From a virus (taxonomy: Duplodnaviria; Caudoviricetes), in IMG/VR virus record IMGVR_UViG_3300043112_000020, positions 1-37,163 of that record: a stretch of DNA of 37,163 bases; one strand, written 5' to 3'. The first letter of the stretch is position 1, and each line of letters starts with the position of its first letter. The translations under genes were made by a program, and so were the position numbers. Below, piece by piece: positions 1 to 37,163 of the stretch. The notes beneath the pieces were generated by a model, which saw only the letters and a program-made list of their open reading frames with translations, did no database searches and was not told the origin of the DNA.

Positions 1-84
1 CGCCCCTCCAATATCGCCGGTCATTGCCAGCATATTGGTGACAGCATCGTTAAGCTGGTCAAACGTATAACTTAAAGTACCCAT
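1..84 (-). CDS. 5' part of a gene running off the window (MGTLSYTFDQLNDAVTNMLAMTGDIGGA...), possibly a fibre/spike protein
   Basis: Manual translation; ATG at 84 overlaps the upstream TAA (TAATG); purine-rich AAGGGAA just upstream; open to the window edge. Confidence 0.6.
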   Translation of the reverse strand, partial: MGTLSYTFDQLNDAVTNMLAMTGDIGGA

Positions 85-230
85 TATGCTTCCCTTTTTG
101 TGTAGACAGGTTCGCCGTTTCCGTCATATACCGGCTCTTGTTTTCCGGAGCCGTTGAGGGCGTAAAGGCGCACAGTGGCAGATTTATTGTTCCCAGTATT
201 TGTGTATCCAACGTTAAACCCGAAATCCAT
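84..230 (-). CDS. 48-aa peptide MDFGFNVGYTNTGNNKSATVRLYALNGSGKQEPVYDGNGEPVYTKREA, putative fibre-docking adaptor
   Basis: Below the ORF-track cutoff; fills the gap between holin stop (233) and next start exactly; AAAGG upstream; C-terminal motif matches a segment of the nozzle protein. Confidence 0.75.
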   Translation of the reverse strand: MDFGFNVGYTNTGNNKSATVRLYALNGSGKQEPVYDGNGEPVYTKREA

Positions 231-232
231 AA

Positions 233-823
233 TCAGGAACCTTTCTGCGGTGTCAGCATCAGATCCTTATCCTTACTTCCCCTGGAACTACCGAACTCGA
301 ACTGGTGGGCTGACTGCAGCCCTGATCCAAACTGGCCCGCCAAATACCCAAGCGGTCCGTTCATCACGCCCATAGCTGCCGATCCTTCGCCGGTAAGTGC
401 CGTAATGCTGACGTACACCATGGCCGCGAGACAGCAAAGCAATCCAGCCACATCACCGATAATCATCAGATTGGCCCTCATATTACTGCTTCCGGAGGCC
501 CGGATTTTTTCGTCACGTTCCCTGGCGTCCTGAATATCGGCGGTGTCGATTTTGCGGTGCTCGATGCCGGCATTGACCAACAGGCGTTTTTCTTCCAGAG
601 CCAGTTCAGCCAGTTTGCCCTTATGCTTGATCTCGGCGGTCTTGAGCTTGACGAACGCCTCCGGGTTTTTGGCCAATTCAGCCTGGACGGCCTCCGGGCT
701 TTCTTCGCATCCAAGCACGTTTGCTACCAGTTTTCCCGCCGCTGTTCCGACGGGACCACCAAGCAATCCCCCGATAACGGGTGCGGCCTTGCCTATGACG
801 CTGCCTATATCCTTCCAGGTCAT
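233..823 (-). CDS. Holin-like membrane protein (3TM/GTA-holin-like)
   Basis: N-terminal APVIGGLLGGPVG motif, coiled coil, DIQDARERD, C-terminal hydrophobic helices ending FEFGSSRGSKDKD; ATGA overlap with endolysin. Confidence 0.75.
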   Translation of the reverse strand: MTWKDIGSVIGKAAPVIGGLLGGPVGTAAGKLVANVLGCEESPEAVQAELAKNPEAFVKLKTAEIKHKGKLAELALEEKRLLVNAGIEHRKIDTADIQDARERDEKIRASGSSNMRANLMIIGDVAGLLCCLAAMVYVSITALTGEGSAAMGVMNGPLGYLAGQFGSGLQSAHQFEFGSSRGSKDKDLMLTPQKGS

Positions 824-1401
824 GCCTTCCCTCCCCGTTCACGCTGCCATTTGATAGCACCGTCAGCGATCGCCCGCGCCAGAAGAGCCTGGTTCTCCTT
901 AGTGCCAAGCCAAACAGCCTCTTCGGCATGAGTGATAAACCCCATTTCAACTAAGATCGCCGGGCCGAAAGTCCTGCGGCACATCCAGAGATTCTTTTCC
1001 CTGTCCTTGTCCCAAACCTGTTCCCCGTCAGTTATGTCATACCGGAGTCTGCGCATGGGAAAAGCGTTCTGGATAGCATTGATAACGTGATATGCAGCGC
1101 GGTCACTGGCCGTCTCGCCGATAGAAGTCCACACTTCAAAACCATGGGCACCAACATTTACGGCAGCGTTACAATGCAGGGATATGGTCAAATCCGGGGA
1201 CAGGTGATGTTCGAGATTGGTGCGGCCGCGCAGTGAGACAAACTTATCTTCCCGTCGCGTCATCCATGTCTTGCCGCCCTGCTCTTTCAAGCAGGCAGCC
1301 AAGAGCGCAGCAACGGAAAGATTGATATCGCACTCGCGAAGACCTTGGGCCACAGCACCGGGATCCTGCCCGCCATGACCGGGATCGATAAGAACATTCA
1401 T
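820..1401 (-). CDS. Endolysin, N-acetylmuramoyl-L-alanine amidase (Amidase_3)
   Basis: IDPGHGGQDPGA, E, ISLHCNA and PAILVEMGFI Zn-amidase motifs. Confidence 0.95.
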   Translation of the reverse strand: MNVLIDPGHGGQDPGAVAQGLRECDINLSVAALLAACLKEQGGKTWMTRREDKFVSLRGRTNLEHHLSPDLTISLHCNAAVNVGAHGFEVWTSIGETASDRAAYHVINAIQNAFPMRRLRYDITDGEQVWDKDREKNLWMCRRTFGPAILVEMGFITHAEEAVWLGTKENQALLARAIADGAIKWQRERGGKA

Positions 1402-1404
1402 GGT

Positions 1405-1635
1405 TTATCCTCCACCCTGTAATTTGGCTTTGAGTCCAGTCCACAATGCGCCTAGCAAGGCGGTGGCTAAAACCGTAAGCACGGCGTATCCGATCACATT
1501 GGCAACGCGATCAAACTTTTTGAGCCATCGACGGACCAGCATGACTTCTTCTTCCGTAAACTGGCAGCCATGGCTTTTACTGGCCACGGCTTCGGCTATC
1601 GCCTGTACATCGGCTTCCGTAAGGGTTCGCTCCAT
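1405..1635 (-). CDS. 76-aa single-TM protein (holin/antiholin-like)
   Basis: C-terminal hydrophobic helix VIGYAVLTVLATALLGALW; directly upstream of endolysin; AAGGA SD. Confidence 0.65.
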   Translation of the reverse strand: MERTLTEADVQAIAEAVASKSHGCQFTEEEVMLVRRWLKKFDRVANVIGYAVLTVLATALLGALWTGLKAKLQGGG

Positions 1636-1644
1636 CAGGTATCC

Positions 1645-1959
1645 TTATGCGCCGATCAACCCGCCGACTCTAAGGCTTCCTGCCCCGCCATCGCCATAGA
1701 CCGAGATCCCACCACCCCCGGGAACAAACTCGTAAAGCATTTCCCCAGGTTCAAGATAGATGCTTTTATTCGCGGGTCCGGCCTCACCACCAACCACCCG
1801 GTAAAAACATGGCCCTGTCGTGCGCAGGCGCACATGCTTGCCGGCAAAACTTTTATCGACTACGGTTGCTTCGTTGGCCGAGAATGGAATAACCGTTTCC
1901 TGATAAGTGGTAGCGATCTGTGGCTTATCGCCCGGCCTCATGGGGGTAAGGACTGACAT
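1645..1959 (-). CDS. 104-aa beta-rich virion protein, possibly a head spike base (start reassigned to MSVLTPMRPG)
   Basis: AAAGGAG SD 7 nt before ATG at 1959; beta-strand/Gly pattern (HVRLRT..CFYRV..SIYLEPGE..ISVYG..GSLRV). Confidence 0.6.
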   Translation of the reverse strand: MSVLTPMRPGDKPQIATTYQETVIPFSANEATVVDKSFAGKHVRLRTTGPCFYRVVGGEAGPANKSIYLEPGEMLYEFVPGGGGISVYGDGGAGSLRVGGLIGA

Positions 1960-1977
1960 GCCTGCGCTCCTTTCGCA

Positions 1978-2020
1978 CAAATAAAAAGCCCGGCGAGAAT
2001 CTTTCGATTCGGGCCGGGCT
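1978..2020 (-). terminator. Intrinsic terminator A, before the lysis cassette
   Basis: AGCCCGGC-cc-GAATC-gaaa-GATTC-tc-GCCGGGCT followed by TTTTATTT on the minus strand. Confidence 0.85.
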
Positions 2021-2075
2021 GATGGGGCACCATAATAGGGTCCGTCAGAATCCGATTGAACATTTTTGTTTAGTC

Positions 2076-2104
2076 ATAGTGGCATGAAGCGGTCCACAGG
2101 TCAA
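2076..2104 (-). promoter_or_regulatory. Putative sigma70 promoter for the lysis leader
   Basis: TTGACC-17 nt-CACTAT with TG extension; -35 lies inside the palindrome ACAGGTC-aa-GACCTGT (2096-2111). Confidence 0.5.
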
Positions 2105-2111
2105 GACCTGT

Positions 2112-2285
2112 TTATCCTGGCTGCAACAGGCTTAATGCCGCCACGAACACGACGCAACCAACCGGCACCATCCACAACAGGTGCAGGGGGGTGCGGCGAC
2201 TGCTCCAACTCAGGTAGCAGGCAAAGAATAGCACGGCGAACAAGACCGCGTATTCAATGACGCTCAAGATCATCTTCCAGGTCAT
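2112..2285 (-). CDS. 57-aa two-TM membrane protein MTWKMILSVIEYAVLFAVLFFACYLSWSSRRTPLHLLWMVPVGCVVFVAALSLLQPG
   Basis: Manual translation; ATGA coupling to the giant gene stop; two hydrophobic helices joined by an SSRR loop. Confidence 0.7.
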   Translation of the reverse strand: MTWKMILSVIEYAVLFAVLFFACYLSWSSRRTPLHLLWMVPVGCVVFVAALSLLQPG

Positions 2286-5200
2286 CGGGTTACCGTCTGG
2301 TTATACTTGCGGTTAAACGCCATAGTCAGGCGCTGGATTTCTCGCTCGATACGTTCAATTCTATCCTTATACCGCTCCTTGTCCACGTTTTCCAGCTTTT
2401 CTTTACCTTGACGCAGCTTTGTAAGCCGCCGCCGCAGATGATCGGCGGTCCGTTTCAGGGCGATCTCGGGGTGTTCCTGCCGGTAGCGCATGGCATCCCC
2501 TTTGCGGCCAGTCTCCATCATTTCTTTGAACAGACCATAATGCGCCGTCACCTTGTCCATGTGATTGTGCAAGTTCTGTCGGTCGTAGTAATCACTCTTT
2601 TCCTGATAGACCTGGCGGGCAAACGGAACGCGCCTGATGGACAACTCTTCCCCTCTGGCCATAGCGGCCATGGCGTTGATGCTGTCGGCATAGAACCGAC
2701 CGGCACCTCCGGTTGCGAAATCCCAAAAGTGGTCCAACACTTCCGGCGATATGTCGACCACCCCAGGTTCAACACTGCTGCCACCCGTCAGTTCGTTAAG
2801 TTGTTTGGATATTGCCATGCTCAACGGCCGGACGCTCGACCAATACATCTCACTCTTCGGTTTCGGCGGGCCGAAAGACGGTTGATCCGGCATGATCGGG
2901 GTACCCATGAAATTCTCGTTAGTTGCCACCTGCACGAACGGATCCATGATGGTCGGTGAGATCAGTTGCAACAGCGAATCATCACCACCCAGCGGGTTAA
3001 AGGCGTTCATGCCGGCATGGAACAGGCTCACCGCACCTTGGGCCGGGCTCTTGCCATGCTTGCCGCCACTGGTCAGGTAGGCGCGAACGTCGCTCATGGT
3101 GTAACCCAAGGCTACGAACATATTGTACCCGTAGGGTAGTTTGACCTTGAAGGCGTCCCCCGATTCGTCACCGCGCATAAGCAACAAATTGGTGTGCTTG
3201 GTGTAATCGCTCACCTTGTCCCAGCGGTTTTCATCGTCGTCATCGTCGCCAGCCTGCAGCCGGTTTATTTCAGCCAGAGCAAAGGCGGTCAGAGTAATGC
3301 CTGCGCATATCTTCCTGGTGCGCTTGCTCTTGGCCAGGCTGGTGATAATCCGCGCCGATCCTTGAACGCCCGCATTGAAAAACAGATATAAAGCGTTGGC
3401 GGCCGGTCCGAGTTCCCCTTTGCGGTTGAAGTTGACGGTCAGGTTCTTGGCTAGGCTGGCGGCCTTGGCTTCACTCATGCCGTTCTCGATGGCGGTCTTA
3501 AAGGCCGACAGGCGCACCGCATTTTCCACCATGGTATTGTAATCGCCGATAAACTTGCCGACCTTCTGGACATATTTCCAGACCGTACCGAGCTTGCCGT
3601 CCTGCTCCCGTACCAGCTTCTGAATCTGTCTCTGCGTTTGATCGATGTTCTGCAGGTCCAGGTATCCCACCTGTCCGCCCGCTGCCTTGAACCGGGCGTA
3701 CCACTTGGCCATGTCAGAATCGTTCGATCCGCGCAGGGCGTTACGAATCCCGCGCATAGATGCAGGAATGCCCTTTGCCACCTTGGCTGCGATCTTGGCA
3801 CTTTCCTCCCCGGACAGGTTGATCATGGCCGTCTGAAAATCGCGCTCGAAGTTGGTGATGATGAATTCGGGATTCAGCGAGGTATTGACCATAGCCAGCA
3901 CTCTATTCAACCAAGCCAAAGCGCGAATAGATTTGCCCTGGTCGGCTGCTCCAAGGTTTTTCATCACGCGGGCCAGATCCCTGTTTTCGATCTGAATATA
4001 ATGCACCTGGCCGTCGCGGGTTATCGGCAACACATTGTCAGCACGGATCCACTCAAAGTCGTCCACTTCGGCCACCTGCCGCGGCGGGGTAGCTTCCATC
4101 TCTGTACGAATCTCGGCGATCTCCTGTTGCAGCCTTTCGATTTCCGCGCCGTCCTCGGCCTTTTCAAGAGCGGCCTGCCTGCGCTGCAGCTTCCCCTTTA
4201 AGGCGGTAAAGGCCGGATTCTTGGCCAGCACCTGACGGGTCGGCAGATTGTCCCTGGTGCGTACCGTCCATAGCGACGGATCGGGGTTTTCTTCCACCAT
4301 CTGCAAGAAAGCCTTACCGACCTTCGCCCGTTCGGCCCGCACGATGGTATCGGCCACCTGGGCGGCCAGATGCGCCAGAATGTTCTCGGCTTCGCTGCGG
4401 CGTCCAAGCGCGGCCCTGGTGCCGGACTTGGTGACCGCAAACCCGCGTCCGATGCTGCGGCCGTGGCCTTCGTCCAATCCATCCGGCGCACCTTTGAGCG
4501 GCACATAGAAGTTGAACTGTTCCCAAGCGTCCAGCCGTTCCTGCTCTTCCAATCCTTCCTCGCGAATAATACGGCGCTGCATTTCGGCCATGCTCCAGAC
4601 CTTTTGCGCCAAATTGTGCAGCACCCGCAATTTACCAGCCTTGCGGAACCCGTCGATAATCTTGGAAGCCTCGGCATCGGTCATGCCGGATCCACCTTCC
4701 TCGAATTCCGGATTGATCTTCTGAATGTAGGCATTGCGCTCCGGGACATGCCTGGCGTACAGATACTGTTCCAGTTCATCAAGAGAAACCGGCGCTGCTT
4801 TGATTTCTTCCATCAGCGGTTCGATCTGTTCGGCCTCGAACTTGTCCAGACGATCCTTGGCAATGCCGTGATACAGTTCCTCGGTCAGATACGGATTGTT
4901 GTCCTCGCGTTCTTGCCAGTCGCGTTTCTTCAACGCCTGCTGGGTGCGCTTGAGCGGCAGGAACTTGTCCTGGAACTTCATGCGCAGATAATCGAGGCGG
5001 GTGCCTATGGCCTCTTTGCCACGATCGATCCGGCTGGCTCGTGGAGTCTGTGCGGTTGCCGCGGCGGCGCGGGAGAACTTTATGGATTGTTCAGGTTTTT
5101 CGGACAACTCGCGTCTGCGGTTTTGGTATGCATCCTTTGCGGCTTCGATAAGTTCGGTATCGGATATGTCGTCTCGGACACCCTGCTGACCGTAGGAATC

Positions 5201-8200
5201 CACAACGTCACGCATGTTGGCGATCACACCTTCCTCCGTGACAAATCCGTTTGAAATAGGCTTCCCGGCTCGAAGGTCCAATAAAGATTTGTAAGCCCCT
5301 GCCAGTTGTTCTTCTATGCCGGCTTCATTGTCGACTGCATCTTGTTCAAAATCATAATCGTATTGAGATGCATAGTTGTCGAGCCATTCCCTTTCTTCGG
5401 CAAGCCGGGCGTCCAAATCTTCGGCCAATCCATAGTCACCAGATTCATAAGCAGCATCCGTTTTCTTTTCGAGCTCGGATACCTTGGCATACAGGGCCTC
5501 AATGGCAGACTTGGAATAGGAGATACGAACCTCAGAGCCACCTTGTTCCACGCCCTTCTCCACATATTTCCGGGCTTTGGCCACCAACGCCACAATATCG
5601 GCATCGGAGTATTTCATGTTGAAGCCCATCGAGCGCAACCAATCGCGGATCACGACAACGGCCCGTTTTAAAAAGCCGTTGGTTTCTCCACGCCCAGCGA
5701 TCTCGGCAAGCCACTCTTCGGCGGCCCCGCGTCGTCCACCTCTGGTGCGCAAGTCGTAGCCCCAGCGGGCGGCAATCGGCACCAAGTCTTTACGACGTAC
5801 ATTGCCAATCTGATCAAGAATGCTGTTGAAATCCTTGCCCAGCATGCCGCGCAGGCCGTAATGACCGACCACTTCATGCAACAGCACATGAGTGGCGCGG
5901 GCGGTACTCGGCAGGGCGTCGGCAATCAGGAAGATGGTTCCGGTCTTGGGATCAAACACCCCATCGATTCCGGCCCCTTCATGCGGGTCATTGGAAAAGA
6001 TATAGTTTTTCAGATGGTCCGGCAGGTCCTTTACGCTCTGCACCGCCTCGATGCGCGGGGCGTTCTTCCAGTTCTGCAGGATCGGGCCAATAGTCTGCAA
6101 GACCTGCTGTTTGGTGAGGCGTGCTTGCTGTTGCGGGGTTTTGCGGGAATAGACAGGATCGCTATCCGTTTCCGATGCCGCATCGGCCTCTGCCGAAAGC
6201 TCCTGTTCAACCTCTTCAAGGCGACGCTGCTTTTCTTCCAGTTCCTGCTCTTTCGGGAAAGGTTCATCCACCAGGCTTTCCAGTTTCGGAATCATCTCCC
6301 GCGCCTTATCGGCCTTTTCCTTAAGTTGCTGCACGATTGTAGGGAATTCCCTAATCCTGCGAGAGATTCCGGCAGACAGGCCGCGCACTGCCTCGGCCAG
6401 GTTCTTGCCGCCCCTTCCAAGTGCTCCTGAATAACCGGTATTTACCAGCCAGGTTTTCCCGTCTTTGGCCTCAGCGAAAATCTCAACGATCTGTTCGCTA
6501 CCGCCTATTCGGCCGCCTACAACTACCTGGGCCGACAGGTCAACCTCAAGCTCACCGAGCCGGACAGACCCGACTTGCGTTTCGTCCATTTCCGCCTGCG
6601 GATCCGCTTGATCAAGATTTGCCTCGATGGCGGCTTTGACCTTCTGCGTAATCGCTTTGTCCATAGCGGAACGACTGATGTAGGTATCGCCTTCAAACTT
6701 CGCCTCGAAGGCCATGCCATCGCCCAAAACTTTCTGCACGGCATCGTGCGCCTTGGTCCTCGCTGTGTACTTTTTGCCATCGACGTTGATGCTGAACTTC
6801 TCGCCGTTTTCTGCCGCAGCATCGGCAAGCCGGGTAATGTGCCCTTTGGCCTCGGCGGCTTGAGCATACCCAAAGTTTACGGATTCACCGTCGTAGGTAA
6901 TCGAGACTTTTCTGCTGTTGGCTTTTTCTTCGATCCCGGCCTGAGTCCCGGCGTGCTGGGCAAAAACCTCAACCGCATTCTCGTTTTCCAGCGCCCTCTG
7001 GTGATCGTCCAGTTCATCCCGCAGGCCATAGATGCGGCGACGGTGGGCGTTCTTCTGCCGGTTCAGCTTGTCGATCTCGGAGGTCAACTGTACCCGCTCA
7101 AGCTGCAGTGGTTCTCCGGAGGCAATCGCGGCGATTTCGGCCATACCGACGCTATCGGAGTCGTCAAACTCGATATTGAAATCCCCGGTGTAGTGACGCA
7201 GGCCGTTGATCATCTTGAGCTTGGTCGCGTTCAGGGACCAGAGTTTGGCATCCACAGTGCGGTTGGTGGTGTAGGCCAGGATTTCAACTTCGAATTTGTC
7301 GGCATACTTCTCAAACAGACTGTTGCCTTGGCGAATGATACGCCCTTCGCGCTGCTCAATATCCGACGGTTTCCACGTCACGTCCACATGATGCAGAGCA
7401 ACTAAACGCTCCTGCACGTTGGTCCCGGCCCCCATGCGCGGGGTGGACCCGAACAGCACCCGGACCTTACCGGCGTTTACTTCCTCGAACAGTAGCTTTT
7501 TCTGATCGTCGGTGGTGGCCTCCTGCACATAGCGAATTTCATTTTCCGGAATGCCGCTTTCGATCAGGCGTTTTTTGATCTCGTCGTAAGCGTTCCATCC
7601 TCCCTGCTGGGCAGCTTTCAACGAGGCCATTTCGTTTTGATCGTATTTCTCAAGCTGGTCACTGAGTTTCATGGCCTTGGCTTCGTCGCCAGCCTCTTCG
7701 GCCTGCTCCAACTGCCGCACCAAGCTATCGTACTTGGCAATTTTGGCCGCGTCACCCTTGGCTTTGGGCACACTGCGATCCAGGAAGACAAGCTGTGTCC
7801 CCTTGTCCTTCTGCCAGGCGTCGTAGACCCGCTTGACTTCCACGGCCACCTGCTCCAGTTTGCCGCCTTCGCCGTTGTCCTGGATATAGGGATCGACCGC
7901 CCGGGCATCGAGAGATACCTTGCGGGCGCGGTCCATCAGTCGTAGCCGTTCGGCGTTGCGCTGGTCCACGTCCTCTATGTCCGGAAGATGGTCGAACCCG
8001 GATACGATATCTTCGATGATGCGTTCCTGCACCTCCGACGGCTCGACGTTGACCGACCGACGTCCACCACTCTTGACCTTGGGAATAGGGAATTCGGCCC
8101 CGTCGTTGTCCTCTTTGTACCACTTCTTGATATCATCGTTGGAAACAGCGTCGGCGAAAGAATAGTACAGGTCCATCAAAGAGCGCATATTGGACCAGTC

Positions 8201-11200
8201 GCGGCCAATGCGGTTGACCTCCTTAAGCCCCCGACCGCTTTCCTTCGGCTCGAACGCTGTGCTCACGCTGGCAAACTGACTGCGCCAAGCGTCAAAATGT
8301 TCCAGCCCCATTTCCTCCAGAGCGTCAGCGGCCAGATAACGCATGATACCATACAGTTCCACGGCGCTGTTGGATACCGGGGTGCCGGTCATGAACGCCA
8401 CGCTGCCATTTTTGGACTCACGCAGTACCCGCACCTTCGACCACAGATCATACGCCTTGGCCGAACCGGCTTTCGGATTCATGCCGCGCACGTTGAGACG
8501 GGAATGGTAGAAGAGGTTTTTGAACTCGTGGGATTCGTCCACGGTCAGATCGTCAACCCCCATCTGCTCAAAGGTCAACAGGTTATCGCGCTTGGACGCC
8601 CGTTCTTTGACCTTCTCCAGCCGCGCCTCGATGTTGTCGCGCAGCCGTTCGGCCTCCTTAACCGTCAATGGCTTGCGGCGACCGCTGTAACCTTCAGCCT
8701 CAGCTTCGGCTTCGGCCTCTTCCACGGCCTGAATCGCCATGCTCAATTCTTCCTGTAGATAGCGTTCTTCGGTGGCTGGAGATATGCCTATAAACTGGAA
8801 AGAACTATGCGGTACGATGACCAAATCCCAATCGCCAGTAGCGATACGGGCGAACAAACGCTTACGTTTGTTCTTACTCAAATCCTTCACTCCGGCCGCC
8901 AACACCCTGGCCCCGGGATACAGGGTGTAAACATCCTTGGCCACCTGTTCGAGGATGTGGTTCGGAACCACCATCATTGGTTTTTTCGACAGGCCCATAC
9001 GCTTGCGCTCGATGGCGCGGGCAATCGCGGTAAAGGTCTTGCCGCTGCCAACGGTGTGATCGTACAGCACAAAACGGTCGACAATACCGCGCCAGATGCC
9101 ATTGACCTGATGCCGGCGCAGTTTGATGATATGGTCGGGCACCTTGCCAGGGAATCGTAGGTGCGAACCGTCGCGCTGCTTGGTCACTCGCACGTTGAAC
9201 ATGCGGTTGAACAGGTCCACCAACTCGCGGCGCCGTTCGGAATCACGAAACACCCAATCGGTGAACTCTTCCTTGATCGTTTCAGCCATGTCGTTGGCCG
9301 CTTGGGTCGCTTCGGTGTCAACAAAGGTACGAGTGCTACCGTGACCGTCGCTGACGGTGCGCGTCACCTTGATAGCCTGGCTATTTAGAACATTGCTCAA
9401 CAGGTCGACCACGTTCCGGCCCGGCGTGTTCCAACTTGCTGCACCGGACGTTGCGGCATTGCCCGTTACTGAAAAGGTATTGGTCAGGCGTGAGAATAGC
9501 ACCTTGGCCGGGGCTCCAGTCAGGTGTTCGACAAACGCAGCATACGTCTTTTCCGGAACCCAAGTCGCCCCAAGCGACACCGTTACTTTGTCAGCGGTCC
9601 ATGGTTCGGGCTGCACCTTTTCGAGGGCGGCAATGTTCTTGTCCATCTCGGCCTGCTTGGCCGCTTCAAGCTTGCGTACCACGTTGCCGCCGAGATATTC
9701 GTCCGCAGTTTCCCAGCGACCCGTCTCCGGGTCCTTGAAGATGACCGGGCTTTCCATACCGGTGTGCAATTCGTCAACCGCCCGCTGTTCGGTCTGTCCG
9801 GTCAAATCGGCGATCCGCTTCAAGTCGACCCCGCCCGTCTCAGACAACACCACGGCCAGGGCATCGGTGGCGCTGTCAGCACTGGTCGGTACTTCGTAGG
9901 GATAAACGATGCGTTTATCGAGAATATCGGCCGTTTTGACGATGGCTCCACGAGGCTTCAACCCCAAAGTTTTGGCGCGAGCCTTGGTGATCGGCGCTTT
10001 GTACTTGGCTTCGAGCGAACGGAGCAAAGCTCCATTCGGCAAGGCGTCCACGATGCGTAGCATCTTGCTCGAATTCATGTAATCGTGCTCTTTGACAAAC
10101 GCCTGATACTGTCGTTTGAGCTTCTTGCGGTTGGCCTCGATCTGTTTTCCTGCGGTGTTCTGCGTGTTCTCCAGGTTGATCTGTTCGATCAATGTATCGA
10201 GGATTTGCACGGCCCCCTTAAGCCGCGCATAGCCCAGCTTGCCAAGTTTCTTGGTGCCGGGAATATCGGCCTCATTGTCATATACCCGCTCTTCCTTCTG
10301 ATTGAGCTTGGTCGGTTTGCCGTTCGAACCGAGAACCTTGACCGGCTTGCCCTTTTTGTCGAGCTTGTCGACAACCTCGTACCACTTGCCATCTTCGTTC
10401 TGCTGCAAGCTGTTATGCCAAGGGGAGTCTTCGGTCAGGACCCGTTCGGCAAACAGTTCACCGCCGCCTGGGGCTTCTTTCTCATAAACTTGGATCAGTT
10501 CGCCGTTGACGTTGAACATGACATTGCCGATCTCGCCGCCGCGCAACGCAACCTCAATAGAGGTCTGCAAATCCTTGAATGCTTGGCGGGTTCGGTCCTG
10601 CGGGGTTTCTGCCGCAAGGATGTTCTTGGGCAGGCTTTGAATACGAGTGTCAAGTTCCTCGGACAAGGACGTCCCAGGCTCCAGATGCACGTTTACATCG
10701 TTGTGCATGTTCTGGCTGCCCGATCTATCCAAGGTGCCGATGATGTTCTGAGGATGTTTTTTGAAATACTCGTTGACGGTGATCGGATCGCCACCCAGCG
10801 GATCGGCAACTTCGTCGGTTCCCACCCACTGCACATCGTTACGGCTTTCAGGATCCGCGATTTTCTGCAAGACAATGATGTCGGTGACAACTTCGGTGCC
10901 AGCATTGGCCTTGAAAGCGGTATCGGGCAAACGGAAGGCGGCGACAAGATCGGCCTGGTCCGCAATTCTGGCGCGGGCCTCCTTACTCTTGGCGTCGAGG
11001 AAATAGCGCGACACGACGAACGCCTGCACACCGCCAGGCTTAAGCGACTCAAGACCGGCCAGCATGAACTGGTTGTGCATGGAGAACCGGTTGAAGTCGG
11101 GCGTGTATTTGAACCGCAAGCTGTTTTGGCTGAATGGCGGGTTGCCGATAACGAAATCGAAATAATCAGGGGGCAGCGGGATTTTTTCAAACCCGCTGTG

Positions 11201-14200
11201 AACGACGTTCGATTGCGGATAGAGAGCGGCCGCGATACCGGCTGTCAGCGGATCGTATTCGACACCAGTAAAGTGGGTACGCCCGGACAGTCCTTCCGGG
11301 ATCAGGCCAAGGAAATTACCCGTCCCCATGGCCGGTTCCAGCACGTTTCCACCGTTAAAACCAAGGCGTTGTGCAATTTTCCATAGGCCGTCCACCACGT
11401 CCTTGCTGGTGTAATGGGCGAACTGCGTGGAGTTACGCGCTACCTCCAATTCTTTTTCAGTCAGCAGTCCTTCAAGTTCTTCGACCTTGCTTTCCCAGCC
11501 TTTGGCCATGGACCCGTCGGGCCGACGGAAGGCATTGGCCAGCCCACCCCAGCCGACATAGCGGGCCAAGACTTGCTGTTCCTCTGCGGTGGCAAAGCGT
11601 CTTTCTTTCTGGAGGGTTTTGAGAATGCGGATTGCAGCCATGTTGTCGGCATACTTCGCCGTTTCGCCGCGTCCAAGCTCAAAATCGCCGGGGATGCGGT
11701 AATTGGTGGCAGGCGTTCCCTGGGGTTCTAAATCTCGTCGGCCTCGATCTTCTCGAGCAGATCGTCCTCCGGTTTGATCAGAATGTACTCGGGGAGAACC
11801 ACCTCTTCGGCTTCGTGGCGTTGATACCCGGCTGCCATCAGTTGATTGATCTGCTTGTGCGCTCTCTCGGCTGCTTTCAGCGTCAGCGGCAGAAGCTGTT
11901 TCGATTTCATCAGTGCCTTGTGTTGTTTCGGGCACCACTCGTGGAGATGGATTATCGCCCTTTCCTGCAGTTCCTTCACGGTCGTCCCGTACAGACTCCC
12001 CGCTTTCTGCTGCGCCTGTTTCCTCGATTCGATCATCGATATTATCCTTTCCGGCATGTACCTCGTCTGAGGATAGCATATCACCGTTTTTCACTTCATC
12101 AAGGAAGTGCATCAGGTAGGGTTTCACCTTAGCGCTGAAATTCTGCACAATGAAGCGCATGAAATCCTTGACGCCTTTGCCTGCTGCGCGGAACTCTTCC
12201 AGGGCTTTCTGAAAATGCGGCTTGGCTTTCGCGTAGGTATCCCGGTCCAAACCAGAAGGAAAGCTCGAGAGCGAATCGGCCCCACCGAACAGATCCACCA
12301 GCCCCTGCATGGCCTCACCCACACCCTTGACACCGTGCTTGGCCGCTTCGCCTGCAATCTTCTTCGCAGTCTGATTGTCCTGGACCTTCTGCTGTGCCTT
12401 CTGGGGGGTGGCCTTCTTCGTGGTGGTGCGTTTCTTCGCCGGCTTTTTGGGTGCGGCAGGCTCTTCCTCCTGCTCATTGGCCACCTCGTCAAACATGGTC
12501 GAAAGATCGTCCATATCCATGTCGGCCAGTTCAGAATCAAGAGCGGAAGTAGGCGCACTTCCCCCGTCAAACATATCTGTCTGCTTGGCATCGTCCTGCG
12601 CCTTGGCCATTTCATCTTCCATGGCGAGGGTAGACACATTTGTGCCTTCGGGTTTGGTCTTCTTGCCGAATGCCGGGGGAGAGGCAAAGAGTTTACCGTC
12701 TTCGCCTACTTGTCTGGCGGGGATTCCTTGGGAATTTTTTTCTTCGGCATTACGGGCATTGCGCTCAATGTCGGCGGCGTCGATTTCGGCGGCCAAACGC
12801 TCGGTTTCTTCTTTGGTTGGCTCTGCAAACGGATCTTCTTCTATCAACTCTTCCGTTTGGGCTGCAGGCGCTTCCAACAAATCCTTGAGCGTTTCACGCA
12901 CCTCGGCCTCGCGGGTTTTGGGGAACACCCATCCACGATGCTTGAGGTTCCACCAGCCTTTGAGCCCGTTTTTGTTCAGACGGTTTTTGTGGGGTTTGGT
13001 ATCGCCCTTGACGAGGAAGGCTTTGTCCGACAGGGGCGCGATATGGAGGGGAGCTAATCCAGAAGCGGCAGAGTCGCCAGATCCCGCTTGTACTTCCGCA
13101 CCACTTCCTTCTGATCCTGGCTCGGAAGACTCTTGAACGCTTCGCTTCCCTGCATCTGTGCCAGTCCCGTCTTGCTGATCTCCGGCACCGCCAGTGCCGG
13201 TTTGCCCTGCAGCGTCGTCAGGTGCGGAGTTTTGTCCCTTTTGACTACTAGATTCATCAACGTCCTCCTGTTTCTGAACAGTATCGCCGTCCTCAAGCTC
13301 TGTCAAGGAACGGAATTTCATTTTATCCTTGGCGATACCTTCAGGCACACCAAGCCACAACCGGTCCAGATACCCGGCATCATCGGCATTCTGCAAATAG
13401 ACGGTATCCGGCAGATCGGCAGGATCCAGTTCAGCAATCTCAACATCCCCGCCCTTGGCTCCTTTATGCTCCGCAATGCGCTGAACGTCGTCCATTTCCG
13501 TGGTGAACCACAAAGCACGGACATCGGCCCCATTTTGGGCCTTGTGCGGATTATTCGGGTTGGCCTCCAAGTTATCGGCGTGACGGTCCTTGTCGACCGT
13601 GAACATGGCACGGTACAACTTCTTCCCCTTGCCAATGGCATCCAAGGCATGCTGCTTGCCGGCGCGATAGATGGTGCGCTTGTCGGTATTCGGTGAAACC
13701 TGCTCGTTGGTCAGGTGCTGGACGGACGGCAGATCAGGTGCATTTTCTTGATTGGCAAAGCCCGCCACAGGCCCTTCCTGAGACGAGCTCGTAACGGTTT
13801 CTACACTTGGCAGATCCGCGGCTCCCTCTTCCCGTTCTTCAATCGCTTCCTCGGCTGGGCGCACTTCCACCGTGCCATCTTCTCCGGCCACGGTTTTCGC
13901 GGCGTCCAGCACCTCCTGGCTGCCGTCGGTCACCACATCCTGGATCACCGTGCCGTCCTTGTCGCGGGAGGTTACGACGGTCTGCGAATCGGTCGGCTTG
14001 CTATCGATGCCGTATCCCAATGCGCTGCCGAGTTTACCGGAACGAGCCAGGTTCAATGTTCCATCCTGCGAAAAGATCAGTGTACCTTCGGGGATCTGCG
14101 CCGTCTTGAAACCGTCCGGAACCTCGGGCATGGATTCCCCGGGCGTAACCAGTACGGCCGGTTTCCGTCCATCGACCAGTGCCCGCATCTGAGCTTCCAT

Positions 14201-15916
14201 GCTGGCCGGCGCTTCCGGTGTGGTGGTCGGTGTCAGAGAAACAATCTGTTCATTCAAGGTATACAGCCGCGCCAAGGCCCGCGCTCCGGCCGATTTCTTC
14301 GGGGTGCCGTCCTTTTTCAGCAGATTGCCAGCGATCTTGTCGCGCAGTTCGGTCAAGGCGTCGAGGCGTTCAGGAGCATTCATGCGGTCCTGCGCCTTTT
14401 GAATTTCGCTGTCGGGCATGCCGTCCAATGCTCTGTTGATCAGGTCGTTTTTTTGCTCGGGCATCATGGCGGCACCTTCGGGCGATACCTGGGCAGCGGG
14501 TGCTTGTATGCCGTGAGGGTTGACCAGCATGCGGCCGGGGTCGGTAACGGGACCGCCTTCGGCATAAATGGTCTGTGCCGGGTCGGCCGGTTGGACCGGC
14601 TCGGCGTAAACAGGTTCAGCCTGCGGCAACACCATCAGTCCGCGCTCTGCGATCACAGCCATGTTCGAGGCGCGGTTCGGATTCGGTTGCGGGGGAGTAT
14701 TGATACTCTGTTGGGAGGCTGTCACCTGATCATCGGTCATCCCAGGCACGTTCAGGCCCTGATTGATGATGCTGCTCTTTTGCTCAGGAGTGAAAGCGGT
14801 TCCATCCGGTGTTACTTCGACAGCCGGTTGCGGTAGCATGCGCGATTCGTCAAAAATAGGCTGTTGTCCTGCTGCTTCTTCGGCAACCTCCGGTTCGGTT
14901 TGTTCTGCCTTGCTTTCCGGCGCCATGGCATTGGTTGCTGCACCAAGAACAAAACTGGTCGGAATTACATCGATGTTCTTGAGGCTTTCCACAACATCGG
15001 AAACGACCTCTTGCATGGGCTTGTCTTTGGCCAATGCCGCGGCTGCCGCCTGTGCCGGTTCTTCGAGGTATTCGGTCACAGCTTCGCCGGCACCACCTAC
15101 AGCCCGCCGAGCCATGGCTTTGAAAATCCCACGACCGGCCAGCTTTTCAATTCCTCGTTTTCCGAGTACGGCCTCCGCACCGAAAGAGTTAAGGACGCCG
15201 GATACCACCCCGTAAGCCGTGGACGCCTTCCTTGCTGATTCTTCCGGTACCCCTTCGTCTACCAGTTCGCGGTAAAGCGAAGAACCCTCTTGACTGCCAC
15301 CTGTTGCCCCTGCCGCCACCGGTCCACCAACGGCATAGGCAACCACAGTAGGAATCAAGGATGAAGCAGTATCGATCCCGGTTTCCGTCCACCATCTCGG
15401 ATCCTTCAACAGGTCCAGGTTGCCCCACAGCTTACGCTGCAGATCTTTGGGTTTTTCGGCATCGATAGCACTGCGCTGTTTATCCCAATGCCTGGCAGAG
15501 TCGCCGGTTATGTCGGCCAACTTGTCAAAAGTCTTTTCAATGGCCGTTGGTTCCCAGGAGGCTATGGACTTTTTAACTTCTTCGATATGTCGTTTCCCTT
15601 CTGGAGTCTGGGAATACCCGGGACGAAGACGGTCAATGTTTTGGATATATTCGTTTAAGTCTTCTCTGGGATCTGTTGTCCCGAAGGAACGCAGGAAGGC
15701 TTCCGCGGTGGATGCGGCAGACGAAGCAAACGACGGGAGAACCTTTCGCGCTCCGCGCTTGGCCGCCGACCAAATAGAGTTGTTATCCTCGGTTTCTGCG
15801 GTTGCCTGTTCTTTTGCAACCATGTCAAAAATGTCTCCACTATCCTGCGATCCGGCAGAAGGTGCGGGGGCTGAAGTTGTGTCTTCAATGTCGATCAGAT
15901 CAAAGATATCGGGCAT
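2282..15916 (-). CDS. 4544-aa DarB-like polyvalent virion/ejection protein: N6-adenine MTase, SNF2 helicase, zincin metallopeptidase, LPD38-like C-terminus
   Basis: MTase VLEPAMGTGNF and VIGNPPF; helicase DHTVGSGKT, VDESHEFKN, MTGTPVSN, WKPSDIEQREGRIIRQGN; LLHEVVGH; C-terminal AKNLTVNFNRKG..LYLFFNA..KLPYGYN. Confidence 0.93.
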   Translation of the reverse strand: MPDIFDLIDIEDTTSAPAPSAGSQDSGDIFDMVAKEQATAETEDNNSIWSAAKRGARKVLPSFASSAASTAEAFLRSFGTTDPREDLNEYIQNIDRLRPGYSQTPEGKRHIEEVKKSIASWEPTAIEKTFDKLADITGDSARHWDKQRSAIDAEKPKDLQRKLWGNLDLLKDPRWWTETGIDTASSLIPTVVAYAVGGPVAAGATGGSQEGSSLYRELVDEGVPEESARKASTAYGVVSGVLNSFGAEAVLGKRGIEKLAGRGIFKAMARRAVGGAGEAVTEYLEEPAQAAAAALAKDKPMQEVVSDVVESLKNIDVIPTSFVLGAATNAMAPESKAEQTEPEVAEEAAGQQPIFDESRMLPQPAVEVTPDGTAFTPEQKSSIINQGLNVPGMTDDQVTASQQSINTPPQPNPNRASNMAVIAERGLMVLPQAEPVYAEPVQPADPAQTIYAEGGPVTDPGRMLVNPHGIQAPAAQVSPEGAAMMPEQKNDLINRALDGMPDSEIQKAQDRMNAPERLDALTELRDKIAGNLLKKDGTPKKSAGARALARLYTLNEQIVSLTPTTTPEAPASMEAQMRALVDGRKPAVLVTPGESMPEVPDGFKTAQIPEGTLIFSQDGTLNLARSGKLGSALGYGIDSKPTDSQTVVTSRDKDGTVIQDVVTDGSQEVLDAAKTVAGEDGTVEVRPAEEAIEEREEGAADLPSVETVTSSSQEGPVAGFANQENAPDLPSVQHLTNEQVSPNTDKRTIYRAGKQHALDAIGKGKKLYRAMFTVDKDRHADNLEANPNNPHKAQNGADVRALWFTTEMDDVQRIAEHKGAKGGDVEIAELDPADLPDTVYLQNADDAGYLDRLWLGVPEGIAKDKMKFRSLTELEDGDTVQKQEDVDESSSQKGQNSAPDDAAGQTGTGGAGDQQDGTGTDAGKRSVQESSEPGSEGSGAEVQAGSGDSAASGLAPLHIAPLSDKAFLVKGDTKPHKNRLNKNGLKGWWNLKHRGWVFPKTREAEVRETLKDLLEAPAAQTEELIEEDPFAEPTKEETERLAAEIDAADIERNARNAEEKNSQGIPARQVGEDGKLFASPPAFGKKTKPEGTNVSTLAMEDEMAKAQDDAKQTDMFDGGSAPTSALDSELADMDMDDLSTMFDEVANEQEEEPAAPKKPAKKRTTTKKATPQKAQQKVQDNQTAKKIAGEAAKHGVKGVGEAMQGLVDLFGGADSLSSFPSGLDRDTYAKAKPHFQKALEEFRAAGKGVKDFMRFIVQNFSAKVKPYLMHFLDEVKNGDMLSSDEVHAGKDNIDDRIEETGAAESGESVRDDREGTAGKGDNPSPRVVPETTQGTDEIETASAADAESSRESAQADQSTDGSRVSTPRSRRGGSPRVHSDQTGGRSAREDRGRRDLEPQGTPATNYRIPGDFELGRGETAKYADNMAAIRILKTLQKERRFATAEEQQVLARYVGWGGLANAFRRPDGSMAKGWESKVEELEGLLTEKELEVARNSTQFAHYTSKDVVDGLWKIAQRLGFNGGNVLEPAMGTGNFLGLIPEGLSGRTHFTGVEYDPLTAGIAAALYPQSNVVHSGFEKIPLPPDYFDFVIGNPPFSQNSLRFKYTPDFNRFSMHNQFMLAGLESLKPGGVQAFVVSRYFLDAKSKEARARIADQADLVAAFRLPDTAFKANAGTEVVTDIIVLQKIADPESRNDVQWVGTDEVADPLGGDPITVNEYFKKHPQNIIGTLDRSGSQNMHNDVNVHLEPGTSLSEELDTRIQSLPKNILAAETPQDRTRQAFKDLQTSIEVALRGGEIGNVMFNVNGELIQVYEKEAPGGGELFAERVLTEDSPWHNSLQQNEDGKWYEVVDKLDKKGKPVKVLGSNGKPTKLNQKEERVYDNEADIPGTKKLGKLGYARLKGAVQILDTLIEQINLENTQNTAGKQIEANRKKLKRQYQAFVKEHDYMNSSKMLRIVDALPNGALLRSLEAKYKAPITKARAKTLGLKPRGAIVKTADILDKRIVYPYEVPTSADSATDALAVVLSETGGVDLKRIADLTGQTEQRAVDELHTGMESPVIFKDPETGRWETADEYLGGNVVRKLEAAKQAEMDKNIAALEKVQPEPWTADKVTVSLGATWVPEKTYAAFVEHLTGAPAKVLFSRLTNTFSVTGNAATSGAASWNTPGRNVVDLLSNVLNSQAIKVTRTVSDGHGSTRTFVDTEATQAANDMAETIKEEFTDWVFRDSERRRELVDLFNRMFNVRVTKQRDGSHLRFPGKVPDHIIKLRRHQVNGIWRGIVDRFVLYDHTVGSGKTFTAIARAIERKRMGLSKKPMMVVPNHILEQVAKDVYTLYPGARVLAAGVKDLSKNKRKRLFARIATGDWDLVIVPHSSFQFIGISPATEERYLQEELSMAIQAVEEAEAEAEAEGYSGRRKPLTVKEAERLRDNIEARLEKVKERASKRDNLLTFEQMGVDDLTVDESHEFKNLFYHSRLNVRGMNPKAGSAKAYDLWSKVRVLRESKNGSVAFMTGTPVSNSAVELYGIMRYLAADALEEMGLEHFDAWRSQFASVSTAFEPKESGRGLKEVNRIGRDWSNMRSLMDLYYSFADAVSNDDIKKWYKEDNDGAEFPIPKVKSGGRRSVNVEPSEVQERIIEDIVSGFDHLPDIEDVDQRNAERLRLMDRARKVSLDARAVDPYIQDNGEGGKLEQVAVEVKRVYDAWQKDKGTQLVFLDRSVPKAKGDAAKIAKYDSLVRQLEQAEEAGDEAKAMKLSDQLEKYDQNEMASLKAAQQGGWNAYDEIKKRLIESGIPENEIRYVQEATTDDQKKLLFEEVNAGKVRVLFGSTPRMGAGTNVQERLVALHHVDVTWKPSDIEQREGRIIRQGNSLFEKYADKFEVEILAYTTNRTVDAKLWSLNATKLKMINGLRHYTGDFNIEFDDSDSVGMAEIAAIASGEPLQLERVQLTSEIDKLNRQKNAHRRRIYGLRDELDDHQRALENENAVEVFAQHAGTQAGIEEKANSRKVSITYDGESVNFGYAQAAEAKGHITRLADAAAENGEKFSINVDGKKYTARTKAHDAVQKVLGDGMAFEAKFEGDTYISRSAMDKAITQKVKAAIEANLDQADPQAEMDETQVGSVRLGELEVDLSAQVVVGGRIGGSEQIVEIFAEAKDGKTWLVNTGYSGALGRGGKNLAEAVRGLSAGISRRIREFPTIVQQLKEKADKAREMIPKLESLVDEPFPKEQELEEKQRRLEEVEQELSAEADAASETDSDPVYSRKTPQQQARLTKQQVLQTIGPILQNWKNAPRIEAVQSVKDLPDHLKNYIFSNDPHEGAGIDGVFDPKTGTIFLIADALPSTARATHVLLHEVVGHYGLRGMLGKDFNSILDQIGNVRRKDLVPIAARWGYDLRTRGGRRGAAEEWLAEIAGRGETNGFLKRAVVVIRDWLRSMGFNMKYSDADIVALVAKARKYVEKGVEQGGSEVRISYSKSAIEALYAKVSELEKKTDAAYESGDYGLAEDLDARLAEEREWLDNYASQYDYDFEQDAVDNEAGIEEQLAGAYKSLLDLRAGKPISNGFVTEEGVIANMRDVVDSYGQQGVRDDISDTELIEAAKDAYQNRRRELSEKPEQSIKFSRAAAATAQTPRASRIDRGKEAIGTRLDYLRMKFQDKFLPLKRTQQALKKRDWQEREDNNPYLTEELYHGIAKDRLDKFEAEQIEPLMEEIKAAPVSLDELEQYLYARHVPERNAYIQKINPEFEEGGSGMTDAEASKIIDGFRKAGKLRVLHNLAQKVWSMAEMQRRIIREEGLEEQERLDAWEQFNFYVPLKGAPDGLDEGHGRSIGRGFAVTKSGTRAALGRRSEAENILAHLAAQVADTIVRAERAKVGKAFLQMVEENPDPSLWTVRTRDNLPTRQVLAKNPAFTALKGKLQRRQAALEKAEDGAEIERLQQEIAEIRTEMEATPPRQVAEVDDFEWIRADNVLPITRDGQVHYIQIENRDLARVMKNLGAADQGKSIRALAWLNRVLAMVNTSLNPEFIITNFERDFQTAMINLSGEESAKIAAKVAKGIPASMRGIRNALRGSNDSDMAKWYARFKAAGGQVGYLDLQNIDQTQRQIQKLVREQDGKLGTVWKYVQKVGKFIGDYNTMVENAVRLSAFKTAIENGMSEAKAASLAKNLTVNFNRKGELGPAANALYLFFNAGVQGSARIITSLAKSKRTRKICAGITLTAFALAEINRLQAGDDDDDENRWDKVSDYTKHTNLLLMRGDESGDAFKVKLPYGYNMFVALGYTMSDVRAYLTSGGKHGKSPAQGAVSLFHAGMNAFNPLGGDDSLLQLISPTIMDPFVQVATNENFMGTPIMPDQPSFGPPKPKSEMYWSSVRPLSMAISKQLNELTGGSSVEPGVVDISPEVLDHFWDFATGGAGRFYADSINAMAAMARGEELSIRRVPFARQVYQEKSDYYDRQNLHNHMDKVTAHYGLFKEMMETGRKGDAMRYRQEHPEIALKRTADHLRRRLTKLRQGKEKLENVDKERYKDRIERIEREIQRLTMAFNRKYNQTVTR
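11728..12036 (-). CDS. Overprinted +1-frame gene inside the giant gene, about 102 aa, TnpV-like helical pattern
   Basis: AAGGA SD 8 nt before ATG at 12036; globular-looking HLHEWCPKQHKAL..QL..AAERA..LMAAG..EAEEVVLPEYILIKPE; host frame here is a low-complexity linker. Confidence 0.65.
   Translation of the reverse strand: MIESRKQAQQKAGSLYGTTVKELQERAIIHLHEWCPKQHKALMKSKQLLPLTLKAAERAHKQINQLMAAGYQRHEAEEVVLPEYILIKPEDDLLEKIEADEI
13054..13257 (-). CDS. Second overprinted +1-frame gene inside the giant gene, 67 aa
   Basis: AGGAGG SD 6 nt before ATG at 13257; host frame is a G/S/D-rich disordered linker. Confidence 0.5.
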   Translation of the reverse strand: MNLVVKRDKTPHLTTLQGKPALAVPEISKTGLAQMQGSEAFKSLPSQDQKEVVRKYKRDLATLPLLD

Positions 15917-15934
15917 GGTTGAGCTGTCCTTCCA

Positions 15935-17290
15935 TCAGAAAGAGTATCCGCGCTGCTTGGCGAGTTGTCGGGCCTTGGCCTTATCGCCTTTGGCTTCCTT
16001 GAGGATCTCGCGGGCTATCTTTATATGCTCGGGGTTGGTCTGATCGAGCTTTTGGGGTTTTTGCCGTTTGGGCCGCTTCCCATTGTCTGCCTGCACCCCG
16101 TCCGCTGCTGGATGGTTATTGCCACCCTTCGGCGATTCCGTATTGCCATTCTTGAGCATGTCGTAATATTCGATGGTCTTTTCTTCGATGGCCTGCTGTC
16201 GATTGCCGCCGAAGGCCGCGAAGTCCGTCGAATCAAAGTGCCTCAAAGTAGCCTGGTCGCCGGCCCACTTCTCGGCCCGTTTCCTGGCTTCCAGATAGAC
16301 AGGATCGTTCATATCCATGGCCGGTTGCTCCTGCGCCGTGAACACCGGCTGCACCGCCTGACCGTTCACCCATTCTTCGTAGGTTGGCGCTCCATCGATC
16401 GTGCCGATCATATTCCCCATAGGATCAGCCTTGCCGTAGGTGGCAATGTACGTTTGGCGCAGATCGTCCAGGGTGGCTGTGCGCCCGGTCTTGAGCTGGA
16501 TCAGATCCGACTTGCCGCTGCCGCCATTTTTCGCCTTGGTGGCTTCGAGTCCACGCTTGAGGTCGTATTCCTTGCCCATCTTTTTCAGTTCAAATGCGCG
16601 ATCCCGCTTCTCCTTATCCAGGGCAAGCCGGTTCTTGCGCTCTTCGGCGGCCACGGCTCGTTTGTTTTCGAGATAACCTTTCGGGTCAAGCTGGGCGAAC
16701 TTGGTTTTAAGCAGGTTTTGAAGGTACTGCTTGCGGCTGCCCATTTCGCCGAAGAAGTCTCGAAACGGCACAACCATGACGTCTTTGTCGGTATGATCAC
16801 GGTTGGGAAGCGTAGCCGGGGCAACATAGCTTTTCCCTTCGGCGGTTGTCGCTTTAAGGTGGGGGATGAAACCGGTACCATCTGGCGTGATAGAGGCTCC
16901 CACCATTTCTTTGGTCGCCCCATCCGGACCACCGACATTCACCATATCACCAAATACGCGACTGGTTGCGGCGAAGAACTCAGGCGTATCGTAGGTGCCA
17001 TTTTCAATACTCTGCTCCATGAGAACAAGATCCTGGTACATCTGCTTGGTTTCTTCTTCTTCCTCATACCGTTTCATCAGCATTTCATGCTGCTTTTGCT
17101 GCCAGGCAAACCGCTTTTCGGACCGTTCGTCCTGTTTTATCTGACGATCTCGATTGAACTCTCGGTCCTCAGCCCGCTCTTTGTCGAGACGCTTTTGACG
17201 CTTTATATTCTCAGCGTTCGCGACCAAGCCCTGACCGACAGACAGCCCGCGCAATAAACTGTTGGAAAATGCCCCTGGATCGAAACCCAT
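15935..17290 (-). CDS. Internal virion/ejection protein, 451 aa (start reassigned to MGFDPGAF)
   Basis: GAGGGGGG SD before ATG at 17290; N-terminal G-rich amphipathic helix plus charged coiled coil; position before the giant protein. Confidence 0.75.
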   Translation of the reverse strand: MGFDPGAFSNSLLRGLSVGQGLVANAENIKRQKRLDKERAEDREFNRDRQIKQDERSEKRFAWQQKQHEMLMKRYEEEEETKQMYQDLVLMEQSIENGTYDTPEFFAATSRVFGDMVNVGGPDGATKEMVGASITPDGTGFIPHLKATTAEGKSYVAPATLPNRDHTDKDVMVVPFRDFFGEMGSRKQYLQNLLKTKFAQLDPKGYLENKRAVAAEERKNRLALDKEKRDRAFELKKMGKEYDLKRGLEATKAKNGGSGKSDLIQLKTGRTATLDDLRQTYIATYGKADPMGNMIGTIDGAPTYEEWVNGQAVQPVFTAQEQPAMDMNDPVYLEARKRAEKWAGDQATLRHFDSTDFAAFGGNRQQAIEEKTIEYYDMLKNGNTESPKGGNNHPAADGVQADNGKRPKRQKPQKLDQTNPEHIKIAREILKEAKGDKAKARQLAKQRGYSF

Positions 17291-17304
17291 AGTTACCCCC
17301 CTCT

Positions 17305-17844
17305 TTAAATCATCATGGCGGCAAGTCCAAGACCGGCACCGATCATGGTTGCGTTCGATGAAGCGACCGATGCTGCATTCGCGGAATTGGCCGAATTGCG
17401 GTTTGCTTGCATCTGCGCTACCTGCCCCCATCCAGATTGGGCGCTACCTGCCACCCCTTGGCCGAGGGCAAACAAGCCGTTCTGGACGGCATCACGCCTT
17501 GCGTCCGCGGCGATTCGCGTATCATTGGCGGTCTGTGTAATGTCCAGCGATTTGGTAATCGAACGCTCTTTATCCATGGCGGCCTTCTCTTCCGGAGACA
17601 CGTTCACTCCGTAACGCTCAATTGATCTTGCGGTGCTTCCCTCTGCCGCTTCATACGAATCGCTCACCGCGCTCTTTGCTGTGTCCACGTTATTCTGGAC
17701 CATATCCGGATCGTTTATGTAAGAAACCAACGAATCGACCTGAGGCGCGAACTTCTCCTTCCACAGGTCCCACTGTTCGCGTGAAATTTTGGCTTGGGCG
17801 TCAGAGGCCGTTGTGTCCTGTTTTACGCTGCCGCCCATACTCAT
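17305..17844 (-). CDS. Ala/Gln-rich ejection (pilot-like) protein, 179 aa
   Basis: ATGA overlap with the upstream stop; MGGS start, ISREQWD motif, C-terminal GAGLGLAAMMI. Confidence 0.75.
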   Translation of the reverse strand: MSMGGSVKQDTTASDAQAKISREQWDLWKEKFAPQVDSLVSYINDPDMVQNNVDTAKSAVSDSYEAAEGSTARSIERYGVNVSPEEKAAMDKERSITKSLDITQTANDTRIAADARRDAVQNGLFALGQGVAGSAQSGWGQVAQMQANRNSANSANAASVASSNATMIGAGLGLAAMMI

Positions 17845-18428
17845 ACCGCACCTGCCTTGTCGGAAGGATCGAACCAGCCTTTTTTCTGCCCGTAAGCGCC
17901 AATGCCCATGCCAGCAACCGTTCCGGCAGCATTGCCCCATGCCTGACTTGCCGCCTGTTCTGCCTGAACGTCTGCGATCTTGGATTGATTCTGCATGGTG
18001 CCGGCCATGGCTAGCCCCTGCTGAGCCCCAGAAGCAATTCCGCGACCTGAGGCGATTACGTCCTGCACACCAGTTACATATTCGGCTTCGTGAGCCTGCT
18101 GAGTCGTTGCTACCGAATTGCCCATCTGTGAAGCCTTGGACATGTCAAATTTACTCACTCCGGTTTTGAATTTGCCGCTGTTTGGATTTATCCCGGCCCG
18201 CAGACCAGCCCCAACAGCGTTGGACCGTTGCTCCTCAAAAGCGTCACTGACCGCCTCGGTTGCTTGGCGCGTTTCACCTGACAGACCACGCTTATTGTCC
18301 ATGGTTTTCTGGATCAGTGGGTCGATCTCACCAGCGAATTTTTGTTTGTAAAAGTTCCATTCCTCAGTGGCGATCTTGGCAAGCTCCTTTTCGCCCCAAG
18401 AGGCTTTTACTTTTTTTGAACTGCCCAC
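17841..18428 (-). CDS. Ala/Gln-rich ejection (pilot-like) protein, 195 aa
   Basis: IATEEWN motif resembling the downstream gene; GINPNSG; C-terminal GTVAGMGIGAYG. Confidence 0.75.
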   Translation of the reverse strand: MGSSKKVKASWGEKELAKIATEEWNFYKQKFAGEIDPLIQKTMDNKRGLSGETRQATEAVSDAFEEQRSNAVGAGLRAGINPNSGKFKTGVSKFDMSKASQMGNSVATTQQAHEAEYVTGVQDVIASGRGIASGAQQGLAMAGTMQNQSKIADVQAEQAASQAWGNAAGTVAGMGIGAYGQKKGWFDPSDKAGAV

Positions 18429-18429
18429 G

Positions 18430-18822
18430 CTAAACCTCCATCTGGTATACTTTGGTCACCAGCTTCCATCCGGTCTTTTTTGCCCGTCGCTCAAACCCAG
18501 GTCGAGGGGATGCTGTTTCCAGCCGTACAGCACCAATCTTGCGAGCGATTTCTTTGATTTCAGGCAAATAGTATTCTTGCGCACTTTTGCCTTTCGCATA
18601 GGTGATCCAAATGAATAACTCCAGCTCGCCTGCCGGATTTGTCTGATGCTGCAACACGCAAAAATCATCACCATGCATGAACAGAGCAGCACGACCTTCA
18701 CGGCAGGCGTCGTAAACGTCCACCGGTCGCCAAGCAGTTCGGCATATACGATGAACATGCTCCAGGCCAGGTCGAATTCTGTCCCAGCATGTGCGTATGT
18801 CTGTCAGTTTGAGTTTTTCCAT
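18430..18822 (-). CDS. GNAT-like protein found before podovirus ejection genes
   Basis: ELFIWITY..IKEIARKIGA..TASPRPGFER..GW pattern; synteny. Confidence 0.65.
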   Translation of the reverse strand: MEKLKLTDIRTCWDRIRPGLEHVHRICRTAWRPVDVYDACREGRAALFMHGDDFCVLQHQTNPAGELELFIWITYAKGKSAQEYYLPEIKEIARKIGAVRLETASPRPGFERRAKKTGWKLVTKVYQMEV

Positions 18823-18829
18823 AGCCTCG

Positions 18830-18878
18830 AAAACGCAAAAAGCCCGACCAAAACCGCAAAGGGTTAAGGATCGGGCTT
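18830..18878 (-). terminator. Intrinsic terminator B, before the ejection module
   Basis: AAGCCCGATC-ctt-AACC-ctttgc-GGTT-tt-GGTCGGGCTT followed by TTTGCGTTTT. Confidence 0.8.
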
Positions 18879-18948
18879 CAAGGTCACCGAGGGAGTGGCG
18901 GGACCGTCAATCACCGTGGGCACTAAATTTTCAGATACTTTCCCATGT

Positions 18949-21237
18949 TTAAGCGGAAATGTCCAGTTTACATTCGAGCACAAAGGCAATCCGGCACCTG
19001 GCACTGGCGGTAAACTTGAGCTTCTTCCATCCGGCCCCGGAGAAACGGCTTGTCAGATCGATGTTAAGCTGATCGCCAGAATACCAGAGTGGTGTTCCAT
19101 ACCCTGCGCCATTATCGGTGTTGACCGTGATGCTTGGACTGTTGCTTTCTTCGTAGATGCCGAAATCTATGCCATGGGTATGATTGGGTATCGTAACATC
19201 GTGCGTATGAGCGCTTGGAGATTCAGAAGTAGGATTCACGTAATTCGTACCTGACGCTACCGCACTAACTAAAGAACTGCCATAAAGATAAACCTGCGCG
19301 TTGGTACCGCTATACGCGCCATCCAGCGAAAACACATGAGTATGCCCGTTGACCTCTGTCGTGGTTACTTTTGCGCCAGAACACCTTAGGGTGTTTGAAT
19401 CTGCATAGTAATTAACGTATGACTTGCCTACATAACTGTCTGTGTAATAGGCTCTTATTTCATGATTGTGTCCGTCAGATGTTTCAAGAGTAAAGTCATA
19501 ATAGCCGCTCGTTGCCCCCCCTGATTTGTAAAGATACAGCTTGCCATCTTGGTTGCCATACATCAGCGTGTAGCCGGCTGAATAACTGTTGCCCACAATC
19601 TTCAATGTATGGTCGTGGGTTGGGACTGGTTCTTCGGTTGTACTTTGCACAGATGAACCACCACTCAACGTGGTTGTTGAATAGGCACGATACGGCATAA
19701 TTTTGAAAGACAATCGCACCGACTGAATCGCTGTCAGCTCTGATAACAGCAAAAACGGCACTTCAAAAGGATAGGAAGCATCGAGCGAATCCCACCCATT
19801 GAATATCAGCGAATTACGCAATTCATTGTATTTGCTTGCCGTGATGCTGTTGGCTGTGATCTTTCCACCGGAGATATTGGCAACCTTGGCATCGTCCACG
19901 GCCAAGTCCTTTATAGCGGCCCTACTTACCGTCAAATCTCCGATCAGGGCTTCGGAAATAATGACAGCCGGCGACCCGTCGACCGTTCCGACCATGAAGG
20001 GAATCGTCAGTGGTTCGCCTTCGCTTGCCGTCGGCTTGACGATGGCGAATTTGTCGGCCAGCATGATGATCTCGGATTCAATCGGGCCGGATGCCCCGCC
20101 GGATACCGCCACTCCCATGCCGGCGATATGACCATTGGCGTTGACCTTGATGGTGTGTTCGGCCTCCAGGGTGCCGTCAGCGTTCGCCCGAGCCGTGGCC
20201 TCCGTCTGCACGGCGGTATGGGCTGCAGCTAGGCCTGTATCAGGATCCTCCACGGTTGCTTCGAGTAATGAAATGTCGCCAGCCATAGCACTGTCGGCAT
20301 CGGCTCTTGCCGATTGTTCCGTGGTTATCGCGGCCTCGTTGTCTGAAATCCCCCCCTCTGCCGCCGTGACCCTGACCGCCAATGCTTCCCTCGCACTGGC
20401 TTCGGCCGAATCTGCGTTCGCCCTGGTCGTGGCCTCGTCCTGAACTGCGGAGTGCGCCGCGGCCAAACCGGTCGCCGGATCTTCAACCACAGATTGCAGC
20501 GTCGTTACGTCCTCGGCGATAGCGTTGTCGGCGCTCTGCCTGGTCGAGGCTTCGTTATTGACCGCCGCTTCACGATCCGTGACTTCCTGCGCCAGACTAT
20601 CGATCAACCCCGTTCCCGGGGCGTCGATGTTGTCAATGCGGGTATTGAGTGTGGAGGCAAGGTGGCTTTCGGACAATTCCCCCTGCAGCAGCTCCAAAAC
20701 ATAGGTAGGTTCATCAGCCGTTGCCGCAGAGGTTCCTGCGGTGGCGTTGAACGGACCGATGATCGAGGCATCCCACCTGTTGATCGCCCGTACCCAATAG
20801 AAATAGGTCGTGGACATGGACGAATCCGGGGGGGTGTCGACATACTTCAAGGCACTGGTGGTGCCAATCTTGACCGCCGTGCCTTGGTCGTCCACCGTGT
20901 TACGGAATATCTCATAGTGCCCGATATAATCGCCAGGAGAGGCAACCCACTCCAGCATAATCTGGTTAAAGCCCCCCGTCGCCGTGAGACCTGTCGGTGC
21001 CGAGGGGATGGTGTAATCAGGAGCAAACAGATTCGCTTCATTCATAGATTCCTGAATGGCCTGATTTAGCGTTTCCTCGTCCACCGTGGCCACCACTTCC
21101 GTGGTCAAACCTGACGAAATTGCCGCTGTCTCTTCCGCAACCTGCTTCAGGTGCATGATCAGCGTCTGGATCGCCCGCTTTACTTCGGGATCGACCTTGG
21201 ACGACAGACTTGGGGTGGTGATGTTGGATGCCGTCAT
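18949..21237 (-). CDS. Tail fibre / host-specificity protein: FN3, coiled coil, J-like straight-fibre region, HxH tip
   Basis: PSAPTGLTATGGFNQIMLEW..TYFYWVRA; repeated VEDPxTGLAAAHxAVQ; TIKVNANGHIAGMG..ADKFAI; five HxH motifs. Confidence 0.85.
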   Translation of the reverse strand: MTASNITTPSLSSKVDPEVKRAIQTLIMHLKQVAEETAAISSGLTTEVVATVDEETLNQAIQESMNEANLFAPDYTIPSAPTGLTATGGFNQIMLEWVASPGDYIGHYEIFRNTVDDQGTAVKIGTTSALKYVDTPPDSSMSTTYFYWVRAINRWDASIIGPFNATAGTSAATADEPTYVLELLQGELSESHLASTLNTRIDNIDAPGTGLIDSLAQEVTDREAAVNNEASTRQSADNAIAEDVTTLQSVVEDPATGLAAAHSAVQDEATTRANADSAEASAREALAVRVTAAEGGISDNEAAITTEQSARADADSAMAGDISLLEATVEDPDTGLAAAHTAVQTEATARANADGTLEAEHTIKVNANGHIAGMGVAVSGGASGPIESEIIMLADKFAIVKPTASEGEPLTIPFMVGTVDGSPAVIISEALIGDLTVSRAAIKDLAVDDAKVANISGGKITANSITASKYNELRNSLIFNGWDSLDASYPFEVPFLLLSELTAIQSVRLSFKIMPYRAYSTTTLSGGSSVQSTTEEPVPTHDHTLKIVGNSYSAGYTLMYGNQDGKLYLYKSGGATSGYYDFTLETSDGHNHEIRAYYTDSYVGKSYVNYYADSNTLRCSGAKVTTTEVNGHTHVFSLDGAYSGTNAQVYLYGSSLVSAVASGTNYVNPTSESPSAHTHDVTIPNHTHGIDFGIYEESNSPSITVNTDNGAGYGTPLWYSGDQLNIDLTSRFSGAGWKKLKFTASARCRIAFVLECKLDISA

Positions 21238-23132
21238 GCTTGCCTCAATTCGCGCATAGTCTCAGCCAAAAACACTTGGCGCACGGGAGCTGTCCCTGTG
21301 ATTTCGATTTCAAAGAGTTCGCCACGGTATCCGGACGGGAGCCTAAAGGGGTTGCCGTTGGCCACTTCCTGCGTATGCTTGATGACGCCGTTAGAGAAAA
21401 TAAGTTCGCCGTTTATGTCGTAGACGGATTCTTGCTCTCCTGCGTCGTTGATGGCGTAGAGTAGTTCGTCGTCTGCGCTGCTCCGAGAGTATATCTTCAT
21501 AGTGACCGGGTACGCATCGGCCTTTACCTGGGCCGCACCTGGGTTGATCGGCAGAGGGGCTGGAAACGGACGACTCTTCCACACATAAGTCAGATTGCCG
21601 CTGCCGCCATCCCACTGTTTGATGTTGTCGCCCACCTGCAGGAACAGCTTGCCGGTCTTGGGATCCGAATAGGCCGCCGTGGCGTAGACATCGATTTCGA
21701 CAAACGTCCCGTTGACCGGATCCAGAATAAACCCGCCCTGCTTGGTGCCAGTATTGTAAAAGCCGTAATACTTATTGTTGTGCCCTACCCCCAACAGCGA
21801 TTCAGGCTTGTACGCCTGCCACTGGTCCCGGGTAAGGATTTCTGCGGTTGCCAGCTTGGCCACGCCTACCCCGATCAATACCGCGCCGTCGGTCGACGGG
21901 TAGACCGCCCCATAGCCAAGATCGGCCATGCCGCGCTTGGACACGCATGGGTAATTCATTTCCATCTTTTCCGACAGCATGCCATTCGGGCTGGCACCGG
22001 TCAGCACATACGGCTGGGCTTTGGTCGCCACTAGCATAGACGTCCCGAAGGCGCACAGGGCCACAGGGTCGTTAAACGCCTGCCGATAGCCAACCGGCCA
22101 GGCGTGATATTGATAGGGCTCACAGAAGCACACTTGATTGCCGGAAATACCCGCCATGCCTCCGTTGGGCAATTCGATCAAGCCATTCAGATCATCGGGC
22201 GGGGCCGCCCAGGTGGTGCTGGGTAACGATTCGCCAAGAGAGGCCGACTCCACATTGTCGACAAGTGTTGTGGTGCCGGCCACCACTTCCCCGACATACA
22301 GGTAATAACCGCCGTGGGTCCGGTAAATTCGCACCTTGACCACGTTGTAATTGCCTTCCGGAGGCCCGGGAATGGCGCTCAGATCAATAACCTGGTCCGC
22401 GCCACAAGTGATAATGTCCGACGGATCCGACGGCGGGCCCTCTTCGCCGTAACCGGTCACATAGGTACAAACATAGGCGCGATCTTCCTTGTCGGCGTCG
22501 GCCCAAGCCCTCTGCCAGGTGCCGGCTGTAAAGGTGTCATAATCGCTCGAATCGACGTTATCCAGGGTGAAGTTGTCGGTATCGATGACCGTTACCGGGC
22601 CTTCCCAACCGTCCAGATCAGTCATGCCGGTGACGTCCAACAACACCCGCTGTCCGGTCGTGAGGCCGTGACCGGCACTTTCGACTTGGGCAGGGTTGTC
22701 CTTGGTGATCGCCGTAATGGTGCCGCCAGGCGTGACGGGGCTCAGTGTCGGGGCAACATCCGGAGCCGGCAAGCCGAGTTGCCAAGCGTTGGTGGGGTAT
22801 TGGTCGCCGCCCGCCGTGGCGATACTGCTATCGGTGACCTTGGGCGTACCGTCGCCGGTAAAATAGGTGCGTTCCTGGGTATCTCCGGCAATCGCACCGC
22901 GTACCACGTCCACATCGGCCAGCCAATGAAACCAGAAAGCGTCAGCGAACAGATAGATGCTCTGCTTGGTCCCCGCCTTGGCCGGTACCGCCACCTGCAG
23001 CAAATCTCGAAATGCCTTGAGGTTGCCGCTTTCAAGGTTGCAATTCTGCGCGATTTGCGCCGCCTCCACGGGCAATAGGTCGGGGGAGAGCTTGGGAACG
23101 ATCCCTTTGAACTGTTCGAGCTTGATCAGCAT
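21234..23132 (-). CDS. Tail nozzle / head-stabilisation protein (P22 gp10-like) with an inserted beta domain
   Basis: FKGIVPKLSP..AQNC, YVCTYVTGYGEEGPPS, FCEPYQYHAWP, PCVSKRG, YVWKSRPF, PFRLPSG; ITAITKDNPAQV..HGL insert. Confidence 0.85.
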   Translation of the reverse strand: MLIKLEQFKGIVPKLSPDLLPVEAAQIAQNCNLESGNLKAFRDLLQVAVPAKAGTKQSIYLFADAFWFHWLADVDVVRGAIAGDTQERTYFTGDGTPKVTDSSIATAGGDQYPTNAWQLGLPAPDVAPTLSPVTPGGTITAITKDNPAQVESAGHGLTTGQRVLLDVTGMTDLDGWEGPVTVIDTDNFTLDNVDSSDYDTFTAGTWQRAWADADKEDRAYVCTYVTGYGEEGPPSDPSDIITCGADQVIDLSAIPGPPEGNYNVVKVRIYRTHGGYYLYVGEVVAGTTTLVDNVESASLGESLPSTTWAAPPDDLNGLIELPNGGMAGISGNQVCFCEPYQYHAWPVGYRQAFNDPVALCAFGTSMLVATKAQPYVLTGASPNGMLSEKMEMNYPCVSKRGMADLGYGAVYPSTDGAVLIGVGVAKLATAEILTRDQWQAYKPESLLGVGHNNKYYGFYNTGTKQGGFILDPVNGTFVEIDVYATAAYSDPKTGKLFLQVGDNIKQWDGGSGNLTYVWKSRPFPAPLPINPGAAQVKADAYPVTMKIYSRSSADDELLYAINDAGEQESVYDINGELIFSNGVIKHTQEVANGNPFRLPSGYRGELFEIEITGTAPVRQVFLAETMRELRQA

Positions 23133-23134
23133 GG

Positions 23135-23767
23135 TTACCCCTTGGTCTGTGTCGCCATACGGATCCCGAGCACCTGGGCCATGGCCTGATAGTGGGCTGC
23201 GGATTTTGAAGCACTGCCGGCCTCCGTCTCTTCGCCGTAAGCGCGGTACAGAACGTAATCCAGCAAAGCGTTGGCATATACATCACGTACCGTTATGACA
23301 GAGTCTACACTTGCCGGATCGGCGGGCAATACACCATAAACAGATTCGATCTTGTGGGAGATATCAGGCTGCGGAGGGACCGTGAAAAAAGTAACGGGAT
23401 CCTCTTTGTCGTAGCCGACGAAAAGCACCTCCCCGTCGCCCGTCATGGCGCTCCACTCAGGAAAAAGAGTTTGGAGAGTAGTCATGTCAAACATTTCGAT
23501 GGAACGCCCTGGCGTGATCCCATCGGCGCCCATGTTACGCACCGGACGCACAAGACCGGTCGCGCCGTCAGGCAAGGTCTGCTTACTACCGGCCACCAGT
23601 GTTACATTTCCCGTCACCGTGCAGGCATCAGGCTTGAGGGCCGCGATCTCTCGCTGCCCGTCTTTGAGGTAGTCGAACAGGGTTGTCTGAGTCCAGCGTA
23701 CAGCGCCGGTATCCTGGAGTTGTTTACCCGCCTTGGTGAGAATCGCACTGCAAAGAATATCCCCCAT
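23135..23767 (-). CDS. Head-tail adaptor protein (DUF6682-like)
   Basis: LQD..VRW..L.DYL.DGQREI..KPDA, L.AGSKQTLP, YANALLDYVLYRAY. Confidence 0.8.
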   Translation of the reverse strand: MGDILCSAILTKAGKQLQDTGAVRWTQTTLFDYLKDGQREIAALKPDACTVTGNVTLVAGSKQTLPDGATGLVRPVRNMGADGITPGRSIEMFDMTTLQTLFPEWSAMTGDGEVLFVGYDKEDPVTFFTVPPQPDISHKIESVYGVLPADPASVDSVITVRDVYANALLDYVLYRAYGEETEAGSASKSAAHYQAMAQVLGIRMATQTKG

Positions 23768-23781
23768 GGATCAACCCTCCG

Positions 23782-24387
23782 TTAGAACCAGCAGCCCGAC
23801 GTTCTACGCCGTCCCGCCTTGCGTTTGGGTAGAATAGAATCGACCTCGCCGGCCATGAACAGCATGAACGCCTGATCGACGGCAAAGGCGCTACCCGCCG
23901 CCGCACCACGAACAATGGCCTCCTTGAACACTTCATCGAACATGCCGTTGTACGGAAGGGTATCGGTGATGGCCGTGACCCTGGCCGGAGCCTGCCAGTA
24001 TTCGCCGATCACCGTACAGGGCTCTGCGGGAACCGGATACAGCAACAGGTTAAGACCGCGCAGATCGTACCGCTCAGGCGTCCCCGTTTGCCCGTAATAG
24101 GCCGCCCGCCTCTGCGCCTGCAACGGTTCCAGGGGCTTTACCATGGTCGTCAGTTGCGGTTTGTCGGCCAGGCCGCGGCAATCGGTCGGCAGGATCTTCG
24201 AGGCATCGGAGGCCGCGAATTCAAGGCTATAATCTTGCTTCACAAGATCACTACCCTTGTTGACCAAATACCGAAACAGCACATCCATGCTGGCGTTGAC
24301 CGCCTCGATGGCGCTCATGGCCGGTTTTGGGATCTGTTTCAGGCGTGGGGCCGTGGCCTTTACCAAGTCAAGCACTGTCGTTGCCAT
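23782..24387 (-). CDS. Second adaptor/tail-tubular-like protein
   Basis: LPTD, GTPERY, LLLYPVP motifs; position. Confidence 0.7.
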   Translation of the reverse strand: MATTVLDLVKATAPRLKQIPKPAMSAIEAVNASMDVLFRYLVNKGSDLVKQDYSLEFAASDASKILPTDCRGLADKPQLTTMVKPLEPLQAQRRAAYYGQTGTPERYDLRGLNLLLYPVPAEPCTVIGEYWQAPARVTAITDTLPYNGMFDEVFKEAIVRGAAAGSAFAVDQAFMLFMAGEVDSILPKRKAGRRRTSGCWF

Positions 24388-24394
24388 GGTTACC

Positions 24395-24538
24395 TCATTG
24401 TCCGGGTAAAAGGATGGTGCAGAGACGCCAGCCGCAATAACCGGCCGAAGCGATCAGTGAAGACAGCAGGGTTAAGGCAAAGATCCCGCTCACCAGCAAA
24501 GCGCCGGGGCGTGGGTGATTGCGCGTCCATGGGCTCAT
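24395..24538 (-). CDS. 47-aa single-TM peptide MSPWTRNHPRPGALLVSGIFALTLLSSLIASAGYCGWRLCTILLPGQ
   Basis: Manual translation; AAAGGAG SD 8 nt upstream; hydrophobic helix. Confidence 0.6.
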   Translation of the reverse strand: MSPWTRNHPRPGALLVSGIFALTLLSSLIASAGYCGWRLCTILLPGQ

Positions 24539-24540
24539 GG

Positions 24541-24708
24541 TCAAAGCTCCTTTCCGTCAATCGTCCACTCGCAACCGCATTCCGGGCAATACAGCACTTC
24601 GTCCGGTCCTTCCCCGCGAATGCGCAAATAGGCATTGCAGGGTTTAACCATCTTGAACGGGCCGTCACCCTGCGGGCGTTTTAAGGGGCAGCGGGTCAAT
24701 TCATTCAT
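24541..24708 (-). CDS. 55-aa Zn-ribbon protein MNELTRCP..PCNA..YCPECGCEWTIDGKEL
   Basis: Manual translation; overlaps the upstream stop; four-Cys pattern. Confidence 0.6.
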   Translation of the reverse strand: MNELTRCPLKRPQGDGPFKMVKPCNAYLRIRGEGPDEVLYCPECGCEWTIDGKEL

Positions 24709-24982
24709 CGGGAAACCGCTGTTCAGTACCGCACTGCCAGCACAAAAGACTTCCAGACTTTCCGCTTATCGTGAACAACCAACATCCACAGTTGCATATC
24801 CAGGTCGGTTCTGGAACAACTCCGTTAACCAAAACGGACTTAAAGGTTCCGCATTCCGGGCATTCCATGTCTTTGAAGACGCCTACTGGAACAACGGCTT
24901 GGTAAGTATGGCCGCAGTTGATGCACTTCGCTTCGCCTGACAGGTGCGGAGATCTTGATAGAATGTCGACTACCTCACCCAT
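24701..24982 (-). CDS. 93-aa multi-CxxC Zn-finger protein
   Basis: CINC, CPEC, CNCGC, CWQC; GAGGTG SD. Confidence 0.75.
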   Translation of the reverse strand: MGEVVDILSRSPHLSGEAKCINCGHTYQAVVPVGVFKDMECPECGTFKSVLVNGVVPEPTWICNCGCWLFTISGKSGSLLCWQCGTEQRFPDE

Positions 24983-24988
24983 GATTGT

Positions 24989-25405
24989 CTACAACACCTC
25001 GCAATTTGGCATGTCCCATTGCTTGGCCATGTGCTCGATAATCGGAATAATCTCTTCATCGCCTTCGGCCTTAGCCCTAGCGATACACTCGGCCGCCGAG
25101 GTCGGAATAACATGATAGGAAACGGAACAGCCGATTTTCCCGGACTCGTCAATCCATTCCTGCCGTCGCTTTGCCGTGGTGTTTGTGGCGTCCACTATGA
25201 TCTTGTCATGACCGGCAAGGAACAAAGACCGAACCATATACTTGGCCGTGGTCCACACCATCGGTTCAGCATCGTGGATAAAACGCTGGCCATGAATGGC
25301 CAAACGGATACTGTCAGGATTGACAATCGGGATCTCCTGCTGTTTCGCCCATGTGGTTTTTCCGGATCGTGGAAGTCCCACGGTCAAGATCAGTTCTTTC
25401 GGCAT
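24989..25405 (-). CDS. AAA_33 / polynucleotide-kinase-like P-loop kinase
   Basis: VGLPRSGKTT, DSIR, IIVDATN, CIAR lid. Confidence 0.85.
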   Translation of the reverse strand: MPKELILTVGLPRSGKTTWAKQQEIPIVNPDSIRLAIHGQRFIHDAEPMVWTTAKYMVRSLFLAGHDKIIVDATNTTAKRRQEWIDESGKIGCSVSYHVIPTSAAECIARAKAEGDEEIIPIIEHMAKQWDMPNCEVL

Positions 25406-25721
25406 GTTCCCTCTCTCTCAACATCAGTTCCAAAACCGCCAGATTTCCCCAGGCCCGATGGGCCGCATGCAGCAACCCGCTTTCCTCGTCCGTCACCTTC
25501 CCTGCAGCGTCGGCCAGATCGTGCCGCAAGCGGGCATCGTCATAACGCCCCTTGGCATCCTCGATGCTATCCCAGGTATCCCAGCCGTGGTTCGAGGCGC
25601 CGTGTTCATTGACGCGGGCAATCTCCTCGATGGCGCGAGGGAAATAACGCAACACCGAATGGATATACGGCTTGCCAGCGTCGTACTTGGCACCGGCCCC
25701 GCGGCGGTCATTCTTTGCCAT
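25314..25721 (-). CDS. dATP/dGTP diphosphohydrolase-domain protein (DUF5664-like), 135 aa
   Basis: KYDAGK..P.A..IARV..GA..W..RY.DA.LRH..DEESGLLHAAH..W..L; start reassigned to MAKND at 25721. Confidence 0.8.
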   Translation of the reverse strand: MAKNDRRGAGAKYDAGKPYIHSVLRYFPRAIEEIARVNEHGASNHGWDTWDSIEDAKGRYDDARLRHDLADAAGKVTDEESGLLHAAHRAWGNLAVLELMLREREHAERTDLDRGTSTIRKNHMGETAGDPDCQS

Positions 25722-25854
25722 GGTGTTTTCCCTTGGCCTTGTGCCGGGTATAGATAATACCGCGTTGCCCGTTCCCGAGGCGTTCACAGACCTCGCAGGG
25801 CGTTTTGTCCAGTGGCTGCCCCTCGTATGCACAGGTGCTGCAGTTGATGGCCAT
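25708..25854 (-). CDS. 48-aa Zn-binding peptide MAINCSTCAYEGQPLDKTPCEVCERLG...
   Basis: Manual translation; CxxC..PCxxC; fills the intergenic gap. Confidence 0.6.
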   Translation of the reverse strand: MAINCSTCAYEGQPLDKTPCEVCERLGNGQRGIIYTRHKAKGKHHGKE

Positions 25855-25859
25855 ATCGA

Positions 25860-26375
25860 TTAACCCTTTTGTTCACGCAGAATCTTGATCCGGTTACCAA
25901 CCCAAGATTTCGACTTGCCGACAACTTCGCCGATCTTGGCATAGGACATATTGGAATCGGCCATGTTCAAAATGGCCGCGTCCCGCTCTTCGTCGGTCAT
26001 ACCCTCGCCCCCCTCTTCCTCCAACGGTTCGCCGTCTTCCGTGCCTTCCTCAACCGTATCGTGCTGGCCGGCGTCATCTCCGTCGGGCGCATCGGTATCA
26101 AGTTCAGGCGTCGTATCAGGTTCGGGATTAGACTCGGGTTCTACAGTATCCGGTTCAGTCCCAGGCAGTGATTTTGGGTCCGGACTTTCCGACGGTTTGA
26201 CGCCTTCGTACTTGCGGTACAACCCCGTCACCATCAGTTGAGTGATGTGGGAATCGTTGGTCACGTCACACACTGCGGCACCACCAAAATCGGGATTTTC
26301 CTTGAAGCAATAATCGAACTTGTCGATGGTTACAAAGGTAGGTCCGTCTCTCTTGATCAGGCACTCAATCCACAT
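25860..26375 (-). CDS. 171-aa protein: N-terminal beta domain, acidic linker, C-terminal HTH
   Basis: AGGAGG SD before ATG at 26375; RDAAIL..MSYAKIGEVVGKSKSWVGNRIK. Confidence 0.8.
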   Translation of the reverse strand: MWIECLIKRDGPTFVTIDKFDYCFKENPDFGGAAVCDVTNDSHITQLMVTGLYRKYEGVKPSESPDPKSLPGTEPDTVEPESNPEPDTTPELDTDAPDGDDAGQHDTVEEGTEDGEPLEEEGGEGMTDEERDAAILNMADSNMSYAKIGEVVGKSKSWVGNRIKILREQKG

Positions 26376-26432
26376 GGGTTCAGTCCTCCTGAACTTGTGT
26401 AGGGGCGAGTTCCCCCGCCCCATGATTTAGGG

Positions 26433-26870
26433 TTATGCCGGCACCGACAACGATTTGAGGCGCAGTTTTCCGGCTGCAGGAGTGCCAGCCGCGGTAACGA
26501 CCTTGGCACCGATAACACGATCCGATGTGGATGCCGCAAGCTGCAAACCGGAAACGGTGTCGGCCCGCGCAACCCCACCAGCCTGTCCGACAGTGGACGA
26601 GTCGATGAGATTGGTAGACGCCACCAGATCGTCCCCATCATCATTGACGATACCGACGCTCAACACCAAAGCGGTTGCATCATCGAGGTCATCCGCTTCC
26701 AGGATGGCATCAACAGGTTTGTGACCTGCCGGAAGATGGGCCAGTTTGACAATATCGTTCTGAGCCAGGGAATCGGGCAGCGAGTATTCACCCTCGTTGC
26801 ACACCACCACCCCGGCTTGACCACCGGTAACGGGCGGGCGGGAAAGGTTTTTTGCGGTAAACAGAGCCAT
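26433..26870 (-). CDS. Capsid decoration/cement protein
   Basis: Follows MCP; L.QNDIVKLAHLPAG..VDAIL.ADDLD; AAGGAG SD; flanked by GNRA hairpins (26402-26421, 26892-26910). Confidence 0.75.
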   Translation of the reverse strand: MALFTAKNLSRPPVTGGQAGVVVCNEGEYSLPDSLAQNDIVKLAHLPAGHKPVDAILEADDLDDATALVLSVGIVNDDGDDLVASTNLIDSSTVGQAGGVARADTVSGLQLAASTSDRVIGAKVVTAAGTPAAGKLRLKSLSVPA

Positions 26871-26937
26871 GGTTCTATCTCCTTGGATAAGGCCCCGGTT
26901 GCCCAGGGGCGCTATGCTGTTACGTTACGCAGCTACC

Positions 26938-28047
26938 TTAAATAGACGGGGCAGCCGCAGCGGTATCGATGGCGTATACGCCGAAATCGACGCCGTTGAA
27001 CGTACACTTTTTAAAGCCCCAGATACACGAGGTCGAGATGATGATCTCGTTGTCGTTATCCTCGGTGCCTTCGTACCAGTCGAAGCGCAGACCGACGCCG
27101 CCCTTGGAGCCGAACGCCACTGCGCCAGCCTGACGGCCAAGCACCAGAGCGCGGGCTGCGGCCACGTCGCCACCGCTGCCGTAGTCGGAGAATCGGATAA
27201 TGCCTTCTTCCTCCTGCAGCACCATGTTGCCGTACTTGCCGAGGGAGTTTTTGAAAATATCCGCATCCCGACCGACAGCATTGGCCAGAGCTTTCTGCAG
27301 GTCCATCCATTGTCCGGTACCGGTATTGGTGCGCAGATCCTCGGCCTGCTGGGGATTCATCATGCACACATAGTGCTTTTCGCCGTTGATCATGACCGGC
27401 TGCAGTTTGGGAGTCCCCTGGGAACCGCCGCCCATGAGTTTGATAGCCGTCCCAACCTTGTCGAGTTCGGTCAGGGTCATGGTGTCGGTGCTGGCCAACG
27501 TCGCCTTGGTTTTACCGCCGCCGTAGCGGATATGGTAGCTATCCGGAGCCGACAGGCTGTTGTTAGCGCGACCGGTCCAGTCGGTGTCGTAAACGAAATC
27601 ATCGTTTACGCCGCGGGCCCCCGACAGATACATGAACACACACTCGGAGAATGCCCGTGCCCACCATTCGGACATGCGCGCCTTGGCGGTATTCCGCATG
27701 GAATGCAGGGTACGCTTCCGGGTCATGCGCCCGCCGCCATTGACGCCGCCGCGCATCTGGTCGATATAGACCGAATCCGAGTAGAATTTCAGCGCTTCTT
27801 CGGTCCCGCGCTGCTTGTTGTCCCCCTCTATGGGCCTCTGTTTGAGCTGTACCGACAGATCGTAAGTGATCTGTTCGCCGGCATCGCTTTCGAGCTCGTC
27901 CAGTTGGACAATGGGGGCTTGGGCTGCCTCGCCTTTGCCGATGTACTTCCGGTTCCAGGGGTTTTGCCGGGCAACATCGACGGCCATCATGCCGGAGTAC
28001 CGTTTGACCGCCTTGGGGTCGCCCAGGCCAACGATGGATCTCGCCAT
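26938..28047 (-). CDS. Major capsid protein, N4-gp56/DUF4043-like
   Basis: LESDAGEQITYDLSVQL, EEALKFYSD.VYIDQ.R, GGRMTRKRTLH, DFGVYAIDTA. Confidence 0.92.
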   Translation of the reverse strand: MARSIVGLGDPKAVKRYSGMMAVDVARQNPWNRKYIGKGEAAQAPIVQLDELESDAGEQITYDLSVQLKQRPIEGDNKQRGTEEALKFYSDSVYIDQMRGGVNGGGRMTRKRTLHSMRNTAKARMSEWWARAFSECVFMYLSGARGVNDDFVYDTDWTGRANNSLSAPDSYHIRYGGGKTKATLASTDTMTLTELDKVGTAIKLMGGGSQGTPKLQPVMINGEKHYVCMMNPQQAEDLRTNTGTGQWMDLQKALANAVGRDADIFKNSLGKYGNMVLQEEEGIIRFSDYGSGGDVAAARALVLGRQAGAVAFGSKGGVGLRFDWYEGTEDNDNEIIISTSCIWGFKKCTFNGVDFGVYAIDTAAAAPSI

Positions 28048-28052
28048 GGGTT

Positions 28053-28082
28053 CATCCTTTCTGTGTGCGGCACTCCAGCGCC
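28053..28082 (-). promoter_or_regulatory. GGA-loop hairpin plus AAGGAUG SD in the MCP leader (CsrA-type sites)
   Basis: GGCGC-UGGA-GUGCC (28069-28082) followed by AAGGAUG (28053-28059). Confidence 0.6.
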
Positions 28083-28091
28083 AGGGTTAAT

Positions 28092-28268
28092 TTATCGGGC
28101 TTTCCTCAGCCCTTCTTGTTTTTCGTCCCTCTCAATCGGGACGGACCTATCCGCTTCTATACGCAGCCGGACGCGCTGACCGCTCTTTTCCTCCACCGCG
28201 ACCTTAGCCTTGCCGCCTATCTTGATGGCCTCACCCGGCCGCAAATCCAAAAACAGCCTGCACGTCAC
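28092..28268 (-). CDS. CsrA/RsmA-like RNA-binding protein, 58 aa
   Basis: MTCRLFLDLRPGEAIKIGGKAKVAVEEKSGQRVRLRIEADRSVPIERDE matches the CsrA pattern (R.GE...IG..V.V....G..VRL.I.A...V.I.R.E); GGGAGG SD, GTG start. Confidence 0.85.
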   Translation of the reverse strand: MTCRLFLDLRPGEAIKIGGKAKVAVEEKSGQRVRLRIEADRSVPIERDEKQEGLRKAR

Positions 28269-28274
28269 GGTCTG

Positions 28275-29321
28275 TTACCTCCCTGCCAAATAGCGTTCCT
28301 GCTGTGCCGGTGTCATTTTCTCCAGCGCCGTTTCCAGATCCACACCGGTCAGCTTGTCCAGGTGGGCAAACTCGCTATTGTTGGCCTTCGGGTTTTCCAC
28401 ACCAGCGGCCGGCACATCGCCGAGGTTCGGGGCGTCCGGAGCCTTGGACTTGGGCTTGGCAGTTTTTTGACCCTTGTTTTTCTTGCCGCCCGCGTCGGGC
28501 TTGGGCTTTTCGGGAACAAATCCAAATGCTTTTTCCACATTGGACTTGGCCTGTTCCAGAATCTGCATATGGCCCATATTGCCGATCTCACCAGCCTGCA
28601 CCATGCGTTTCACTTCGCTGTCCAGGGCGGCAAACTTGGTCGGGTTGCTCTCCTGGGTATAATCCTTGTGCTGGGACAGGAAGACGGTGACCGCTTTGCC
28701 CCAGCGCCGATTCTCGGTCTCCTGCATGCGCTGCTGATAATCGTCCGACTTGATCTTGTCCACCTGCTCGTCATACTCGGCGGGCGACAGCTCACCATCG
28801 TTGAGTTTTTCGCGCAGGTCTTTGATCTGCTCCTGTGCCGCATCGGAGTAATCGAACGGATTGACCGGTTCTTCCTTGTCGTCGTATTCGACCGGTTCGG
28901 GATCAGCATCCCCGTCGTCAGGTTCATCTCCTTCGGGACTTTCCTCGTCGGGGTCGTCCCCATCATCGGTGTCCTGCTCTTCGCCTTCATCGTCTTCGGC
29001 ATCTTCGCCGTCGGGGTCGTCGCCCTCTTCTCCGACATCATCCCCTTCGGGAGCCCCATCCTCCCCGCCTTCATCGTCTTCGGCATCTTCGCCGTCGGGG
29101 TCGTCGCCCTCTTCTCCGACATCATCCCCTTCGGGAGCCCCATCCTCCCCGCCTTCATCGTCTTCGGCATCTTCGCCGTCTTCCTCCCCGTCATCGTCGG
29201 GCAGGTCGACCGGGGAAGCCGTGGCGGTCAGTTCAGCTTCGTCCACGTCGGCCTCGATGGCGGCGCGTTCCTCTTCCGACAAACTGGCCAATTCCTCATC
29301 GCTGTATCCGCTGGTGCTCAT
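28275..29321 (-). CDS. Acidic scaffolding protein
   Basis: Between portal and MCP; very D/E-rich; C-terminal PNLGDVPAA..EFAHLDKL.G..LE.AL.KM. Confidence 0.85.
   Translation of the reverse strand: MSTSGYSDEELASLSEEERAAIEADVDEAELTATASPVDLPDDDGEEDGEDAEDDEGGEDGAPEGDDVGEEGDDPDGEDAEDDEGGEDGAPEGDDVGEEGDDPDGEDAEDDEGEEQDTDDGDDPDEESPEGDEPDDGDADPEPVEYDDKEEPVNPFDYSDAAQEQIKDLREKLNDGELSPAEYDEQVDKIKSDDYQQRMQETENRRWGKAVTVFLSQHKDYTQESNPTKFAALDSEVKRMVQAGEIGNMGHMQILEQAKSNVEKAFGFVPEKPKPDAGGKKNKGQKTAKPKSKAPDAPNLGDVPAAGVENPKANNSEFAHLDKLTGVDLETALEKMTPAQQERYLAGR
28982..29180. repeat. Perfect 84-bp tandem repeat, about 2.4 copies, in frame within the scaffold
   Basis: Unit starts at 28982, 29066 and 29150; encodes EDAEDDEGGEDGAPEGDDVGEEGDDPDG. 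Confidence 0.95.
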
Positions 29322-29345
29322 GCTCCGTGCTCCTTTCGCTTTCCG

Positions 29346-31535
29346 TTATTGGTTGTTGTTCTGCGCAGGGATCCCCCGCGCTGCATCGTCCATAATATCG
29401 TCTGCCATGGTCCCAAGTGCCGGGGTCGCATGCAATGCCGAGGAAATCTCCAGAGCCTGCTTCATGCCGTCGAGCTTTTCGGTGAGGGCCTTGGCCATAG
29501 ATGTGTTGCCCTTACCTAAGGCTTCCTTGGCCTCGCCTTCCAGTTTTTCAAGTTCAGCCATGACTTTACGCATCTGCAGTTCCTGATCCTGCTTCTGCTG
29601 TTCGTCAAGTTCCGCCTTTTCTTCCTCGCTCAACTCTTCATCGTCTGGCCGCTGCCCGGTGATCTTGCGAACCCTTGCCACCACTTCATCACGCATCGGG
29701 ATGTCGGCCATTTCCAAAGCAATATCCAGCAAGGCCATGGCCGCCTGTGCCATACCTCCTTGCGCCAGCGCCGTGATCAGTTCCATCATTGTTTCGTACA
29801 TGGCCTGACGGACACTAGTGTGATATGCCCGCTCGTCAATAATGAAATCGGCCTTGGCCGCTGTAACCGGATTTAGAACCTCTCCACCATCGGCATTTTC
29901 GTTGATCGTTGTGTATTCCGGATTACCACGCTCGTTGGTCAGCCGGAATGTCTTTTCCTCGTCGTAATACTGCTCGACCAGGCAAAGCTGCTTCTCGCCG
30001 GAGATTTGCCGCGCCAAGCGCAGATTGTCGAACAGATCCAGCGTTGTAAGGCTGCCCTGTTCCTGCCGCCGTTCAATGGCCGCGCCACTGACAGCATTGG
30101 TCTTGCGCCCCATCAGTTCATCGGTGACGCCGGATACCTCGGAAATGTATTGCGCATCCTGGCCCATCAGATTCACATACTCTTCGGCCAGGGTTTTATC
30201 GTTGCGGATCTCCAGGTTCTTATTCGACTTTTTAAAGATGATGCCGTCCGGCCGCGCCACCTCTTCGGCCAGTTCGTCCACGTCGTCGACGGCCCCTTCA
30301 TCGGCTATGACCTGGTTGGTGGCCAGAATAAACTGCGCCTTGGAACGGGCTTTATTCAGGTCAACCTGGGGATCGCGCAGGTTGCGCACCGCACCGTAAG
30401 GGGCGTTGTCGCGCTTGCGCCGATAGCCCCAAACAGGAGTGAGTGGAAAACGGTTGTGCCAATAAGGAAGCGGTCCTTCGTGCAGTAATTCACCGTCGAA
30501 TGCCTTTTCGGTTTCCATTCCGGAGGGTGCGGTAAAGATCATGTGCCGCATCACCATCATCATGCGATTGCCGACAATGGGAGCCAGGCCGTTCTCCACG
30601 GCCCACACAAGCACTTGGTCCTGCTTGTTGTACCAACAGCCTCGAAAAGGACCGTTGCCGCCGAGAATCTGCACCACTTCAGGGTTTTTGTACCAGCACT
30701 CGACCAAACGCACACGTTGGCGCCGGGTGCCGTCGCCGTTGGGAATATTGTCGACATAAGCGGTACGCGACTCGCCCACCACGCGCAGATCGTCATCGTC
30801 CATGCCGGTCAGATAAGACTGATTCTCAGCCGCTGCCTCCAAGACCCTCTCATGCCCCTTGAACAGCATCTTGGCCACGTCCAGATCGATGGACCGGCTG
30901 CGGAACAGGAAACGGGCGTCGCTCATGTCCGGCTCGACGCTCAGGTGGTCGTAATGAACGTTGCGCCAATTCTCGTAACGCACGAACAGCTTTTCCTCTA
31001 GAGGGTTGGGGTTGATCCCCTCTTCCACCCAGCCGACCCCAGCCGATACGCCATCATCGAACGCTCGGGACCATATTGAACGCTGGCGATTAACGTCATG
31101 CACGTATTTCAGCAACTTGGTCTTGCTCTCGGCACCATCAGCATCTTCCTTGCCGCGGGGAACCACCTTGAAATCGACGCGGGTGCGCTTTTCGCTGCCG
31201 GTGATCCAGGCGATGGCCGGCTTGATCTTGTTGAACACCAGCGGCGCCTGATTGCGGTCGCGCAGGGCCTGAATTTCATCTTCGGTCCACTGAATGCCGT
31301 CGCGGAAATCCTGATCTGTTGCCATCTCGACTCGGTTGTCCGACTGATAATCACGCTCGTCGATGTAGCGACACAGCATCTGCGTGAACCGTTTTTGCAC
31401 TTCTTTCTTCTGCAAATGAGCCTTGGACCTGAGCGCCTGCGGAACAGGCTGTGCAGCCAAAAGTTCAGCCTCTTTGTCTACCCATGGCTGGCGGGCTTGG
31501 ACTGTGCGTACATTCTCGATCTGCGCTTGATTCAT
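29346..31535 (-). CDS. Portal protein (P22-like)
   Basis: DFRDGIQW..L.DRNQAPLVFNKIKP, PYGAVRNLRDPQ..LNK.RSK, NAVSGAAIERRQEQG. Confidence 0.95.
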   Translation of the reverse strand: MNQAQIENVRTVQARQPWVDKEAELLAAQPVPQALRSKAHLQKKEVQKRFTQMLCRYIDERDYQSDNRVEMATDQDFRDGIQWTEDEIQALRDRNQAPLVFNKIKPAIAWITGSEKRTRVDFKVVPRGKEDADGAESKTKLLKYVHDVNRQRSIWSRAFDDGVSAGVGWVEEGINPNPLEEKLFVRYENWRNVHYDHLSVEPDMSDARFLFRSRSIDLDVAKMLFKGHERVLEAAAENQSYLTGMDDDDLRVVGESRTAYVDNIPNGDGTRRQRVRLVECWYKNPEVVQILGGNGPFRGCWYNKQDQVLVWAVENGLAPIVGNRMMMVMRHMIFTAPSGMETEKAFDGELLHEGPLPYWHNRFPLTPVWGYRRKRDNAPYGAVRNLRDPQVDLNKARSKAQFILATNQVIADEGAVDDVDELAEEVARPDGIIFKKSNKNLEIRNDKTLAEEYVNLMGQDAQYISEVSGVTDELMGRKTNAVSGAAIERRQEQGSLTTLDLFDNLRLARQISGEKQLCLVEQYYDEEKTFRLTNERGNPEYTTINENADGGEVLNPVTAAKADFIIDERAYHTSVRQAMYETMMELITALAQGGMAQAAMALLDIALEMADIPMRDEVVARVRKITGQRPDDEELSEEEKAELDEQQKQDQELQMRKVMAELEKLEGEAKEALGKGNTSMAKALTEKLDGMKQALEISSALHATPALGTMADDIMDDAARGIPAQNNNQ

Positions 31536-31542
31536 CGTCGCC

Positions 31543-31938
31543 TCAGTTCAGAAGGTCTTGCCGGAAGGATTTGCCGTTCATTTTCCCGGTTATCTCGCCC
31601 ACTACCTGCCGCTCACGCTTCGGAGCTGCAGGAGCATGCACCAACTCGTCAAGATGGTCCTGGACGTAAAACGCGATATGGGACAAGGTAGATTCGTCTG
31701 TCGGATAATCCAGCGCCCCGGCAATGTTGCGGCAGGCCAGCAGCACCGCCATTTGATCGTTCCTGTTTTCCGGTTCGTTGTACTTCCACGCCGATTCCAG
31801 CGGAATAATGGCCGACCGCCCAAGATACCCGGGACGGTATAGAAACAGGGCTGGCTGCTCTTTATGGGGCTGTTCCGGGTCCAGAGCAAAGTGAATGATC
31901 TTGTGGGTCAAATCACCTGTCAGATTGATACCGGCCAT
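31543..31938 (-). CDS. Hypothetical phage protein, 131 aa
   Basis: Coupled ORF (TAATG) directly upstream of portal. Confidence 0.75.
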   Translation of the reverse strand: MAGINLTGDLTHKIIHFALDPEQPHKEQPALFLYRPGYLGRSAIIPLESAWKYNEPENRNDQMAVLLACRNIAGALDYPTDESTLSHIAFYVQDHLDELVHAPAAPKRERQVVGEITGKMNGKSFRQDLLN

Positions 31939-32189
31939 TAGCTATCCCTCCGCGTAAAATGCCGCCACAGGCGAACATACCAGGGCGCGACGGGCTTCTT
32001 GCAGGCCACCTTGCCCTCGCACTTGAGAACAATACGATCCCGAGAAACGATCTTTTGTACCCGCCACAAAGCGCCGTTGACCTCCCACACTTCCCCGCGC
32101 ACTACCGGAGCAGCGTCGAGTTTGCGGTGTCCCAGCAGCATTTCACGCTGCTTGGCGTCCAGGGGATTCGTGCAGCCCTTGCTTTTCAT
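31938..32189 (-). CDS. Hypothetical protein, 83 aa
   Basis: ATGA/TAATG coupling to both neighbours. Confidence 0.65.
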   Translation of the reverse strand: MKSKGCTNPLDAKQREMLLGHRKLDAAPVVRGEVWEVNGALWRVQKIVSRDRIVLKCEGKVACKKPVAPWYVRLWRHFTRRDS

Positions 32190-32812
32190 GCCAGTGCCCC
32201 CAGGTCGTTGCCGTCCTTATGCGGAAAATCGCGGTGATCGACCGTCGAACCGTTAACCATGATCCGGCTGCCAAGCTCGATACGGGCCGACAGCAGCATC
32301 TTGTCACCGCGTTTGACACCGATATAGGGCGGGTTCTGGTTGTTCAGCACGACGCGCAGGGGATCAGCAGCGGCCACAACCGCACCAGGCTCCAGGTTCT
32401 CCAACTCGGCCGGGTCAATATCAACGCTGGCAACAACTTCGACTTTGCCGAAATCCTCATACCCTTCGACCAGCGGCGCCAGGGCATGCACGGTATTACG
32501 GAACAACACGTCTTTGGCCTGTTGCTCTTTGGGCAACTGATCGAACGGAACCATGCAGGGGTGGGTCTTGGCCGTACCGTCCTTCTCTTCGCCGAATACC
32601 CAGCCGTCAGCCTCTTTCTGTGCCATCCAGCTTTCATGGCTGGCCTGCGGTCCTGCGTTAGGGTTGTCCAGATGGAACTGAACTCCCGCAATAGCGCTTT
32701 CCTTCTGCCACTTCGGAGCGTAATGCCAGCTTTTCTGGCTGTCGTCGCCCAGGGCTTGGCAGTATTCGCGGTTGGCTTCGTGGCAAATTTCGGCGATCTG
32801 TTCAACGGTCAT
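32186..32812 (-). CDS. RyR-domain protein
   Basis: IAEICHEANR.YC, SHESWM.QK..DGW.FG..KD...KTHPCMVPFDQLP.EQQ.KD. Confidence 0.85.
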   Translation of the reverse strand: MTVEQIAEICHEANREYCQALGDDSQKSWHYAPKWQKESAIAGVQFHLDNPNAGPQASHESWMAQKEADGWVFGEEKDGTAKTHPCMVPFDQLPKEQQAKDVLFRNTVHALAPLVEGYEDFGKVEVVASVDIDPAELENLEPGAVVAAADPLRVVLNNQNPPYIGVKRGDKMLLSARIELGSRIMVNGSTVDHRDFPHKDGNDLGALA

Positions 32813-33086
32813 TGGCTTTGCTCCCTTTGATATAGCCTTCGGCCAGCTTGATTGCGGCCTCCGAGTCGGTCATGTCCACTGGCACCATGACCTTAACTGT
32901 CAATACGGATTTGCGATAAAGAGCTGTCGTAAAGTGGCAATACTCAGGCGTTAAAGCCTCGTCTACTCCAACCCTAAAAGGTTTATGTCTACCCGCCGCC
33001 TCTACGGTATCCATGCGGCTATCAACCAAGTTAATCTGCCCAGCCGCGATTCCCCCGACGAACAACAGCCTTTCCATATTCGGCAT
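32802..33086 (-). CDS. Hypothetical protein, 94 aa (MPNMERLLFVGGIAAGQ...)
   Basis: AAGGGGG SD before ATG at 33086; LFVGG..G motif common in small phage proteins. Confidence 0.65.
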   Translation of the reverse strand: MPNMERLLFVGGIAAGQINLVDSRMDTVEAAGRHKPFRVGVDEALTPEYCHFTTALYRKSVLTVKVMVPVDMTDSEAAIKLAEGYIKGSKANDR

Positions 33087-33096
33087 CCTTGCCCCC

Positions 33097-33498
33097 TTAC
33101 TCGTTACACGCAATCGCGGCATTGGCCCACATGACCGCTTGCCGCACATTCAAAAGCGCCTCAGTCCGTTCAATTCCGGGCGGGCAGAACTCTTCAATGA
33201 GTGTGGCCAGTTCCTTCCCGGCTTCGCGGATCTTCTGGTAGCGCTCCACCTGGTCGCCCTTGGGGGGATGATGGGTAAACAGATTATTGAGTGCGTCGTC
33301 TCGCTTCTGTTCCCGTCTCTCTTTGGCTTTTTTCATGTGCTTATGGTGCAGCATTTCTGCAAGACCGTTATAATCGCTTGCAGTCGCTCCGAAACCACAC
33401 AGACTGCAATGGGCAGACGCTCCACCGTGCCCATATTCGGGTTCTACAACCTCAAGCAACCCTCCGCACTCAGGACAACCAAGGATCTTTTCAATCAT
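33097..33498 (-). CDS. Zn ribbon fused to an Acb2/Tad1-like helical hairpin, 133 aa
   Basis: Start reassigned to MIEKILGCPECGG (GGAGAGG SD); CPEC..CSLC, then FTHHPP..Q..RY.KIR...KELA..I...CP...ER..A......AVMWANAAIA. Confidence 0.75.
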   Translation of the reverse strand: MIEKILGCPECGGLLEVVEPEYGHGGASAHCSLCGFGATASDYNGLAEMLHHKHMKKAKERREQKRDDALNNLFTHHPPKGDQVERYQKIREAGKELATLIEEFCPPGIERTEALLNVRQAVMWANAAIACNE

Positions 33499-33511
33499 GG
33501 CTTCCTCTCCT

Positions 33512-35020
33512 TTACGCTGTCTTCCAGCTTCCCTTCTTACGCCTGCGGCTTCCTTTGGTGGCCGGCACATACCGATACCCGCGGGCCAGTGTTTCCAGTG
33601 CGTCATAACCGTGCATCGCCCAATCGTGCCGCGGGCGGTTCTTCCAGCATCCGTTGTGGTCGTCCCATTCGCGCCGGAAGTTGTCCAGACACTTGATCCC
33701 TTCGCTGCAGGACTCTTCATCGAACCAGCATGTTGGCAGGAATTGCCGCGTCTCCTGGATCGCCGTGTACTTATCGTCAATCCTGGGGACCACGACGATG
33801 TTTTGCATATTGGCGTCGGACAGGATCTGTTCAATGGTGCGCGGTTTTTCGTCGGCGCTCTTGGTGGATCCCATACGGCGCTGGCCGGCATCGTGCGGCA
33901 GAAAGTGTTGCCCCCAGATGTAACCGAGCCTTTGCATCTCCCGCCAGTAGTACAAAACGTCATCGTCGGATCCGGTCATATAGCCGATGATCCGGTTTTC
34001 CAGTCCCACCCGCTGATGGAACCAGATGCACATAAGGTCGTTGAGGCCGAAGTCCCAGGCGCTGTTAACCGGTATGCCAGGCTCATGCGGCACCGTGGTA
34101 ATGCGTACATCCTTACGAAGCTTGGCCATCTGCTTGGCCAGATAGGCCCCCTCGATGGCGGCGGCAAATGCTTCTTCGGGATAGCTGGGATGTTCTCGGG
34201 TCATATCGTCCTGCAACGTCTTGAGCTTCTCGGCGTACCAGGCTTTCTGAAACGGATCGAGCTGGACACCGGTAATCGCCTCGATCTCGGCAAAATACTT
34301 GGCCAGTTCCTTGGTAATGACCACGCCTTTCGGATTCAGCCGCTTACGAGGATCTTCCCACCAAGCGAAGAAATGCAGCTTGTACTGCAGCTTATTCGGC
34401 TTTTGCCCTGCCTGCTGCCGTTTCAAGGCCTCCATGCAGTAATCGTAAAAGTAGCCGTCGTTGCCTTCAGCGGTGCTTTCGATAAAGATCATGTTGCCGG
34501 GGTGGACTGTTTCCAGGGTGCCGGTGACAATCTCCCGGGCCTTCTCGGGGAATTTGGCGCACAGCTTGCCGAACTCGGAGATATGCACCATCTGATAGGT
34601 GCCTGAACGCAAACTTGTCCCGACCTCGATCATGGACCCGTTCCCAAACTTGAGCTTCTTCGCGCTTTCGGTATCGGCCGGACGTGCGTTTTTCAACCCA
34701 TCAGGAAGCTCGTCGTAGGGGAATTGCACCTTCTTTTCGTGGATCTTCTCCACGTCTTCCCGGGTATGGGCGTTGATACCCACCGAGTAATGATCCCGAA
34801 ACAGCGCCTGATCCAAACCGAAAATCCCCAAAAAGGTGGTGAAACCCAACTGGCGGGCCTTAAGGATCAGGTTGAGGTACCACAGGTTTTCAATGAGCGT
34901 GGTTTGCGCTGCGTTCGGCCTGAACGGGGTCTTTTTGCCGTCCTCGTTCACGCAGTAATACAGGTTGTGCAGTCTCCACATTGGAGAGCTGAAATTTTCA
35001 ATCAACTCAACGCGATTCAT
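33512..35020 (-). CDS. terL: Terminase large subunit
   Basis: ILKARQLGFTT, HISEFG, IESTAEG, WDFG.ND, FLPHDA, PRHDWAMHGYDA. Confidence 0.95.
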   Translation of the reverse strand: MNRVELIENFSSPMWRLHNLYYCVNEDGKKTPFRPNAAQTTLIENLWYLNLILKARQLGFTTFLGIFGLDQALFRDHYSVGINAHTREDVEKIHEKKVQFPYDELPDGLKNARPADTESAKKLKFGNGSMIEVGTSLRSGTYQMVHISEFGKLCAKFPEKAREIVTGTLETVHPGNMIFIESTAEGNDGYFYDYCMEALKRQQAGQKPNKLQYKLHFFAWWEDPRKRLNPKGVVITKELAKYFAEIEAITGVQLDPFQKAWYAEKLKTLQDDMTREHPSYPEEAFAAAIEGAYLAKQMAKLRKDVRITTVPHEPGIPVNSAWDFGLNDLMCIWFHQRVGLENRIIGYMTGSDDDVLYYWREMQRLGYIWGQHFLPHDAGQRRMGSTKSADEKPRTIEQILSDANMQNIVVVPRIDDKYTAIQETRQFLPTCWFDEESCSEGIKCLDNFRREWDDHNGCWKNRPRHDWAMHGYDALETLARGYRYVPATKGSRRRKKGSWKTA

Positions 35021-35643
35021 CCTCTTGAAACTTCTGTTACAAGCGCCCTTTCAATTGGCCAACCCCTTCTTATTCTGTTGCGCACGAGGTAATAATCTAG
35101 GCCGGCATTTTCTGCCAATTCGGCCAAGCTTTTTATTGCACCTCGATACTCAACCAACTTGGTTCCCCTCCTATTCCTCATTTGCTCTTTTTGGGATGCC
35201 CATCGACAATTACTTGGTGCGTAATTTCCATTCACATCAATCCGGTCAAGTGAATATTCAGAGCCGGGCTTCTCTCCCATGTCGGACAAAAAAGCCTCAA
35301 AGCTATTTCTCCACCTAGAGCAAACCTTTATGCCGCGTTCACCGTAATGCTTGAATTTCTCCGAGCCGACTCTTTCACACCGGTCAATCATTCCAGTCCA
35401 AGCCTTGTACTCGGGCGTCCCCACTCTTCCATGAACAGAGAGCCTTTCTTTGCTTTTCTCGTTTCGCAAGCAGCCGCAACTTCTTGTGTCACCGTTTCGC
35501 AAAGACTGGCCAACTATTTCCGCCCGCTCGCCACAGTCACACAGGCAAATCCAAGTTAGGTGTCCATTCCGATTTCTTTGCCCCTTCGCTACAACCAACA
35601 GCCGTCCAAACCTTTGGCCGATAAGATCAATAAGCTTGCCCAT
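35017..35643 (-). CDS. Free-standing HNH endonuclease
   Basis: GQRFGRL.V..W.C.CDCG..SCGC; YGERGIKVCSRW..F..F..DMG; SLDRIDVNGNYAPSNCRWA..Q..NRR; AT-richer than flanks. Confidence 0.9.
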   Translation of the reverse strand: MGKLIDLIGQRFGRLLVVAKGQRNRNGHLTWICLCDCGERAEIVGQSLRNGDTRSCGCLRNEKSKERLSVHGRVGTPEYKAWTGMIDRCERVGSEKFKHYGERGIKVCSRWRNSFEAFLSDMGEKPGSEYSLDRIDVNGNYAPSNCRWASQKEQMRNRRGTKLVEYRGAIKSLAELAENAGLDYYLVRNRIRRGWPIERALVTEVSRG

Positions 35644-35658
35644 TGCGAACTCCTTCGC

Positions 35659-35728
35659 CTCACAATTTCAGCAGCGGCAGCGGAGGTGAGTAGGCTCCGT
35701 TTTCGCCTGGCCAGACTAGCCGCTACTA
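35659..35728 (-). ncRNA. Putative three-way-junction cis RNA in the HNH leader
   Basis: P1 UAGUAGCGGC/GCCGCUGCUG, P2 GUCU-GGCC-AGGC, GAAAA linker, P3 CGGAG-ccuacucac-CUCCG; loop CUCAC complementary to downstream GUGAG. Confidence 0.6.
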
Positions 35729-35739
35729 TTCTTAATTTT

Positions 35740-36357
35740 TCATTCACCGTCCTTGACCAGGCTGGCATTGCGCTGCGCAACTTCGTCCAGGACGGATTCA
35801 AGGTCGGAAACCGGGCCCTGCTTCTCGTCCAAATTGAAGGCTTGACGTTCAAGCGCGATCAGGTTTTTCATGGCCGTCGACAGGTCGCGGATGGTCCCAG
35901 CATGCCCCGGGAGGGAAACGGCCCGAAGCATTTGGTTGCGGCGCTTGACGTTGCTGTCACCGGCTGTCTCATCTTCAATGGCGTCCTCGATCTCGTCGCG
36001 GTTGGTTGCGGCTTCTTCGAGTTGCCCCATAAGGAGGCCAACCAAGGTACGACCGTGATTTATGTCCTTGCGGTGAAGCCTGATAACTTCGGCCCCGCGT
36101 TCTGCAGCCGCCTCGACAACCTCGGCTTCGTTAACACTCGCGTTACCCTTGTTAACCTCTGTGTTAACCAGCTTAGCGTTAACCGCTTTTCGTACCTGGT
36201 TGCTCAGGTCGCGGTTCCACCCCTCCTTTTTGGCTTTCTTGGTGATTGCAGGAGCGGATACGCCGTATTCCCGACCGATTTCACGAATAGACAACTGGCC
36301 GGCGCGATACTCACGCTCAACGGCTTCCCAATCGATCTTTTTACGTTTATCTGCCAT
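35740..36357 (-). CDS. terS: Terminase small subunit (start reassigned to MADKRKKIDW)
   Basis: DWEAVEREYRAGQLSIREI..GVS..AI.KKAKKEGW.RDL HTH; LIALERQAFNLD. Confidence 0.88.
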   Translation of the reverse strand: MADKRKKIDWEAVEREYRAGQLSIREIGREYGVSAPAITKKAKKEGWNRDLSNQVRKAVNAKLVNTEVNKGNASVNEAEVVEAAAERGAEVIRLHRKDINHGRTLVGLLMGQLEEAATNRDEIEDAIEDETAGDSNVKRRNQMLRAVSLPGHAGTIRDLSTAMKNLIALERQAFNLDEKQGPVSDLESVLDEVAQRNASLVKDGE

Positions 36358-36367
36358 TGTCCCGCCC

Positions 36368-36412
36368 AAAAAAAAACAAAAGCCCGGCAAAAGCCTTTCG
36401 GCCTGCCGGGCT
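36368..36412 (-). terminator. Intrinsic terminator C, before terS
   Basis: AGCCCGGCA-GGCC-gaaa-GGCT-tt-TGCCGGGCT followed by TTTGTTTTTTTTT. Confidence 0.88.
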
Positions 36413-36558
36413 CCCGGTCGCATCCTCCTGGAGGACCGTGAATCACCTGTATCGTCAGTAGAGGCCTCCGCCTCTTTTCTGTCGGGGAATGGGCAGCGCT
36501 ACCAATCAGCCCGTCGACCGATCACCCCTTGCGGAGTGCATCCCCCTTCCCGTGTGAT

Positions 36559-36741
36559 TTAGAATTCAAGTGCTACCTGCGGGGGTTTGTCCACCCCGCC
36601 ACAGTTCATGTGGATCTTTACGGTTACGGTGCCGCTGAATTGATCCCCAGCCAGATCTACAGCTTTGGGAACCATCTCACGGACCTTGGAGCATGCCCGG
36701 TTTACCAATTGATTTACCTTGCGTTCCGTGCCGTCTTTCAT
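36559..36741 (-). CDS. 60-aa leader protein MKDGTERKV...FSGTVTVKIHMNCGGV...
   Basis: GGAGGGG SD before ATG at 36741; helix plus beta-hairpin pattern, loosely DUF2292-like. Confidence 0.7.
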   Translation of the reverse strand: MKDGTERKVNQLVNRACSKVREMVPKAVDLAGDQFSGTVTVKIHMNCGGVDKPPQVALEF

Positions 36742-36773
36742 CGCCCCTCCACATCCACTGAACATTTTTGATG

Positions 36774-36802
36774 AGTCTGCCAGAAAGCTCGGTGTAATGC
36801 AA
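36774..36802 (-). promoter_or_regulatory. Putative late-operon sigma70 promoter
   Basis: TTGCAT-17 nt-CAGACT with TG extension, followed by CAAAAATGTTCA shared with the lysis promoter. Confidence 0.55.
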
Positions 36803-36845
36803 GGGGGTTTTGAATATAGACGATTACCCGAGGGTAGGTAAATAT

Positions 36846-37163
36846 CTCAACTTTCGCAGACGAAAAATATCTTTAACATGCTGAAATAAATAGACAAAAG
36901 CATCATCTCTTGTTGTAAAATAGGTTATCGCCAAACAACCTGATACAAACAAGGAGATGATGCTTTGGACCAGATTGTAGCAGAAACTGTTTCATGTCAA
37001 AACCAAATTACTTCGTTCTTTGATAATCAGCGCATCGCACGACTACTGCGGCAAAGCAACATTGCCAAACAGTGTGGCATTGCTCCCGTTGTGGTGATGC
37101 GGATGATCTTCAGCCTTGTTTTTACCGGCAAGAACCTGTTCCGCTACTTGCAGGCGGATGACT
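36846..37163 (+). mobile_element. Left end of a DDE insertion sequence (IS4-like, possibly ISNCY ISDol1 group), truncated by the window
   Basis: Candidate terminal IR CTCAACTTTCGCA; AT-rich leader; transposase-like ORF follows. Confidence 0.7.
36965..37163 (+). CDS. Transposase N-terminus (partial): MDQIVAETVSCQNQITSFFDNQRIARLLRQSNIAKQCGIAPVVVMRMIFSLVFTGKNLFRYL
   Basis: TTG start, AAGGAG SD 8 nt upstream; FF....I..LL...N..K..G.....IF.LVF.GKNL pattern recalled from such transposases. Confidence 0.75.
   Translation, partial: MDQIVAETVSCQNQITSFFDNQRIARLLRQSNIAKQCGIAPVVVMRMIFSLVFTGKNLFRYLQADD

What the first reader, a model, noticed from the sequence alone, without database searches (positions are those of the whole stretch)
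11728..12036. Overprinted gene in the +1 frame of the giant gene, immediately before the MTase domain
Seen: an ORF of about 102 aa with its own AAGGA SD and a folded-looking helical sequence, while the main frame reads as an R/S/E/G-rich linker (RESAQADQSTDGSRVSTPRSRRGGSPR). It ends just before the main-frame TNYRI start of the MTase region. The pattern HL..W.P..H..L....L....AAE.A.....LM...AEEVV..E.I recalls TnpV-like proteins (from memory, not searched). Inference: a nested gene encoding a partner, chaperone or regulator of the MTase-helicase.
Basis: partly seen in the sequence, partly recalled or inferred. Interest (0 to 1): 0.78.

Follow-up and report, generated by a model that had tools for sequence, protein, structure and literature searches.

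The report
Hidden gene inside giant antirestriction gene
A conserved 102-codon gene for a predicted small helical TnpV-like protein lies wholly inside a phage's 4,544-codon DNA methylase-helicase gene in a shifted reading frame, a layout shared by many phages and plasmids, and it likely encodes a helper or restraint for that giant enzyme.

Summary
Confirmed. 11728-12036 (-) is a 102-aa ORF with an AAGGA site, in the +1 frame of a DarB-like methylase-helicase gene of a podovirus-type phage, ending 21 nt before the methylase module. Length alone means nothing; comparison decides. Of 160 loci chosen only by the methylase, 84 hold a homologue, all same strand and +1, 83 inside the open giant frame. 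Substitutions follow the nested frame's wobble position, while its synonymous sites avoid T wherever that would put a stop (0 of 1,236) or an aromatic/Leu/Cys residue (4%) into the giant frame: both frames are selected. The protein misses the Pfam TnpV cut-off, but nested relatives pass it; its predicted fold matches PG0816/DUF1896, a free-standing gene directly upstream of such enzymes. Likely role (inferred from context, about 50%): partner that restrains or chaperones the enzyme before transfer. Not found in the papers searched; this scan noted the same layout before on other DNA.

The parts
11728..12036 (-). Nested 102-aa gene, +1 frame of the giant; predicted helical TnpV/DUF1896-like protein
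12045..12049 (-). AAGGA Shine-Dalgarno-like site, 8 nt before the nested ATG
   Evidence: sequence; SD-like 4-mers before 67 of 70 family starts (starts picked for best SD) against 106 of 2,015 control +1 ATGs
2282..15916 (-). 4,544-aa DarB-like polyvalent protein (N6-methylase, SF2/SNF2 helicase, LPD38) at the end of the virion module
   Evidence: phrog_10089 DarB-like, E 0; LPD38 2e-40
11727..12037 (-). Giant-frame linker over the nested gene: G/R/S/D/E/A/P-rich, nearly free of aromatic residues, kept stop-free
10832..11707 (-). LPD36 (GWGG motif) plus N6-adenine methylase (motif I EPAMGTGNF, motif IV NPPF), intact
   Evidence: domain description PMC5512222 section 14
7325..9079 (-). SF2/SNF2 helicase core (GSGKT, DESH, QREGR motifs present)
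2621..3232 (-). LPD38 domain at the C-terminus of the giant

Best explanation
The stretch is a conserved protein-coding gene nested in the +1 frame of the linker just ahead of the methylase module of a DarB-like giant, and its product is likely a partner that restrains or chaperones the methylase-helicase in the cell that makes it. Shown: both frames are under selection; the small frame carries the protein-like constraint; the same small-gene family (TnpV-like, more remotely DUF1896) lies upstream of this enzyme family in phages, plasmids and conjugative elements, nested or free-standing. Predicted: a compact helical fold. Inferred: ribosomes start at its own SD on the same mRNA as the giant, so both proteins are made together; the small, usually acidic protein would bind the enzyme module and keep it folded or switched off until it is packed into the head (or passed to the conjugation channel), so that methylation acts on the DNA arriving in the new cell. 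The famous 'low-complexity linker' of these giants is the small gene read one base off.
For: Real gene: 84 of 160 methylase-selected loci carry a homologue, 84 of 84 same strand and +1, 83 inside the open giant frame (60 of 121 after removing near-copies). 82 of 98 non-redundant giants have a +1 ATG ORF of 70 aa or more ending within -155..+45 nt of the methylase, against 4-15 of 73-98 in 11 of 12 control windows and 0 of 98 in the +2 frame (5 of the 98 were picked through the small protein). Divergence by nested codon position: window vs L181 0.10/0.05/0.35, vs L021 0.33/0.18/0.53, while the methylase of the same pair peaks at its own third position, 0.19/0.12/0.64; third exceeds second position in 270 of 270 pairs at 55% identity or more. 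Giant frame also selected: synonymous T at nested third positions is 0 of 1,236 where it would make a stop and 52 of 1,287 where it would give F/L/W/Y/C, but 262 of 1,237 where it gives Ser; control 19-23% in all classes; window 0/22, 0/18, 8/21. Fold: AF2 pLDDT 87, best match 2apl PG0816 Z 7.5, rmsd 2.4, 68 residues, next 3.6; 2apl is a DUF1896 relative (E 5e-28). Partner role: DUF1896 genes lie directly upstream of a methylase-helicase gene in 4 of the 4 genomes with a match among 201 searched; canonical TnpV (133 and 109 bits) is nested +1 in two Firmicutes-type giants and in an Enterococcus plasmid (50 bits); the link holds for virion-borne and plasmid versions, so it follows the enzyme, not the capsid; 66 of 75 family members have pI under 6.
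Against: The function rests on gene context alone. TnpV also occurs away from the enzyme: free-standing behind a serine recombinase about 30 kb from the SNF2 gene in W03, and in mobilisable elements of C. difficile (PMC3158075, passages); 2 of 6 matches in another phylum sample have no methylase within the ~1.5 kb seen. The enzyme also occurs without it: P1 DarB and the ~1,730-aa alphaproteobacterial plasmid forms. The window's own protein is near neutral (pI 6.5). The DUF1896 link is not supported at sequence level (hhalign probability 0.5%, 4 sequences) and Z 7.5 is under the tool's caution line for helical proteins.
Confidence: 0.5

Rival explanations
1. The gene is real but its product is an independent anti-defence or early-acting effector that is co-expressed and co-transferred with the giant without binding it.
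For: TnpV and A4-family genes also occur away from the enzyme (PMC3158075). DUF1896 was found in 98 proteins around AcrIIA9 homologues (PMC6739104, passage). Small acidic proteins are a common form of anti-restriction and anti-CRISPR factor (own knowledge).
Against: Fixed position directly ahead of the methylase, in at least three divergent sequence families (79 of 83 methylase-selected non-redundant giants), and a costly two-frame code are more than loose clustering needs.
Confidence: 0.22
2. The small domain is reached by +1 frameshifting, giving the giant's N-terminal part a small C-terminal cap, or it serves mainly to couple translation to an internal restart of the methylase-helicase.
For: In the PBC5 record the N-terminal part runs in frame into the small domain (gp22), and that fusion is the best viral fold match. 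Free-standing versions overlap the enzyme's start codon (L173 ATGA overlap; DUF1896).
Against: PBC5's relatives (L025, L027, L032, L034, L101) have a continuous giant frame, so that record looks like a single-record frameshift. The +1 frame has a stop only 1-2 codons before the ATG in several loci and SD sites are conserved. The nested stop lies anywhere from overlapping the methylase start to 600 nt before it, and Met is 0.1% of the giant-frame linker.
Confidence: 0.08
3. It is an Xis-like recombination or DNA-binding factor, as once postulated for Tn4451 TnpV.
For: TnpV was postulated to act in excision from homology to lambda Xis (PMC3158075, passage); free TnpV lies behind serine recombinases.
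Against: The predicted fold is all-helical and the family mostly acidic, unlike the basic winged-helix Xis (recalled); here it is in a late virion operon.
Confidence: 0.07
4. The ORF is a shadow of the linker's codon bias and is not a gene.
For: Long +1 ORFs are common in this giant (10 of 70 aa or more); a shadow of helicase motif VI gives 28 of 87 at another place.
Against: Codon phase follows the nested frame; nested identity exceeds giant-frame identity (86% vs 57% against L181); free-standing homologues have stops in the other frame (L173, L211); confident fold.
Confidence: 0.03

Closest known systems
TnpV (Pfam PF14198; Tn4451/Tn4453-type elements)
   Same: Size, helical pattern and sequence bridge: 16 of 81 homologues and 18 of 99 nested ORFs hit the model; full-score TnpV genes are themselves nested +1 in methylase-helicase genes (L186, L187, L191).
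   Different: The window's protein has no PF14198 hit; it lies in a phage virion operon, not beside a serine recombinase; the Xis-like role in print does not fit.
DUF1896 (PF08989; solved structure 2apl, PG0816)
   Same: Predicted fold (Z 7.5 over 68 residues), a G-aromatic-xxx-EAE helix motif seen by eye, and the same place directly upstream of an N6-methylase-helicase gene (4 of 4).
   Different: Free-standing, longer (about 150 aa), variable frame relative to the enzyme; no significant sequence-profile match.
DarB of phage P1 and the methylase-helicase dyad of polyvalent proteins (PMC5512222)
   Same: The host gene is of this family: LPD36, NPPF methylase, SNF2-type helicase, LPD38; Bcep22-like giants are virion proteins (PMC9144972).
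   Different: P1 DarB has no nested gene and uses the separate gene ulx (no similarity to this family); the passages read do not mention a nested gene.
Embedded genes such as Rz1 in Rz (embedded class, PMC9144972) and comS in srfAB (recalled)
   Same: A whole functional gene inside another, same strand, shifted frame, with one frame reduced to low-complexity sequence.
   Different: Here about 100 codons, conserved across phages, plasmids and conjugative elements of several phyla, with free-standing forms of the small gene still extant.

Membership tests
TnpV (PF14198) | Score over the Pfam cut-off of 27 bits | tested here: not met
   No hit at E<=0.1 for the window protein
TnpV (PF14198) | Sequence continuity through homologues (superfamily link) | tested here: met
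   16 of 81 homologues hit, best 3e-8; nested L085 and L161 of the same cluster pass the cut-off
TnpV (PF14198) | Tn4451-type context beside a large serine recombinase | tested here: not met
   Lies inside a DarB-like gene of a phage virion module
DUF1896 (PF08989) | Score over the Pfam cut-off | tested here: not met
   hhalign A4 vs 4 DUF1896 sequences probability 0.5%
DUF1896 (PF08989) | PG0816 fold | tested here: inconclusive
   VIA Z 7.5, rmsd 2.4, 68 aligned, next hit 3.6; Foldseek prob 0.87 but E 1.6; below the caution line for helical proteins
Embedded (nested) gene | Whole CDS inside another on the same strand in a shifted frame, with own start and RBS | tested here: met
Embedded (nested) gene | Purifying selection on both frames | tested here: met
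Embedded (nested) gene | Translation of both products shown | not testable with these tools
   needs ribosome profiling or six-frame proteomics
DarB-like methylase-helicase polyvalent protein (host gene) | LPD36 GXG[GAS] motif, NPP(Y/F) methylase, SNF2-type helicase in one chain | tested here: met
   GWGG, NPPF, GSGKT, DESH present; definition from PMC5512222 section 14
DarB-like methylase-helicase polyvalent protein (host gene) | Packaged in the virion and protects DNA from type I restriction | not testable with these tools
   shown for P1 DarB and (packaging) JC1 gp69 in the papers read; not for this phage
Xis-type excisionase | Basic winged-helix DNA-binding fold (recalled) | tested here: inconclusive
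   Model is all-helical, family mostly acidic; no Xis among fold matches listed, which does not exclude it

The most novel reading that the evidence does not exclude
TnpV, DUF1896 and these hidden phage ORFs are one old superfamily of dedicated off-switches or secretion chaperones for injected methylase-translocases: a two-part system in which the inhibitor gene is written inside its target so it cannot be lost, stays behind in the donor, and so licenses the enzyme only on DNA that has just entered a new cell.
Probability: 0.25. Interest if true: 0.88.

Novelty: new variant of a known kind. Interest (0 to 1): 0.7.

Why it matters
Long, fully nested same-strand genes with selection on both frames are rare in bacteria and phages; this one is widespread and none of the annotated phage records examined lists it as a nested gene, while two plasmid records list it as a separate gene. 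It explains the odd G/R/S/D/E linker of DarB-like giants, gives the orphan families TnpV and DUF1896 a testable role next to the most common enzyme pair of polyvalent proteins, and suggests that virion proteomics and knockouts of Bcep22-like DarB genes have been missing, or silently removing, a second protein.

Tried and rejected
Complex prediction of the small protein with giant residues 1404-2253 (LPD36, methylase, middle region) gave no answer, score 0.01; the helicase half was not tried. No RNA holder was listed among sequencing runs. No sigma-70 promoter-like site in 11600-12500. PHROG phrog_938 labelled 'endolysin' matches 72 of 81 homologues: label rejected, since a 100-aa helical protein inside a DarB gene fits no lysin. 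Excess of +1 ORFs at +4200 nt (28 of 87) is an R/S-rich shadow of helicase motif VI. P1 Ulx does not match the family profile. Sequence search of PDB gave only designed helical repeats. A clamp-binding-like motif upstream of the methylase was not clearly enriched (8 vs 3 of 121). A quick methylase tree (74 rows, careful search unfinished) scatters nested forms across the family with losses inside nested clades and leaves the direction (nesting from free genes, or release of nested ones) open; three rows labelled 'none' or checked only 1.2-1.5 kb upstream (L186, L187) later proved to be nested further upstream. Literature: searches 'DarB+overlapping+reading frame+phage' (175 papers, 20 listed), 'TnpV+methyltransferase+helicase' (1), 'polyvalent proteins+TnpV' (0), 'DUF1896' (2), 'DarB+antirestriction+nested gene' (0), 'overlapping gene+helicase+methyltransferase+conjugative+alternative reading frame' (18, 15 listed) showed no title or passage describing this nesting; subscription papers and supplements were not seen.

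Full report
Observation. The window is a phage virion module (terminase, P22-like portal, capsid, tail fibres, amidase) whose giant gene matches phrog_10089 'DarB-like antirestriction' and carries N6-methylase, helicase and LPD38 domains, with intact-looking catalytic motifs. Length alone is no evidence: ten +1 ATG ORFs of 70 aa or more lie in this giant.

Homologues. The protein has no Pfam or PHROG hit but 8 close and 94 remote homologues. A tblastn of annotated phages gave 17 weak records; 16 lie over or opposite DarB-like giants and one in a DNA polymerase. In all 7 of them that I fetched the match is a +1 ORF with its own ATG ahead of the methylase; none is annotated as such. In PBC5 the record joins the N-terminal part to the small domain, while its relatives have a continuous giant.

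Unbiased survey. I fetched 160 loci by the methylase alone (best 80 of 464 viral and best 80 of 474 genomic matches of capped scans). The family profile hits 84 of 160, all on the same strand, all +1, all just upstream of the methylase, 83 inside the open methylase frame and one (L173) as a separate gene overlapping the enzyme's start. Without using homology, 82 of 98 non-redundant giants have a +1 ATG ORF of at least 70 aa ending within -155..+45 nt of the methylase, against 4-15 of 73-98 in 11 control windows, 28 of 87 in one shadow window and 0 of 98 in the +2 frame; 5 of the 98 had been picked through the small protein. The nested ORFs fall into three clusters covering 79 of 83 methylase-selected giants, linked by profile comparison at 75% and 87% probability. 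Plasmid versions with only a short leader (Campylobacter, Pseudomonas, Enterococcus, Rhodococcus) nest the small gene too, so nesting is not a by-product of phage gigantism. P1 DarB and the ~1,730-aa alphaproteobacterial plasmid enzymes lack it.

Selection on both frames. Between the window and L181, divergence at nested positions 1/2/3 is 0.10/0.05/0.35 (protein identity 86% nested, 57% giant frame); against L021 0.33/0.18/0.53, while the methylase gives 0.19/0.12/0.64 in its own frame; third exceeds second position in all 270 pairs at 55% identity or more. In related contigs, the 5 listed differences inside the ORF are all nested third positions and 28 of 34 listed in the methylase are giant third positions (my count; 255 further differences not shown). 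The giant frame is also kept: with random synonymous codons it stayed open in 0 of 300 draws for the window, and 4.2 of 65 loci would be open by chance; synonymous T is absent where it would make a stop (0 of 1,236) and rare where it would give F/L/W/Y/C (52 of 1,287), but normal where it gives Ser (262 of 1,237; control 19-23%). So the giant is read through and is held to a hydrophilic linker (G 18%, R 12%, aromatics under 0.5%), and the small gene bears the fold.

What the protein is. AF2 gives a compact helical model, pLDDT 87. 16 of 81 homologues and 18 of 99 nested ORFs hit TnpV, 3 over the cut-off; full-score TnpV genes lie nested +1 in two further giants, and free-standing behind a serine recombinase in a third record. 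The best solved fold is 2apl PG0816 (Z 7.5; next 3.6), a DUF1896 relative; DUF1896 genes lie free-standing directly upstream of a methylase-helicase gene in all 4 genomes with a match among 201, though the profile match is not significant. The family is mostly acidic (66 of 75 with pI under 6; the window protein 6.5).

How it likely works. Shown: co-location and co-selection. Inferred: own initiation from the shared mRNA and a role tied to the enzyme, since the link survives in virion-borne and conjugative versions alike. DarB-like enzymes are thought to be delivered with the DNA and methylate it (PMC5512222 section 14, read in full); JC1's giant is in the virion (PMC9144972, passages); P1 DarB depends on accessory Dar proteins including Ulx (PMC12810830 and PMC9024508, passages). 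A small partner that restrains or chaperones the enzyme before delivery fits best (0.5). Rivals: an independent anti-defence factor (0.22), frameshift or restart device (0.08), Xis-like factor (0.07), no gene (0.03). The direction of nesting is open.

Novelty. Embedded genes are a known kind (Rz1 in Rz; comS recalled). This pairing was not found in six paper searches (see Tried and rejected), and 'TnpV', 'DUF1896' and 'overlapping' do not occur in the main text of the polyvalent-protein paper; its supplementary files were not seen. This scan's earlier notes report the same layout on other DNA; they are not independent support, and I tested the layout here myself. Verdict: a real nested gene, new variant of a known kind, interest 0.7.

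Noticed in passing
window 11728-12060, run X6: A contig with 106 differences over 11204-12438 is identical over the 333 nt of the nested gene and its SD: dual constraint or recent recombination.
   Followed up: partly
L006 (PBC5) 2809-9351: The record fuses the giant's N-terminal part in frame to the small domain and splits the giant; relatives are continuous, so probably a record-specific frameshift. Its UniProt model is the best viral fold match.
   Followed up: partly
L007, L025, L027, L029, L032, L034, L041, L043, L048, L101: An extra ~170-aa domain sits in the giant frame between the nested gene and the methylase (stop 516-600 nt before it).
   Followed up: no
L181 1-255; L183; L184; L207: Remnants: small gene kept while the giant frame is broken or gone; L183/L184 lie upstream of an ABC-type binding-protein gene.
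   Followed up: no
L211 1462-1842: Free-standing TnpV (152 bits) between a serine recombinase and a ribosomal-protection tetracycline-resistance-like gene; its other frame is full of stops.
   Followed up: partly
L114, L115, L118, L135, L155, L163, L190; window giant residue ~1117: Short leaders of plasmid methylase-helicases often begin with a QLxLF/QFDLF-like motif that recalls a sliding-clamp-binding motif (recalled); my regex count was not clearly enriched.
   Followed up: partly
L017 7669-7932; L019 7468-7872; L016 7561-7950: Bacteroides, Helicobacter and cyanophage giants hold a +1 ORF at the same place with no detectable similarity to the family: possible further nested families.
   Followed up: no
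window 33097-33963 (-): 288-aa ORF with a C-terminal Acb2/Tad1 hairpin domain (PF24729, 1e-15): a likely anti-CBASS/Thoeris sponge fused to an N-terminal region.
   Followed up: no
window 25314-25832 (-), 24989-25405 (-), 32186-32812 (-): dATP/dGTP diphosphohydrolase-like gene, AAA_33 kinase and an RyR-domain protein inside the packaging/head region; possible nucleotide-modification genes.
   Followed up: no

Follow-up and report, generated by a model that had tools for sequence, protein, structure and literature searches.

Organization of the late region

The window analyzed in this work is the whole 37,163-nt virus record IMGVR_UViG_3300043112_000020, which represents the late half of a podovirus-like phage; its late genes lie on the minus strand, and the early region is missing. 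In their listed order, the late genes encode the terminase small subunit (terS), an HNH protein, the terminase large subunit, a P22-like portal, capsid, tail proteins, a 4544-aa DarB-like protein, and an amidase endolysin, of which terS, portal, capsid, the DarB-like giant protein, and the endolysin are supported by Pfam/PHROG matches. The late operon is 35 kb long and contains three modules, each located behind an intrinsic terminator. The packaging/head/tail module is opened by terS (35740-36357, minus strand; phrog_1206, E 5e-57) behind terminator 1; the ejection module behind terminator 2 includes a 130-aa gene, virion proteins, and the DarB-like protein (PHROG matches); and the lysis module behind terminator 3 comprises 104-aa and 76-aa ORFs and the amidase endolysin at 820-1401 (minus strand; Pfam/PHROG matches).

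Between terS and the HNH endonuclease gene (35017-35643, minus strand), an Rfam int-alpA RNA was identified at 35657-35726 on the same strand with 46.6 bits, above the gathering score. The related loci L001 and L002 are without the block formed by this RNA and the HNH gene, L004 has a reduced version, and a contig joint (35008-35744) skips it; the block is an optional mobile insert, with int-alpA placed outside its usual context. A RyR-domain protein and a small kinase-like protein are also encoded among the structural genes (32186-32812 and 24989-25405, minus strand). The right end of the window, from about position 36846, appears to be an insertion sequence, for which the transposase identity is presumed by us from resemblance; the ORF fragment at this end has no match in Pfam, PHROGs, or plasmids, and loose contig ends flank 36845/36846 on both sides, at the putative border of the insertion. 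This probable insertion sequence (36846-37163, plus strand) lies 43 nt upstream of the -35 box of the late promoter and terminates the contig, concealing the early region.

Promoters and leader of the late operon

According to the first-pass annotation, the late operon opens with a promoter, a 60-aa gene, a hairpin-rich non-coding leader of about 200 nt, and a strong terminator in front of terS. A predicted sigma-70 promoter, TTGCAT-17-TG-CAGACT, is indeed found at the operon head (36774-36802, minus strand), where it would drive a p60-leader-terS transcript; it was assigned by sequence match, and its spacing is kept in L001, L002, and the complete genome G001. The 60-aa ORF, named p60, is located at 36559-36741 (minus strand) and encodes a candidate RNA-binding antiterminator with the signature F[ST]G..NxGG. 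Another predicted sigma-70 promoter, TTGACC-17-TG-CACTAT, assigned by consensus match only, precedes the lysis module (2076-2104, minus strand). A simple promoter/terminator scanner was blind to the main promoter and to all three terminators.

Both predicted late promoters are overlapped by a copy of the quasi-palindrome GACTnAnCA-N4-TGTTCA (36759-36777, over the -10/start region, and 2057-2075, minus strand), which was found by motif scan twice in the window and in none of 200 shuffles. The same motif occurs at L001:475-493 and L002:1491-1509, and no copy was found in the scanned stretches of G001 and G002. It is a possible operator for a repressor or an activator.

The spacer between p60 and the switch described below (36449-36558, minus strand) is hairpin-rich and variable in relatives. 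The distance from the p60 stop codon to the motif is about 110 nt in the window, 125 nt in L001, 227 nt in L002, and about 440 nt, including an ORF, in G001; in one contig that retains the gene and the switch, the spacer is swapped for 121 other letters. Thus, the leader is hairpin-rich as annotated, but its length is about 110 nt, and the figure of 200 nt counts the motif and terminator as well. The leader RNA had also been named as a potential actor; this alternative is unsupported because the spacer is freely replaced.

A hairpin overlapping each module terminator

The composite motif ACGGWCC-(18-23 nt)-AGCCCG..CGGGCTTTT is present in exactly three copies in the window (36378-36439, 18837-18907, and 1983-2045, minus strand), with spacers of 20, 23, and 18 nt, so the same layout precedes the packaging, ejection, and lysis modules as initially noticed; each of 200 dinucleotide shuffles contains none, in a post hoc comparison, as the pattern was derived from these copies. 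ACGGWCC alone is at chance level (15 matches vs. a mean of 10.2, not significant), and a viral scan built on it returned 29 loci, mainly unrelated terminators. The 5' boundary of the element was shifted upstream after comparison of close relatives, the complete G001, and the distant G002. The conserved unit is neither ACGGWCC nor the leader but a hairpin of 40-45 nt in the window and 33-55 nt across the family; the annotated CGGUC..GACCG hairpin is present, but as the middle of this longer structure, which starts 9 nt upstream and overlaps the terminator, and not as a complete element.

The constant feature in relatives is YGG-NNN-YY paired with RG-C-CCR, the latter being the first six bases of the terminator. 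The predicted fold contains two 3x1 internal loops and proceeds from a 3x1 loop through a stem of 8-9 bp and a reversed 1x3 loop to a variable apical hairpin; the second (1x3) loop was assigned by inspection and its register is variable. The internal-loop letters differ among copies (UGA, AUU, AUA, and GUA).

In all three window copies, the last 6 nt of the hairpin (AGCCCG) form the 5' arm of the terminator. The predicted antiterminator hairpin 1 (36407-36448, minus strand) shares positions 36407-36412 with terminator 1 (36368-36412, minus strand), a hairpin of -24.5 kcal/mol followed by a U-tract, the end of which is 10 nt upstream of the terS ATG (36357), in agreement with the strong terminator annotated there. 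Hairpin 2 (18872-18916, minus strand; model and fold), which is the weakest of the three and has no space upstream for a promoter or small gene, is followed by terminator 2 (18837-18877, minus strand; fold) ahead of the ejection module. Hairpin 3 (2015-2054, minus strand) is the minimum-energy fold of its nascent fragment and is followed by terminator 3 (1983-2020, minus strand; fold) ahead of the lysis module.

Conservation and energetics of the hairpin

A DNA-only scan covering 23 of the 64 parts of IMG/VR yielded 121 loci (98 unique). Of 89 candidates drawn from all loci collected before model building, 21 passed a fold filter, by which the structure had to lie within 1 kcal/mol of the minimum. 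The seed alignment comprises 24 rows, namely 19 filter-passing sequences and five window-clade copies failing the filter; two further loci that passed, L140 and L166, were excluded as ambiguous. In this alignment, 81.5% of cells are paired vs. 60.3% when shuffled and at most 51% when slid, both GG:CC pairs are invariant, the YY:RG pairs are kept in 24/24 sequences with five double changes, and double-change cells number 116 vs. 44, all of these counts being inflated by selection because 19 of the 24 rows were chosen for folding into the structure. The 32 distinct later matches, nearly all held-out, include one training sequence and one bare terminator; in their alignment, which was fitted to the model, 86.2% vs. 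65.9% of cells are paired. In 18 of 24 seed sequences and 28 of 31 further ones, the hairpin exceeds its interior shuffles in stability (z < -1.65). The window copies have z values of -2.5, -0.85, and -2.0; the second value belongs to the weak ejection copy, which lies 4 kcal/mol above its own minimum-energy fold, and for the terS copy a shifted register is better by 1.2 kcal/mol.

The covariance model gives exactly three matches in the window, with 58, 52, and 42 bits, followed by a next score of 9.4 bits. It also scores ordinary AGCCCG..CGGGCTTTT terminators at up to about 30-38 bits, which overlaps the weak end of the true copies. The Rfam 15 covariance models produced no match at the three window copies and, on 17 phage and 18 chromosomal loci, only sub-threshold chance matches over the hairpin. 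The terminator fold is favored over the hairpin by 9.1, 14.5, and 5.4 kcal/mol in the window (family median about 9), and therefore the predicted default state of the switch is OFF.

The p60 protein family

The predicted fold of p60 consists of a helix (residues 3-32) and a beta-hairpin (pLDDT 76); an alignment-based model is without the beta-hairpin (pLDDT 71). Members of the family have 41-71 aa and, beyond the closest relatives, share 13-45% identity with p60. A single-sequence homology search returned two near-identical proteins, a search of a representative set returned 21 matches (six small proteins and 15 long multi-stretch chance matches), and the best score in the ESM Atlas, 0.85, belongs to an unnamed protein. 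No Pfam, PHROG, or NCBIfam family was found for p60, its homologues likewise have no Pfam/NCBIfam match, including the CAT and PRD domains, and no sequence relative of p60 was found in the PDB. A fold search gave no BFVD match at E <= 0.001; the best VIA-align match (Z 5.0) involved generic helices and was uninformative.

DUF2292 (YezD-like, PF10055) is similar to p60 in size and in its helix-then-hairpin pattern. Its best score, obtained for one of seven proteins, a chromosomal homologue, is 11.9 bits (E 0.17), below the 22-bit gathering cut-off, and p60 itself and the five records searched gave no match; DUF2292 is at most a distant relative of the p60 family. No function of DUF2292 was found in the papers retrieved for it.

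Distribution of the hairpin and p60 among phages

The covariance model was run over 50 records. Three hairpin copies were found in each of G001, G002, and G018, four in the complete G017, which G018 overlaps, and two in G021. In the complete G001, the copies lie ahead of terS, the ejection module, and the lysis genes, matching their placement in the window; in G002, the capsid is 22% identical to that of the window. Among the six capsid/terminase relatives, G009 has one copy and G006 (<90% complete) a weak model match, G007, G008, and G010 (each <90% complete) have no model match, and the strict pattern is found in 0/5, all but G009 being <90% complete.

At eight of the 18 inspected RNA-selected loci, a p60-like ORF of 41-60 aa with the signature F[ST]G..xGG ends 0-51 nt before the hairpin (one of the eight is cut by a contig end). 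Several of the remaining loci are internal copies with the small gene elsewhere in the genome, and p60 was not found in the fragments G013 and G020. Two copies found solely by the model, in G017 and G021, have a p60-like ORF directly upstream. A profile search was positive in 12 of 50 records, all of them training sequences, and thus has no evidential weight. A profile from 13 chromosomal homologues matched upstream (E <= 1) at six of 15 structure-positive loci vs. two of 83 other pattern loci; among 2598 segments, its top three are the G002, G001, and window proteins, in that order (E 0.12-1.3), the match to the window p60 being weak (E 1.3).

Several variant arrangements were observed. In L005/G009, a p60-like gene directly precedes terS without an intervening terminator, the switch is located behind terL and has a promoter of its own, and tRNA-like genes are located upstream. 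In L074, L141, and L148, a sigma-70 promoter overlaps the start of the small gene, which suggests putative leaderless or very short-leader translation. The lysis cassette of G001 is flanked by IS200/IS605-type insertions (about 30.5-32.2 kb and 28.2-29.3 kb), and the third hairpin persists about 110 nt downstream of one of them.

A canonical Q protein encoded elsewhere had been considered as a full explanation of readthrough. The Q families PF06530 and PF03589 gave no match in five related records, three of them at least 96% complete, with positive controls; the search with PF06323 was uninformative, as its control was silent too. Antiterminator PHROGs had no match among the 31 ORFs of G001 and 60 ORFs of G017, an incomplete ORF set obtained with a simple caller. 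Thus, no canonical Q was detected in complete relatives; in the window itself, the missing early region may encode one.

Chromosomal loci and a satellite copy

The chromosomal distribution was analyzed in a held-out set of 151 genomes from the class of a Geobacteraceae MAG (G054), using models made from the phage loci and three database proteins without genomic context. The RNA was detected in 25 genomes, the protein in 18, and both in 12 (Fisher p 3e-7, with related genomes not independent); the 13 RNA-positive, protein-negative genomes include noise because the model also scores ordinary terminators. At 17 of 19 protein loci, the RNA follows the gene on the same strand, with E < 0.001 at 14 of them and 0.002-0.014 at three. 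Of the other two, L374 is a false protein match, and the last locus is phage-like with a variant hairpin recognized by eye. The expectation that the motif is conserved and linked to the small gene is therefore upheld by the pair-supported hairpin, by the p60-like ORFs upstream of model-only copies, and by the RNA downstream of the held-out protein loci. Thus, as judged from sequence, the hairpin is found with a p60-like small protein in unrelated phages, both sipho- and podovirus-like, and in Geobacter-type bacteria.

Chromosomal copies precede genes for secreted proteins, and six of 12 downstream ORFs have a PEP-CTERM-like tail recognized by eye. In six of 18 chromosomal loci, the terminator is followed by a c-di-GMP-I-GGC riboswitch (three above the gathering score), and one of the 18 sits after a Moco riboswitch. 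As reported in works cited in PMC9481103, Geobacter variants of the c-di-GMP-I-GGC class sense c-AMP-GMP. Additional copies of the switch occur elsewhere in the chromosomes, with up to three model matches per genome, which suggests a putative regulon. In Geobacter-type bacteria, the p60-hairpin pair is likely to control a regulon of chromosomal genes for secreted proteins.

Several features recur in the loci of this class. Across L328-L375, the p60-like gene and the switch are often followed by a cyclic-dinucleotide riboswitch and a PEP-CTERM-like gene. In L350/L375, L369, L372, and L362, a Moco riboswitch (Rfam-confirmed in L350) is followed by the small gene, the switch, and membrane-protein genes. 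Upstream of the small gene in L357, L359-L361, L363, L364, L367, and L373, TGTAACA/TGTAATA is followed by GCT/GTT, a motif that we take to resemble an ECF-sigma promoter.

A pattern scan of GTDB (4 of 64 parts) yielded 120 loci, and the model was run on 100. These loci are mostly ordinary terminators, and among the 13 top matches inspected, L238 alone was convincing. It belongs to a PICI-like island (L238:2681-7624) adjoining groEL in the Geobacteraceae MAG G054, which contains an integrase, the RNA (42.5 bits), alpA, a replication protein, and a primase-helicase. No p60 match was found in this genome, a single case and a MAG that may be incomplete. The island may respond to the antiterminator of a helper.

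Proposed mechanism and alternative explanations

Since the hairpin recurs over terminators and co-occurs with the small protein, this protein likely binds the hairpin and switches the genes on. We propose that the late modules are controlled by a site-by-site protein-RNA antiterminator that would work like BglG/SacY-RAT without being a member of that family, with p60 as the candidate protein stabilizing the hairpin; we assign this reading a probability of about 0.72. The p60 protein likely binds the upstream hairpin, probably as a dimer on the two internal loops, and the bound hairpin would keep the terminator from forming and so permit readthrough. The short promoter-p60-terminator transcript would yield p60 first, and the accumulating protein would then open the three gates site by site. 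Packaging, ejection, and lysis genes would thus be switched on after a delay or past a threshold, with no need of Q. In the window and G001, p60 would be produced from the terminated leader transcript, and in G002 from a gene just upstream of the late promoter, so that late genes would be expressed once p60 exceeds a threshold.

Alternatively, the switch could be real and yet respond to a host factor or small ligand, with p60 as its target or a travelling accessory. The satellite that carries the RNA without a p60 match in its genome and the chromosomal copies in tandem with riboswitches would fit this scheme, and binding of p60 to the hairpin is predicted. We consider it unlikely, as the gene adjoins the RNA in sipho- and podovirus-like phages as well as in chromosomes, and the loop letters shift by lineage, unlike a metabolite pocket. 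Moreover, the small gene lies upstream of the terminator, or of the promoter (G002 and L169), and therefore is not a gated target.

The energetics bear on a quite improbable explanation with the opposite sign, in which p60 favors termination or the hairpin makes the terminators leaky for fixed module ratios. The hairpin forms first in transcription and is stable (median about -11 kcal/mol), so that some factor-free readthrough is plausible, and p60 is encoded in the transcript that it would regulate. However, the terminator wins unaided by a median of 9 kcal/mol, and the conserved loops occur only in the terminator-excluding fold; therefore, a loop-recognizing protein would stabilize readthrough.

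Because every terminator, including that of the promoterless copy 2, has an overlapping hairpin of its own, it is very unlikely that a processive antiterminator (put-, nut-, conAn-, or Q-like) loads at the motif and modifies RNA polymerase for the length of the operon. Such a system would suit a 35-kb operon headed by a small gene and a non-coding leader, with an operator-like DNA motif at both promoters; however, the leader is replaceable and Q is undetected in complete relatives, and conAn, according to PMC8191782, involves a large RNA and readthrough of many terminators. Translation-coupled attenuation, with the ribosome on the small ORF rather than its product setting the fold, appears highly improbable: the stop codon is 0-7 nt from the hairpin in several phages, but this distance spans 0 to about 440 nt overall, an adjacent small ORF is missing from most copies (window copies 2 and 3 and many chromosomal ones), and the protein retains its structural signature and not codon runs.

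Beyond the p60-hairpin antiterminator favored for the window, a broader scenario is possible, although we would put it at somewhat less than even odds. Dimeric antiterminators of 40-70 aa and a dyad-symmetric hairpin would replace Q in diverse phages; they would have been domesticated in Geobacter-type bacteria as a PEP-CTERM surface-protein regulon in series with cyclic-dinucleotide riboswitches; and PICI-like satellites would eavesdrop via the hairpin before alpA, with the late switch of the helper triggering induction.

Many phages have terminators before their late genes and no recognizable antiterminator; a candidate protein and RNA site can now be named, which makes the question testable with a protein of 60 aa and an RNA of 80 nt. 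If the proposal is true, RAT-type site-by-site antitermination extends from sugar operons to a phage lytic timer. In Geobacter-type bacteria, a genetically tractable group, it points to an unrecognized layer over surface-protein genes, stacked with cyclic-dinucleotide riboswitches. The satellite copy suggests a way for an island to sense its helper, and loop letters that differ by lineage hint at orthogonal protein-RNA pairs of use in synthetic biology.

Comparison with known antitermination systems

The supposition that this late-gene switch is undescribed holds so far, as matches to it were found neither in Rfam, Pfam, PHROG, and NCBIfam nor in published work; the literature covered was mainly open-access, and no description of the p60-hairpin system was found in its accessible portion, including that of PMC11109978. 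The first-pass annotation had offered lambda Q, HK022 put, and pLS20 conAn as analogies, all of them processive systems that fit poorly, given that each terminator here has its own overlapping hairpin.

The lambdoid Q protein loads at a DNA site and acts processively. The window shares with lambdoid phages a promoter, a short leader, and a strong terminator ahead of the late genes, with a small regulator gene at the early/late border; unlike the single promoter-proximal site of Q, 3-4 terminators each have a separate hairpin, and searches of the complete relatives revealed no Q family. The put RNA of HK022 acts without any protein and without overlapping the terminators it suppresses; in common with put, the present system has a structured nascent RNA that is proposed to promote readthrough in a phage. 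According to PMC8191782, conAn of pLS20 is processive, with a protein and one large RNA heading a very long operon. Here, too, a protein and an RNA are found at the head of a very long mobile-element operon, whereas the leader is variable (spacer of 0-440 nt, replaceable) and a short element is repeated at every terminator.

The closest parallel is provided by the RAT elements of the BglG/SacY/LicT family. As described in PMC5393181, RAT is 29-33 nt long, has two equivalent internal loops, each contacted by one monomer, and overlaps its terminator by 6-10 nt; a small dimeric domain holds it open, and a terminator preference of 6.6 kcal/mol is reported for licS-RAT. Similarly, two internal loops, predicted from the fold and backed by the pair counts, interrupt the stem of the phage hairpin, and its apical loop is variable; the hairpin shares 6 nt (AGCCCG) with the 5' arm of the terminator and competes with a terminator that is favored by several kcal/mol. 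A p60 dimer is our proposal by analogy. The hairpin is longer than RAT (33-55 nt, 40-45 nt in the window), and the p60 family, with 41-71 aa, no CAT/PRD match, and a predicted helix and beta-hairpin, is distinct from CAT-PRD proteins. In contrast to BglG, SacY, and LicT, p60 is seemingly controlled by its own amount, and the genes behind the switch are phage late modules and those for secreted proteins instead of sugar operons. Thus, both the protein and the RNA are new components, placed in new settings and probably following a RAT-like principle.
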